Shown here: one piece after another, positions 1-41,977 of the stretch
Position numbering within the stretch: the stretch's first letter is position 1
Layout of the letters: every line of letters begins with the position of its first letter
UHGV virus genome: UHGV-1356687
Reading direction: 5' to 3' (one strand)
Length of the DNA stretch: 41,977 bases
Source of the DNA: a virus
Translations under genes and position numbers: made by a program
Notes under the pieces: model-generated
What the model was told of the DNA's origin: nothing
Databases searched by the model: none
What the model saw: only the letters and a program-made list of their open reading frames with translations

Positions 1-148
1 AAACAGCCTTTTTCCCTCGTAAAAAACGATTCAAAACTGGTTTCTTTTCAATAATATCAAACGTTTCACGCATTGTTTCATAATCTCACTAATACGAATT
101 TCTTCCCTCATAAACAGCACAAAACCTGGTTTCTCAAACAACAGATTT

Positions 149-159
149 TGTGCTATAAT
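149..159 (+). promoter_or_regulatory. extended -10 promoter (TGcTATAAT) upstream of small ORF/terS
   Basis: tgctataat at 151-159, with a weak -35-like ttctca 17 bp upstream. The same TGnTATAAT motif recurs before other late genes. Confidence 0.4.
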
Positions 160-212
160 ATTGTTAGGGACTTTTCTCTTAAACTAAAATGTAACGCAAA
201 GGAGGTTGACGA

Positions 213-386
213 ATGCCAGCGCCAAAACCTATCATGGTAAAAGATTTGCGAACACAGCAAACAAGAGCTTTCAAATCGCAAACAGAAGCAGACAAATTTT
301 ATGGTAAAAAATCAGGTTACTTCAAAGACATCAAAACTAAACTAGGTGGTAAGAATCGCCACTATGAAATTATTGAAGTTGTATAA
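213..386 (+). CDS. hypothetical small protein (57 aa), not in the ORF track (<60 aa)
   Basis: Strong RBS aaaggagg 7 nt upstream of ATG 213. The frame is open to TAA 384-386. It sits immediately upstream of terS. Confidence 0.35.
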   Translation: MPAPKPIMVKDLRTQQTRAFKSQTEADKFYGKKSGYFKDIKTKLGGKNRHYEIIEVV

Positions 387-400
387 GGAGGTGAAAAATA

Positions 401-874
401 ATGGGTAGACCAAGAAAGTTAATCAATGCCCAAGTTGGCAACCTTACACAAGAGCAACAACACCAACGCCAAAAGGAAGAAGAAAAGTTATATAATTACG
501 AACCTTTAGACTTTTCATATTATCCAGCTGGGTTGTTGCAACAAGCTTATCATGAGTGGGAACGTATCTCACACTTTATTGGTGACCTACCAATTTCAGA
601 ACTTGACCAACAAGCAATGGTTAGGTATTGTAATTATAGTTACCTATATTCAGAAATGGCTGAACAAGTTGCATATGAAGGACCTTTGACAGAAGACGGA
701 AAGCTAAACCCTAAAGTAACGGCTATGAACTCTTACTCAAAGGAACTAAAAAGCGCAACAAATGACTTAGGTTTAACTATCAATTCAAGATTAAAACTGG
801 TAGCACCAAAAGAAGTTGAAGATGAATCAAAAGACCCATTAGGTCAATTGCTTAAAATGCGCGCACAAGGTTAA
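401..874 (+). CDS. terS: terminase small subunit, P27 family (Terminase_4-like)
   Basis: 157 aa with strong RBS aaggagg. It sits directly upstream of the large terminase and downstream (circularly) of an HNH endonuclease, the usual cos/HNH/P27-TerS arrangement. Confidence 0.65.
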   Translation: MGRPRKLINAQVGNLTQEQQHQRQKEEEKLYNYEPLDFSYYPAGLLQQAYHEWERISHFIGDLPISELDQQAMVRYCNYSYLYSEMAEQVAYEGPLTEDGKLNPKVTAMNSYSKELKSATNDLGLTINSRLKLVAPKEVEDESKDPLGQLLKMRAQG

Positions 875-879
875 CATTT

Positions 880-890
880 TGTGTTATAAT
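880..890 (+). promoter_or_regulatory. extended -10 promoter (TGtTATAAT) just after terS stop
   Basis: tgttataat at 882-890. Confidence 0.4.
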
Positions 891-1205
891 GTATTTACGG
901 AAAACGCCTTCCAGATGATTTGTAGATTAGAATAATATTGGGTAGTATTATTCAGGCGCAACTACGGCAATAGTTGCGGACATGTTAGTAACATGTTAGT
1001 AAATAGATGTGAGGGTCTATTTACAAGGAAACGCTCTTAACTCCTTAACCAAGCGAGCAAAACTCTATTAAGTGTTGTGAGGTAGTCCGTATGTGGAAGG
1101 TCCGCCAACCACATAGCAACACTTAATCATTTAAGAAGGGTTGCAGTGCGACCAATTGACTTAGACTAGTTATCGCCTTATGGGAATAACTACCTAAGTC
1201 TTTTT
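891..1205 (+). ncRNA. candidate structured non-coding RNA between terS and terL
   Basis: A ~480-bp gap with no ORF over 20 codons carrying an RBS. It has a promoter at 880-890 and two intrinsic terminators at 1158-1209 and 1271-1328. Internal hairpins are cgcaacta/tagttgcg (959-981), a direct repeat acatgttagta x2 (984-1005) and a long imperfect hairpin ttaagtgttg...caacacttaa (1069-1128). Confidence 0.3.
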
Positions 1206-1209
1206 ATTT
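1158..1209 (+). terminator. intrinsic terminator 1 in terS-terL gap
   Basis: Stem GACTTAG...CTAAGTC with inner stem AGTTAT/ATAACT, followed by TTTTTATTT. Confidence 0.5.
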
Positions 1210-1230
1210 ACACACAGAAACTATTTTTTA

Positions 1231-1239
1231 TGTTATAAT
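1231..1239 (+). promoter_or_regulatory. extended -10 promoter (TGtTATAAT)
   Basis: tgttataat 1231-1239, directly after terminator 1. Confidence 0.4.
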
Positions 1240-1270
1240 GTATATAACGAGATTAAGTTTCAATCATGTT

Positions 1271-1328
1271 GACTTAGGTAAGTTTGTTATCCCCTTTGGA
1301 TAAACTCATGACCTAAGTCTTTTTATTT
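1271..1328 (+). terminator. intrinsic terminator 2 in terS-terL gap
   Basis: Stem GACTTAGG...CCTAAGTC with inner stem GTTTATCC/GGATAAAC, then TTTTTATTT. It is a paralogous copy of terminator 1 (shared acctaagtctttttattt). Confidence 0.5.
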
Positions 1329-1329
1329 G

Positions 1330-1338
1330 TGCTATAAT
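1330..1338 (+). promoter_or_regulatory. extended -10 promoter (TGcTATAAT) for terL
   Basis: tgctataat 1330-1338, 20 nt upstream of the terL RBS. Confidence 0.45.
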
Positions 1339-1358
1339 AGAAATAAGGAGGTATACAT

Positions 1359-3086
1359 ATGACTAATATAGATTATGTTCAAGAATATATTGACTATATA
1401 CGAATTAACAATATACCAATAGGTAATAAAATCAAGCAAGCAATTAGACGACATGAAAAGGACTTAGAAAAATCAAAAGACCCAGAGTATCCATATTATT
1501 ACGACCCAAGCGAAACATATGAACCAGTCGCATTTATTGAAATGTTACCAGACCCAAAAAGTAAAAAGACAAATAAACTAGCTAAGTTCCAGAAGTTTAT
1601 TGTAGCATTAATCTATGGTTGGCGCAAAAAGAGTAATAAAATGCGCAGATTCAGAAAAGTATATATCAGTTTAGCACGTAAAAACGGTAAATCAATTCTG
1701 GTTGCTGGTATCTCATTGTATGAGTTCATCTTAGGACAATATCCAAAAGCTTCAAGACAGATTGTAGCTGGGGCAAATACTAAAGAACAAGCTGGTATTG
1801 TATTCCGTATGTTAAAATCACAGCTGAAAGCATTGAGAAATTCAAGTGATAGTGTGCGTAAAATTACTAAGGTAAATAAATATGACATTGAACATTTAGA
1901 AGATGAATCAACTGTTAAACCTTTAGCAAGTGACGCAGATAGTTTAGACGGACTAGACGTACTTTGCGGTGTATTAGATGAATACGGAGAAGCAAAAAGC
2001 ACAGCATTAATTGAGGTATTAGAAAGTTCACAGTCACAACAACCACAAGGTTTAATTTTGATTATCAGCACAACAACTAAAAATCTTAATGGACCAATGC
2101 ACAGCATAGAATATCCATTTATAACTAAGCTATTAAACGAAGAAGTTGAAGCAGACGCATACCTTGCTTTATGTTGGGAAATGGATAGTATCAGCGAAGT
2201 TGACGACCAAGCCAATTGGATAAAATCAAACCCACTGTTTGAGAATACTCAATTGTATGAAACCATGTATGAACATAAGGTTAATTCATTGGCAGAGTAT
2301 AAAGCAAAAGGTGACATGAGTGGTTGGCTAACTAAAGAAATGAACTTCTGGGTACAAGCTTCACAAGATAGTTTCATGGATAAAGAAAGCTGGGACGCAA
2401 TCAAAGCAACAAAAGAATATGATATTAGAAAACGTCCTGTATTTATTGGAATGGACTTATCACGAACAAAAGATATAACGGCGGTTAGCTGGATTATACC
2501 AATTGCAGAAGAAGAGAAGTTACTCGTAAATACACATGGGTTCATTTCATCAATTGGAGGTATTGAAAAGAAAATTCAAGAGGACAAAATACCATATCGC
2601 CAATATGAAAATGAAGGTATCGTTTCAATTAGTAAGTTAGAATCAGGATTGATTGACCATGCGGACATGTGCGACTGGATAGTTGATTTTGTTGAAACAT
2701 ATGATTTGGACCTACAAGGCATTTTCTATGATGGTCACCAAGCGTCACAATCAGTCTTGAGATTAGCGGAAGTTTTCGGCGAACGGTATCTAATTGAAGT
2801 ACCGCAACGTATACAGTATTTAAACGCTCCTACTAAGTATCTAAGGGACGCAATATACAAAGGTGATATAATACATCAAAACAACCCACTACTCAATACA
2901 GCGATATATAATGCGTATATGAAAGAGTTTGCTGACAACATAGCAATTGAAAAGAAAATGAATCGTAACAAGATTGATTCATTGGATGCTTTAATAAATG
3001 CAATGAGTGAAGCAATGTATTATGACTTTGGATATTCAAGTTTTGAAAACATGTTAGAACAAGGTACATTTGGCTTTGGTGTTTAA
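1359..3086 (+). CDS. terL: terminase large subunit
   Basis: 575 aa with RBS aaggagg. Walker A-like LARKNGKS and Walker B-like VLDEYGE lie in the N-terminal ATPase half. The C-terminal half is acidic-rich and nuclease-like (IGMDLS...D). The gene follows terS. Confidence 0.85.
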   Translation: MTNIDYVQEYIDYIRINNIPIGNKIKQAIRRHEKDLEKSKDPEYPYYYDPSETYEPVAFIEMLPDPKSKKTNKLAKFQKFIVALIYGWRKKSNKMRRFRKVYISLARKNGKSILVAGISLYEFILGQYPKASRQIVAGANTKEQAGIVFRMLKSQLKALRNSSDSVRKITKVNKYDIEHLEDESTVKPLASDADSLDGLDVLCGVLDEYGEAKSTALIEVLESSQSQQPQGLILIISTTTKNLNGPMHSIEYPFITKLLNEEVEADAYLALCWEMDSISEVDDQANWIKSNPLFENTQLYETMYEHKVNSLAEYKAKGDMSGWLTKEMNFWVQASQDSFMDKESWDAIKATKEYDIRKRPVFIGMDLSRTKDITAVSWIIPIAEEEKLLVNTHGFISSIGGIEKKIQEDKIPYRQYENEGIVSISKLESGLIDHADMCDWIVDFVETYDLDLQGIFYDGHQASQSVLRLAEVFGERYLIEVPQRIQYLNAPTKYLRDAIYKGDIIHQNNPLLNTAIYNAYMKEFADNIAIEKKMNRNKIDSLDALINAMSEAMYYDFGYSSFENMLEQGTFGFGV

Positions 3087-3111
3087 GTAACACCCACAAG
3101 GTAAGGGATAT

Positions 3112-3441
3112 ATGATATATTATAGAAGTAGTAGAGATAGTAACAAAAACAGACAGATAGAAAGGAAGATTCAAATGTTATTACAAATTAACAAGGTAGT
3201 AAAGGAATTACCAGAAGGAGAACCGTGTCCCGCGTTGGTAGATTATGTAGATGGGATTACACATAGTCAACAATTTACAGACGGTATCAAATGTTTCAAG
3301 AAAGATGGTACTCAAATTTTAGTGGTACGAAAAAATCCGTTTGAAATTGAGATTGAAAACCTTGATAATTATGAAGGTTTTAAAGTTTATGCTGTATATC
3401 TATTAAATGATGAAGGTAAAACATTACGTAAATTAGCATAA
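3112..3441 (+). CDS. hypothetical protein (alternative start 3176 has the better RBS)
   Basis: 109-aa ORF between terL and portal. ATG 3176 is preceded by aaaggaag. A terminator follows. Confidence 0.45.
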   Translation: MIYYRSSRDSNKNRQIERKIQMLLQINKVVKELPEGEPCPALVDYVDGITHSQQFTDGIKCFKKDGTQILVVRKNPFEIEIENLDNYEGFKVYAVYLLNDEGKTLRKLA

Positions 3442-3445
3442 AAAA

Positions 3446-3474
3446 AAGAGTGGCTAAACACCACTCTTTTTTTA
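3446..3474 (+). terminator. intrinsic terminator
   Basis: aaaaaaaGAGTGGctaaacaCCACTCttttttt. Confidence 0.6.
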
Positions 3475-3514
3475 TATGTTTTGTGTTAAAATAAGGTGTA
3501 TAGGAGGGTTTAAT

Positions 3515-3679
3515 ATGAAAAATCCAGTAATTTATGTAGTGCTATTTTACGTTTTAGGAGTATTAGCACTTGTAACAAGCATGTTTTTTGTTAGTATCGT
3601 AGCTGGTTTAGTAGCATTAGGAGTATCATTATTAGTACCAGCAGTAGTATTATACCTAGAATTGAAAGAAGGTGAATAG
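3515..3679 (+). CDS. small membrane protein (2 TM), about 54 aa
   Basis: RBS taggaggg before ATG 3515 (MKNPVIYVVLFYVLGVLALV...). There are two hydrophobic helices. The track ORF start at 3476 lacks an RBS. Confidence 0.45.
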   Translation: MKNPVIYVVLFYVLGVLALVTSMFFVSIVAGLVALGVSLLVPAVVLYLELKEGE

Positions 3680-3683
3680 TTAA

Positions 3684-4874
3684 ATGGGCGTATTTATTGC
3701 ACCACAGACTAGCGCAGAGAAGAATTTTATTGATTATATTGAAAGTGGAATGGATAACGTAGGATATTTGACAGGTGAACGAGCATTACAAAATTCAGAC
3801 GTGTTCACAGGTGTTAATATCATTGGTGGTGATATTGGTAAATCACTATTTAGAAAAGTTCCAGATGAACACGCAGACCAAAGTTTTTTACAACTAATCA
3901 ACAAGCGACCACATGAAAAACAAAGTCATTATACATTCATGTATGCAACAGTTGCACAGCTAATTCTTTATGGTAACTCATACGCAATCATTCACAGAGA
4001 AAAAGAGAATGATTATAACTCACCAATTAAGTCATTAGAGTTTGTAACAGCAGACCAAGTGAACCTAATTCAAGATATGACAACAGGTGAATGGCGCTAT
4101 GATGTAACGTTAGATTATGGCAACCACATGTTACGGTGTGAACCACGTGACATCTTACACTTTAGAATTTCAGTTGTAGATGGTTTCATTGGTCGCAGTC
4201 CTTTATTGTCTTTACGTGATGAAATCGGAATGCAAACAAATGGTAATAAGATTTTATCCAAGTTCTTTGCTAACGGTGTTTTCGGTGGTGGAATCTTAAA
4301 ACTTAACAAAGGTTATGTAGACAACGCAACCAAAAAGAAAATTCGTGAAGATTTCGAAAGAGCTAACGGAGGAAGCACAAACAGTAATGGCGTTATCGTT
4401 TTAGATGAAGCAACAGACTTCACAGAGTACAAAATGAATACTGATATTTTGAAATTGATTCAATCAAATAAATTCAGTACGCAACAAATTGCAAAAGTTT
4501 TAGGTATTCCATTAAACCGCTTTGGTATGGAATTAGTAAACTCAACTGATAGCGGACAAAATGACATCTATATTGCTTCAACAATTAGTCAATATGAATC
4601 TGCAATCTGTGACGAAATCGCAATTAAAACAGGTAATGTCTTAGAAATGGACTTTTCAAGTCTAATGAACGATACATTAGATGACAGACGCAAACAATTG
4701 TTTAGTGGAAAAGCAAGTAAAGAGTTACTATCAACTATCAAAGAAAACGAAGTTCGTGCATATTATGGGTATGAACCGTTAGAAGATGGAGAAACAACAG
4801 TTAAAACAGATAATACGGAAGAGGAAGTGTACAAGAATGAAACAGACACAACTGGAAATCAGACAACTACATGA
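3684..4874 (+). CDS. portal protein (HK97-family-like)
   Basis: 396 aa. It is placed between terL and the prohead protease. The acidic C-terminal region overlaps the protease start. Confidence 0.8.
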   Translation: MGVFIAPQTSAEKNFIDYIESGMDNVGYLTGERALQNSDVFTGVNIIGGDIGKSLFRKVPDEHADQSFLQLINKRPHEKQSHYTFMYATVAQLILYGNSYAIIHREKENDYNSPIKSLEFVTADQVNLIQDMTTGEWRYDVTLDYGNHMLRCEPRDILHFRISVVDGFIGRSPLLSLRDEIGMQTNGNKILSKFFANGVFGGGILKLNKGYVDNATKKKIREDFERANGGSTNSNGVIVLDEATDFTEYKMNTDILKLIQSNKFSTQQIAKVLGIPLNRFGMELVNSTDSGQNDIYIASTISQYESAICDEIAIKTGNVLEMDFSSLMNDTLDDRRKQLFSGKASKELLSTIKENEVRAYYGYEPLEDGETTVKTDNTEEEVYKNETDTTGNQTTT

Positions 4875-5391
4875 GTTCGTAAATGACAATAATATTGTTG
4901 AAGGTTACGCATTGAAATTCAACAAACCATCAAAAGACCTAGGTGGTTTTGTTGAAACTATTGACGCGCGAGCATTAGACGGTGTTAATATGGAAGATGT
5001 AAAATTATTTTTAAACCATGATTCAGGCAACTTACTTGGAAGAACAAAGAGCGGTACACTTCAATTATCAGTTGATGAAGTGGGTTTGAAATTCCGTTGT
5101 GAGTTACCAAATACAACACTTGGAAATGATGTTATGGAACTTGTAAAACGTGGTGACCTTAGTCAGTGTTCATTTGGCTTTACGGTTGCGGAAGATGAAT
5201 GGGAACGGAGAGACGGAAAACCTGTTAGAACTATCAAAAAAATCAATACACTGGCTGAAATCTCACTGGTTTCAATTCCAGCATACGACGACACAGATGT
5301 TGCAGTGGCTAAACGCTCACTTGAAAACATGGAAGTAAACGAAATGGAAAAACGCAAACTAGAATTACAGTTACGACTAGCAACCTTGTAA
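4837..5391 (+). CDS. prohead maturation protease (HK97 S78/U35 family)
   Basis: RBS gaggaag before ATG 4837 (MKQTQLEIRQL...). Motifs VEGYALKFNKPS, LFLNHDS and LGRT are typical of HK97 prohead protease. The track start at 4786 lies inside the portal gene. Confidence 0.75.
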   Translation: MKQTQLEIRQLHEFVNDNNIVEGYALKFNKPSKDLGGFVETIDARALDGVNMEDVKLFLNHDSGNLLGRTKSGTLQLSVDEVGLKFRCELPNTTLGNDVMELVKRGDLSQCSFGFTVAEDEWERRDGKPVRTIKKINTLAEISLVSIPAYDDTDVAVAKRSLENMEVNEMEKRKLELQLRLATL

Positions 5392-5467
5392 GAGTGACGC
5401 CCACAACTCACCTTGTTCATGATATACTATCTTTAGTAAGAAAATAATATGTAAAGGAGTTTACAGC

Positions 5468-6685
5468 ATGAACAAGGCAGAGTTAGAAGCGCAAGCAAAA
5501 TCTTTGTTAGCAGAAGGTAAACTTGACGAAGCTAAAAAAGTTATCGAACAGTTAGAAGCTTTGAAAGATGAAACACCAGCTGAAAACGAAGAACGTGCAG
5601 AAGATAAAGCAGAAGCACCTAAAGACGAAGTCAAAAAGGAAGAGCCTAAAGAAGAACCAAAGGATGAACCTAAAGACGAAGTCAAAGACGAACCAAAGGA
5701 AGAACCAAAAAAAGAAGAACGTTCAATTGAGAACGCAAAAGGAGAAGATATTGACATGGAGAAAGTAAAAATCAATGGTAAAGACTTAGCACAGCCAGTA
5801 ACAGAACAACGTGCCTTTTTAGACTACGTAACTTCAAAATCAACTAGCGTAAAATCATTTAACGAAACACGTGCAGTTGATGATGGACAAGTTAAATCAA
5901 CAGACGCAGAAGCAATTATCCCAGAAGATATTATCACAAAAGCACGTAAATTACCAGACACAGTTGTTGACTTACGTAATAAAGTGAATAGTATCAAAGT
6001 TAAAACATCTGGTGGTAAATACCCAATCTTGAAATCAACTAGTGCAAAAATGGTGACAGTTGAAGAGTTGGCAAAAAACCCAGCATTGGCAAAACCTGAA
6101 TTTGAAGAAGTCCCTTACAACGTATCAACATACCGTGGTCAAATTGTTGTATCACAAGAATCATTAGACGATTCAGCGGACGACTTAGCTGGAATTATCG
6201 CTGATTCAGTACAACGCCAAGGTTTAAATACAACTAATGATGTATTAGCTGGATTATTAAAAACAGCTACAGCAGTACCAGCAACTTCATTAGATGACAT
6301 CAAGACACAGATTAACACTGGTTTCGACCCAGCTTATGGATTGGAATTAATTGTTACTCAATCATTCTACAACGCAGTTGACATCATGAAAGACGGTGAC
6401 GGACGTTACTTATTACAAACAGATATTACAGCACAGTCTGGTAAATCATTGTTTGGTGTTCCAGTAACAGTGTTGAAAGATGAAATGTTAGGTAACAAAG
6501 GTGATAAAGTAGCATTCTTAGGCGACCCAGTAGCCTTTGCAACTTTCTTCAATCGTGCTGAAACAACAGCTCGTTGGATTGACCATGAAATTTACGGTCA
6601 ATACTTAGCAATCTTCATGCGTTTTGACGCTAAAGTAGTAGACCCAGCGGCTGGAAAATTCATTACACTAACACCAGCACCCTAG
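5468..6685 (+). CDS. major capsid protein (HK97 fold) with N-terminal scaffold-like delta region
   Basis: 405 aa, directly after the protease. The N-terminal ~100 aa are coiled-coil and acidic with an EPK/DEPK repeat (5590-5720). It ends ...TPAP* with CCC-TAG. Confidence 0.8.
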   Translation: MNKAELEAQAKSLLAEGKLDEAKKVIEQLEALKDETPAENEERAEDKAEAPKDEVKKEEPKEEPKDEPKDEVKDEPKEEPKKEERSIENAKGEDIDMEKVKINGKDLAQPVTEQRAFLDYVTSKSTSVKSFNETRAVDDGQVKSTDAEAIIPEDIITKARKLPDTVVDLRNKVNSIKVKTSGGKYPILKSTSAKMVTVEELAKNPALAKPEFEEVPYNVSTYRGQIVVSQESLDDSADDLAGIIADSVQRQGLNTTNDVLAGLLKTATAVPATSLDDIKTQINTGFDPAYGLELIVTQSFYNAVDIMKDGDGRYLLQTDITAQSGKSLFGVPVTVLKDEMLGNKGDKVAFLGDPVAFATFFNRAETTARWIDHEIYGQYLAIFMRFDAKVVDPAAGKFITLTPAP

Positions 6686-6749
6686 TACGCCACCTGTGGT
6701 AGGACAGGTGACACCAGCTGATACAAGTGTAACAATTGAATTATCGTAA
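6680..6749 (+). other. putative programmed +1 frameshift cassette at the major capsid gene 3' end
   Basis: CCC-TAG at 6680-6685, then a 5-nt spacer and the hairpin CACCTGT(ggtagg)ACAGGTG at 6691-6710. The +1 frame is open for 21 codons (STPPVVGQVTPADTSVTIELS) to TAA 6747-6749. The same 70-nt cassette is at 9061-9130. Confidence 0.5.
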
Positions 6750-6810
6750 ACACTAAGAGGTGGGGCATTCGCCTTACCTCTTTTTAAAATATAAAAGGAG
6801 AGTGTAAATA

Positions 6811-7011
6811 ATGGCTAAAGTATTTAATGTATACAAGAAAACAGGTGAAAAGGTTGTGAGTGAAAAACCGTCACCAGTAACAATCACTGGTTTAACAGCA
6901 GAAACACCATATAGTAAAGGTGATTTTCAAGTAACAGCTATTGAAGATGGTAAGCCAGAATCTAGCAAAGTAGATGTACCAGCATTCACTACAACCGCAA
7001 CAGCTGGATAA
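6811..7011 (+). CDS. small Ig-like (BIG2-like) domain protein, possible head decoration/accessory protein
   Basis: 66 aa with RBS aaaaggagag. The beta-rich sequence VTITGLTAETPY...FQVTAIEDGKPESSKVDV resembles bacterial Ig-like domains. Confidence 0.45.
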   Translation: MAKVFNVYKKTGEKVVSEKPSPVTITGLTAETPYSKGDFQVTAIEDGKPESSKVDVPAFTTTATAG

Positions 7012-7021
7012 TAAAAGAGGG

Positions 7022-7046
7022 CTTAGCCCTCTTTTTAAATAAGGAG
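7022..7046 (+). terminator. intrinsic terminator
   Basis: aaAGAGGGCttaGCCCTCTtttt. Confidence 0.6.
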
Positions 7047-7048
7047 GT

Positions 7049-7348
7049 ATGATAATGTTAACATTAGAAGAGGTAAAAAACAATCTACGTTTAGACTATG
7101 ATTCAGACGACGTTTATATTCAGACGTTAATTGACACAAGTTCAATGTTTATCTTAGGAGCTATTGAGGTTAAAACAGTTCCAGAAGATGTGCGCTTTAA
7201 AACTTGCCAGTTCATGCTGGTTTCTCTTTGGTATGAAAATCGTGTTCCAGCAACAAGCGCACTACAACAAGATGTACCGTTCACTATTCAGGCATTTATT
7301 TGGCAACTAAGGGGGTTATCTGATGGCGATACCAACACAACATCTTAA
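7049..7348 (+). CDS. head-tail connector protein (gp6-like DNA-packaging/adaptor)
   Basis: 99 aa. The N-terminus MLTLEEVKNNLRLDYDSDD... is typical of the phage gp6-like family. It is the first neck gene after the capsid gene. Confidence 0.65.
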   Translation: MIMLTLEEVKNNLRLDYDSDDVYIQTLIDTSSMFILGAIEVKTVPEDVRFKTCQFMLVSLWYENRVPATSALQQDVPFTIQAFIWQLRGLSDGDTNTTS

Positions 7349-7655
7349 TCAAAAAATCACTATTCAAGAGAAAACCACAGCTAAAAACGATAAATTTGAA
7401 TGGGTAACAACGTGGGTTGACAAGGCAACTATATGGTGCAGTGTAAAACAACAGTATTTCAGAGATTTTAAAGAAACATATGGTACTGCATTAGAGGATA
7501 CAACTAACTTTGTTGTGCGTTATGAACAGCGTTTCCAATTACAAAATGATATGCGTGTTGTATATAAAGGTATTAACTATGAAATAGTATCCATTTTAGA
7601 AGGTAGCTACGACCGTGACTTTACAACATTAGTATGTAAGAGGGTTAAGAAATGA
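7323..7655 (+). CDS. head closure / head-tail joining protein
   Basis: 110 aa, by position and size. It overlaps the neighbouring genes. Confidence 0.55.
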   Translation: MAIPTQHLNQKITIQEKTTAKNDKFEWVTTWVDKATIWCSVKQQYFRDFKETYGTALEDTTNFVVRYEQRFQLQNDMRVVYKGINYEIVSILEGSYDRDFTTLVCKRVKK

Positions 7656-8059
7656 GTAAGCAGAATTATGCTGACTTTTCAGACGCATACAACGCACTTA
7701 TAAAGATTGGTAAAAATGCAGATAGTATCACAGCAAAAGCACTGAACAAAGCTGGTGAAATAGGAGAGCAAGAGCTTGCTAAACGCACACCATATTGGAA
7801 CGGTAAAAAGTATAGTAGAAAAGACCAGATGTACAAGCGTGAACATATGCAGAAAAATACAGCAATGACAAAAGCAAGTAAAGGTAAACATGAAGTGTTG
7901 ATTGGGTATAATGACCAAGTTTCGTGGCGTGTTCACTTCACAGAATTAGGAACAATGACACAAAGACCACAACATTTCATTGAAAAGACCATTAAAGAGG
8001 TTCAAGACGAAATAGAAAAGATAATTATTAAAGCAATGGAGGAGGCGTTTCTAAAATGA
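7652..8059 (+). CDS. tail completion protein, HK97 gp10-like
   Basis: 135 aa. The N-terminal ...ALNKAGEIGEQELAKRTPY... pattern resembles the HK97-gp10 family. Confidence 0.5.
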   Translation: MSKQNYADFSDAYNALIKIGKNADSITAKALNKAGEIGEQELAKRTPYWNGKKYSRKDQMYKREHMQKNTAMTKASKGKHEVLIGYNDQVSWRVHFTELGTMTQRPQHFIEKTIKEVQDEIEKIIIKAMEEAFLK

Positions 8060-8421
8060 CATTACCTATTTTACAAGTGGCACAGATACTTAATGAAGCA
8101 CACCCAGAAGTCAACTGGTTTACTAACGAAGTACCAAATGAATTTGTATCACTTCCTAAGTTGCCAGTAGGTAGAATCACAGAGCTAGACATGGACTATC
8201 ACGCATACGCAAGTGCAGACCCAAATTATTACACAACCTATATCCAAGTTGATTTGTGGGTTGAAGATTTGACAATGCTAGATAAATACTATCTAGCAAT
8301 TGATAAGACAATGCGTGCTGATAACGTACAATGTTCATTTAGTACACAGACATATGAACCTGACCTAGAGGGAGCAAGTCGCATTGTGAAGCGTTACGTA
8401 ATCACACAAAGAGTTGTCTAA
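8056..8421 (+). CDS. tail terminator-like protein
   Basis: 121 aa, immediately before the major tail protein. Assigned by synteny. Confidence 0.45.
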   Translation: MTLPILQVAQILNEAHPEVNWFTNEVPNEFVSLPKLPVGRITELDMDYHAYASADPNYYTTYIQVDLWVEDLTMLDKYYLAIDKTMRADNVQCSFSTQTYEPDLEGASRIVKRYVITQRVV

Positions 8422-8499
8422 GTGACACCCTAAAACCAGTTGATTAATGATATAATTATTCTAGTAAGAAAATATAAACACTAAAGGAGAGAAACAATT

Positions 8500-9066
8500 A
8501 TGGCAGTAGTAGGTTTTAAGAAAGCTATTATCAGCGTACCTAAAGCAGAAGGTTCTGGGGTTGATAAATACACAATTGATAAAAGCGGTGGCGGTACTAT
8601 TGAAGCATCAATTCAAGGAATTTCAGCAGAACAAACAACCGTTTATGCGTCAAACGTTCCAATTTGGGTATCAGCTAAAGGAGTTGGAGAGTTAACAGCT
8701 TCATTAAACGTATTTGACTTGTATAAAGACAACGTTTATGAGAAAATTTTAGGTATTGAACGTGGTGAAGATGGTATTGCAATCGTTGGTGAAGATACAG
8801 AAGCGCCTTATGTTTCAGCAGTATTTGTCGCAGACGGTGCAGACGGTAAAGAAATGTACTTTGGTTTAGTTAAAGGACGTTTCAGCCACCCAGAAATCGC
8901 ATTGAATACAACAGAATCTGGTGGTACAGAACCAAACACAGAAACAATTGAAGGTTCATTTGTAACAGATTCACGTGGCTTTGCATACATGAGTGCTGTT
9001 TCAAGCGAAACATTAACACTTGATAAGTTTGTTGACAAAGTAAACAACATTAATCCATTGCCCTAG
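8500..9066 (+). CDS. major tail protein
   Basis: 188 aa with strong RBS aaaggagag. It lies between the neck genes and the chaperone/TMP. It ends ...NPLP* with CCC-TAG. Confidence 0.75.
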   Translation: MAVVGFKKAIISVPKAEGSGVDKYTIDKSGGGTIEASIQGISAEQTTVYASNVPIWVSAKGVGELTASLNVFDLYKDNVYEKILGIERGEDGIAIVGEDTEAPYVSAVFVADGADGKEMYFGLVKGRFSHPEIALNTTESGGTEPNTETIEGSFVTDSRGFAYMSAVSSETLTLDKFVDKVNNINPLP

Positions 9067-9130
9067 TACACCACCTGTGGTAGGACAGGTGACACCAGCA
9101 GACACAAGTGTATCAATTGAATTGACTTAG
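9061..9130 (+). other. putative programmed +1 frameshift cassette at the major tail gene 3' end
   Basis: CCC-TAG 9061-9066, hairpin CACCTGT(ggtagg)ACAGGTG at 9072-9091, and a 21-codon +1 ORF (STPPVVGQVTPADTSVSIELT) to TAG 9128-9130. It is near-identical to 6680-6749. Confidence 0.5.
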
Positions 9131-9157
9131 AAGAGCTTAACGGCTCTTCTTTTTTAT
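9130..9157 (+). terminator. intrinsic terminator
   Basis: AAGAGCttaacgGCTCTTcttttttatt. Confidence 0.55.
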
Positions 9158-9196
9158 TACACTGGTTTCACCAACACCCACAACCATTACTTTTAA

Positions 9197-9205
9197 TGCT
9201 ATAAT
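9197..9205 (+). promoter_or_regulatory. extended -10 promoter (TGcTATAAT)
   Basis: tgctataat 9197-9205. Confidence 0.4.
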
Positions 9206-9240
9206 AACTATAGTAAATAAAATTATTTGGAGGAATAAAC

Positions 9241-9573
9241 ATGGCAAAACAAACAAAATCATTCAGTATTAACTTAATTATTGACGGAAAAAACCGCAAA
9301 ATTACAAAAAAAGGTGTCAAAGTTAAGACAATGCGTAGTATTATGAAGTATTACCGTGATATGGAAAACGTACAAAAAGACATGGCTAATGGTGTAGAAG
9401 TTGACCAATTAGAATTGTTAGATTCAATGATTGTATTATTAGTTGAAATCTTTGAACACCCAGAAGTTACATTTGAAGCAATTGAAAACTCAATTGAATC
9501 TGATGACTTAGTAGACGTTTTAGAAAACATCTTAGGAACTATCATGGGGGTTGATGATTCAAAGGAAGCCTAG
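9241..9573 (+). CDS. tail assembly chaperone (G-like)
   Basis: 110-aa acidic protein between the major tail protein and tape measure. Confidence 0.55.
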   Translation: MAKQTKSFSINLIIDGKNRKITKKGVKVKTMRSIMKYYRDMENVQKDMANGVEVDQLELLDSMIVLLVEIFEHPEVTFEAIENSIESDDLVDVLENILGTIMGVDDSKEA

Positions 9574-9811
9574 AGGACGGTGTAGAAGTTAACTGGGACG
9601 AATCTTTAGAATCACTAAATAAATTATATAATTCATACATGGAAGGTGGTTGGACCGTTAATGATGTTAGCGAAGCTGACTACCTTCTTTTATTGGAATT
9701 ATTCAGTGATAATACTAAAGAGAAAAAAGAAGAGAAACAAGACCCATTAGCATTTTTTGGCACTGTCCTATCACCAACAGACCTAGCAAAAGCAAAAGGA
9801 GAGATTGAATA
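9241..9811 (+). CDS. putative G-T fusion via -1 frameshift near 9552-9570
   Basis: The -1 frame is open from 9552 to TAA 9809-9811. No RBS precedes the internal ATG 9640. A -1 shift around tcAAAGGaa would add about 86 aa. Confidence 0.3.
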
Positions 9812-12800
9812 ATGGCAGACAAAGTTATTGGTAATATGAAGTTTGGTATTGGTGTTGACGGTGTAGACCAGACCATTAATACATTAGACAAATTAAACAA
9901 GTCAATTAAACAACAAGAGTCCGCAATGAAAGCCAATTTATCAGTGTTTGATAAATCAGGACAAAGTATTGAGAAATTGCAACAAAAAGAAAAAGACTTG
10001 GCAACAGCTACTGACTTACAAGGTAAGAAAGTTGAATTACTAAGTAAGAAACGTCAAGACGCTATTGCAAAATATGGTGAAGAATCAAACCAAGTTAAAA
10101 CACTAACAACACAGCTAAACAATGCTAGTGCCAAATACAACGGAATGCAAAAAGATTTGCAAAAAACTACAGCTGATGTTATCAAGTTTGAGAATGGTTT
10201 AGACAAACTAGGTCAAGAAATTAAAGATAACGCAAAAGACTTCCAAACACAAGCCAACGCAATGGATAAAGCTGGCGACAAAATGGGTGCTTTGGAAACA
10301 AAACAGGCTGGTTTAAAACGTCAATCAGACCTAACTAAACAGGCTATTGCTGGTCAAGAAAACGCAATCAAACAATTAACGCAAAAGTTTGGTAAAAATT
10401 CAACAGAAGTTAGCAAAGCTGAACAAGAGTTACAAGGCTTTAAAAAGCAATTAAACAATACAGACAGTGAACTAGATTCAGTATCTAAAGGAATGCAAGA
10501 ACTAGGTAAGTCAAGTGGTGACACTAGTGAAGGTTTAGGACTAGCAAGTAAAGGACTACAAGGTTTAGTTGCTGGTGTTGGTATGGCGGTAGCTACTAAA
10601 GCACTTGATATGATTAGTGATGCTGTTACAGAAGTTGTTGAAAATATTAATGCTGGTATTGAAGCGGTTGACAAATTCAAAGGTGCGTTTGATTGGGACG
10701 CAGAGAGCGCCCAAGCTGTTTCAAGATTAGCTAACCAAATAGTTGCAGAAGGTTATTCAGACGACATCAACGAAGTAGCGGACGCAATGGTGCGTGTTCA
10801 AAATGTAATGGGGGCTGATGTTGCAGACGACGATATGCTACAACGCATGACACGTAACGCAATTGCATTTTCTAAAAATACAGGTGCAGATGTAAACGAG
10901 ACTATTCGCGGTATTGGTAAAATGATGGTTAACTTTGGAATTGACGCAGACCACGCTTGGGACTTGATGGCACGTGGCGCACAAATGGGACTTGACCAAA
11001 CAGACGAACTAGGCGATAACATGGCGGAATACTCACAAGTATTTGGTCAAGCTGGTTTCACAGCAGAACAAACATTTAACATGTTACAAAACGGACTTGA
11101 TAATGGTGCATATAACCTAGACAAAGTCAATGACTTAATCAAAGAAATGGGTCTATCATTAACAGACGGACGTTTCGAGGACAACATAGGTATGTTCAGT
11201 CAAGGTACACAAGAATTGTTTAGACAATGGCAACAAGGTGGAGCAACACAAGCGGACGTTATCCGTTCAATGATTGGTGACTTTAGTGGTATGGAAAACC
11301 AGTATGAAGCATTAAACAAAGCTGGAACAATCTGGTCCGCATTAGGTGAAGATAACAGCTTAAATGTTATCAAGTCATTAAACAATACATCAATGGCATA
11401 TGATAATGTAGAAGGCGCACAAGACGCAATGAACAACGCAATGAGCAACACAACTGGAATGGACGCCTTTAAATCAGCATTAAAAGCATTAGGAAATGAA
11501 ATTGGTATCTCATTGAATCCAATGTTTGGTGGAATGGCAGACGGTATCACAAACTTTACCAAGAAAATTCTACCAATGGTGCAACCAGCATTGCAAAAAA
11601 TGTGGGAGTTTGCACAACCAATTCTTGAAAAGTTAACGCAATATCTTGGTACGTCATTCAAGGTTGCGGGCGACATTATGGGTGTTGTGATTAAGTATAT
11701 TGCAGATGAGTTAATACCTTACATCATGCCTAAGCTTCAAGAACTTGGAGATAGGTTAGGTGCTGTTTTTGATAAGGTAACTAAGTGGTGGAACGAAAAC
11801 GGACAAGCAATAATGGACGCACTTAAAAAGTGGTTAGAATTATTAACACCAATTTTTAAAATTGCAATTGATATTGTAATGATGTTTGTTGATTCAGTAG
11901 TTGGTTTGATTGAAGGTTTCTTTGATGTAATTGAAGGGGCAACAAAAATCTTTAAAGGTATTTTCAACGGTGACTGGAAACAGATTTGGGACGGTATCAA
12001 ACAATTAGTTTGGGGCGCTATTAAAGTAATTTGGAACTGGATAAATCTTTCATTCTTTGGTAAAATATTAAAAGGTGTAAAAGGTTTTGGCGCAACATTC
12101 AAAGGTTCAATTTCTGGAATGTGGGAAGCTGTTAAAAACTTCTTTAAAGGTGGTGTATCAAATGTAAATGGTGCTGTTTCAGGTTGGTTCAGTAATGTAA
12201 CACGCATTGCACGTGACCTTAGAAGTAATGTTTCTGGAACTATTTCATCTCTTTGGAAGGGAATCAAAAACACATTTAGTGGTGGCATTGACACTATTGT
12301 ACGTTGGTTTACTAGTTTGCCAGAACGTTTAGGCGGTGCAATCAGTAGGGGCGCAGGTCATGTTACTGGTGCATTTAAAGGTATTTTCAACAAGGTATTG
12401 AGTGCAATTGGCGGTCCAGTAAATGGTATCATTGGCGGTGCTAACTGGGTGTTAGAAAAGTTTGGCGCACCTCAAATTCCTAGATGGAACGTACCACAGT
12501 ATGCAAATGGTACTGACGGTCACATAGGGGGACCTATGGTAGTAAATGATGGTGGTGGCGCTGAAATGGTAATCGCACCAAACGGTCAAGCAATGATTCC
12601 AAAAGGTAGAAACGTTATGATGAATGCACCAGCTGGAACACAAGTTCTAAATGCCAAAGAAACATCAATGGTATTAGGACAAAAGGGGCGCATTCCATTC
12701 TATAAAAAAGGAACTGGTTTCATGGACGGCGTCCGCAACATGTGGGACAATACCAAGTCGTTTGTTGGTAATGGTATTAACAAGGTAAAACAAACCATTG

Positions 12801-13699
12801 GCGATATTATGGACTGGGTAGGCAATCCGTTAGACTTAGCACGAAATGCAATTATGGGTGCAATGGACTTAGGAGGTCTAACACACGTAGCATTAGACAT
12901 GGCAAAAGGTTTAGGAACAAAAGCTACAACTGCATTTGCTGAAAAAGTTAAAGCCTTATTCAAAAAGAAAGAAGAGGAGGAACGTGTTAGCGGTCCTGTA
13001 GATGGTAACTGGCGTGCATTAGTTATCAAAGCTTCCAAAGAAATGGGTGCAAATGCTAGTGAAAGTGAAATCAATGGTATCTTAGCACAGATTCAACGTG
13101 AATCAGGTGGGAATGAAAAGATTGTTCAAAGTTCAGCAGTGTGGGACGTCAACACAGCAAGCGGAAACCCAGCACGTGGTTTACTTCAATATATCCCACA
13201 AACATTTGACGCATACAAGGTAAAAGGACATGGGAATATTTATTCAGGTTATGACCAATTACTAGCATTCTTCAACAATAGTAACTGGCGTCAAGATTTG
13301 CCTTATGGCAAATCTGGTTGGGGTCCATCTGGTGGACGCATTAGAGGTTATTATAATGGTGGTATTGCAAAAGGTCCACAAATTGCAAAACTTGCTGAAA
13401 ATGGTTATCCAGAATTTATCATTCCAACTGAACCAGCTAAACGAGGAAGAGCAATGGCATTGCTTAACCAAGCTAAACAAGCGTTAGGAGTGAAGGAAGA
13501 ACGCAACACACCTAAGCAAGGAACATCAACAGACTTGGCAACAGTGGTTGCTTTAATGCAACAACAGAACGAATTGTTACAAGCTATCTTAGCCAAAAAT
13601 ACAGATGTGTTATTGGACGGTAAGAAGCTTAACAAGGAACTTAACAACCTAAATAATACACAGCAACGGAACAACAGACGCAATTTAGGTTACATTTAA
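9812..13699 (+). CDS. tail tape measure protein with C-terminal lytic transglycosylase (lysozyme-like) domain
   Basis: 1295 aa with a long coiled-coil N-terminal half. Hydrophobic/Gly-rich stretches lie in the middle. The C-terminal ...QRESGGNE...GLLQYIPQTFDAY... matches SLT-like transglycosylase motifs. Confidence 0.9.
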   Translation: MADKVIGNMKFGIGVDGVDQTINTLDKLNKSIKQQESAMKANLSVFDKSGQSIEKLQQKEKDLATATDLQGKKVELLSKKRQDAIAKYGEESNQVKTLTTQLNNASAKYNGMQKDLQKTTADVIKFENGLDKLGQEIKDNAKDFQTQANAMDKAGDKMGALETKQAGLKRQSDLTKQAIAGQENAIKQLTQKFGKNSTEVSKAEQELQGFKKQLNNTDSELDSVSKGMQELGKSSGDTSEGLGLASKGLQGLVAGVGMAVATKALDMISDAVTEVVENINAGIEAVDKFKGAFDWDAESAQAVSRLANQIVAEGYSDDINEVADAMVRVQNVMGADVADDDMLQRMTRNAIAFSKNTGADVNETIRGIGKMMVNFGIDADHAWDLMARGAQMGLDQTDELGDNMAEYSQVFGQAGFTAEQTFNMLQNGLDNGAYNLDKVNDLIKEMGLSLTDGRFEDNIGMFSQGTQELFRQWQQGGATQADVIRSMIGDFSGMENQYEALNKAGTIWSALGEDNSLNVIKSLNNTSMAYDNVEGAQDAMNNAMSNTTGMDAFKSALKALGNEIGISLNPMFGGMADGITNFTKKILPMVQPALQKMWEFAQPILEKLTQYLGTSFKVAGDIMGVVIKYIADELIPYIMPKLQELGDRLGAVFDKVTKWWNENGQAIMDALKKWLELLTPIFKIAIDIVMMFVDSVVGLIEGFFDVIEGATKIFKGIFNGDWKQIWDGIKQLVWGAIKVIWNWINLSFFGKILKGVKGFGATFKGSISGMWEAVKNFFKGGVSNVNGAVSGWFSNVTRIARDLRSNVSGTISSLWKGIKNTFSGGIDTIVRWFTSLPERLGGAISRGAGHVTGAFKGIFNKVLSAIGGPVNGIIGGANWVLEKFGAPQIPRWNVPQYANGTDGHIGGPMVVNDGGGAEMVIAPNGQAMIPKGRNVMMNAPAGTQVLNAKETSMVLGQKGRIPFYKKGTGFMDGVRNMWDNTKSFVGNGINKVKQTIGDIMDWVGNPLDLARNAIMGAMDLGGLTHVALDMAKGLGTKATTAFAEKVKALFKKKEEEERVSGPVDGNWRALVIKASKEMGANASESEINGILAQIQRESGGNEKIVQSSAVWDVNTASGNPARGLLQYIPQTFDAYKVKGHGNIYSGYDQLLAFFNNSNWRQDLPYGKSGWGPSGGRIRGYYNGGIAKGPQIAKLAENGYPEFIIPTEPAKRGRAMALLNQAKQALGVKEERNTPKQGTSTDLATVVALMQQQNELLQAILAKNTDVLLDGKKLNKELNNLNNTQQRNNRRNLGYI

Positions 13700-13705
13700 A
13701 ACATT

Positions 13706-13736
13706 AAGGCAACCCCTTTACAAGGGTTGCCTTTTG
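13706..13736 (+). terminator. intrinsic terminator
   Basis: AAGGCAACCCctttacaaGGGTTGCCTTtt. Confidence 0.65.
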
Positions 13737-13746
13737 TGTTATAATA
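13736..13746 (+). promoter_or_regulatory. extended -10 promoter (TGTGtTATAAT)
   Basis: tgtgttataat immediately after the terminator. Confidence 0.45.
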
Positions 13747-13771
13747 CTAGTATAGTAAATTATAAAGGAGA

Positions 13772-15859
13772 ATGAAAATGGCACAAAACTATGATTTTTT
13801 GAGAAGCTTTACATTTGACGGTAAAGAAACAAGCCACCTGTTTCAGATAGCAAAAGTAAATGTACCTTTTCTGTCAAAAGATAATGATTTTTACACAGTT
13901 GGAAATACTGATGGTAAACATTTTAGAAATACTAGATTAGGTGAATATGCAATATCAATTGATGGTTTCATTATATCAGACAACAGTGGCATGACTGTAT
14001 CAGAAACCAAAGATGAATTAGTTAAAATTATCAATTCAGACGAACCAAAACGACTTATATTGGACCAAATGCCAGATAGATATTTTAACGCAATATTCAC
14101 AGGGACAGAAGAGTATGACGCTACAGACACAAAGTACACACCTTTTACATTAACCTTTGATGTTCCAGATGCACTTGCCCATCAAGTTGAAGCTTCAAAC
14201 TTTAATAATGTAACAACTAAAAATAGTAATATGGTATTAGATTCAAATTTTGAACGCAAAGACCAATACTATAAACCATGGGCGCAACTTTCACCAGAAC
14301 AGCGGTTTGGTCAAAATGTATTAAGTTGTGATTTTACAGCTGGTATACCCGCATACTATACAGATAACAGTACACCACACCAAGCATGGTTTTTCTATGA
14401 CGCATACAATAGACGTATGAACCTAGATTTAGAGGTAGGTCAAACAGTTGGCTTTCAAGCTAAAGTGCGTATTAACGTAGTAGATAATGAAGTAAGACCA
14501 GATAAAACAGCAGAGCTAATTTTAATGGAATGGGCAGACAATCCAATTAGAAAAACATATACGCATGTTATTCAAATGCCTAATGAGGTAAAAGACTGGA
14601 CATTGTACTTCAAAACAATAACTATCAAAAGTCCTGAAACAACTGGATTATCAATGAACTTTGGTTTGTATGGTGACCATGTGAGCGGTGATATATGTGA
14701 ACCAATGTTTGCGCTTGACACTAAGGCACCAATGACTTATCAAAAATCATTAATTGAATTAAGAAAAGAATTAAAAGTTGTAAACAACGGAACATACAAA
14801 GCCTACCCACGCTTTTCATTCAAGATGAATGGTGATAATGGCATGGTTGGGTTGGTAAACAAAAATGGTGATATTTTACAATTTGGAAATCCAGAAGAGG
14901 TTGACTACACAGAACAGACAAGAACAGAAACAGTACAATGGTTAGACTTTTGGGGTCCAAACCTACCAGAGAACATGGTGCAGAACAGTGGGTTCATCAG
15001 TATATATCCTAATTATCTAGGTAATCCAGATACACCAAACTTAGTTGACGGAACACTGAATATGACAAAAGACGTTGATTCCGTAGTACCAAACTTCACT
15101 GGTGAAAAAACAGATGTTTGGCATGGACCAACCGCAGTTGTACCAATAACTGCACCATCTACAAATGATAGAACATCTGCATTTGTTGCTAATATACGTT
15201 TCATTTTTACAAACTATAAAGACAATCCACCAATGGCACATTTAGAGTTTATGATTGGTGATACAGCTGGAAACCCAGTAATCAATACATTATTTAGAGA
15301 TTCACTATACAGTACAAACCATACAATTATGGAATGTTGGTACATGGGTGAAAAGGTACATGAGTACACATTAGACAAGAAGAAGTTTGGTAATACTAAG
15401 CTAGAAATAAACATTGAACGTACTGAAACCTATATAAAATGGCGCTTAGCAAGTATCAAAGGAATAAATAAATATGATAATGTTGTGGTAGGTGACAACT
15501 ACATTTTCACATACAATGTTTCTGACAAGTCTAATTTAGACAAGTTTGGTTTCTGGTTTAAACAGTATAGTAACTTTAGAGCAAACCAAGTAATGGTAAC
15601 AGACGCCAAACTAAGATGGTTAAACGTTAAGCACATAAAAGATGTACGCAACTATTACAAAGATGGTGACTTAGTAGAATTAGACACGTACTCACGTAAT
15701 GTATACATCAATGGTGCTATCAATAATGAACTGAATGTTGTTGGTAATCAGTGGGAAGCATTTAGACTTGATGTAGGAGAACATGAAATACTACCTTTCT
15801 ATTCATCATGGGCGCTACAACCAGAAGTGAATTGCATTTTAGAACAAACATATCTATAA
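13772..15859 (+). CDS. distal tail protein (Dit), long 'evolved' form with probable carbohydrate-binding insertion
   Basis: 695 aa, directly after TMP. ATG 13778 has the better RBS spacing. It is far larger than a classical ~250-aa Dit, which implies inserted domains. Confidence 0.6.
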   Translation: MKMAQNYDFLRSFTFDGKETSHLFQIAKVNVPFLSKDNDFYTVGNTDGKHFRNTRLGEYAISIDGFIISDNSGMTVSETKDELVKIINSDEPKRLILDQMPDRYFNAIFTGTEEYDATDTKYTPFTLTFDVPDALAHQVEASNFNNVTTKNSNMVLDSNFERKDQYYKPWAQLSPEQRFGQNVLSCDFTAGIPAYYTDNSTPHQAWFFYDAYNRRMNLDLEVGQTVGFQAKVRINVVDNEVRPDKTAELILMEWADNPIRKTYTHVIQMPNEVKDWTLYFKTITIKSPETTGLSMNFGLYGDHVSGDICEPMFALDTKAPMTYQKSLIELRKELKVVNNGTYKAYPRFSFKMNGDNGMVGLVNKNGDILQFGNPEEVDYTEQTRTETVQWLDFWGPNLPENMVQNSGFISIYPNYLGNPDTPNLVDGTLNMTKDVDSVVPNFTGEKTDVWHGPTAVVPITAPSTNDRTSAFVANIRFIFTNYKDNPPMAHLEFMIGDTAGNPVINTLFRDSLYSTNHTIMECWYMGEKVHEYTLDKKKFGNTKLEINIERTETYIKWRLASIKGINKYDNVVVGDNYIFTYNVSDKSNLDKFGFWFKQYSNFRANQVMVTDAKLRWLNVKHIKDVRNYYKDGDLVELDTYSRNVYINGAINNELNVVGNQWEAFRLDVGEHEILPFYSSWALQPEVNCILEQTYL

Positions 15860-15862
15860 GAT

Positions 15863-15891
15863 ACAAAGGGGTTTACACCCCTTTGTTTTTG
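15863..15891 (+). terminator. intrinsic terminator
   Basis: CAAAGGGGTttacACCCCTTTGttttt. Confidence 0.65.
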
Positions 15892-15900
15892 TGTTATAAT
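15890..15900 (+). promoter_or_regulatory. extended -10 promoter (TGTGtTATAAT)
   Basis: tgtgttataat directly after the terminator. Confidence 0.45.
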
Positions 15901-15929
15901 GAGTATATAAATATTTAGGAGGTAATAGT

Positions 15930-17987
15930 ATGGACTTTTACATTACAGATAGGACATTTAAGTTACTAGATATTGTATCAACCAGTGGTGGTACTCAATT
16001 CAAAGTAACATCAACAGAGGATACAATAAGTTTAGCAACTGCAAGTAGACGCATGAGCCTAGATGTATCATTTACACCAGAAACAAGCGCACTTGCTAAA
16101 GATGTATTCAAAGTTGGTAACTACGTTTTGTATAAAGACTTAAATGGTAAACACGAATGGATGACAATTTTAGAATCAACACACAATCCATTGACACAAA
16201 CACGCAGTATGGAATTAGAAGACGCTTCACTAGACCTTTTAAACCAACATGTTGGTAAACACAAGGAAACAAAAGCATTTCCTATTAAATACTATATTGA
16301 AATATTTACATCAAGTAGTGGTTTCAAAGTTGGTATAAATGAAATATCTGGACTAACTAGAGCATTAGAATGGGATTCAGGAGCAACAGCATTGGAACGT
16401 ATTCAATCAGTAGCAACCCAATTTGATAATGCAGAACTTGATTTTAGGTTCACATTTAAAGGTAATGAATTAACAGGTAGATATATTGATATTAAGAAGA
16501 AGCGTGGTACAGATGAAGTACACACACTATATACCAATAAAGATATTAACTCAATAACCACTAAAGAAGATATTTACCAACTGGTTAATGCAATAAAACC
16601 AATTGGTGGTATTCCAGAAGGTAAAGAAGAACCTGTTGACCTAGTTGGTTATAACTGGGTAGACCCTAATGGTCGTTTTTACTTAGATAAGGCAACTGGC
16701 TATATTTACGACAAAGAGAATGTTAAGCACTGGTCAAGAACGCACAACGAATCAAACTATTTTCAACAACAATTAGAGTTTGAAACAACAGCACAAAACA
16801 AGTTGCGTGACTATGCAGTTAAACATCTAAAAGATTATGGAAAACCACTGGTTGCATATGAAGTTGACATTGCCAATATACCTTACAATTTACAAGTTGG
16901 TGACTATATTAAGTTAGTAGATGAAAACGAAAAGTTATATCTAAAATCACGTGTTCAAGAATTGAAATATGATTATACAACAGAGAGTGTTGAAGCACAA
17001 CTAAGTGACTTCGTTGTTTTAGAATCAGGTATTAATGATGATTTAAGAAAGCTAGCGGACCAGATAAATAATAAAGTTAGAAGTATACCACGTGTATTTG
17101 TACAAGAAGAACCCCCAGTAAACCCAAAACAAGGTGATATGTGGTGGGTTGTTGATGGAACAGTACCGCAACCAACCATAGCAAGACTAGGTGACTATGA
17201 AACACGTGAAGTAAAAGAGAACCCAAAAATCGCTTCTTATAAAGTTTGGGACGATTTAAAAACAGAATGGGTTGAACAAACAATTGACCAAGCTGTGCTA
17301 AACATTGAAACATTAAACGCTATCACAATGAACGGTTCTACAATCAATGGTTCTGAATTTTTGAATACATTTAAAGCAACAGTAGCTGGTGAACAATTAG
17401 AAGGGGTATCAACAGTTGCTGGCGGTGAAATGGAAATTGAATACAAGAACTTAACAACGAATAGAACAGGTTCAACAAGGTTGTTTTCACAAGGTTTTGA
17501 TGGACGTGTACTAAACACTGATGGTTCAATTAATCAATATGTAAGCTTAACACCAGCTGGTCTATCATTACAAGATTCATCTGGTCACAGTGGTTTCCTA
17601 ACTGCTGAATTAGTAATGCAATTTGCAAACACTGGACGTAAACTCTACAATGGTCCATCATGGGTTGGTGAAAATGATGTTATAAAACCATCTCTTACTA
17701 TGAGTGATGTTGCAGTAGGTTGGCTTTTTCTTTGGCAACCATATGATACTACAAACGGAAACCCCCTAACATGGGACTATACTTATTTTCTAGTTCCAAA
17801 GGCACATGCTAATTATAATAATGGTAAAGGTATTGTTATGCGACTACAAGGTGCTTCCACTGGTGGTGGTGCAGATGATATTATATTTAAATATGTGTAT
17901 GTTAGTAATAGTGAAATAAAAGGGAGAATACAAAACAGACAGGGTAACGGTGCTAAATGGGTACTAACAGCAGTGTTTTCAGTATAG
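15930..17987 (+). CDS. tail-associated lysin / tail fibre (Tal); C-terminal part is the likely receptor-binding region
   Basis: 685 aa with RBS taggagg. It follows Dit. No separate RBP gene comes before the lysis cassette. Confidence 0.6.
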   Translation: MDFYITDRTFKLLDIVSTSGGTQFKVTSTEDTISLATASRRMSLDVSFTPETSALAKDVFKVGNYVLYKDLNGKHEWMTILESTHNPLTQTRSMELEDASLDLLNQHVGKHKETKAFPIKYYIEIFTSSSGFKVGINEISGLTRALEWDSGATALERIQSVATQFDNAELDFRFTFKGNELTGRYIDIKKKRGTDEVHTLYTNKDINSITTKEDIYQLVNAIKPIGGIPEGKEEPVDLVGYNWVDPNGRFYLDKATGYIYDKENVKHWSRTHNESNYFQQQLEFETTAQNKLRDYAVKHLKDYGKPLVAYEVDIANIPYNLQVGDYIKLVDENEKLYLKSRVQELKYDYTTESVEAQLSDFVVLESGINDDLRKLADQINNKVRSIPRVFVQEEPPVNPKQGDMWWVVDGTVPQPTIARLGDYETREVKENPKIASYKVWDDLKTEWVEQTIDQAVLNIETLNAITMNGSTINGSEFLNTFKATVAGEQLEGVSTVAGGEMEIEYKNLTTNRTGSTRLFSQGFDGRVLNTDGSINQYVSLTPAGLSLQDSSGHSGFLTAELVMQFANTGRKLYNGPSWVGENDVIKPSLTMSDVAVGWLFLWQPYDTTNGNPLTWDYTYFLVPKAHANYNNGKGIVMRLQGASTGGGADDIIFKYVYVSNSEIKGRIQNRQGNGAKWVLTAVFSV

Positions 17988-18001
17988 GAAGGGTGATATA
18001 A

Positions 18002-18289
18002 TTGAAAATTTGGATTAATGATAGAATAGGTTTCTTAACAGGTTATTCAACAGAACCAAACGAAGGACAAATCGCGGTTGATATTGACATTACAACTGCA
18101 AATTCTATGGAAGGTGGTTTGATTGACTTTCATAATTATTACTATGATGGAAAAGAATTGACCAGAAATACAAATAATGATTTCCAAAAGTTTTTAGATG
18201 AAGAAGCAAATAAACCACCAGAACCATCTAAGGAAGAAATGGCTGAAAGACTAGCAAAATTAGAAGCATTACTTTCTGATTTACTATAG
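18002..18289 (+). CDS. hypothetical protein (TTG start), ends with a short coiled-coil
   Basis: 95-aa ORF with RBS aggaaggg 5-6 nt before TTG. It lies between Tal and the lysis genes. Confidence 0.35.
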   Translation: MKIWINDRIGFLTGYSTEPNEGQIAVDIDITTANSMEGGLIDFHNYYYDGKELTRNTNNDFQKFLDEEANKPPEPSKEEMAERLAKLEALLSDLL

Positions 18290-18291
18290 TT

Positions 18292-18321
18292 AAAAACACC
18301 TCTAAAAAGAGGTGTTTTTAT
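18292..18321 (+). terminator. intrinsic terminator (symmetrical A-run/T-run)
   Basis: AAAAACACCTCtaaaaaGAGGTGTTTTT. Confidence 0.65.
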
Positions 18322-18375
18322 TTGCGTTTTAATGCATAATCACCTTACTTTTAATCTGAAAAACGCTTAGAATCG
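18302..18375 (+). repeat. ~70-bp direct repeat copy A (before lysis cassette)
   Basis: tttatttgcgttttaatgcataatcaccttacttttaatctgaaaaacgcttagaatcgtcctgtgaa is repeated at 19976-20045 with about 8 mismatches. It contains the inverted repeat GCGTTTT...AAAACGC. Confidence 0.6.
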
Positions 18376-18407
18376 TCCTGTGAAGCACACTATTTCCCTT
18401 ATTTAAA

Positions 18408-18421
18408 TGCTATACTATAAT
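18408..18421 (+). promoter_or_regulatory. extended -10 promoter (TGcTATACTATAAT) for the lysis genes
   Basis: tgctatact / tataat overlapping -10 boxes at 18408-18421. Confidence 0.4.
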
Positions 18422-18466
18422 AGTAGCTGAAAGGCGGTGATTATAATAAGATAGGGAGATGTAGGC

Positions 18467-18712
18467 ATGGAAGATAAGGACTTTATGGAAATAAAAGTGC
18501 AACTAGCTAGAATTGAATCAAATTTAGAAGGTATTCCAGATTTGAAAAATGAATTAAAGGCAAATAATAATTTATTGAGTGAAACCCATCACCGTTCAAT
18601 TCAAAATGAGAAAGACATTGCTAGTATAAATGACCGTTTAACTTGGCTAACACGCACAGTATCAGGGGCAATCATTGTTGCTGTTATTGGTGCTATTATA
18701 ACTATATTATAA
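18467..18712 (+). CDS. XhlA-like lysis-associated membrane protein
   Basis: 81 aa. The N-terminus is a coiled coil and the C-terminus a single TM helix (GAIIVAVIGAIITIL). It is the first gene of the lysis cassette, an architecture like the XhlA/haemolysin family. Confidence 0.5.
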   Translation: MEDKDFMEIKVQLARIESNLEGIPDLKNELKANNNLLSETHHRSIQNEKDIASINDRLTWLTRTVSGAIIVAVIGAIITIL

Positions 18713-18726
18713 GGAGAGTGTTAAAT

Positions 18727-18960
18727 ATGGATTGGAAAACACGTATTAAAAACAAAGCGTTCTGGATTGCTTTAATTCCAGCAGTAATTGTTCTGATTCA
18801 AGTTGTGGGAAACGTCTTTGGATTAGACTTATCAAACCTAACTGGTTTGAGCCAACAACTAATTGATGTTGTTAATGCGGTATTCGTTGTGTTAAGTATT
18901 TTAGGAGTAGTTATAGACCCAACCACAAAAGGTATTAAAGATAATAAGGAGGACAAATAA
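18727..18960 (+). CDS. holin (2 TM, about 77 aa)
   Basis: RBS aaggagag before ATG 18727. It has two hydrophobic helices and a charged C-terminus (KDNKEDK), and sits immediately upstream of the endolysin. Confidence 0.65.
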   Translation: MDWKTRIKNKAFWIALIPAVIVLIQVVGNVFGLDLSNLTGLSQQLIDVVNAVFVVLSILGVVIDPTTKGIKDNKEDK

Positions 18961-18962
18961 GT

Positions 18963-19946
18963 ATGAAGGTAAAAGGTATTTTATTTGGTGCATTAGCAAC
19001 CATTGGTTTATTTGCTGGAATGCAAACAGCTAACGCATATGAAGTTAATAACGAGTTCAATTTAAGTCCTTGGGAAGGTTCAGGACAGGTTGCAGTACCT
19101 AATAAGATTATCTTACATGAAACTGCTAATGAACGTGCCACAGGAAGAAATGAAGCAACGTACATGAAAAATAACTGGTTTAACGCACATACAACAGCTA
19201 TCGTTGGTGATGGTGGTATTGTTTATAAGATTGCACCAGAAGGTAACATCTCATGGGGGGCTGGTAACGCAAACCCCTACGCACCTATTCAAATTGAGTT
19301 GCAACATACACATGATAAGGAATTGTTCAAAAAGAACTATAAAGCATACATTGATTATACAAGGGACATGGGTAAAAAGTTTAGTATTCCTATGACACTT
19401 GACCAAGGTTCTTCTGTTTGGGAAAAAGGTGTTATCTCTCATAAATGGGTATCAGATTATGTATGGGGTGACCACACAGACCCATATGGTTACTTAGCAG
19501 AAATGGGAATCAGTAAAGCACAACTTGCTAAAGACTTAGCAAATGGCGTTCAGGGTTATTCTAAGCCGTCAAACCAAGCAACACCTAACAAACCATCTAA
19601 ACCAAGTGTAACACCTCAAAAACAACGTTTTAACTATAGAGTTGATGGGTTGGAATATGTAAACGGAATGTGGCAAATCTATAACGAACATTTAGGTAAA
19701 ATTGACTTTAATTGGACTGATAACGGTATTCCAGTTAGTGTTGTTGATAAAGTAAACCCAGCTACTGGGCAACCAACCAAAGACCAAGTTCTTTCTGTAG
19801 GCGATTACTTCAATTTCCAAGTTAATTCTGTAGGTGTAGTGCAAGAGCAAACACCTTACGGTGGTTATACATTATCTCATGTACAGTTACCAGAAGAGTT
19901 CATTTGGTTATTCACTGAAAACAAAAACACTTTATTATATCAATAA
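18963..19946 (+). CDS. endolysin: N-acetylmuramoyl-L-alanine amidase (Amidase_2/PGRP) with N-terminal Sec signal peptide and C-terminal cell-wall-binding region
   Basis: Signal peptide MKVKGILFGALATIGLFAGMQTANA|YE. Amidase_2-like block ILHETANE...GNANPYAPIQIELQHT. The C-terminal ~130 aa are non-catalytic. Confidence 0.8.
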   Translation: MKVKGILFGALATIGLFAGMQTANAYEVNNEFNLSPWEGSGQVAVPNKIILHETANERATGRNEATYMKNNWFNAHTTAIVGDGGIVYKIAPEGNISWGAGNANPYAPIQIELQHTHDKELFKKNYKAYIDYTRDMGKKFSIPMTLDQGSSVWEKGVISHKWVSDYVWGDHTDPYGYLAEMGISKAQLAKDLANGVQGYSKPSNQATPNKPSKPSVTPQKQRFNYRVDGLEYVNGMWQIYNEHLGKIDFNWTDNGIPVSVVDKVNPATGQPTKDQVLSVGDYFNFQVNSVGVVQEQTPYGGYTLSHVQLPEEFIWLFTENKNTLLYQ

Positions 19947-19949
19947 AAC

Positions 19950-19983
19950 AAAAAGACACCCTATGTTGGGTGTCTTTATTTGC
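19950..19983. terminator. bidirectional intrinsic terminator between convergent late (+) and early (-) transcription
   Basis: aAAAGACACCCtatgttGGGTGTCTTTattt, with A/T runs on both sides. Confidence 0.6.
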
Positions 19984-20045
19984 GTTTTAATGGATAATCA
20001 CCTTACTTTGAATCTGAAACGTGCTTAGAATGCTCCTATGAAACA
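19976..20045 (+). repeat. ~70-bp direct repeat copy B (after lysis cassette)
   Basis: ctttatttgcgttttaatggataatcaccttactttgaatctgaaacgtgcttagaatgctcctatgaa. Like copy A, it directly follows a terminator. Confidence 0.6.
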
Positions 20046-20272
20046 ATGGTTTCCAAGATATTTGGTGCATATCCACCAATTACAACAGGTTCATCATCAA
20101 CAATGTTTTTAAATACAACAGGTAGTGAACGGTATCCTTTTTCCATTAAATACTCTAACGCTTCTGGTTCTTCATCAACATTGTGTTCTTTATAATTAAC
20201 TCCTAACTCTTGTAATTTTCGTTTTGTCATTTTGCAAGGCATGCAATTGTTTTTAGTATATACTGTAATCAT
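20036..20272 (-). CDS. nrdH: NrdH-like glutaredoxin (redoxin)
   Basis: 78 aa. It has a CMPC redox motif near the N-terminus and a thioredoxin-fold length. It is the last gene of the leftward operon. Confidence 0.7.
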   Translation of the reverse strand: MITVYTKNNCMPCKMTKRKLQELGVNYKEHNVDEEPEALEYLMEKGYRSLPVVFKNIVDDEPVVIGGYAPNILETIVS

Positions 20273-20868
20273 TTAATTAACTCCTTTACATAAATATTTT
20301 TAGGTTCTTGTTCAATATAATAAGCTTCACCACTGTTTAAGGCATCAACTAATCGTTGCGCAAATGGTTTCAATTCACCTTTGTATTTTGTTCTTATTGC
20401 TTTATCATGATAGATTTTATCACCATATTTTATAACTTTAGTTTTAGTTGTCTTTCCTACTAACGTGAAGTTCGTTGCTTTGTAAATAATACCTTCATGA
20501 CCATGGTTAGGGTCTGCATAACTTACAATAGTTTTTACAGTTGTATTCTTACGTAACCACTTCAATGTTTTACCAATGAAGTACGATTCTGCATTACGCT
20601 TAGTATCATCAATCAAGCACAATCTACGTAGCTCTAAAACATCCTCTTTGTTTTCACCATACTTTTTCCACACATTAGCCATACCAAGTCCACCATATAT
20701 CATGGCACCAATTAATTCATCACCACAATATAGACCAAAACAGTATGATGATTGTAGACCATTTATAGAGTGTGTATAATGCCATTCTTCAATAAAATTC
20801 CGAATTACATTTCGTGCTACTGGTAAAACAGTATATTCCTTTACACTTTTAACTTCAAGTGGGTTCAT
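20269..20868 (-). CDS. hypothetical protein, possibly an acyltransferase-fold (GNAT/Mom-like) enzyme
   Basis: 199 aa with RBS. The segment YCFGLYCGDELIGAMIYGG...LELRRLCL is reminiscent of GNAT-type beta-strand/CoA-loop patterns. It is translationally coupled to nrdH. Confidence 0.3.
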   Translation of the reverse strand: MNPLEVKSVKEYTVLPVARNVIRNFIEEWHYTHSINGLQSSYCFGLYCGDELIGAMIYGGLGMANVWKKYGENKEDVLELRRLCLIDDTKRNAESYFIGKTLKWLRKNTTVKTIVSYADPNHGHEGIIYKATNFTLVGKTTKTKVIKYGDKIYHDKAIRTKYKGELKPFAQRLVDALNSGEAYYIEQEPKNIYVKELIK

Positions 20869-20930
20869 TTAAATTCCTCCTATTAGTTGATAGGTAAAGT
20901 ATAACACCTTACCTATCTTTTGTCAATAGT

Positions 20931-23222
20931 TTAATCAATATAATTTTTTACTTCAACTGGTTTGAATCCTTGTAATTCTCGTTCATGATGTGCTTGTTCA
21001 ATACGTTCTTTCCAGTTCTCACCAAACCATAATTCAAGAGTATCTTCCACTTGGTCAATATAGTATTGTTTGTCAACTTCATCAATTGTAATACCTTCGC
21101 CAATTGCTTCATTACTGATTGTGTAGTATTCTGGTGCGTTTGCCAATCCTTTTGTATATGAAATGTTATCCTTAAATTCATCAGCTTCAATATCTAATAA
21201 TTGACCTTCTTTGACCTTAAACAATTCTACTGCATTTGTTTTATCTTTTACTGCGAACACACGGTTAACCTTTTGTGCGTTGAACTCATTACCTTCACTA
21301 TCACGTGCAACCGTTCTATCAAAGGTCCAACCTGTTTTAGTAATAATTTGAAACTGTCTTAGTTCATTACATTCATTGATAAAGTCTTTATAATCTTTAC
21401 CAGCCACTAGATAATTAATGAACGCATTAGATACAATCGCTTTTGACACTTTCATGCCACCTGTTAAGCCAATAGCGCCTTTTACTTTTACTTTTCCATT
21501 TGGTTGTACTGCAATATAATTATTTACATCTTTTTGCCAAATTTCACGGAACATGTCTTTATCTAGTGTAAGTCCAATCTTGTTAGCAAATTCATCTAAT
21601 GCTTCATCAATAGCTTTATCATCTGCTTCACTGTTTGGAATATATGCGTGTGCGTCCGTATTTGATTGAATAAACTGTGCTTTACCTTTAATTAATTCAT
21701 ACATGTTTGTCATAATCAATTGACCAGTTGCACAAACTAAGAACTGGTTTCTTGGGTCATACAAACCATTAAACTGCGCACCAGTGGCACCAAACTTAGT
21801 ATTCAATGGTAACTTGATACCGTTAATCATTACATATGTTGGTACTTCTACACCTTTAATGTTTGCCACTTCTTCACCTGAATACTTGGCGTCCATACGT
21901 TGTTTTAGTAAATCACCGTAGCGGTGAATCTTATCCTTTGGAATATTTCTTGATAGTAAATTAAATTGTTCCATTGTGTTTGGATATAGTGAACCCCAGT
22001 CACGCATTGGGAACATTCCAATGTGAATATAACTAGGTTTAGCACCATGTACACCACCACTACCAAAAATCATTGTATAGCCATCTTCGTCCGTGTACTC
22101 TAATGACACGTTCAATTTGCCATCTTCATTTAGTTCAAACTCATGGTTCAAGTATGCTTCTGCAATTTCTTTTGTATTAATGTTTAATCGTTTATCTAAT
22201 TCTAAGGGGTCTGTCAAGTCTGGTCTAACCTCTTGTTTGGTTGCCCCAAGTAACTTAGCTGTTAAATTAGCATTGGTTTGTAATAGGTCTGTCTTATCCA
22301 TATCAAACATTAAAGCAATTGTTGCTTTAGCCAATAACATACCAATATTTTGTTCAAAACGTTTTTCAGTTGCTAACACATCATTTTTACAGTATGCAAT
22401 ATTTTTATCTTTCTCTTCATCTGTCAATGGTCTATCCATGTCAAAGTCTACTTCTGTTTCTTTAATGTTGATACCTAAGAAAGCTGAATGCTCTTTTAAG
22501 CTAAAACCTTTGTTATCTTGGTATAGGTCCATTCCAAACAATGGGGTTTTATGACTATCAAACATCTTGTAAACTAGACCTCTATTATCTGATTCAATGA
22601 TTGTTTTAGACATTTGATAAGCGTTTTTTCCTTGTAAATATCCACGCATTACATTGTTGTCATATGACGCATTATTATACCCAATGAACATTGAATCACG
22701 GTGTTCAAGGTAAAACTTGCGTAATTCTTCAAGGTCATTATTAATAATGAACCATTCTTTTGTAAAGTAATCACGGAATACAAATAAGCTATCATGTTTA
22801 AAAATCTCAATATCAAATAATAAAATGGTTTGTTTTGTTAATGGTTCACTTGGTTTAAACGGCGTTTCATTACCTTTTGAAATACTTCTAATAGGTTTGA
22901 CTGTAGCAAAACCATTACTGAACTTCAAATCAATCAATAAGCGGTCACCAACTTCAACATTTTTCCATTTATCCCAGTCATATTTGCGAAACTTCATGAT
23001 ATAGCTTGTAACGTCCCTACCATCTTCTAATGAACGCATTTTAACTACCTTCATTTCTTTTCCTTTTGCTGATAACTTTTTGTTAGATTCAATGACAACC
23101 ACATCATGTTGACCAGCTCGCATTGGGTCAAGACTTCGTGAATTACCTTTTAGGTTGCTGAATACTTCCAATAGTTTTTTAGCTAGTTCTGGTGCCTTTT
23201 TAAATTCTGCAATGTTCTTCAT
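20931..23222 (-). CDS. family B DNA polymerase with 3'-5' proofreading exonuclease
   Basis: 763 aa. Exonuclease motifs are FDIE (Exo I) and YCKND (Exo III-like). Polymerase motif A is DWGSLYPN (DxxSLYPS). A K...N..FG motif-B-like block and a SNTDAH motif-C-like block are also present. Confidence 0.8.
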   Translation of the reverse strand: MKNIAEFKKAPELAKKLLEVFSNLKGNSRSLDPMRAGQHDVVVIESNKKLSAKGKEMKVVKMRSLEDGRDVTSYIMKFRKYDWDKWKNVEVGDRLLIDLKFSNGFATVKPIRSISKGNETPFKPSEPLTKQTILLFDIEIFKHDSLFVFRDYFTKEWFIINNDLEELRKFYLEHRDSMFIGYNNASYDNNVMRGYLQGKNAYQMSKTIIESDNRGLVYKMFDSHKTPLFGMDLYQDNKGFSLKEHSAFLGINIKETEVDFDMDRPLTDEEKDKNIAYCKNDVLATEKRFEQNIGMLLAKATIALMFDMDKTDLLQTNANLTAKLLGATKQEVRPDLTDPLELDKRLNINTKEIAEAYLNHEFELNEDGKLNVSLEYTDEDGYTMIFGSGGVHGAKPSYIHIGMFPMRDWGSLYPNTMEQFNLLSRNIPKDKIHRYGDLLKQRMDAKYSGEEVANIKGVEVPTYVMINGIKLPLNTKFGATGAQFNGLYDPRNQFLVCATGQLIMTNMYELIKGKAQFIQSNTDAHAYIPNSEADDKAIDEALDEFANKIGLTLDKDMFREIWQKDVNNYIAVQPNGKVKVKGAIGLTGGMKVSKAIVSNAFINYLVAGKDYKDFINECNELRQFQIITKTGWTFDRTVARDSEGNEFNAQKVNRVFAVKDKTNAVELFKVKEGQLLDIEADEFKDNISYTKGLANAPEYYTISNEAIGEGITIDEVDKQYYIDQVEDTLELWFGENWKERIEQAHHERELQGFKPVEVKNYID

Positions 23223-23257
23223 ATATTTAATTCCTCCAATTTGTTTATACTACTATC

Positions 23258-23488
23258 TTACTTTATTAATGTGATTCTGTCAAGTGTTTTTGTTGCTAAT
23301 TTCAACTCACGTTGTAAGAAACCTTCTGTAGCACCATTTGCAAATCTACAGATAAGTTCTACACCATCTACTGGCTTAAACAGTTTAGCTAATATATAAA
23401 CTTTATCACCTTTGTTACCAATACCGTTGTGGTTATCATTTTTAAGTTCTACATAATTACCTACATTAAATGTGTTTTTCATTGTCAT
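23258..23488 (-). CDS. hypothetical protein (76 aa)
   Basis: ORF with RBS aggaggtaatgacaatg. Confidence 0.4.
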   Translation of the reverse strand: MTMKNTFNVGNYVELKNDNHNGIGNKGDKVYILAKLFKPVDGVELICRFANGATEGFLQRELKLATKTLDRITLIK

Positions 23489-23552
23489 TACCTCCTATAT
23501 GTATATAATAACAAAACCCCTAACATAAGTCAAGGGTTTTGTTTGTTTATTT

Positions 23553-24260
23553 TTAGAATGGTAAATCATCAGCTGTAATGTCAATTGAGTGATAAACTTC
23601 TTCAACTGGTTTTTGTTCTGGTTGGTCCTCTGGGTCAAGAGGTAATGCTTCTAACCAACCAACGTTGCTTGTTGGGTCTAATTGATTTTTATTAACTGTA
23701 ACATCAACAACCATTCCAACCGCTTTTTCTGCTGTTTCCCATTCCACACCTACATCTTCAAATAGTTCGTTGAATCGCGCTTTTGCTTTTCCAAGTTTAG
23801 CCATGTTAGGAATGAACATTTCTTTTTTAGCAACCCATACCCCTGTGTTGAAGTTGAATGCGTAGTGCTTACCTTTATGTTCAATAACTACTGAACGTCC
23901 TTTAGGTGAATCTTGAATTGCAACAATAGGTGCTTTCTTAATACGTTTTAAGCTAACCAGTGGTTTATCAATTTTGATAAAACCGGAGCCTTCTGTGAAG
24001 TACGCTTTACCTGTTTGTTCATCAACGTATAACTCAATAGTATTATCTTCTTCAAATGAACCACCAGCAACTTCTAGTGCTTCATTATATTTTTTCATTG
24101 CTTCTTCTGAATCTTCCCATTCGCCAGCTTCTTTATTGAATTGTTGTTTGTACGCTACTGCATCAAACATTGCTGAATAATCCTCTTTTGCAACTTGTAA
24201 CTTAGTTGAAATTTCTGAATCCTCTACACTCACGATAACTAATTTTTGTAATTCTGACAT
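23553..24260 (-). CDS. putative ssDNA-binding protein (non-canonical; acidic C-terminal tail ...DDLPF)
   Basis: 235 aa with RBS. The C-terminus EEVYHSIDITADDLPF mimics the SSB D-D-D-I-P-F partner-binding tail. Size and terminal aromatic residue also recall T7 gp2.5-type SSBs. Confidence 0.45.
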   Translation of the reverse strand: MSELQKLVIVSVEDSEISTKLQVAKEDYSAMFDAVAYKQQFNKEAGEWEDSEEAMKKYNEALEVAGGSFEEDNTIELYVDEQTGKAYFTEGSGFIKIDKPLVSLKRIKKAPIVAIQDSPKGRSVVIEHKGKHYAFNFNTGVWVAKKEMFIPNMAKLGKAKARFNELFEDVGVEWETAEKAVGMVVDVTVNKNQLDPTSNVGWLEALPLDPEDQPEQKPVEEVYHSIDITADDLPF

Positions 24261-24336
24261 AATAAAATTCCTCCAATAATTTGTTTTTATTTTTACTACT
24301 TAAATAGTATAACATAGTTTCCCTAACTTGTGTACC

Positions 24337-24582
24337 TTATTTTCCAAATAAAATATATTTCTTTTTGCAATTTAGAAATACATTTACTGGTTCCAATCCA
24401 CCACCTTCGTATACACTTCCTTTTATAATAGTTTCATCATCATTTGAAACCATGTTGAAGTCATAGAACTGATAACCTACACCATCAATCCACACTTGTT
24501 GACTAAAACTTGTCACACCAACTACCAATTCTACATCACGCTTACCGTTTAAGTCATGTAATTTCCAATCAAATAAACCCAT
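24337..24582 (-). CDS. hypothetical protein (81 aa)
   Basis: ORF in an operon. Confidence 0.4.
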   Translation of the reverse strand: MGLFDWKLHDLNGKRDVELVVGVTSFSQQVWIDGVGYQFYDFNMVSNDDETIIKGSVYEGGGLEPVNVFLNCKKKYILFGK

Positions 24583-24876
24583 TTACATTTCCTCCAATAA
24601 CATAGTGTTTGCGTTATAATCTACTTCAATATTGAATCTACCACCCGCATACTTAGTAGTACCTTCCATAGTTACAAGAATAGCACGCATAATGTGATAG
24701 TCGTTTGTCTTGTATTCCACTTCCATACTTTCAACATAGAATCTAGTGCGGTCAAACTCAAATTCTGGTGCATTGTGATTGTTTCTGTACTCTGCCAACT
24801 TGTCAAATGTGATTTCTCCTTCCTTTAAGTTCTTTGAAAAATACGTACAACGCAATGAATCTTCTTTAATAATCAT
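24583..24876 (-). CDS. hypothetical protein (97 aa)
   Basis: ORF with RBS ggaggaaatgtaaatg. Confidence 0.45.
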   Translation of the reverse strand: MIIKEDSLRCTYFSKNLKEGEITFDKLAEYRNNHNAPEFEFDRTRFYVESMEVEYKTNDYHIMRAILVTMEGTTKYAGGRFNIEVDYNANTMLLEEM

Positions 24877-25695
24877 TTACATTTCCTCCCATTCAATACC
24901 TAATTTTTTAAGTTTGGCTAAATCTGATGTCTTAACCTTAATACAAGTATAACTCACTTCAACTGGTTTGTCAACAACTTTATCTTCATTTCCTGTTAAA
25001 ATTACAATTTCAGGAACTTTCGTTTCTCTTACTCGTTGTTGTTCAGCTTCCAGTCGTTCACGTTCTGACTTCATTTCTTTAAATTCTTCAATAGCTTCAT
25101 TCATATTGAAACCATTTCTTGAATATGCAATAAGTATTGCCATGCGGTCATCTTTGTCTGTTACCTGTTCTTTCAAGTCTGAATAGTCTTGTTTAAACAG
25201 TTCAAAATACATCACAATTGCTTGTGTGATTGTTTTTTGTGAGGTTGCTTTATTAGTTACTAAACTTCTGTTTTTTGCAATGAACTTATCAAAAGATAGC
25301 CATTGTGGCGCATTATATGAAGCTTGGTACTTATTGAAAAGTTCTTCAATTTGTAATGTACGTTCTTTTTGTTCTTGCTCGTTGAACGTTTTAATTTGTA
25401 CATTAACATGTTCTATACCTTCCTTCAATACATCTTTTAATGTCTGTATTTTTTCGTTTAGTTCCTCATAAGGTGTCATGATTTCACTTTTTACCAGTTT
25501 GCGTTGTGTGTCTAGTTCTCTAATTCGTTTATTGATTGTAGCTACTAGTTTTTTATTCTCTTTGATTGTTTCTTCTGTAACTTCTTGCTCTTTCATTTTA
25601 TCAGCCAACCTCTGCGCGTCATCTAGTATTTTTTCATAGTCTGCAAATTCTATTGACTGAACACCATTGGTTTTAATTGCGATTTCAAATTCCAT
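24877..25695 (-). CDS. hypothetical coiled-coil protein (272 aa), possible recombination/replication accessory
   Basis: Long K/E-rich helical protein upstream of the SSB-like gene. Confidence 0.4.
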   Translation of the reverse strand: MEFEIAIKTNGVQSIEFADYEKILDDAQRLADKMKEQEVTEETIKENKKLVATINKRIRELDTQRKLVKSEIMTPYEELNEKIQTLKDVLKEGIEHVNVQIKTFNEQEQKERTLQIEELFNKYQASYNAPQWLSFDKFIAKNRSLVTNKATSQKTITQAIVMYFELFKQDYSDLKEQVTDKDDRMAILIAYSRNGFNMNEAIEEFKEMKSERERLEAEQQRVRETKVPEIVILTGNEDKVVDKPVEVSYTCIKVKTSDLAKLKKLGIEWEEM

Positions 25696-25873
25696 TGCGT
25701 TCGTCCTCCGCCTTTAATCGTAACCACTTAGCTTTGAAAATCTCGTTAAATGTGAACCCCATTTTAATTAGGTCCGTTCGTTCCTCTAATGTGTTTAGTA
25801 GGTCATTTACACTATACCCATAATCTAACATTAGTAACATTTTATAACTCATTTGTTCTTGCTTTTTTTCCAT
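25685..25873 (-). CDS. hypothetical protein (62 aa)
   Basis: ORF overlapping its neighbours in an operon. Confidence 0.35.
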   Translation of the reverse strand: MEKKQEQMSYKMLLMLDYGYSVNDLLNTLEERTDLIKMGFTFNEIFKAKWLRLKAEDERNGI

Positions 25874-26625
25874 GCTTCCACGTCCTCCATTGTGATTTTA
25901 TTTTCATCTTTTTTAGTACGTTTTATCAGTCCTTCAAAAGTTGAATATGTTTCGCTTTGGTGTAATGGTACCACAACTGAATCTGGTTTGCAATACTTTT
26001 CTGTAAATTCTTTATGTTCGGTTGAAGCTAAGTGACGATATGAACCGTTACTAAAAATATCAAAACCAGTGTGGGCTTTTGTGGATTCATAAAATTCAAT
26101 TACTTGTGGGTCATAGTTAGATTCTAACAGAAAGTAGTCTACTTGTAAAGAGTTTTTATCTAAATATTCCTGATAATCTATTGTAGTGCTTAAATCAGTT
26201 GCATATAATAATACTTCACCAGATTCAATATCTTCAATAATTAATCCATGACAGTCAACTAATTCTTCACCAGCACCATGATAGTTCTGGATAGTTGTGA
26301 ATTTCATTGTACCAATTTGAAACTGAAAGTTATCACTAAAAACAACATCAGCTGGAATTTTTGTTTTTTCAAACATTAGATTACTTACTTCTTCATTAGC
26401 TAAAATTTTAATGTTTGGAAAGTTTTCACGAATCTTCTTATAAACAGCTGGCTTGAAATGGTCACCGTGTCTGTGCGTAAATATTAAAAAATGTTTTTCA
26501 TATAGTAATGGCTCTATAAATTTGTAAGGCTTACCTGCATCAACTAATATATTAAATTGATTAGTATATATTGATACTGAATTTCCTTTACTACCTGTGT
26601 AATGTACGTTCCATTTGAATGTCAT
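25849..26625 (-). CDS. metallo-beta-lactamase-fold hydrolase/nuclease
   Basis: 258 aa. The motif FTHRHGDHF (HxHxDH) defines the MBL fold. Confidence 0.65.
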   Translation of the reverse strand: MTFKWNVHYTGSKGNSVSIYTNQFNILVDAGKPYKFIEPLLYEKHFLIFTHRHGDHFKPAVYKKIRENFPNIKILANEEVSNLMFEKTKIPADVVFSDNFQFQIGTMKFTTIQNYHGAGEELVDCHGLIIEDIESGEVLLYATDLSTTIDYQEYLDKNSLQVDYFLLESNYDPQVIEFYESTKAHTGFDIFSNGSYRHLASTEHKEFTEKYCKPDSVVVPLHQSETYSTFEGLIKRTKKDENKITMEDVEAWKKSKNK

Positions 26626-26635
26626 TTGCTACCTC

Positions 26636-27115
26636 CTAATACTGTGATGGTGTATTGCGTTCAGACCATGGGTTGCCTTCTAATTCCCATAACTCTTTGC
26701 CAAGTCGTTTAGCGGTGTCCCACTTATCCTTGTCAATTGCTTTATTAATTTCAATAATTAATTTATGACGTTTATCCTCTACTTTTTTGCGCAGTGGACG
26801 CGCTACACGCTGTTTGCCTTCTTGTGGGTTAATAGCCCAACCAAGATTATTGCAGTGTGTGTTATTAACATCACCATCTTTGTAATATAGATAGCCTAGA
26901 TTGTCTTTATTTAATACAAATGATTCAGCTACTAAGTTAGCAATAAAAAATTTACGTGTCTTGTTGTGTGAGCCTTCTAATACTACATATGGTTTGCCGT
27001 TGTCATCATATGAGTTCCAGACTGTTAAACCTGTGTCACGGTCTATCACATATCCCATATTTGAAACTGCGTATCTGTCATACGGTTCAAACAATGGTTC
27101 AAATTTTTCAATCAT
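26636..27115 (-). CDS. free-standing homing endonuclease (NUMOD4 + HNH_3)
   Basis: 159 aa. An N-terminal NUMOD4-like block (YAVSNMGYV...) is followed by an HNH_3-like block (HN...DGDVNNTHCNNLGW). Confidence 0.65.
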   Translation of the reverse strand: MIEKFEPLFEPYDRYAVSNMGYVIDRDTGLTVWNSYDDNGKPYVVLEGSHNKTRKFFIANLVAESFVLNKDNLGYLYYKDGDVNNTHCNNLGWAINPQEGKQRVARPLRKKVEDKRHKLIIEINKAIDKDKWDTAKRLGKELWELEGNPWSERNTPSQY

Positions 27116-27348
27116 TCCTTTAACTCCTCTACTAATTTTTCTAATTGCTCAATGGTTAAGATAATATCATTTTCTGGGTGACATAATACCATGCTAGCCA
27201 TAATATCACCATCTGGATACTTGGTTACTTCCATATATTCATGTTTGTTACCATTACAGATAAGGTGTATAGTTTTATAATTTCCAATTGGTCTATTAAA
27301 CACTTCTACATTTTCCATATTACAACCCTCTTTCTTCAATATCTTCAA
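27112..27348 (-). CDS. hypothetical protein (78 aa)
   Basis: ORF in an operon. Confidence 0.4.
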   Translation of the reverse strand: MKILKKEGCNMENVEVFNRPIGNYKTIHLICNGNKHEYMEVTKYPDGDIMASMVLCHPENDIILTIEQLEKLVEELKE

Positions 27349-27886
27349 TCAGCCAAGTTAGGTAAGTTTTTGCTTTTTTAAGGTCCTCTAGTCCATTTTT
27401 GTGTTTATAACGTAGTGGGTATTTTAGAATATTTCCTTCTAGGAAACCACGGAATTCTTCTTTTGTCATGTTAGCTTTCATTATTTGAATTGGTTGAATA
27501 CCGTTAACTGTGTAATGAATTTGATTGTCAATCAAATCTGATTCAAAATAAACTTCTACATCAGGTTCAACACCACCTGACATGTATAAGTACTCATCAT
27601 ATGTCATACTTTTTTCTTTTTCATGTTCAATCCCATTTTGTCTAGCTACATATTCATCATATGTCATAACTTCTTCTTGTTCAGGTTCAACACCATCACA
27701 TTTTGAATCTTCAAAATTAACTTCTAATTCAGGAATAACAAAATGGTTTTTAAAAGCACTCTCTGTAGTATATGTGTGTGTTCCATCATGATATTTGACT
27801 TTCCACATTTTACCTTCCATTTTATGTGCTACACCTTTAGCCCCATTATCTTTGCGTTTTACTAACATTCCATCATGTAAAATCAT
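27320..27886 (-). CDS. DUF3310-domain protein with internal MTYDEY repeat
   Basis: The C-terminal FLEGNILKYPLRYKHKNGLEDLKKAKTYLTWLIEDIEE matches the DUF3310 pattern seen in many phages. A ~19-aa repeat is duplicated. Confidence 0.5.
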   Translation of the reverse strand: MILHDGMLVKRKDNGAKGVAHKMEGKMWKVKYHDGTHTYTTESAFKNHFVIPELEVNFEDSKCDGVEPEQEEVMTYDEYVARQNGIEHEKEKSMTYDEYLYMSGGVEPDVEVYFESDLIDNQIHYTVNGIQPIQIMKANMTKEEFRGFLEGNILKYPLRYKHKNGLEDLKKAKTYLTWLIEDIEERGL

Positions 27887-28041
27887 TTAAATTCCTCCTA
27901 ATGTTTTATAATTATTATTGTATCATATTGACGTTTATTTGTCAACACAAAACTTTTATTTTATGATATAATATATTTATAGCAAAGGTGATTCCTCCCA
28001 CCTTCAACTATCTTAGGTCAACTCGTATGAGTTGGCTTTTT

Positions 28042-28290
28042 TTATTTTGCATATTTTGCGATAAGTTTAAAAACTTCTTGCGCCGTTTCAATATTTTCAA
28101 ATTTAACAAATCCACTTGGTACATGTTGCATCATTACTGAATAGTTATAATTTGTACTATACATATCACCAAACCCATTTGGATTGTACTTTACATCAAT
28201 AAGACAACCGTTTGGGAACAATTTTCTAAACATATGCATGTTATTCATCTTTTGCCATTCTCCGTTCTTCTCGTTTTTTAACTGAATCAT
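28042..28290 (-). CDS. hypothetical protein (82 aa)
   Basis: ORF in an operon. Confidence 0.4.
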   Translation of the reverse strand: MIQLKNEKNGEWQKMNNMHMFRKLFPNGCLIDVKYNPNGFGDMYSTNYNYSVMMQHVPSGFVKFENIETAQEVFKLIAKYAK

Positions 28291-28984
28291 AGGTGCGTTT
28301 CAACTCTGTTCCATCAAGTGGTGGGTTGCACCCAATTTGGTTTACATATTGTGACCATACCCATACTTCTTCATGTTCTAAGCCTGTAGCGAACAATTTG
28401 CCAATCATTTGCGTTATCCAGTTGTTTCGTCCTCCTTCATCACTTCCAGCGATAATATCACCTAACAGGTTTGCAGTCCATTTGCGTTCACGTTTTTTGT
28501 TTTGCTTTTGAATTGTTTTATCTGTGAAAATATCAAACCATTTTACAGGTAGGTCTGCAATTGGTGAATTGTCAATCACTTCATATTTTACACCGTCAAT
28601 AGTTGAACCCCACCCAACAATGTAGCGTCCATGTGTTTGGAAGTCAACACCTTCAACTTCCTTGTGGTTCTGAATGAATTGCACATCATTATATTTTTCA
28701 GGTAGGTTGTAATACAGATGAAGCCCACCACTTGGTGTCATAACTGTTTTAGTGTCTGGTAACTCAATATCATACTTTTCGCAAAACTCTTTGAGGTTAT
28801 CAGCACCACTAACACCATTATGAGTGTCAATATCAATTACTGCAATACCTGATAACTTACCAGTTAAAATACCATAGTTACCACCTTCTGCAACCCACTT
28901 CTTTACTTCTACTTTATCTTCACCATTAAATGAACCAGCAACTAACGGTGCTTTGCCATTCTTTTTAAGTCTTAATAGTTCCAT
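28241..28984 (-). CDS. primase-polymerase (Prim-Pol) N-terminal domain protein
   Basis: RBS aggagg before ATG 28984 (MELLRLKK...). The segment GGNYGILTGKLSGIAVIDIDTHNG is typical of the bifunctional DNA primase/polymerase N-terminal domain. Confidence 0.55.
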   Translation of the reverse strand: MELLRLKKNGKAPLVAGSFNGEDKVEVKKWVAEGGNYGILTGKLSGIAVIDIDTHNGVSGADNLKEFCEKYDIELPDTKTVMTPSGGLHLYYNLPEKYNDVQFIQNHKEVEGVDFQTHGRYIVGWGSTIDGVKYEVIDNSPIADLPVKWFDIFTDKTIQKQNKKRERKWTANLLGDIIAGSDEGGRNNWITQMIGKLFATGLEHEEVWVWSQYVNQIGCNPPLDGTELKRTYDSVKKREERRMAKDE

Positions 28985-28995
28985 ATTGTTTCCTC

Positions 28996-29184
28996 CTATG
29001 AACATGCTACAATCTTAGCTGTTTCTAAATTATAACTATTTACTTCAATAATAAGCACATCAAGTCCATGTATATTCTCCATCACTTCCTCCATATAATT
29101 TTCTGCTAACTCTTTGGTAGTGAAAACCTCTGATTGGTAAGCTAGTGTTCTAGCTTCAAAATCAATAATATTTACAATATACAT
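28996..29184 (-). CDS. hypothetical protein (62 aa)
   Basis: RBS agaggagg. It is the first gene after promoter P(29210-29245). Confidence 0.4.
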   Translation of the reverse strand: MYIVNIIDFEARTLAYQSEVFTTKELAENYMEEVMENIHGLDVLIIEVNSYNLETAKIVACS

Positions 29185-29209
29185 TTTAATTCCTCCTCTT
29201 ATCTTATGT

Positions 29210-29245
29210 ACCTACTATATCATAGGATATAGTAGTTGTCAACTA
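29210..29245 (-). promoter_or_regulatory. consensus sigma-A promoter with embedded 24-bp palindrome (palindrome-promoter copy 1)
   Basis: On the - strand: TTGACA, 17 bp, TATAGT. The palindrome CTACTATATCATAGGATATAGTAG (29212-29235) spans the spacer and -10. Confidence 0.6.
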
Positions 29246-29419
29246 TTTAATTGAATAAAATACTAAATTTTCTAATTTTAAGGTGAATGTTTCTGAACTA
29301 CCAAAACTAAGTTCTAAAAAACGTTGTGTGATATTTACACGTTTAACATTGGTAAATAAGATAGTTCTATTATCTTTACCAGCCATAAAGTTTACTGTTA
29401 CGTCTTTTAATTCTTTCAT
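29243..29419 (-). CDS. hypothetical small protein (59 aa), not in track
   Basis: RBS ggagga before ATG (MKELKDVTVNFMAGKD...). Confidence 0.3.
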   Translation of the reverse strand: MKELKDVTVNFMAGKDNRTILFTNVKRVNITQRFLELSFGSSETFTLKLENLVFYSIK

Positions 29420-29483
29420 TTTAATATATCCTCCATCATTTTATTAGTAAAATCTTTTCCATTTTTCTTTAGTCTTAAAAATT

Positions 29484-30224
29484 TCATGTTGTTTCCTCCT
29501 TTTGTTCTCCCATTATTCTGTATTTCGCTATGTTGAAATATTTTTCATCTAATTCAATACCAATAAATCTCCTATTAGTGTTCTTACACGCTACACCTGT
29601 TGAACCACTACCCATTGTAAAATCTAGCACAATATCGTTTTCATTTGTATAAGACTTAATTAACCACTCCAATAAATCAACAGGTTTCTGCGTTGGATGG
29701 AATCTATTTTTACGGATAGGTGTTGAGTATTTTCTAACAGTCTTTGGATATCTACCATCATAGTTAGTATTATTGCGTTCTAACTTTCCTGTGTTTGTAC
29801 TTACATCCCTCCCACCATATCTATTATATGATGAACCTTGGTCTTTCTGAACGTTGTATGTTGGTTGTTTTTCATAAAATACACTTACAATTTCATGTGA
29901 TGACAATGGTTTCTTGTTTGCCTGTGTAAAGTCTGTCCCTTGTTGCTTTTCCCAAATAATATCGTATCTAAAATTGTCAATATTACTCATGTTTAAATAT
30001 GTTGTAAAAGGTTGTTTCCCAAATAACAGTACTGGTGTATCTTTATTTGTTAACTTATTAATCTTTTCCCACATTTCTTTAAAAGGTATAGTGTTATCCC
30101 AAGAATATCTTTTTTTAGTTAGTATTCCATATGGTGGGTCAGTCAATACCATATCAACCTTTATGTTTCTATCAATTAACTCATCCATAGCAACTAATGC
30201 ATCTTTATTATATAATTCAAACAT
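29484..30224 (-). CDS. DNA methyltransferase, beta-class N6-adenine/N4-cytosine (orphan)
   Basis: 246 aa. Motif IV (LTDPPYG) is N-terminal and motif I (FTMGSGSTGVA) C-terminal. No adjacent restriction endonuclease is recognisable. Confidence 0.8.
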   Translation of the reverse strand: MFELYNKDALVAMDELIDRNIKVDMVLTDPPYGILTKKRYSWDNTIPFKEMWEKINKLTNKDTPVLLFGKQPFTTYLNMSNIDNFRYDIIWEKQQGTDFTQANKKPLSSHEIVSVFYEKQPTYNVQKDQGSSYNRYGGRDVSTNTGKLERNNTNYDGRYPKTVRKYSTPIRKNRFHPTQKPVDLLEWLIKSYTNENDIVLDFTMGSGSTGVACKNTNRRFIGIELDEKYFNIAKYRIMGEQKEETT

Positions 30225-30252
30225 ATTTAACTTCCTCCCTTTATCTTATGTA

Positions 30253-30288
30253 TCTACTATATCATGTGATATAGTAGTTGTCAATACT
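30253..30288 (-). promoter_or_regulatory. consensus promoter with embedded palindrome (copy 2)
   Basis: TTGACA, 17 bp, TATAGT. Palindrome CTACTATATCATGTGATATAGTAG 30255-30278. Confidence 0.6.
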
Positions 30289-31583
30289 TATTTTAAAATA
30301 TTTTCAATATCTTCATTAGTAAAGTCTTTACCATTTGTTACTGTTTCAAAAATCTTTTTCTCCGTTGGTGTTTCAGGTACAATGTGATAATAAAGTGGTT
30401 TCTTTGTTTGACCATAACGGTCTGTGCGTGCCTTGGATTGTTCATAGTTGATTGATTCTAAAGGCATTGAATTGTAAATTGTCACATTTGCAATAACAAA
30501 ATCATTAATGCCTGTAGAAGCGGATTTGTAGTGTGCTAACACAACACCGTTGTCTTTACCTTTAAATACTTTTAAGTCTTTGCTAGCGCCATTATATTGA
30601 CTATATGGACGTTTTAACTTGTCTAATACTTGTTTCAACATTTCAAGTTCCACATTGTAATTATAAAATATAACTATCCGTTCGTTGTTATGTGTTTCTA
30701 AAATAGCCTGTAAACGCTCAAACGGTTCTTTACTTACTTGTTTATTGATTCCTAATAAGAAACCATGGCTCACACAACGCATTGCATTAAATAGCTTACT
30801 ACTATTGTCTAATTCAATTACTTCGCCGTTATCCGCTTTGTACATGCGGTGTTTTTTCAACTTAGCATACATAGCTGGTTTTTTAGTCTTATATACATAA
30901 TCTTCTGGAAAGTAGTCTTTATCACGTGTGAAACGCACTGCGCATTGGTCAATCATTTGTTTTAATAAATGCTCGTTCTGATAACCTACAATGTCCATAA
31001 ATCGCATAGAACCCATTTGTCGCATTTGCTTAATAACAAATAGTTGCTCAAACTCTTTTTTAGGCTTGCGGAATACATTTAGCATATATAACTGTGGGTA
31101 GTAGTTCTCTAGCTTCCCATTACTAACTGGTGTTGCGGTTAACAGTCTTACATAAGGTGTTTTCTTACATAATTTCATAGCAAACTTAGTTACTTTAGAA
31201 GAGCTAACACCTACTTTGTGGGCTTCGTCAATGATAATGAACGTATCTTTATCAACCCATTTCAATAATTCAGTCACACGCCAGCTACTTTCAAATGAGA
31301 TTGCAACTCGTTTTGCATCTGCTAATAACTCTTTATTTTTCTTTGTACCCTTGTTAAGTGTTGTAATTTCAATATTCATCTTAGCTCCATCTTCTGCAAA
31401 GTCTGCAACTTTAGGTGCTAAACAGATAACTAATAACTTACTGCACCCAGATTGCAAGTAGGCTCCTAATGCAGTGAATGTCTTACCTGTTCCAGCGTCA
31501 GATAAATCGTAAGGGTGTGTATTCCATTTTTCAATACCTTCAATTTGCGTTGGTAATAGTTCAATTTTTCCAATCTTAGTCAT
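30288..31583 (-). CDS. SNF2-family (DEAH-box) helicase
   Basis: RBS ggtggaag before ATG 31583 (MTKIGKIELLPTQ...). Walker A is DAGTGKT and motif II is IIDEAHKV. LLTATP and a C-terminal helicase domain are also present. The track start at 31673 lacks an RBS. Confidence 0.75.
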   Translation of the reverse strand: MTKIGKIELLPTQIEGIEKWNTHPYDLSDAGTGKTFTALGAYLQSGCSKLLVICLAPKVADFAEDGAKMNIEITTLNKGTKKNKELLADAKRVAISFESSWRVTELLKWVDKDTFIIIDEAHKVGVSSSKVTKFAMKLCKKTPYVRLLTATPVSNGKLENYYPQLYMLNVFRKPKKEFEQLFVIKQMRQMGSMRFMDIVGYQNEHLLKQMIDQCAVRFTRDKDYFPEDYVYKTKKPAMYAKLKKHRMYKADNGEVIELDNSSKLFNAMRCVSHGFLLGINKQVSKEPFERLQAILETHNNERIVIFYNYNVELEMLKQVLDKLKRPYSQYNGASKDLKVFKGKDNGVVLAHYKSASTGINDFVIANVTIYNSMPLESINYEQSKARTDRYGQTKKPLYYHIVPETPTEKKIFETVTNGKDFTNEDIENILK

Positions 31584-31977
31584 ATAGTACTTCCACCTTA
31601 TCATCTTTAATATCTGGTAAATATGGTTGTTCATAATTGAAATAAATATCATCTGCACCATAGTACACTGCACTTTCCATGTTATCCAAATAAAGTAATA
31701 GGTCCTCTAAATCATCAAGCGTATCTCTTAATAGTAAACCATATCCACCAGCACATCTAACTTCTTGTAAGTATCTAATTTGTAATGGGTCTGGCTGGTA
31801 GTTCCCTGTTTTAAGCTCTAATGCAATGAAGTAACCACTATAACACGCTTCAATATCTGCACGTCCCACACGGTCATATATGGTTGCTGTGTTAACATTT
31901 ACAACCGCTCCTTTTGATTTCAAGTAATCTACTACTTCTTTACTAAATTTAGCTTCTTTTTTCACGTGCTGAACCAC
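31576..31977 (-). CDS. VRR-NUC domain nuclease
   Basis: 133 aa. The PD-(D/E)xK-like core ...GRADIEACYSGYFIALELKTG... is typical of VRR-NUC. Confidence 0.6.
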   Translation of the reverse strand: MVQHVKKEAKFSKEVVDYLKSKGAVVNVNTATIYDRVGRADIEACYSGYFIALELKTGNYQPDPLQIRYLQEVRCAGGYGLLLRDTLDDLEDLLLYLDNMESAVYYGADDIYFNYEQPYLPDIKDDKVEVLYD

Positions 31978-32182
31978 CTTTTTTATTACCTTGTAACATA
32001 TTTGTCAATAGTTCAATGGCTTTTTCTACATCAATATTATTTTGAGAAAATACACCTAACATTGCTAATACTGTGTATGCTGCATATTTTTCTATGTCAT
32101 CTTGTGAAATCCCTTTACTTCTGAAATCATTTTCCATTTCACTTAAAATATTATCAATTGCAATAATGCGTTCTGTTTTCAT
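31949..32182 (-). CDS. hypothetical protein (77 aa)
   Basis: ORF with RBS ggagaggaag. Confidence 0.4.
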   Translation of the reverse strand: MKTERIIAIDNILSEMENDFRSKGISQDDIEKYAAYTVLAMLGVFSQNNIDVEKAIELLTNMLQGNKKGGSAREKRS

Positions 32183-32184
32183 TT

Positions 32185-32394
32185 TTATTCTTCCTCTCCA
32201 AAAACTTCTTCTTTTAATAGTTCAATATGTCTTTCTGTTGATTCGTAATATTCTTCTAAACATAACAGATATAATAGTACACCTTCTTTAACAAAGTTGT
32301 CAATTTCAGTTTGTGTTACACCTTTGTCTATGAATTCTTCTTGCATTAAATATGTTCGTGCGTCTAATCGTTCAATCATTTCTAAGTTTGTCAT
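32185..32394 (-). CDS. hypothetical protein (69 aa)
   Basis: ORF with an identical RBS junction. Confidence 0.4.
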   Translation of the reverse strand: MTNLEMIERLDARTYLMQEEFIDKGVTQTEIDNFVKEGVLLYLLCLEEYYESTERHIELLKEEVFGEEE

Positions 32395-32396
32395 TT

Positions 32397-32606
32397 TTAT
32401 TCTTCCTCTCCAATTACTAGTTCAATTCCGCCCCATGATTCATTGTAACTGATATTTAATACCTTTGTCAATTCGTTATACTTATTAAATAATCGTGCTA
32501 CTGATGTATCACTTGTTGTGTCAATTACTAGTGCAGTCAAACCATTTGATTCTTTCACTACTAAAAAATGGCTATCAATCACTTCATATGCTTGTAATAA
32601 ATTCAT
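32397..32606 (-). CDS. hypothetical protein (69 aa)
   Basis: ORF with RBS aggaggataac. Confidence 0.4.
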   Translation of the reverse strand: MNLLQAYEVIDSHFLVVKESNGLTALVIDTTSDTSVARLFNKYNELTKVLNISYNESWGGIELVIGEEE

Positions 32607-32607
32607 T

Positions 32608-32770
32608 TTAGTTATCCTCCTTGAATGTTTGAGTTGCTAAGAACGTTAATACGAATGATATAGACCATGCTATCATTACAGCATCCCTTGAACCTGTGAA
32701 TACGATTGTAAAGATACCTACTAAAAATGCCACCAATACAGCTGTTAAAACTTCTAAATTTTCATTCATC
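32608..32770 (-). CDS. small membrane protein (53 aa, 2 TM), not in track
   Basis: RBS ggaggacaaataag before ATG 32770 (MNENLEVLTAVLVAFLVGIFTIVF...). Confidence 0.35.
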
Positions 32771-33043
32771 TTATTTGTCCTCCAATTGTTTAATTTTTTC
32801 GTCTAATTCTTTAATTAACTGTTTATTATCTAATGTTTTTGTGATACTTGAAACATCAATTCCTGATACTACTTTGTACTCTAAGATAATATCTTGTTGA
32901 CGTTCGTTCAATTCTTTGTATAAGTGTAATTCTTGTTTAGCTTCATTCAATTTCTGCTTGTTTAAGTTGTTTGCCAACATTGCTGTACTTCCTGAAAAAC
33001 TCAATCCTACTGCCAATCCAATGATTAATCCTTTATGTTTCAT
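32771..33043 (-). CDS. secreted/membrane-anchored coiled-coil protein (signal peptide, no lipobox)
   Basis: 90 aa with RBS aggagg. The N-terminus is MKHKGLIIGLAVGLSFSGSTAMLA. The remainder is coiled coil. Confidence 0.45.
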   Translation of the reverse strand: MKHKGLIIGLAVGLSFSGSTAMLANNLNKQKLNEAKQELHLYKELNERQQDIILEYKVVSGIDVSSITKTLDNKQLIKELDEKIKQLEDK

Positions 33044-33091
33044 TTATTTATTCCTCCTAATTGATTATATACTTAGTATAAATGATTGTCT

Positions 33092-33535
33092 TTATTTTGT
33101 CAAGTGTTTTGGTAAATTAATTTTTAAATTTTTGTCATATCGCCTTGGGTCAAGTGTCTTGTGAACGTCATCTACTTTGTTTAGATAGCTTGTAATTACT
33201 TTACCACTTATTAGTGACACCACAATACACTGTACTTCTTTGTTTTTTGAATAGTGTGAACGTAGTAAAATGCGCTTGTCTGCTCCTGTTTCGTTGTACT
33301 CTACAATTGTACTATTTAACATGGTTTTCATTGTCATTTCATATGAAAATTTAGTTTCACCATTTCTTATTTTATCTTGTAAGTGAAAACCAATCTTGAT
33401 ACCACGTTTTAGCCATAAATCTTTTACACGTTCTCTAGCGTTATATACTTGTTCAACTTCCTTGTGTGTAAAGTGTGAAGCGTGTTTCTTTACTTGTCCT
33501 TGCGTTTTCTTTACTGTTCCAATTTGAAAGTCCAT
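33092..33535 (-). CDS. hypothetical protein (147 aa), basic
   Basis: RBS agaggagg. It is the first gene after promoter 33560-33596. Confidence 0.45.
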   Translation of the reverse strand: MDFQIGTVKKTQGQVKKHASHFTHKEVEQVYNARERVKDLWLKRGIKIGFHLQDKIRNGETKFSYEMTMKTMLNSTIVEYNETGADKRILLRSHYSKNKEVQCIVVSLISGKVITSYLNKVDDVHKTLDPRRYDKNLKINLPKHLTK

Positions 33536-33559
33536 TTCATATCCTCCTCTTAACTTATG

Positions 33560-33596
33560 AATTAAGTATATCAGTTGGGGCTGAACTTGTCAACCC
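33560..33596 (-). promoter_or_regulatory. consensus promoter TTGACA-17-TATACT with hairpin over the -35 box
   Basis: On the - strand: TTGACAagttcagccccaactgaTATACT. GGGGctgaacttgtcaaCCCC forms a hairpin. An identical copy is at 38055-38090. Confidence 0.6.
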
Positions 33597-33607
33597 CTTT
33601 TCTGATT

Positions 33608-33796
33608 TTATTTTAAGTTTTCTAATACTGTTTCAGTTAGTAAAATCACATCTAACATTTTTTCTAGTCTATCGTTTAGTTCATGTCCTAGTTCTTTGTT
33701 TCCGTTGTCGTATGCTTCAATCATTTGTTCTTTTAACTCCTCATATCTTTTATTTAGTCTTTCTAATTTCGCTTCATATCTTTGTTTTGTTGTCAT
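33608..33796 (-). CDS. hypothetical coiled-coil protein (62 aa)
   Basis: ORF with RBS agaggagg. Confidence 0.4.
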   Translation of the reverse strand: MTTKQRYEAKLERLNKRYEELKEQMIEAYDNGNKELGHELNDRLEKMLDVILLTETVLENLK

Positions 33797-33821
33797 GTTT
33801 GTTTCCTCCTCTTAACTTATG

Positions 33822-33858
33822 AACTAAGTATATCATGAGAAAAAAAGAAAGTCAACTG
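33822..33858 (-). promoter_or_regulatory. promoter TTGACT-17-TATACT
   Basis: On the - strand: TTGACTttctttttttctcatgaTATACT. The -35 lies in the loop of the hairpin aagaaagt...actttctt. Confidence 0.5.
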
Positions 33859-33884
33859 TTTTAGTTAACTTTCTTTAAAATATT

Positions 33885-35465
33885 TTAAAAAATATTATCT
33901 GTTTCAGTAAAGTTGTTAGCCCATTTAATATTGGTTAATACATATTGTGGACGTCCATTAACTCTTTTTTTAACTCTGTTTAATACAATGTTCTGCGATT
34001 TGCGTTGTAGTTCTGGCACAAACTTACGAGCTGAAACGGTCATTAGTCCTTCATTAACTAACATATCGTTATATGCTTCTAATAATTCATTTGTTGGGAT
34101 AAATGAGTTTTCATCTTCCACGAACTCAATTTCGTTCATATCAATAAAGTTAGCCATTGTGTCATTTCCTTGGATAAAGGCATCACGCAATTTATTTGCA
34201 TTCTCACTGGTCCAGAAGTGTCCTTTGGTTTCTCCATTTAGTCCAAATAGTACATTTCTATATTGTTGTAAACAGTAGCTGATAAACTCTGATTTTTCTT
34301 CATATGTGAAATTCTTTGAACGTTCCAGCCACATTGAATCTGTGGGGTTATCTCTTCCCATTGTCTTATTAAACGGTAATGTGATAATACGGCGCAAGAA
34401 ACCATGTGAGGTGTCTGAAAACGTAGGCATGTTATTAGTTGTGAAAATCATTAGTGCGTAGTTGGTAAATGTGAACTTGTTAATACCTTTGTACTCTGCA
34501 CTCATAACATCATTACCTGATAGTGTTTTCAGTGTACCTGTTTGTTTAATATGCTGTGCTGGCATATCTGTTTCAATATTCACCATTTTACCAAATAATT
34601 GAGAGCTTGCGAATTTGTCATTATTACCTGACAAGCTAGCTAGTGTTGCATGACTTGTATTTGATTTTCCTACTAGCTCCTCAATAAATGCCATAACGTG
34701 AGATTTACCGTTACTACCTTCACCAGTTGCAAACACCATTGCTTGCGGGTCTTGGTTGCGGTAGAAAATACGTCCAATCAATTGAAATAGTGTTTTTGCG
34801 TCCTCTTCTAAAATATACTCAATCCATTCAGCAACGATATTGTGTTTAGGGTTCTCAATATAATCATATTCAATTCTTGTTGTTTGGTAGTCCTCTTTTA
34901 CCGTTGGTTTTAATGTGTCCTCTTTAAAGCGATATGTGCCATTTTTAAAGGCTATTTTGTTTGGGTCCATTTTGTCATTAAATGGTAAGTTAGCACCAGA
35001 AGCAAGTGCATTTTTTGCCATTCTTTGAACTGCATTTCTAAATTGATTAGCAACCTTTGCATTTTCTGCGTAGTGTGGTGTATAGACCATCATAAATTCA
35101 TTGTAAAGCTTTTGCCATAAACGAGCTTCTAAATTGTCCTCTGATACCTCATAGATTTTTGTGTCATGGTTGTAAACCACTGGTAAACCAATTGTGGAAC
35201 TTGCATGCACTGGTAATACCTTAGCCATGTGAACTGCCAAGGCTTCTGCATTTAATCCATCATAACTTGGTTCTGGTCGTTGTGGTTCTGCATTCTTAGC
35301 CGCATCTCCATTTTTGAAGTCAACTTCCCACTCTTTGTGGTCCTTTTCATACTCCTTTAGTGCTTTGATATATTGCTTGCTAGGTGTCAAAGTCTTTTCA
35401 AGCGTGCTGATAAAGCTTAATTCAATTGGTTGGTCATATTCTACTTTTTGTAATTCATTTACCAT
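33885..35465 (-). CDS. primase-helicase, P4/D5 type (D5_N + SF3 NTPase)
   Basis: 526 aa. The Walker A block ATGEGSNGKSHV is typical of phage/plasmid primase P4-family C-terminal helicase. Walker B is LMIFTTN. Confidence 0.75.
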   Translation of the reverse strand: MVNELQKVEYDQPIELSFISTLEKTLTPSKQYIKALKEYEKDHKEWEVDFKNGDAAKNAEPQRPEPSYDGLNAEALAVHMAKVLPVHASSTIGLPVVYNHDTKIYEVSEDNLEARLWQKLYNEFMMVYTPHYAENAKVANQFRNAVQRMAKNALASGANLPFNDKMDPNKIAFKNGTYRFKEDTLKPTVKEDYQTTRIEYDYIENPKHNIVAEWIEYILEEDAKTLFQLIGRIFYRNQDPQAMVFATGEGSNGKSHVMAFIEELVGKSNTSHATLASLSGNNDKFASSQLFGKMVNIETDMPAQHIKQTGTLKTLSGNDVMSAEYKGINKFTFTNYALMIFTTNNMPTFSDTSHGFLRRIITLPFNKTMGRDNPTDSMWLERSKNFTYEEKSEFISYCLQQYRNVLFGLNGETKGHFWTSENANKLRDAFIQGNDTMANFIDMNEIEFVEDENSFIPTNELLEAYNDMLVNEGLMTVSARKFVPELQRKSQNIVLNRVKKRVNGRPQYVLTNIKWANNFTETDNIF

Positions 35466-35489
35466 TGTTATTCCTCCTAATATCTTATG

Positions 35490-35526
35490 ACATTAATATA
35501 CCATCTAAAAAAGAGAAAGTCAACTG
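35490..35526 (-). promoter_or_regulatory. promoter TTGACT-17-TATATT
   Basis: On the - strand: TTGACTttctcttttttagatggTATATT. Hairpin gagaaagt...actttctc. Confidence 0.5.
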
Positions 35527-35559
35527 TTTTATTTAACTTTCTCCCTTATCATAACATAT

Positions 35560-35757
35560 TTAATTTAGATAATGTTTCTCAAATAGGTATATACCAATAG
35601 CAATCATGATAGTTAGTAATGCACCTAATCCAAGTACAACCCATGTAATTGGCTTCAATACCATTAGAACTGAAATTACAATCATTGCTGAAATCACTAT
35701 TCCACTTGCTGCCCCTACCAATACAAGTGCCACTAATAATACATCTAATTTACTCAT
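35560..35757 (-). CDS. small membrane protein (65 aa, 2 TM)
   Basis: Hydrophobic ORF at the operon end. Confidence 0.45.
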   Translation of the reverse strand: MSKLDVLLVALVLVGAASGIVISAMIVISVLMVLKPITWVVLGLGALLTIMIAIGIYLFEKHYLN

Positions 35758-35993
35758 TTTTCCACCTCATCTAGTTTTTTTAATAAACGTTTTTCATTCC
35801 ATACATTTACAATATCACCAATATACTTAAGGTTGTATAAGGCTCTAAATTTATATGCTAATGTGTTTTGAACATCTTTATATTCATATTGATACATTAG
35901 TGGTACATTATTTTTTAATACAACTGTTACTGTAGCCCCATTATATGGTTCTTCAAATTCATAGTAACGTTCTGTGTACATGTCTACTCTCAT
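35754..35993 (-). CDS. hypothetical protein (79 aa)
   Basis: ORF. Its upstream junction is GAGGAGGAAACAAAATGA. Confidence 0.4.
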   Translation of the reverse strand: MRVDMYTERYYEFEEPYNGATVTVVLKNNVPLMYQYEYKDVQNTLAYKFRALYNLKYIGDIVNVWNEKRLLKKLDEVEK

Positions 35994-36205
35994 TTTGTTT
36001 CCTCCTTATGAAATTTATAAACATCATGTAATCGTTCACGTAATTCACTTGATTGTTCCATAGTAATAACATCACTCATGCTAAGTCCCAAAATTACACC
36101 TTGGATAAATTTCATACCAGCGTGGTTGTGTTCTGCGTTTTCGTCATACCCTTCAATCATTTCTAAAACATGTTCAATTGCACTGATATTACTCATTCTA
36201 CTCAT
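35990..36205 (-). CDS. hypothetical protein (71 aa)
   Basis: ORF ending ...EETK* with the same coupling junction. Confidence 0.4.
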   Translation of the reverse strand: MSRMSNISAIEHVLEMIEGYDENAEHNHAGMKFIQGVILGLSMSDVITMEQSSELRERLHDVYKFHKEETK

Positions 36206-36429
36206 TTTGTTTCCTCCTCATCTAGTGTAATGTCTAAGTCATAAATTATTCCTGTGTAATCTTCATTAATCAGTTGTAAATGAAATGACTTAACTTTAGA
36301 ATCATAGTATTCTTTTAACTCTTTGTTGTCCGTGTGTACATCTGCTATTTTTACAATGTCAACACCTTTGAATATATAACAGGTATCAATATCATTTTCA
36401 ATTGAATATAGTAAATCTTCTACAGTCAT
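36202..36429 (-). CDS. hypothetical protein (75 aa)
   Basis: ORF ending ...EEETK*. Confidence 0.4.
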   Translation of the reverse strand: MTVEDLLYSIENDIDTCYIFKGVDIVKIADVHTDNKELKEYYDSKVKSFHLQLINEDYTGIIYDLDITLDEEETK

Positions 36430-36644
36430 TTTGTTTCCTCCTCAAATTGTTGTTTCTGTTCTTTGGTTGCTTTTGTGTCACACATGGTGGCTTGCTTGTG
36501 TATCCATGTTTTAGAAACCATGTGTATTTCATTGTCTAATAATGTGATAAAATAACCACGTGTGTCTATCTGGTCAATTCTATAAATATTTAATCCATCT
36601 GTTGAAGCCCATATTGAGCCAATAACCTTTACTGAATCACTCAC
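36426..36644 (-). CDS. hypothetical protein (72 aa)
   Basis: ORF ending ...EEETK*. Confidence 0.4.
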   Translation of the reverse strand: MSDSVKVIGSIWASTDGLNIYRIDQIDTRGYFITLLDNEIHMVSKTWIHKQATMCDTKATKEQKQQFEEETK

Positions 36645-36865
36645 TATGCGTCCTCCAATACATATAGGATTGAATCAAGTGGAATGGTGATAAATGTGGG
36701 TTGCATTTCTCCATCAATTTCAATATCTTCTGGTTTTTCCAATTTCAATAGTTTTTCATCATTTTCAACCGCTTGTTCATACATTACAAGAATTGGTTCT
36801 TCTGTGTATAAGTTGAAAAGTTCATTATTTGTTAAGCAAATATAATAATTCGTTTTGGTTGTCAT
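36644..36865 (-). CDS. hypothetical protein (73 aa; start at ATG 36865 rather than track 36892)
   Basis: RBS gggagg before MTTKTNYY. Confidence 0.4.
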   Translation of the reverse strand: MTTKTNYYICLTNNELFNLYTEEPILVMYEQAVENDEKLLKLEKPEDIEIDGEMQPTFITIPLDSILYVLEDA

Positions 36866-37005
36866 TATTTTAACCTCCCACATTTTTTGCATTTTTCATG
36901 TGCGCCTAAATTATATGATTTGTAAATGCCAAATGGTTCGTAATCATGTATACAAAAGTTTTCACGTAATACCTCTTTACACCATAATATAAAATTTCCT
37001 ATCAT
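36865..37005 (-). CDS. small Cys-rich protein (46 aa; C..C...CKKC, zinc-ribbon-like), not in track
   Basis: ATGA-coupled to the upstream ORF. Confidence 0.3.
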   Translation of the reverse strand: MIGNFILWCKEVLRENFCIHDYEPFGIYKSYNLGAHEKCKKCGRLK

Positions 37006-37163
37006 TGTTGTTCCTCCACTCGTATAATTTCAATTTGTTCTGGTCTAAAACCTGATTCATCTAAAATTTTCATAGCTGCACTAGCATGACTATTCGCAGT
37101 TACATGTCTTACCTCCACAAGTGTATCGTATCTTGTGCGCCATAAAACTTCATATTCTTTCAT
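37002..37163 (-). CDS. hypothetical small protein (53 aa), not in track
   Basis: RBS aggagg before ATG 37163. Confidence 0.3.
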   Translation of the reverse strand: MKEYEVLWRTRYDTLVEVRHVTANSHASAAMKILDESGFRPEQIEIIRVEEQQ

Positions 37164-37279
37164 TCTTATTCCTCCTAGTCCTCAATATACTTGATAATGT
37201 TGTAAGTACCCCAGATTCCAATTGTTACAAATACTAAACCAAATACTGCCATGTTAGTTCCCTCCTTAGTCATCTTATA

Positions 37280-37316
37280 CACCTACTATACCATCAGATA
37301 TAGTAGGTGTCAAGTG
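37280..37316 (-). promoter_or_regulatory. consensus promoter with embedded palindrome (copy 3)
   Basis: TTGACA, 17 bp, TATAGT-like. Palindrome CCTACTATACCATCAGATATAGTAGG 37282-37307. Confidence 0.55.
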
Positions 37317-37318
37317 TT

Positions 37319-38029
37319 TTATTCAAATTCTTTGATACTTTCAATAAGGTTGTTAAGTTTGCGTGCCTTTTTGCTTAAGTTAATTGCCTGTTGCTCCAAG
37401 CGGTCACGCTTTTTGAATAAGTGTTCTGCTTGCGTTGTTAGTGAGTCAATTTTAGCTTGTACACTAGACTTCAAGTCTATAGTTGTTTTAAAAGTTGGTG
37501 TTTCTTCTTTTTCAACTAATTCATATTGTCTTTCTGAAATGAAATAGTATGGATATTCATCATTTAAATAAATATAGCAATTATCAGTTAAAGGACTCTT
37601 ATATTCTACAATTTTATATGTTTTACCAATTTCTAAACCAAGTCTTTTGTCAATGTTATGTGGTCCTAAATATTTTGTAATTTTAGCATATTTTGTCATT
37701 TCTTTTTCCTCCAATTCATTAATTCGTTGTTCATATTGTAAAACAATTTTGTCAACTTTTTCTAGTTCTGATTTTGTTTTAATAAAGTTTTGAAACCATT
37801 CTTTGTATTTTTCCTTGTATGTGTCACGTTCAAGTTTTAGGTTGTTTATATCTCTATTCTTGTCTATCTTAATCTCTCTAATCATTTCTCTTAACTCGTT
37901 TATCTCCTCGTAAGCTCTGTCAAGGTTGTTTGCGTGGTGAATACATCTTCCTTGCCATTTATCCCTATTATCTACTAACTCATTGTAGTTCTTAATCAAT
38001 AAATCATGCTTTTTCTTTGATACTAACAT
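37319..38029 (-). CDS. hypothetical coiled-coil protein (236 aa)
   Basis: RBS aaggagg. It is highly helical and K/E-rich. Confidence 0.45.
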   Translation of the reverse strand: MLVSKKKHDLLIKNYNELVDNRDKWQGRCIHHANNLDRAYEEINELREMIREIKIDKNRDINNLKLERDTYKEKYKEWFQNFIKTKSELEKVDKIVLQYEQRINELEEKEMTKYAKITKYLGPHNIDKRLGLEIGKTYKIVEYKSPLTDNCYIYLNDEYPYYFISERQYELVEKEETPTFKTTIDLKSSVQAKIDSLTTQAEHLFKKRDRLEQQAINLSKKARKLNNLIESIKEFE

Positions 38030-38054
38030 TTTATATCCTCCCTTTAATTTATAT

Positions 38055-38090
38055 ATTTAGTATATCAGTTGGGGCTGAACTTGTCAACCC
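38055..38090 (-). promoter_or_regulatory. consensus promoter TTGACA-17-TATACT with hairpin (second copy)
   Basis: A 50-bp sequence identical to 33555-33605. Confidence 0.6.
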
Positions 38091-38105
38091 CTTTTCTGAT
38101 TTTTA

Positions 38106-38240
38106 TTAAATTAATTCAGCTGTTTTGTATGATTCACCATTAAGATACATGTAAATGTCATTACCTAATTGAATCACTTCTAATTTGTTACCTAACATTT
38201 CTTGTAATTTCACTTCTGCATTGATTTGTTCTTTTGTCAT
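38106..38240 (-). CDS. hypothetical small protein (44 aa), not in track
   Basis: RBS ggagg before ATG 38240. Confidence 0.3.
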   Translation of the reverse strand: MTKEQINAEVKLQEMLGNKLEVIQLGNDIYMYLNGESYKTAELI

Positions 38241-38275
38241 TTTTAATTCCTCCAATTTGTTTGTTGTTATCTTAT

Positions 38276-38312
38276 GTACCTACTATAACATGTGCTATAG
38301 TAGGTGTCAACA
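38276..38312 (-). promoter_or_regulatory. consensus promoter with embedded palindrome (copy 4)
   Basis: Palindrome CCTACTATAACATGTGCTATAGTAGG 38278-38303 plus TTGACA. Confidence 0.55.
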
Positions 38313-38329
38313 CTTTTGTTCAAAAAGTT

Positions 38330-38557
38330 TTAAAGAATTTCAATATATAGATAAGAAGCTGGTGTTGTTGAAATATTCATTACCTCACGTTCAAGGTGTG
38401 GTTCAACTTTTTCATATTCTCGTTTATATTCTAATTCTTTTGATTGTGTGAAAGTGCAAATCTGTTCTTCTGTTCCGTGTTCTACTAATACCACTGTTCT
38501 TCCATATTCAACATACATTAGTAATTGTCCTAGTGTAATCATTATTCTTCCTCCCAT
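38330..38557 (-). CDS. hypothetical protein (75 aa)
   Basis: ORF with RBS gggagg. Confidence 0.4.
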   Translation of the reverse strand: MGGRIMITLGQLLMYVEYGRTVVLVEHGTEEQICTFTQSKELEYKREYEKVEPHLEREVMNISTTPASYLYIEIL

Positions 38558-38820
38558 TCAATTTGTTTGATTGATACTAAACCAAGTGTTGTGAAATACT
38601 TGTATTCTTCGTCCCACTCTCTAAACTGTGTTAAAAGCGGTTTTCCACTACTATATGACTCTATTTGCTCACAATTACGTTCTTCAATTTGTTCTTCAAT
38701 TTTATCTACCATTTCATGATAATACTTGAGCGCACTCTCATATGAACTGAACCCTCTCATTGCTGGCACTTTATAATCAACTTTTACTAACCATGCGGTT
38801 TTCATTCTACACGCCCCCAA
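38542..38820 (-). CDS. hypothetical protein (92 aa)
   Basis: ORF ending EWEEE*. Confidence 0.4.
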   Translation of the reverse strand: MGACRMKTAWLVKVDYKVPAMRGFSSYESALKYYHEMVDKIEEQIEERNCEQIESYSSGKPLLTQFREWDEEYKYFTTLGLVSIKQIEWEEE

Positions 38821-38987
38821 AGTTCTTTAATAGTTTCAATCATTAAATCTTGTTCAAGTTCAACTTCTTTACATACATGAATTAAGCCAGCCATTAACAT
38901 GTAAATCACTTCCGCTTCATCTGCGTGGTTACTATTGATACTCAACTCTTTGTTTTCATCAAGTGTTAGTAATACTTTGTTTGTCAT
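38802..38987 (-). CDS. hypothetical protein (61 aa)
   Basis: ORF. Confidence 0.35.
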   Translation of the reverse strand: MTNKVLLTLDENKELSINSNHADEAEVIYMLMAGLIHVCKEVELEQDLMIETIKELWGRVE

Positions 38988-39394
38988 TACTCATTACCTC
39001 CTTTAAACACTTCATCATATAATTCTTGGATTGCTTCACGTTTTACTTTTAACATTGCAATTTGTGCTGATATTACATTACTTGGCTTTCCTATCAAATG
39101 TCCTGACAAATGACCAATATCCATATTGTATTGAATAAGTGTTCGTTGAAATGTTTTTCTAATCTTAGTGAGTTCATCAATGTTGACAATCTTAAAATTT
39201 GAATCCCAAAATTGATTTAGGTTGTGTTCTAAGTCAAATGGTGTTGTTCCGTATTCTAATATGTCACCTTCATCACATTTAATATAGAAACCTGTTTCAT
39301 TCTTTAGAATGTCATACTCTTTACCTTCTGTGTAAAATGGTTCTTGTGGGTGGCTACTTGTGCATTTCATTTTTAAATCTTTGTAGTCTATCAT
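38987..39394 (-). CDS. hypothetical protein, paralogue B of a tandem pair
   Basis: Its N-terminal ~70 aa align with 39391-39771 (LKMKCT...EPFYTEG..GFYIKCDEG...FWDSNF versus LKIKCT...EPFTLGR..GLYYIKDDSG...FWHSHF). Confidence 0.45.
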   Translation of the reverse strand: MIDYKDLKMKCTSSHPQEPFYTEGKEYDILKNETGFYIKCDEGDILEYGTTPFDLEHNLNQFWDSNFKIVNIDELTKIRKTFQRTLIQYNMDIGHLSGHLIGKPSNVISAQIAMLKVKREAIQELYDEVFKGGNE

Positions 39395-39771
39395 TTTAGG
39401 TCCTCCTTAATTCTAATTAGTGTTACAAAATCATCTAAGCTAATATTTAGCTCTTCCTGATTATTATAAATGTAATCAACAGTTTTGTCAAGTAAAATCT
39501 GTACCTTTTCTTTTGGTGTACGTTCTTTCTTTTGTTTTGGTTCTGGTGGGTTGCATACTGTAAAATGTGAATGCCAAAAGTCATTTAAGTCTCTTACTAG
39601 TCCGTCAATTACTGGTATATCGTCAATATGTCTATATGGTACATTACGTCCTGAATCATCTTTAATGTAATACAGACCAGTAGTTGCGCTTTCGCAATAA
39701 ATAGTATATGGTCTTCCTAATGTGAATGGTTCGCCTTCTGCTACGTATGTGCATTTAATTTTTAATGTCAT
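39391..39771 (-). CDS. hypothetical protein, paralogue A of a tandem pair
   Basis: See the paralogue above. RBS gggagg. Confidence 0.45.
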   Translation of the reverse strand: MTLKIKCTYVAEGEPFTLGRPYTIYCESATTGLYYIKDDSGRNVPYRHIDDIPVIDGLVRDLNDFWHSHFTVCNPPEPKQKKERTPKEKVQILLDKTVDYIYNNQEELNISLDDFVTLIRIKEDLK

Positions 39772-39794
39772 GTTAATTTCCTCCCTTTATCTTA

Positions 39795-39830
39795 TGAAAC
39801 CAGTGTACTATAACTGGTTTAGTTTGTCAA
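39795..39830 (-). promoter_or_regulatory. putative promoter TTGACA-17-TACACT with hairpin in the spacer
   Basis: On the - strand: TTGACAaactaaaccagttatagTACACT. Hairpin AAACCAGtgtactataaCTGGTTT. Confidence 0.35.
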
Positions 39831-39832
39831 GC

Positions 39833-40378
39833 TTATTTTGAAATGTTTGAGTAAACTCTAATTGATTTACGCTCTCTATTCTTTTTTACTTTTATTTTAA
39901 TATTTACACCTTTAGACAAGCCAACTTTTGTCAGTGCCTTTGTTACTGCTGTTCTTGTTGGTTTAGTAGGTTGTTCTGTATACATAATATAATCAGTATA
40001 TAATTCATTGCATTCAATCCATTTTCCGTTTTCTTCTATAGTATAGTTGTATTCTTCAATGAAATTCGCAACATCTTGTGTAATGTCAACACGTTCATTC
40101 TTTTTAGGTGGTAGTGTTATGCCTAAAATATAGTGCTTTCTATTTTTGTATGCATACATAAATAACTTGTTTTCCTCTTCTGCTTTATCTTTAGTTAGTT
40201 CAATTAGTTCAGATAATGGTATTGCCTCTAATCCATTCTTTCTACAATAACTTCTAAATAGTTTGAAGTATTCAGCACCGTCTTCATTTAGTTTGTTGTC
40301 ATGTGTGTTGTGAAATACCAGTCCTTTCTCGTTGAATAGGTCATCTAATAGTTGTTTGTACTCTTCTTTGTGTTGCAT
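39833..40378 (-). CDS. first early protein (181 aa), basic C-terminus; candidate DNA-binding protein for the adjacent repeat region
   Basis: RBS aaggagg. It is the first gene downstream of the iteron-rich control region. Its C-terminus is K/R-rich. Confidence 0.4.
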   Translation of the reverse strand: MQHKEEYKQLLDDLFNEKGLVFHNTHDNKLNEDGAEYFKLFRSYCRKNGLEAIPLSELIELTKDKAEEENKLFMYAYKNRKHYILGITLPPKKNERVDITQDVANFIEEYNYTIEENGKWIECNELYTDYIMYTEQPTKPTRTAVTKALTKVGLSKGVNIKIKVKKNRERKSIRVYSNISK

Positions 40379-40414
40379 TTTAAATTCCTCCTTGGTTATT
40401 TGTTGTGGTTTACA

Positions 40415-40452
40415 TTTACTATACTAAACCATGTTGATTAATTTGTCAATAC
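40415..40452 (-). promoter_or_regulatory. early leftward promoter TTGACA-17-TAGTAT
   Basis: On the - strand: TTGACAaattaatcaacatggttTAGTAT. It is immediately left of the repeat region. Confidence 0.45.
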
Positions 40453-40930
40453 TTTTGTCTACACTTTTTATAAAAAAGTTCTTGGTTCTGACTTTTTCTA
40501 GAAAGAGAACATTCTAGAAAAAAGTGTAGACACTACTGTAAACGTTGATAAACCAATGTTTCTGTTACTTTACACTTGTCTACAGTTCTACATCTTTTTA
40601 AAATCCTATCACACCATATATTTTTATTTATTATTTTTATATTTATCTCTAGATGGAGTAGAATATTAGAAGAACATATAGAACAAAAGTGTAGACAACT
40701 ACTAACAACATTATCATACCAACGTTTATCATGGTTCTTAGTGTAGACACTCTGTTTCTGTACAGAGAACCTAACCAAGAACACTTTTTAAAAAAAGTGT
40801 AGACAAAAAATATAAACCCTTACTCTCTCAAGGGATAGAGTTACTGTCTACACTTTTTAAAAAGTGTTCTCGTTTCTAAATACATTAAAAAGTGTAGACA
40901 AATAATAAAACCACTGGTTTCAATCAATGA
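40440..40930. repeat. iteron/palindrome-rich control region (putative origin and/or early operator array)
   Basis: At least 7 copies of AAAAGTGTAGACA or its reverse complement, at 40456-69(R), 40518-32(F), 40685-97(F), 40738-50(F, partial), 40790-805(F), 40846-59(R) and 40887-900(F). There is an 11-bp perfect inverted repeat TTTTTCTAGAA/TTCTAGAAAAA (40493-40524) and palindromes ACACTTTTTAAAAAAAGTGT. An AT-rich tract lies at 40621-40660. Confidence 0.6.
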
Positions 40931-41007
40931 TTAATCTATTCCCTAAACCACAAATAAGTATGCTATAATATAGAAGTAAAGTAAAAAACAAATAGGAGGA
41001 ATTAATT

Positions 41008-41208
41008 ATGAATAAAGAAGTAGGAAACATCATTGGGATTGTATTAGCAAGTATCTTGGTACTTGGTTTGTTAGCACTTAACATCTATATCATATGGGTA
41101 ATTGTAGGCGTGTTGTTTGCAACAGGTCACACAGTAATTGCATGGTTAGTTATTGTTAACATTGTATTCACTGTACTATTCAACGCAACTAAACGAGGTG
41201 ATAAGTAA
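41008..41208 (+). CDS. small membrane protein (66 aa, 2 TM)
   Basis: RBS ataggagg. It is the first rightward gene after the control region. Confidence 0.5.
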   Translation: MNKEVGNIIGIVLASILVLGLLALNIYIIWVIVGVLFATGHTVIAWLVIVNIVFTVLFNATKRGDK

Positions 41209-41456
41209 TGGAACATGAACTATATAATAAGACAGATAAGCAGTTACTAAAGAGTAACAAGGTGGACCTAGTGGCATACATCAGAACACTTGAGGGTACG
41301 CTATCCACATATGTTAACAATGCAGTAGAACCATTAGATAGTGAAGGGAATGTATATGATAGTACACAACCATCTATCACTGAACCAGCACCACACCACT
41401 TGACATCATATACCTTTAATGATACAGTAACTAAGAAAGACATGTACTCATTCTAA
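41208..41456 (+). CDS. hypothetical protein (82 aa)
   Basis: ORF ATGA-coupled to the upstream gene. Confidence 0.45.
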   Translation: MEHELYNKTDKQLLKSNKVDLVAYIRTLEGTLSTYVNNAVEPLDSEGNVYDSTQPSITEPAPHHLTSYTFNDTVTKKDMYSF

Positions 41457-41851
41457 TGTATAAGAAGTGTAAGGTTGCTTTATGTAGAGAATATGTAAAG
41501 CAACCAGAGGTGTATTGTGATAAGCACAAAGGTAACACAGCCACACAATACAATAAGTATGTGCGCACTAATCCACAGAACAAAAGGTATGCAGAGTTCT
41601 ACCAGTCAAGTGAATGGAAACGAATGAGACAATACAAGTTAAGTATCAATCCAATGTGTGAAGTATGTGAACGCAATGACCACACCAAGACGCTTGCCAC
41701 TATCGTCCACCATGTGGAGGAAATACGTACACCAATTGGTTGGGAAAAACGTTTAGATATTAATAATTTAGAATCAATTTGCCAATCCTGTCACAACAAA
41801 GAGGACCACGCTCATTCCTTTAAAAATGCAGGTAGGGGTAACAAGAAATAA
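41456..41851 (+). CDS. HNH endonuclease (terminase-associated, cos-phage type)
   Basis: 131 aa. Zinc-binding pairs are CEVC...C.SCH, with an HNH core (HHV...N...H). It is the last gene before the G-rich region and terS (circularly), the usual HNH-TerS-TerL packaging arrangement. Confidence 0.8.
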   Translation: MYKKCKVALCREYVKQPEVYCDKHKGNTATQYNKYVRTNPQNKRYAEFYQSSEWKRMRQYKLSINPMCEVCERNDHTKTLATIVHHVEEIRTPIGWEKRLDINNLESICQSCHNKEDHAHSFKNAGRGNKK

Positions 41852-41859
41852 TTTCAAGG

Positions 41860-41915
41860 GGGATAGGACCAAAAGCGAGGGGAGGGTAGCTGAAAATTTA
41901 ACACCCCCCGCCAAA
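41860..41915. other. putative cos site region (G/C-rich island)
   Basis: gggggataggaccaaaagcgaggggagggtagc...caccccccgcc. Local GC is far above the genome mean. It lies between the HNH gene and (circularly) terS. Confidence 0.35.
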
Positions 41916-41977
41916 ATTTTGGTGGCTACAATCGGAGATTCCTTATTTTCAAACAGAATTCTAAAAACGAAGTTTCA

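What the first reader, a model, noticed from the sequence alone, without database searches (positions are those of the whole stretch)
6680..6749. Identical CCC-UAG + hairpin + 21-codon +1-frame cassette at the 3' ends of both the major capsid and major tail genes
Both genes end ...P* with CCC-TAG (MCP 6680-6685, MTP 9061-9066). Each is followed by a near-identical 70-nt sequence containing a perfect 7-bp hairpin CACCTGT(ggtagg)ACAGGTG that starts 5 nt after the stop codon. That is the canonical spacing for a frameshift stimulator. Only the +1 frame is open across the cassette, and it ends with a stop exactly where the two copies stop resembling each other. It encodes STPPVVGQVTPADTSV(T/S)IEL(S/T). 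Of the 8 nucleotide differences between the copies, 5 are third-position and synonymous in the +1 frame, including TAA/TAG. The other 3 give conservative Thr/Ser swaps. That pattern implies selection on the +1 reading frame. A tRNA-Pro slip from CCC to CCU at a 'hungry' UAG is a classical +1 mechanism. To my recollection Listeria phage PSA makes long and short forms of both its capsid and tail proteins by 3'-terminal +1 frameshifts. Here the added module is only 21 aa and is shared by head and tail proteins. That suggests a common docking or crosslinking tag, possibly for the Ig-like 66-aa protein encoded at 6811-7011.
Basis: partly seen in the sequence, partly recalled or inferred. Interest (0 to 1): 0.85.

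Follow-up and report, generated by a model that had tools for sequence, protein, structure and literature searches.

The report
Frameshift tags recruiting a split FN3 domain
In this Enterococcus phage, a rare ribosomal +1 slip at the ends of the head and tail genes probably adds the first two strands of a small adhesion-type (FN3) domain, and a separate 66-residue protein encodes the other five strands, so head and tail probably capture one shared surface protein by completing its fold.

Summary
The window is an Enterococcus siphovirus (Efquatrovirus, 97.9% identical to MSF2 over the 3.9-kb capsid-to-tail query). Its major capsid gene (5468-6685) and major tail gene (8500-9066) both end in CCC-TAG. 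Each is followed by a near-identical 70-nt cassette with a 7-bp hairpin and a 21-codon +1 ORF.

CCC is 2.7% of Pro codons, and CCCTAG occurs only at these two sites. Across 31 unique cassette variants only the +1 frame is open (31/31 vs 0/31), and it is under purifying selection (pN/pS 0.37 vs 2.2-2.9).

The recoding is the known Listeria phage PSA type (+1 at CCC_stop). The payload appears undescribed. The 21-aa extension matches strands A-B of an FN3 domain. The 66-aa ORF at 6811-7011 is an FN3 domain lacking exactly those strands.

The same tag-plus-N-truncated-partner design recurs in Staphylococcus Triavirus (+1), phiEf11 (-1 and in frame), Lactobacillus PLE3 (-1) and phage K-like myoviruses (in frame), and in 80 of 80 surveyed viral loci. 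Published MALDI spectra of Triavirus virions contain an unassigned 25,208 Da peak that matches the predicted +1 tail product (25,204.7).

Docking by fold complementation is inferred, not shown.

The parts
5468..6685 (+). Major capsid protein gene (405 aa, zero frame); the last sense codon is CCC
   Evidence: Pfam Phage_capsid 1.3e-25 and PHROG 10 at 1.2e-52. ORF listed.
6680..6685 (+). Proposed +1 slip site CCC_UAG at the capsid gene end (rare Pro codon in the P site, stop in the A site)
   Evidence: CCC is 2.7% of Pro codons; CCCTAG occurs only twice in the window. CCC is conserved in relatives although the upstream codons vary. PSA precedent.
6691..6710 (+). 7-bp stem-loop CACCTGT-GGTAGG-ACAGGTG, 8 nt after CCC; candidate frameshift stimulator
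   Evidence: All 7 pairs are intact in 31/31 unique variants, and the only variable pair is U-A/U.G. Pair-disrupting synonymous variation is 0/5 in the stem against 11/16 outside it (Fisher p = 0.012). The folding energy is not exceptional (z about 0).
6684..6749 (+). +1-frame extension of the capsid protein: 21 codons (STPPVVGQVTPADTSVTIELS) plus TAA; matches FN3 strands A-B
   Evidence: Top-scoring of 1651 stop-terminated peptides in the window with an A-B-only FN3 profile (12.6 bits).
6755..6785 (+). Intrinsic terminator-like hairpin plus T-run directly after the capsid tag
   Evidence: A terminator is annotated at the equivalent place in phages Sigurd, LM99 and Max.
6794..6802 (+). Shine-Dalgarno AAAGGAGAG, 8 nt upstream of the 66-aa ORF start
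   Evidence: Read directly from the sequence.
6811..7011 (+). 66-aa protein: an FN3 domain lacking strands A-B (strands C-G only); proposed acceptor for the tags
   Evidence: Pfam fn3 matches only model positions 36-81 of 84. An intact-FN3 profile gives E = 9e-15 over positions 29-87 only, and this is the only such ORF in the window. PHROG 341 at 5.6e-19. The orthologue was detected by MS in vB_EfaS-271 with 94% coverage and 131 PSMs.
8500..9066 (+). Major tail (tube) protein gene (188 aa, zero frame); the last sense codon is CCC
   Evidence: Pfam Phage_TTP_1 3.2e-08 and PHROG 88 at 2.7e-42.
9061..9066 (+). Proposed +1 slip site CCC_UAG at the tail gene end
9072..9091 (+). Second copy of the 7-bp stem-loop
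9065..9130 (+). +1-frame extension of the tail protein: 21 codons (STPPVVGQVTPADTSVSIELT) plus TAG; matches FN3 strands A-B
   Evidence: Second-ranked of 1651 stop-terminated peptides in the window (11.1 bits).
9129..9160 (+). Intrinsic terminator-like hairpin plus T-run; it overlaps the tail tag's stop codon and is unrelated in sequence to the capsid terminator

Best explanation
Proposed mechanism, step by step.

Step 1 (recoding). Ribosomes finishing the capsid and tail genes reach the rare proline codon CCC with UAG in the A site. A fraction of them slip +1, re-pairing the Pro tRNA from CCC to CCU. The downstream 7-bp hairpin, 8 nt after CCC, probably helps.

Step 2 (product). Those ribosomes add 21 residues, S-T-P-P-V-V-G-Q-V-T-P-A-D-T-S-V-(T/S)-I-E-L-(S/T). 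This is not a free-standing module. It corresponds to the first two beta-strands (A and B) of a fibronectin type III domain.

Step 3 (partner). The other five strands (C to G) are made separately as the 66-aa protein from ORF 6811-7011, which has its own Shine-Dalgarno sequence and ATG.

Step 4 (assembly). The 66-aa protein docks onto tagged capsid and tail subunits by fold complementation. The tag supplies the missing A-B hairpin and rebuilds a complete FN3 sandwich. One small gene therefore decorates both head and tail, at a density set by the frameshift frequency.

Step 5 (function). The displayed FN3 domain probably mediates weak binding to the cell surface or to carbohydrate, as proposed for other phage Ig-like and FN3 domains.

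What is shown and what is inferred:
- Shown here: the sequence anatomy, selection on the +1 frame, the match of tag and ORF to the two parts of one FN3 domain, and recurrence of the design in other phage lineages.
- Inferred: the frameshift itself in this phage, the role of the hairpin, physical docking, and function.

My confidence that the +1 product is made is about 0.85-0.9. The overall score is lower because of the docking step.
For: Recoding:
- The slip sites and +1 ORFs are in place.
- CCC is rare and CCCTAG is unique to the two gene ends.
- Among 55 tag-bearing gene ends in relatives, all but five end in CCC-TAG. Four of the exceptions keep CCC as CCC_AGC_TAA or CCC_AGT (three of them with the same spacing to the stem); one ends in GCC TAG. 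The upstream codons vary freely.
- The +1 frame is open in 31/31 variants, with pN/pS 0.37 and 12 of 2000 shuffles reaching that value.
- The stem is intact in 31/31 variants, with synonymous change suppressed in it.
- PSA, A118 and A500 have experimentally established +1 shifts at CCC_UGA and ACA_CCC_UCC.

Experimental support from homologous systems:
- Staphylococcus phage 47 has TTA CCC AGC TAA at both its capsid and tail gene ends. This motif also occurs in some Efquatrovirus tail genes.
- Its predicted +1 tail product is 25,204.7 Da. That matches an unassigned 25,208 Da peak shared by CsCl-purified Triavirus virions. No ordinary phage 47 product checked lies within about 400 Da.
- phiEf11 virions show two capsid protein bands, and its proposed 21-aa -1 extension is another A-B tag.

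Split FN3:
- Pfam and an intact-FN3 profile match the 66-aa ORF only from about position 29-36 onward.
- Tag plus ORF aligns collinearly with intact natural domains such as P0204, P0070 and P0109.
- Prepending the real tag adds about 5 bits for the window's two tags (5-16 bits across the six phage tags that reach significance) and extends the profile match to positions 2-87. For the window tags, 0 of 300 shuffled tags do as well.
- An A-B-only profile, built without any tag sequences, ranks the tags first among 10,549 stop-terminated peptides.
- AF2 on the tag+ORF fusion gives pLDDT 95.3, with the tag forming two strands. All top PDB matches are FN3 domains.

Generality:
- 41 of 48 near-full-length relatives start at Met1 with strand C.
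- In 80 of 80 viral loci, an A-B-like peptide ends 19-90 nt upstream of the truncated ORF.
- The same design appears with +1 tags (Triavirus), -1 tags (phiEf11 capsid gene, PLE3, Aramis) and in-frame tags (phiEf11 tail protein; phage K-group gp150, TmpH and TmpI).

Partner is a separate virion protein:
- The Triavirus partner is observed at 15,871 Da, which equals the ORF product minus Met. TmpH and TmpI are seen at 17,718 and 7,818 Da.
- The 7-kDa orthologue is abundant in a vB_EfaS-271 lysate.
Against: - There are no protein data for this phage or for any Efquatrovirus frameshift product. The vB_EfaS-271 MS search used annotated ORFs only.
- The window's hairpin is not more stable than shuffled sequence (z about 0 to +0.4).
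- The EFAP-1 tail junction lacks a good stem.
- One in-frame tag, on the phiEf11 tail protein, also has a strong stem. The stems are therefore not exclusive to slip sites.
- AF2 was run on a covalent fusion with intact FN3 homologues in the alignment, which biases it towards FN3.
- The ORF alone still models reasonably (pLDDT 89.7, with the five models ranging 73-90).
- The Aramis tag and the 12-aa phiEf11 tail tag were not significant in the shuffle test.
- The 80 surveyed loci represent only about four lineages.
- The 25,208 Da match is a single mass coincidence within about 3 Da.
- Docking in trans has not been demonstrated for any member.
Confidence: 0.62

Rival explanations
1. The +1 frameshift is real, but the 21-aa tail works on its own. 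It might act as a flexible C-terminal tail like PSA Tsh-L, as an inter-subunit strand that stabilises the lattice, or as a tolerated relic of an ancestral capsid-FN3 fusion. On this reading the 66-aa protein associates with virions in some other way or not at all.
For: - Short frameshift tails without a partner exist. PSA Tsh-L carries a 24-aa acidic tail.
- The 66-aa ORF alone is modelled fairly confidently (pLDDT 89.7).
- No direct binding data exist.
Against: - The tag scores as FN3 strands A-B with profiles built without any tags.
- The partner lacks exactly those strands.
- An A-B tag precedes the truncated ORF in 80 of 80 loci and in five or more lineages, whatever route is used to reach it: +1, -1 or in frame.
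- The tail tag has no downstream remainder, yet it is kept under purifying selection. A relic would be expected to decay.
Confidence: 0.22
2. No frameshift occurs. The duplicated 70-nt cassette is instead a non-coding RNA or DNA element placed after two highly expressed genes, for example part of a terminator or attenuator, an RNase site or a regulatory hairpin.
For: - Both copies lie immediately upstream of intrinsic terminators.
- The stem is strongly conserved.
Against: - The codon-position pattern, pN/pS of 0.37 and triple-nucleotide Ser-to-Ser changes (AGT/TCA) indicate protein coding.
- The frame is open in 31/31 variants.
- The peptide is conserved where the DNA, stem and slip context have diverged, as in Sigurd, EFAP-1 and Triavirus.
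- The true terminators lie downstream and are unrelated to each other.
- Rfam finds nothing.
- In-frame versions of the same peptide exist.
- A Triavirus virion mass matches the +1 product.
Confidence: 0.04
3. A second recoding event, such as ribosome hopping over the terminator or reinitiation without release, joins the tag to the 66-aa ORF. This would give a covalent capsid-FN3 fusion, as in SPP1 gp17.1*.
For: - Tag and ORF together make one contiguous FN3 domain.
- The gap between them is only 61 nt.
Against: - The ORF has a strong SD and ATG, and it lies in a third frame relative to both the capsid gene and the tag.
- I found no matching take-off and landing codons when reading the sequence.
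- The tail tag has no ORF downstream to hop to.
- In Triavirus the partner is observed as a separate polypeptide at exactly ORF-minus-Met mass, and the +1 product ends at the tag stop.
- In phi2 three in-frame stops separate the tag from the partner.
Confidence: 0.03

Closest known systems
Listeria phage PSA (also A118 and A500): programmed +1 frameshifts at the 3' ends of cps and tsh (Zimmer 2003; reviewed in Atkins 2016, PMC5009743)
   Same: - Both the capsid and tail genes of one siphovirus are recoded near their 3' ends.
- The slip is on a rare CCC Pro codon next to a stop (tsh: ACA CCC UGA) or before a structure (cps: ACA_CCC_UCC plus pseudoknot).
- The host has low GC content.
- The extension is short; Tsh-L gains 24 aa.
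   Different: - The PSA payloads are unrelated to each other and to FN3. Tsh gains an acidic tail and Cps gains a SAP/HeH-like segment of about 50 aa.
- In the window, both genes carry the same cassette encoding FN3 strands A-B, and a separate gene encodes the rest of the domain.
Bacillus phage SPP1 gp17.1*: the tail tube protein extended by a frameshift with an FN3 domain (PMC8718954). This belongs to the wider class of Ig-like domains added to phage structural proteins by frameshifting (Fraser 2006; cited from memory and from the wording of PMC5009743)
   Same: - An FN3 domain is displayed on a subset of tail tube subunits.
- The proportion is set by a 3'-terminal frameshift (3:1 in SPP1).
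- The proposed role is weak cell-wall carbohydrate binding.
   Different: - In SPP1 the whole FN3 domain is encoded contiguously in the shifted frame and is covalently attached.
- Here the shifted frame stops after strand B, and strands C-G are a separate polypeptide.
- The same tag is also present on the capsid protein.
Enterococcus phage phiEf11 ORF10: a proposed -1 frameshift adding 21 aa to the major head protein (Stevens 2016, PMC5221750)
   Same: - A 21-aa extension with a downstream stem-loop.
- Two capsid protein bands are seen in virions.
- I find the extension (IEAPKVESVIPTTDGASIVLS) is the same kind of A-B tag.
- A truncated-FN3 partner, ORF16, is present.
   Different: - The slip is -1 on A AAA AAA rather than +1 on CCC.
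- The phiEf11 tail protein carries its tag in frame.
- The authors did not link the extension to FN3 or to ORF16, and they did not detect its peptides.
Donor-strand complementation in chaperone-usher pili, and engineered split beta-sandwich pairs such as FN3 fragment complementation and SpyTag/SpyCatcher (from my own knowledge)
   Same: - An Ig-like fold missing strands is completed by a short peptide from another chain.
- A roughly 20-aa genetically encoded tag captures a small beta-sandwich partner.
   Different: - Two N-terminal strands (A-B) are donated here, rather than one C-terminal strand.
- No chaperone and no isopeptide bond are evident.
- The system is natural and viral, and the tag dosage is set by recoding.
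- Complex formation has not yet been demonstrated.

Membership tests
PSA-type programmed +1 ribosomal frameshift at a 3'-terminal CCC codon | A rare CCC Pro codon in the P site, directly followed by a stop or slow codon | tested here: met
   CCC TAG is at 6680-6685 and 9061-9066. CCC accounts for 9 of 329 Pro codons, and CCCTAG is unique to these two sites. CCC is conserved in relatives although the upstream codons vary.
PSA-type programmed +1 ribosomal frameshift at a 3'-terminal CCC codon | A +1 ORF that is open from the slip site, closed shortly upstream, and conserved as protein | tested here: met
   The +1 frame has a stop 4-7 codons upstream of CCC and runs 21 codons downstream. It is open in 31/31 variants with pN/pS 0.37.
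PSA-type programmed +1 ribosomal frameshift at a 3'-terminal CCC codon | A stimulatory element (downstream RNA structure or adjacent stop codon) | tested here: inconclusive
   The adjacent UAG is present. The 7-bp stem, 8 nt after CCC, is intact in 31/31 variants, with synonymous change suppressed in it (Fisher p = 0.012). However, its energy is unexceptional (z about 0). One related junction lacks a stem, and one in-frame tag has one.
PSA-type programmed +1 ribosomal frameshift at a 3'-terminal CCC codon | Both short and long protein forms are detected in virions | not testable with these tools
   No data exist for this phage. Indirect support comes from two systems. An unassigned 25,208 Da Triavirus peak compares with a predicted 25,204.7 Da +1 tail product. 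phiEf11 virions show two capsid protein bands.
Fibronectin type III domain (Pfam PF00041) | A sequence match across the whole seven-strand domain (A to G) | tested here: not met
   This row concerns the 66-aa ORF alone. Pfam fn3 matches only positions 36-81 of 84 (E = 0.052, below the curated cut-off). The family-specific intact-FN3 profile gives E = 9e-15 but covers only positions 29-87. The ORF is therefore a partial FN3 domain.
Fibronectin type III domain (Pfam PF00041) | Tag plus 66-aa ORF together cover the full domain and fold as FN3 | tested here: met
   The profile match extends to positions 2-87 and gains about 5 bits, and 0 of 300 shuffled tags do as well. AF2 gives pLDDT 95.3 and pTM 0.83. 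All top Foldseek PDB matches are FN3 domains. The A4 profile hits fibronectin and titin FN3 domains down to 1e-32.
Frameshift-appended complete Ig-like/FN3 domain (SPP1 gp17.1* class) | The whole domain is encoded contiguously in the shifted frame and is covalently attached | tested here: not met
   The +1 ORF ends after 21 codons, at strand B. A terminator, an SD and a new ATG in a different frame then follow.
Fold (donor-strand) complementation between two polypeptides | The acceptor protein lacks strands that are needed to close its beta-sandwich | tested here: met
   At the sequence level the ORF begins at strand C. 41 of 48 relatives start at Met1 with strand C. The Triavirus partner's mass equals ORF minus Met. 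Whether the ORF is unstable when alone was not testable. AF2 on the ORF alone gave pLDDT 89.7.
Fold (donor-strand) complementation between two polypeptides | The donor peptide on another chain occupies the missing strands, forming a physical complex | not testable with these tools
   Only a covalent fusion could be modelled. Genomic co-occurrence is 80 of 80 loci.

The most novel reading that the evidence does not exclude
Firmicute phages carry a natural, non-covalent tag-and-catcher system built from a split FN3 domain. A roughly 20-aa A-B hairpin is placed at the C-terminus of a structural protein, reached by a +1 slip, a -1 slip or in frame. It captures a separately encoded protein that begins at FN3 strand C.

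Where the tag depends on recoding, the frameshift frequency sets how densely head and tail are decorated by one shared gene product. In phage K-like myoviruses, the same joint chains three virion proteins in series (gp150, TmpH, TmpI).

If true, this would be a new assembly principle for virion decoration. It would also explain many small ORFs that are currently annotated as 'major tail protein'.
Probability: 0.55. Interest if true: 0.88.

Novelty: new variant of a known kind. Interest (0 to 1): 0.8.

Why it matters
1. It adds a clear case of PSA-type +1 recoding. One cassette is used on both the capsid and tail genes, and the arrangement is conserved across more than 100 Enterococcus phage genomes. 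None of the records I inspected annotates it.

2. It indicates that the recoded product is half of a domain joint, not a domain. If the 21-mer and the 66-aa protein do assemble, this is a natural split-FN3 connector. It would let one 200-nt gene decorate two different lattices at a density tuned by frameshifting.

3. It brings together several scattered observations. These are the small ORFs mis-annotated as 'major tail protein' in Enterococcus and Staphylococcus phages, the two capsid protein bands of phiEf11, the unassigned 25,208 Da MALDI peak of Triavirus virions, and the gp150/TmpH/TmpI trio of therapeutic Kayviruses.

4. It is of practical interest. Efquatroviruses, Triaviruses and Kayviruses are candidates for phage therapy or are clinically relevant. 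A short tag with a small catcher offers a ready handle for displaying cargo on virions, or for altering surface adhesion.

Tried and rejected
- **Fused relatives:** a word-indexed homologue search with the tag+ORF fusion returned only standalone proteins of about 66 aa. No fused relative appeared among the close homologues.
- **Genomic context searches:** P0083 against viral contigs found nothing. The Efquatrovirus-only alignment A2 against genome contigs also found nothing, so there are no close prophage relatives.
- **AF2 with paired fusions:** I replaced those rows with intact natural domains.
- **Rfam:** no family matched 6500-9400.
- **Solved structures:** no close relative of the capsid or tail protein has a solved structure.
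- **Peptide-level MS:** the vB_EfaS-271 supplement holds protein-level tables only, so the tag peptides and the ORF's N-terminus could not be checked.
- **Cryo-EM papers:** the papers on Brochothrix NF5 and Staphylococcus 812 do not mention such a joint.
- **Literature on prior description:** searches for split FN3, strand complementation or donor strand in phage decoration found nothing. Subscription journals are not covered, so absence is not proof.
- **In-frame control for the stems:** this gave a mixed result, with two in-frame tags lacking structure and one having it.
- **Ribosome hopping:** I considered hopping from the tag to the ORF and rejected it. I found no matching take-off and landing codons, the tail tag has no target ORF, and the Triavirus masses fit separate chains.
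- **Phage-encoded tRNA-Pro:** none; the window has no tRNA genes.
Full report
**What the window is**

The window is an Enterococcus siphovirus of the genus Efquatrovirus. Over the 3.9-kb capsid-to-tail query (window 5400-9300) it is 97.9% identical to phage MSF2, and 124 phage records match it.

ORF 5468-6685 is the major capsid protein (MCP; Pfam Phage_capsid 1e-25). ORF 8500-9066 is the major tail tube protein (MTP; Phage_TTP_1, PHROG 88).

**Observation check**

Both genes end in CCC TAG (6680-6685 and 9061-9066). A 70-nt cassette follows each, and the two copies differ at 8 positions. Each cassette contains:
- a perfect 7-bp stem CACCTGT/ACAGGTG (6691-6710 and 9072-9091), starting 5 nt after the stop;
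- a 21-codon ORF in the +1 frame (6684-6749 and 9065-9130).

These ORFs encode STPPVVGQVTPADTSVTIELS and STPPVVGQVTPADTSVSIELT. Similarity between the two copies begins at CCC and ends at the +1 stop.

This is not chance. CCC accounts for 9 of 329 Pro codons in the phage's ORFs, and two of those nine are these terminal codons. CCCTAG occurs nowhere else on either strand.

**Is the +1 frame coding?**

I collected 55 gene-end tags of this kind from about 35 related genomes, including GenBank records and IMG/VR contigs. Forty-nine of them are cassettes of the canonical 70-nt type.

Among the 31 unique 70-mers:
- the +1 frame is open in 31/31, and the other two frames in 0/31;
- pN/pS is 0.37 in the +1 frame, against 2.9 and 2.2 in the others;
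- only 12 of 2000 column shuffles reach the observed value.

Some changes are protein-preserving multi-nucleotide swaps, such as AGT/TCA (both Ser) and TTA/CTA (both Leu).

The codons just upstream of the slip site vary widely (...TPAP...PQLP...VTKP...IVTP...NPLP...VSLP), yet CCC followed by a stop is nearly invariant. The exceptions are informative:
- Several tail genes read TTA CCC AGC TAA C, with the same spacing to the stem.
- The Sigurd and EFAP-1 capsid genes read ACA CCC AGT..., with the zero-frame stop five codons later.

In all of these the +1 frame is open from CCC and ends in ...ETSATIELS*. A +1 re-pairing from CCC to CCU or CCA is therefore the common denominator.

**The hairpin**

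All seven pairs are intact in 31/31 unique variants, and the only variable pair alternates between U-A and U.G. Synonymous sites that would break a pair never vary (0/5), whereas 11/16 third positions outside the stem vary (Fisher p = 0.012).

Other lineages have unrelated stems downstream of their slip sites:
- Sigurd capsid gene, z -3.0;
- EFAP-1 capsid gene, z -1.9, with a compensatory C-G to G-C change relative to Sigurd;
- phiEf11 capsid gene, z -4.5;
- PLE3, z -3.9;
- Triavirus, z -2.4 and -1.35.

There are counterpoints. The window's own stem is not more stable than shuffled sequence (z about 0 to +0.4). The EFAP-1 tail junction has no good stem. Of three in-frame tags used as a control, two lack structure but one, on the phiEf11 tail protein, has it. 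A stimulatory role is therefore plausible but unproven. Rfam has no match.

**Comparison with known recoding**

Atkins et al. 2016 summarise established +1 shifts in Listeria phages PSA, A118 and A500. These occur at CCC_UGA in tsh and at ACA_CCC_(UCC) plus a pseudoknot in PSA cps. The authors note how rare CCC is in low-GC hosts.

I read the PSA record directly. The Tsh-L extension is only 24 aa (ETPLELPLENESGIGDDSEETTQD). The Cps-L extension is a segment of about 50 aa that resembles a SAP/HeH motif.

So the recoding mechanism here is a new member of a known kind, and a short extension is not novel in itself.

**What the 21 residues are**

The 66-aa ORF at 6811-7011 has its own SD and ATG and lies in a third frame. 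It matches Pfam fn3 only over model positions 36-81 of 84.

An exhaustive profile search found 592 relatives. Of 48 near-full-length matches among the top 150, 41 begin at the protein's own Met1 with strand C, as in "M..FNVYKK".

Intact domains of the same family (P0204; internal repeats of P0070, P0109 and P0096) read "PPxVESVxPTDTTATIxM-loop-TYxLY...". A segment matching the tag therefore directly precedes strand C in those domains.

I built a profile from 54 intact natural FN3 domains that contained no tags. With that profile:
- The real tag adds about 5 bits for the window's two tags, and 5-16 bits across the six phage tags that reach significance.
- With the window's tag, the alignment stretches to positions 2-87.
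- The number of shuffled tags doing as well is 0/300 for both window tags and for PLE3, 1/300 for EFAP-1, and 5/300 for Sigurd and phi2.
- Aramis and a 12-aa phiEf11 fragment are not significant.

An A-B-only profile ranks the tags at the very top of 10,549 stop-terminated peptides. Within the window they rank 1st and 2nd of 1,651. The 66-aa ORF is the only ORF that matches the FN3 profile (E = 9e-15, positions 29-87).

AlphaFold2 on the tag+ORF fusion gives pLDDT 95.3 and pTM 0.83. The tag forms strands at residues 5-11 and 15-21. All top PDB matches are FN3 domains, and the alignment's profile hits fibronectin and titin FN3 domains down to 1e-32. The ORF alone gives pLDDT 89.7, with the five models ranging 73-90.

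AF2 is therefore consistent with the split-domain reading but not decisive, because the alignment contained intact FN3 homologues.

**The same design elsewhere**

- *Staphylococcus Triavirus (phi2, phage 47).* Both the capsid and tail genes end TTA CCC AGC TAA. Their +1 tags are AKPQKVNVTAKAKSAVISAE* and ANPQNVEVAVNSKSATVSAE*. One partner ORF follows the tail gene and starts MTKTLKVYKG... (truncated FN3 plus a Big_2-like domain).
- *Enterococcus phiEf11.* The capsid gene ends A AAA AAA TAG, with the -1 tag IEAPKVESVIPTTDGASIVLS*. The tail protein ends in frame with ...SPSVESVTPTFDGASTELS*. The partner ORF16 starts MVDTFKIYKG....
- *Lactobacillus PLE3 and Enterococcus Aramis.* Both have -1 tags on the capsid gene plus a partner ORF.
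- *Phage K-like myoviruses.* Three adjacent virion genes form a chain. gp150 ends ...SAPKNVQVTPKEDGADVSAE*. TmpH starts LAKLNLYKGNE... and ends ...EAPADVTVEPGENSADITV*. TmpI starts MEKTLKVYSNGE....

In a survey of 80 viral loci that encode a relative of the truncated module, all 80 have an A-B-like peptide ending 19-90 nt upstream. Of these:
- 78 score at or above the 98.9th percentile of all peptides;
- 76 are in the +1 frame, behind CCC_TAG or TTA_CCC_AGC_TAA or, in two loci, behind a stop a few codons after a CCC_AGT site;
- 3 are in frame;
- 1 has no long upstream ORF in the stored DNA.

These loci represent only about four lineages. Within genomes, the two tags co-vary.

**Experimental anchors in the literature**

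- *Triavirus virions.* Stverakova et al. 2018 ran MALDI-TOF on CsCl-purified Triavirus virions. They list shared peaks at 7,936, 11,645, 12,598, 15,871, 23,295, 25,208 and 30,373, and assign only the tail protein (23,295) and the 'Ig-like domain' protein (15,871).
- *My calculations for phage 47.* The tail protein minus Met is 23,294.7 Da. The partner minus Met is 15,871.2 Da, so the partner is a separate virion polypeptide that starts at strand C. The +1 tail product minus Met is 25,204.7 Da, against the unassigned peak at 25,208. No ordinary phage 47 product checked lies within about 400 Da. The 30,373 peak fits the capsid protein cleaved after residue 113.
- *Phage K group.* The same paper reports gp150, TmpH and TmpI as separate virion proteins at 23,069, 17,718 and 7,818 Da.
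- *phiEf11.* Stevens et al. 2016 saw two capsid protein bands in virions and proposed the 21-aa -1 extension, but they did not detect its peptides.
- *vB_EfaS-271.* In this close relative of the window, the 7-kDa orthologue of the 66-aa ORF was found with 94% coverage and 131 PSMs. The tail protein had 128 PSMs. The sample was a lysate, not purified virions.

**Interpretation**

The best-supported reading has three parts.
- A PSA-type +1 slip at CCC_UAG appends FN3 strands A-B to a fraction of capsid and tail subunits.
- The separately made 66-aa protein (strands C-G) docks by fold complementation, so the joint rebuilds a full FN3 domain on both head and tail.
- The displayed domain plausibly aids weak cell-surface binding, as proposed for SPP1 gp17.1*, where the complete FN3 domain is covalently added by a frameshift at a 3:1 ratio.

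Steps shown here are the sequence anatomy, selection on the +1 frame, the match of tag and ORF to the two parts of one FN3 domain, and the recurrence across lineages. Steps inferred are the frameshift in this particular phage, the role of the stem, physical docking, and function.

I found no prior description of a split FN3 joint in phages. The searchable library omits most subscription journals, so this absence is not conclusive.

**Verdict**

The recoding is a new member of a known kind. The split-domain payload with its shared partner is a new variant that deserves experimental follow-up.

Concrete predictions for this phage are capsid and tail species 2,080.3 Da heavier than the zero-frame products, and two junction peptides.

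Noticed in passing
window 5386-5446, 8414-8474, 9163-9223: Three copies of a roughly 61-nt element (..GTGAC(G/A)CCC(A/T)(C/A)AAC..ATGATATA(C/A)T..TAGTAAGAAAATA) lie just upstream of the capsid gene, the tail gene and the tail-chaperone gene. They look like late promoter regions. Together with the terminators after each tag, the capsid and tail genes would then each form their own promoter-to-terminator unit (family D6).
   Followed up: no
window 5583-5717: A 12-nt-periodic tandem repeat lies inside the N-terminal part of the capsid gene. It encodes a Lys/Glu/Pro-rich (KEEPKDEPKDEVKDEPKEEPKKE-like) tract, presumably in the protease-removed delta/scaffold region (families D4 and D16).
   Followed up: no
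window 29182-39807 (several sites): A family of 67-84-nt repeats, 5-7 copies, each contains TTCCTCC (the reverse complement of an SD) followed by TTATCTTATG..CTACTATATCAT..GTCAAC. They probably mark promoter/leader regions of minus-strand early genes (families D1-D3 and D5).
   Followed up: no
window 18311-18387 and 19969-20045: A 77-nt direct repeat (87% identity) flanks the 327-aa ORF at 18963-19946. This could be a cassette boundary or duplicated regulatory regions.
   Followed up: no
L005 (IMGVR_UViG_3300045988_002390), tail gene end: One relative has GCC TAG instead of CCC TAG before an otherwise intact tail tag. This is either a natural loss of the slip codon or a sequencing variant. It would make a useful natural control for tail tagging.
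   Followed up: no
L043 (Staphylococcus phage A3R, Kayvirus) 1837-3246: Three consecutive virion genes (gp150, TmpH, TmpI) are each broken at an FN3 B-C loop. gp150 and TmpH end with in-frame A-B segments, and TmpH and TmpI begin at strand C. This suggests a non-covalent chain of three proteins.
   Followed up: partly
PDB 9d93 chain Sa (mycobacteriophage Bxb1 gp30, 'tail wing base'): The N-terminus of gp30 (residues 7-56) weakly matches the N-truncated module profile (E = 1.2e-3). gp30 is reported to bind the tail spike gp22. This may be a solved example of the same joint, and it is worth inspecting whether gp22 donates strands.
   Followed up: partly
phiEf11 (PMC5221750, Table 1): The phiEf11 major tail protein (predicted 21.5 kDa) carries the in-frame A-B tag and migrates at 28-30 kDa on SDS-PAGE. 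The paper does not explain this, and neither can I.
   Followed up: no
GenBank annotations of relatives (e.g. NC_023551 gp54, MK982307 msf2phage_25): Orthologues of the 66-aa ORF are annotated inconsistently as 'major tail protein', 'tail tube protein', 'terminase large subunit' or hypothetical. None of the records I inspected annotates a frameshift product for the capsid or tail gene.
   Followed up: yes
PV544182.1 Enterococcus phage TwoStep (hit H5): A homing endonuclease is annotated within the capsid-to-tail gene block of this close relative. It splits the match to the window into three pieces.
   Followed up: no

Follow-up and report, generated by a model that had tools for sequence, protein, structure and literature searches.

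Promoter-early stem-loops (PeSLs) have so far been described in T4-type phages (Arbiol et al. 2010, PMC2839356; Comeau et al. 2014, PMC4122927). Their stems are often polyG/polyC, and one of them has been shown to terminate transcription (PMC2839356, PMC4122927). Stem-loops of another kind, at which RNase III processes early mRNA, are known from the Bacillus phage SP82 (Panganiban and Whiteley 1983, cited in PMC4838370).

Here we analyzed a window of 41,977 nt (the whole stretch of DNA), which is a complete genome of Efquatrovirus, a lytic siphovirus of Enterococcus faecalis, and is ~97% identical to phiSHEF2. It carries promoter cassettes, each of which occupies the entire gap between the upstream gene's stop codon and the next gene's ribosome-binding site and consists of an upstream stretch rich in A and T, a sigma-A promoter of host consensus, and a short conserved leader. 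PeSLs likewise are repeated small intergenic cassettes that run from an upstream stop codon to a ribosome-binding site or start codon, in which a host-consensus promoter follows an A/T-rich stretch, and with a stem-loop that lies between the -35 and -10 or overlaps either box. The stem-loop positions of the PeSL subclasses in PMC2839356 coincide with those found here. In both systems, the cassettes are concentrated ahead of small genes of accessory or unknown function and sit at the borders of insertions, deletions, and replacements that distinguish close relatives. However, PeSLs belong to T4-like myoviruses of Gram-negative bacteria and number ~50, whereas ours belong to a siphovirus of the Gram-positive Enterococcus, use sigma-A, and number about a dozen per genome. 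One class here, class A with its four copies, also differs from PeSLs: its stem is A/T-rich and formed by the -10 box and an inverted copy of that box, its arms do not vary, and no U tract follows; class C, unlike class A, combines a hairpin with a T run. Our preferred reading, offered tentatively, is that the four class A sites are copies of one mobile PeSL-like ("promoter-early stem-loop") early-promoter cassette. Because the cassettes reside in an Efquatrovirus siphovirus and in Kochikohdavirus rather than in T4-type phages, the claim is one of PeSL-like function: judged from sequence and by analogy, class A would work like a PeSL without being a member of that group by descent.

Four promoters share an inverted repeat

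The first-pass annotation had described four copies of CTACTATA-N8-TATAGTAG, each within a promoter, and these proved real. An exact pattern search found exactly four occurrences in the window, against 0.05 expected in shuffled sequences, and none of 100 shuffles reached four. Allowing three mismatches added a single, unrelated site, and each half-site has just one further occurrence genome-wide. The exact copies lie at 29212-29235, 30254-30277, 37283-37306, and 38280-38303, so that the position first reported for copy 1 stands while those for copies 2 to 4 were off by 1 to 2 bases. None of the four is the perfect 24-bp palindrome originally supposed: the arms are 8 bp, and pairing continues to 10 bp in copies 1, 2, and 4 (leaving a 4-nt loop in the first two) and to 12 bp (ACACCTACTATA/TATAGTAGGTGT) in copy 3. 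On the sequence, 16 bp (~1.5 helical turns) separate the two 8-bp arm centers and 12 bp the inner TATA blocks. The TTGTCAA thought to follow every copy is present at the first two; the other two have GTGTCAA instead.

On the minus strand all four copies read TTGACA, a 17-nt spacer, and TATAGT, as annotated, with a TGn extended -10 and a Gram-positive -16 TRTG-like element. By these features, class A promoters are strong, early promoters of the host's sigma-A type. They match the sigma-70-type host consensus at 11 of 12 positions, which together with the extended -10 makes a phage sigma factor unnecessary. The conserved block exceeds the palindrome, running from -35 to +9 (ATAAGATAA), and its leader motif is common to nonpalindromic promoter classes too. 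Because the class A spacer repeats the -10 box and two further bases exactly, in inverted orientation, every nucleic acid strand spanning the cassette can fold into a 10- to 14-bp stem-loop; the predicted RNA hairpins range from -11.7 to -23.7 kcal/mol (z -1.8 to -6.6). No Rfam family matched at gathering score anywhere in the window. The stem is A/U-rich (only two of the eight core pairs are G-C) and its tail is GGUACAUAAG instead of a U tract. For these reasons we rejected class A as a canonical intrinsic terminator, and at best weak termination is predicted; the sole terminator-like match for this class falls at copy 3, on its other strand.

The four cassettes all point leftward (minus strand), with stop codons 0, 3, 5, and 19 nt ahead of the -35 and with GGAGG and ATG 30 to 45 nt downstream. 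P1 (29185..29242; -35 at 29242-29237, palindrome at 29235-29212, -10 TATAGT at 29219-29214) adjoins a 58-aa gene upstream, whose stop codon abuts the -35. Its leader, ATAAGATAAGAGGAGG, precedes the ATG (29184) of a 62-aa accessory ORF, which is followed by a Prim-Pol gene (28241-29005), and its RNA hairpin is predicted at -11.7 kcal/mol. P2 (30225..30284; -35 at 30284-30279, palindrome at 30277-30254, -10 at 30261-30256; predicted hairpin -12.0 kcal/mol, z -4.3) fronts an N6/N4 DNA methyltransferase gene (246 aa, 29484-30224). P3 (37253..37313; -35 at 37313-37308, core palindrome at 37306-37283, -10 at 37290-37285), whose 12-bp arms span 37310-37279, gives the strongest predicted hairpin (-23.7 kcal/mol, z -6.6) and lies ahead of a conserved hydrophobic 25-aa ORF (37175-37252) and then a series of small early genes. 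At P4 (38241..38310; -35 at 38310-38305, palindrome at 38303-38280, -10 at 38287-38282; predicted hairpin -17.5 kcal/mol, z -4.6), the first gene is a 44-aa accessory ORF (38106-38240).

Stem-loops cover other strong promoters

Other hairpin-containing promoters had also been noted, and we located the hairpins of two further minus-strand classes, each with two copies in the window against four for class A. The class B cassettes, at 38059..38101 (first gene 236 aa, 37319-38029) and 33565..33607 (first gene 147 aa, 33092-33535), have identical cores (38059-38087 and 33565-33593) that read TTGACA-17-TATACT, with the -35 inside a GGGGTTGA/TCAGCCCC hairpin (-17 kcal/mol at 38059..38101). Class C cassettes lie at 33827..33876 and at 35495..35545, the latter upstream of a D5-type primase gene (33885-35465); in their cores (33827-33855 and 35495-35523), the -35 falls within a terminator-like hairpin, in its 3' arm, and a T run follows the hairpin. 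In the copy at 33827..33876, the hairpin is AAAGAAAGTTAAC/GTTGACTTTCTTT (-17.7 kcal/mol), the -35 is TTGACT, and the -10 is TATACT. The minus-strand promoter P20926 (20880..20926; TTGACA-17-TATACT) has a 9-bp inverted repeat, GATAGGTAA/TTACCTATC, that brackets the -10, folds at -17.7 kcal/mol, and is retained in three variants. Thus placed, the stem-loop covers the spacer and -10 in class A and the -35 in classes B and C, and it brackets the -10 in P20926. Among the 12 strong leftward promoters, seven have folding energies lower than the 5th percentile of the control windows (Mann-Whitney p = 5e-4). The inverted repeat of the P39830-type promoter is not retained in relatives, which implies that not every promoter hairpin here is under selection.

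Arms are invariant and the loop varies

Among ~60 copies in related phages (53 distinct 121-nt sequences, 21 distinct cores), both class A arms had 0 mismatches, and scans that left out either arm returned an identical set of 45 sites. The conservation well beyond the -35/-10 hexamers that had been claimed is thus borne out. The spacer positions that form the upstream arm vary in classes B and C and in other promoter clusters, so their invariance in class A points to a constraint beyond standard RNA polymerase contacts. Likewise G(-8) and A(-6)G(-5), mirrored upstream, are invariant in class A and variable in other classes. Five positions of the upstream arm are open to G-U-preserving transitions, and no such variant occurred among the ~60 copies; compensated arm variants were also absent within the class A family. 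The lack of G-U variants and the fixed G(-8) and AG(-6/-5) fit sequence-specific recognition better than simple RNA pairing.

The nonsymmetric +1 to +9 leader is nearly as conserved as the arms, and variation is confined to the loop and the stem-flanking bases, where hairpin-templated mutation and loop inversion act. The 8-bp center is variable, with four loop families seen in both orientations at orthologous promoters. Flank alleles change jointly (GTAC <-> GTGT); GTGT with C at -29 produces the 12-bp palindrome, and one variant, CCGAACGG, is a near-perfect 24-mer. Two diverged cassette relatives (CCTATTATA.. and CCTCCTATA..) are good-looking promoters without symmetric arms. Minute hairpin-loop inversions and templated mutation of quasi-palindromes are familiar from chloroplast noncoding DNA and from E. 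coli mutagenesis. The class A sites resemble these in carrying a loop in both orientations between short inverted repeats and flank mutations that raise complementarity, but here the hairpin lies within a functional promoter, so that inversion transfers the extended -10's TG onto the opposite strand.

Cassettes coincide with accessory genes and homology breakpoints

One cassette type fronts at least 10 different first genes, and of the first genes behind the four class A copies in the window, three are accessory, being missing from at least two of the three compared genomes. Relative to phiSHEF2, 29465-30289 (the P2 cassette and the methylase gene) is an insertion, and at P1 phiSHEF2 homology stops at 29190, at the ribosome-binding site, with the downstream gene replaced. 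Compared with 36 related loci, 17 of 87 homology-breakpoint clusters fell within cassettes, which make up 8% of the region (P = 5e-4), an enrichment that may be partly due to the cassettes being intergenic, where breakpoints are likelier anyway. Types of upstream flank and of leader recur in many different pairings, with reciprocal chimeras in L066. Class A (one copy, with exact arms) and class B cassettes also occur in the unrelated myovirus genus Kochikohdavirus, including a class B cassette in Kochikohdavirus Riverwalk; the class A copy sits among early genes common to both phage groups.

By analogy with T4-type PeSLs, the stem-loop of such a cassette would form in read-through RNA from upstream promoters, whereas RNA begun at the cassette's own promoter would lack the 5' arm. 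The structure might insulate successive early transcription units from each other, attenuate read-through, or mark a processing or stability point between them. SP82, as cited in PMC4838370, offers a parallel in its conserved stem-loops between early cistrons on polycistronic RNA of a lytic phage with a Gram-positive host; compared with that account, the stems here are just 10 to 14 bp (predicted) and the element doubles as a promoter. The ~45-bp near-identical core could also, again by analogy, give recombination a foothold through which early gene modules are shuffled.

Alternative explanations

The main rival reading is that the symmetry is an operator, on which a dimeric, sequence-specific DNA-binding protein (a small phage protein or a host regulator) would occupy the two 8-bp arms centered at -16.5 and keep RNA polymerase off every class A promoter at once, for instance to silence them after the early phase. 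We regard this as possible but on balance unlikely. Operators within promoters are known from other phages: the P22 Arc operator lies between the -35 and -10 of Pant, and the C1 operators of phage P1 are scattered. Like these sites and those of phi29 p4 (PMC1904284), the class A element places a dyad over the core promoter and is shared by several promoters. Its arms are invariant across all 21 cores, whichever arm the scan omits, while the center and flanks are free to vary; a variable, orientation-free center is typical of an uncontacted operator spacer. The absence of G-U-type or compensated variants and the fixed, mirrored bases at G(-8) and A(-6)G(-5), which are nonessential in the -10 region, point the same way, and in an unrelated viral contig (L240) a similar palindrome occupies the same promoter position beside a divergent Cro/C1-type HTH gene. 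However, the earlier view that conservation implies a dimeric regulator drew no support from the phage proteins, although a small protein of novel fold or a host protein may have escaped this search: no HTH, RHH, sigma, anti-sigma, or other DNA-binding domain was recognized in the 40 leftward-region proteins (Pfam, PHROGs), so that, unlike Arc, C1, and p4, no cognate protein was found among them, and this strictly lytic phage has no recognizable switch region. A 46-aa Cys-rich protein, cassette-syntenic in both phage groups, is absent from phage G01, which has three cassette copies, and the shared 135-aa early protein is modeled as a beta domain with a helical hairpin, a model without significant match among solved structures. 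The site identity is also absolute rather than degenerate: 100% over 16 positions at 60 sites is stricter than usual operator sets and equals that of the -35, which suggests cassette copying over site-by-site selection. The 16-bp spacing of the arm centers puts them ~1.5 helical turns apart, and an operator would leave the other promoter-embedded stem-loops unexplained. The argument from conservation is further weakened by the nearly equal conservation of the leader, by the confinement of variation to sites of hairpin mutation, and by the stem-loops of unrelated sequence over most other strong promoters.

It is also conceivable, if improbable, that the symmetry has no function, having arisen as a chance quasi-palindrome by the -10 that was perfected by hairpin-templated strand switching in replication and then spread, its uniformity kept by copying and recombination of the whole strong-promoter cassette. 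Inverted loops and GTAC/GTGT flanks that change jointly are what templated mutation in hairpins typically leaves behind, the entire -35 to +9 block rather than the arms alone is near-invariant, chimeras attest to frequent exchange among copies, and the diverged relatives are still promoter-like without symmetric arms. Yet, in the absence of selection, symmetric double changes or decayed arms would be expected in the 21 cores, whose loops differ at most positions, and none was found; the Kochikohdavirus arms are exact; and conservation of the upstream arm exceeds that of the corresponding spacer positions in classes B and C and other clusters. We consider it very improbable that the upstream arm is a second -10, a plus-strand TATAGT from which RNA polymerase would also start transcripts, antisense to the leftward genes, that enter the upstream gene at its 3' end, or that the element is the relic of a fully symmetric divergent promoter. 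Unrelated viral contigs do hold such arrangements, with a fully symmetric TTGACAACTATTATAGCACATGATATAATAGTTGTCAA between divergent genes (L241/L242) and 14-bp arms that include both -35 boxes (L253); at P3 the plus strand reads a promoter-like TATACA-17-TATAGT (37276-37304), and TGn precedes the plus-strand TATAGT in two of the four copies. Against this, where a plus-strand -35 would lie in P1, P2, and P4, only two of six positions agree with TTGACA, a mirrored TTGACA is absent from every class A copy, the plus strand has no gene to express, and a lone -10 box would tolerate TATAAT or TATACT, whereas the arm is invariant. As for the first-pass proposal of a target for a phage-specific sigma or anti-sigma factor, the extended conservation fits it, but the near-perfect host sigma-A consensus with its -16 element, and the absence of sigma-70 region 2/4 or known anti-sigma domains from all 40 proteins, leave it scarcely credible.

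Implications for early gene acquisition

Our preferred reading thus remains that of a mobile, PeSL-like promoter cassette. We are rather doubtful of the specific proposal that the palindrome is the operator of a small dimeric protein, of phage or E. faecalis origin, acting on mobile early promoters in two unrelated Enterococcus phage families. If it were true, newly acquired genes would gain common control by arriving with the cassette.

Results

The sequence is a complete genome (41,977 bp) from the genus Efquatrovirus. The phage, a lytic siphovirus of Enterococcus faecalis, is ~97% identical to phage phiSHEF2 across 28-40 kb of the window. The rightward genes, from 1 to ~20 kb, serve structure and lysis; the leftward ones, from ~40.4 to 20 kb, comprise ~45 replication and small early genes. 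Two DNA-modification genes are present, encoding an N6/N4 methyltransferase (29484-30224, minus strand) and a Mom-like protein (20269-20868, minus strand), as are three paralogous early proteins with a common phrog_3523/16833 domain (39391-39771, 38987-39394 and 37319-38029, all minus strand).

The palindrome CTACTATA-N8-TATAGTAG occurs exactly four times in the window, at 29212-29235, 30254-30277, 37283-37306 and 38280-38303, each time as an exact match within a minus-strand promoter. Shuffled sequences predicted 0.05 copies, and none of 100 shuffles reached four. Allowing three mismatches added one further, unrelated site, and either arm has a single additional occurrence elsewhere in the genome. 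The four shared promoter palindromes reported by the first-pass annotation are real, and their sites were right, although three were placed 1 to 2 bases off. They are not perfect 24-bp palindromes, as had been claimed: the center is not palindromic throughout, and the arms span 8 bp, or 10 to 12 bp in individual copies. The TTGTCAA said to follow each palindrome is found at two copies but not at the other two. On the minus strand, all four read TTGACA, 17 nt and TATAGT, with TGn ahead of TATAGT. The upstream arm occupies spacer positions -28 to -21, and the downstream arm consists of the -10 hexamer plus AG, positions -12 to -5. We refer to these promoters as class A cassettes (P1 to P4). Immediately behind P3 lies a 25-amino-acid hydrophobic open reading frame, MAVFGLVFVTIGIWGTYNIIKYIED (37175-37252, minus strand), which is 92-100% conserved in the related phages phiSHEF2, G01, and MF-DL and is unannotated in phiSHEF2.

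The cassette was found in essentially all Efquatrovirus-like contigs. Scanning IMG/VR with the bare palindrome returned 58 sites in a TTGACA context together with unrelated chance sites, and two scans that each fixed the -35 box, one arm, and the leader, leaving the other arm free, converged on the identical 45 sites. Across 39 related loci, no copy carried a mismatch in the -35 box or in either arm. Among 53 distinct 121-nt versions, the only variable positions were -29, -4, -2, -1, and those of the loop (-20 to -16 and -13); T(-15)G(-14) was retained, and the leader from +1 to +9, ATAAGATAA, which is common to the other promoter classes, was almost fixed. The same spacer positions vary in the other promoter clusters, and class C promoters also vary at -8, so in class A something beyond ordinary polymerase contacts constrains the upstream arm together with G(-8)/A(-6)G(-5). 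The feature is real, conserved, and nonrandom. A leader motif, CATAAG(A/T)TAAG, sits just 5' of the GGAGG ribosome-binding site downstream of all strong leftward promoters (e.g., 29207-29193 and 33560-33545) and is common to promoter classes A, B, and C and to the copies in Kochikohdavirus. It may belong to the transcription start region or act in RNA stability or translation.

Plasmids yielded no match, and an Rfam search of the window returned nothing. Bacterial genomes, scanned once with the bare palindrome, gave at least 120 scattered matches; of those listed, not one lay in Enterococcus or had a TTGACA context. The bare palindrome is too unspecific a pattern for this result to bear on host sites. 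A search for compensated arm variants found no CTAGTATA/TATACTAG, and CTATTATA/TATAATAG only in unrelated contigs. The relaxed form ACTATA-N8-TATAGT occurs in ~19 unrelated promoters, where by our own count the excess of extended pairing is slight and nonsignificant. Pairing of -29 with -4 in the outer stem was inconsistent, the most frequent type being mismatched. Two kinds of match were set aside: a palindrome at locus L101, which is a chance match within a repeated coding motif, and Staphylococcus phage matches to the promoter query, which reflect a generic TTGACA/TATAAT/ribosome-binding-site likeness and have no palindrome. A diverged relative of the cassette, TTGACACCTCCTATATAATATGTTATAGT, is found at another locus (L015) and is absent from the window. 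Its spacer carries CACCTCCTAT, the exact complement of the ribosome-binding region ATAGGAGGTG of this same relative, ~30 nt downstream; such pairing could mask the ribosome-binding site only in read-through RNA.

The claim that other promoters have different hairpin architectures was borne out, with hairpins found over the -35 box in two further classes. In class B promoters (38087 and 33593) the -35 box lies within a GGGGTTGA/TCAGCCCC hairpin, and in class C promoters (35523 and 33855) it lies in the 3' arm of a hairpin that is followed by a T run. At another leftward promoter, P20926, the -10 box is bracketed by a 9-bp repeat. Of the 12 strong promoters in the leftward direction, seven have folding energies under the 5th percentile for same-strand control windows (p = 5e-4). 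The class A palindrome is one case of this wider promoter/stem-loop design. The CTACTATA palindrome is missing from IME-EFm1, an E. faecium relative at a greater distance; two of its promoters instead have spacer palindromes rich in G/C (ACACCCC/GGGGTGT and ACACCTC/GAGGTGT), which look like terminators set within promoters. Their -35 boxes are at 32524 and 22627 (minus strand), and the palindromes fill the spacer ahead of a T-rich -10 region. We dropped the idea of selection on every promoter hairpin, since the inverted repeat of the P39830 type is lost in relatives. Three unrelated viral contigs, L241 (6256-6293), L242 (10787-10824), and L253 (match 1615-1643, minus strand), carry promoters that are symmetric throughout, TTGACA being present on both strands and the arms of the palindrome reaching up to 14 bp; those of L241 and L242 lie between divergent genes, one of which encodes an SNF2-type helicase.

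The loops of the palindrome occur in both orientations. The 8-nt loop (29220-29227, 30262-30269, 37291-37298, and 38288-38295 in the window) recurs in other phages as its exact reverse complement, in each case at an orthologous promoter (loci L080, L067, L106, L077, L100, L065, and L087), and four loop families are found in this way: TCTGATGG/CCATCAGA, TCACATGG/CCATGTGA, TCCTATGA/TCATAGGA, and TCACATGA/TCATGTGA. In the flipped forms TCATAGGA and CCATCAGA the sense strand has lost its extended -10 TG; every one of the four flipped forms puts such a TG on the antisense strand. The downstream flank alternates between GTAC and GTGT as one unit, and GTGT with C at -29 creates a 12-bp palindrome that draws on the ACA of the -35 box. 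Such flips and switches are the traces that inversion and templated mutation leave at DNA hairpins.

The genes behind the cassette change from phage to phage. At least 10 different first genes follow it across phages, and three of the four class A first genes in the window are accessory. Relative to phiSHEF2, the window carries an insertion (29465-30289) of P2 with the N6/N4 DNA methylase; this insertion is bounded by cassettes, and the gene it carries (29484-30224) is absent from phiSHEF2, G01, and MF-DL. At P1, homology to phiSHEF2 stops at the ribosome-binding site and the next gene is replaced. Comparison with 36 related loci gave 87 homology-breakpoint clusters, 17 of them inside cassettes, which make up 8% of the region (P = 5e-4), although intergenic position may contribute. 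Upstream-flank and leader types are found in reassorted combinations. At one locus (L066) an extra small gene is flanked by two reciprocal combinations, an arrangement that requires crossovers inside the conserved core.

The cassettes also extend to myoviruses. EFLK1 and phiEF17H, of the genus Kochikohdavirus, each have one class A copy with exact arms, and the promoter query also matches ~20 more records of this genus, at 84% identity. The copy adjoins homologues of window genes 37319-38029 and 36865-37005. Riverwalk, another Kochikohdavirus, carries a nearly unchanged class B cassette (L237, 270-320) with the GGGGTTGA/TCAGCCCC hairpin over the -35 box, so more than one cassette class is common to E. 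faecalis sipho- and myoviruses. A 135-amino-acid early protein, one of the phrog_3523/16833 paralogues, has 58%-identical Kochikohdavirus homologues. A 46-amino-acid Cys-rich protein, possibly a zinc ribbon, is 54% identical between the groups (36865-37005, minus strand, and L236 1847-1987) and lies downstream of a class A cassette in both. This sharing looks like module exchange rather than convergence.

Discussion

Class A is best described, if tentatively and with slightly less than even confidence, as a mobile early-promoter/stem-loop cassette like the PeSLs (promoter-early stem-loops) of T4-type phages. These elements are strong early promoters of the sigma-70 type, preceded by an A/T-rich stretch and fitted with a stem-loop between the promoter boxes or over either one; they extend from an upstream stop codon to a downstream ribosome-binding site, are abundant ahead of ORFans, and mediate indels and replacements (PMC2839356; PMC4122927). 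The class A architecture matches, but the host and phage type differ, and the class A stem is A/T-rich, built from the -10 box, invariant in sequence, and without a U tract. Termination by this stem-loop is doubtful because of that A/T-rich, -10-derived stem and the missing U tract. Its role may instead be insulation, pausing, or RNA 3'-end protection or processing, the last having a precedent in the RNase III sites of SP82 early mRNA, as cited in PMC4838370.

The principal alternative, which we consider unlikely, is that the palindrome is an operator for a putative regulator. Both arms are conserved absolutely and without compensation, which an operator would explain better than pairing in RNA, and in another virus (L240) a promoter palindrome of similar kind lies next to a Cro/C1-type gene. 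The first-pass annotation had held that conservation beyond the hexamers implies a regulator; the extra constraint on the arms stands, but no candidate emerged from Pfam and PHROGs searches of 40 proteins and one structure model. That model, an AlphaFold prediction for the 135-amino-acid protein (pLDDT 89), shows a small beta domain and a long helical hairpin and had no significant match among solved structures. The 181-amino-acid first gene product is absent from phiSHEF2, G01, and MF-DL and has no solved relative, and the annotated "transcriptional regulator" of MF-DL has no clear counterpart in the window. The syntenic Cys-rich protein is absent from G01, yet G01 has three copies of the palindrome. 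In IME-EFm1 the palindrome and all the small early genes are absent together, so co-occurrence does not discriminate here. An operator would also leave the other promoter hairpins unexplained. The symmetric promoters of L241/L242 and L253 suggest a further origin, from a symmetric divergent promoter. In the window, the plus-strand counterparts of the -35 box are poor at every copy but P3. A phage-specific sigma target, also proposed earlier, is unnecessary because the promoters match consensus.

Among the Enterococcus phages isolated for therapy, Efquatroviruses and Kochikohdaviruses are some of the most frequent, and none of the papers we found analyzes promoter architecture in either group or describes these Enterococcus phage promoters. 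The cassette may offer a compact, very strong, portable E. faecalis promoter for practical use, and it would be a predictable recombination hot spot, relevant to engineering these phages. If the PeSL reading is true, gene-shuffling promoter/stem-loop cassettes are not a peculiarity of T4 and would be convergent or general in lytic phages, those of Gram-positive hosts included. Such a cassette would account for three things: the arrival of accessory genes, the DNA methylase among them, already equipped with signals for expression; the mosaic make-up of early regions; and the passage of early modules between siphoviruses and myoviruses that infect one host.
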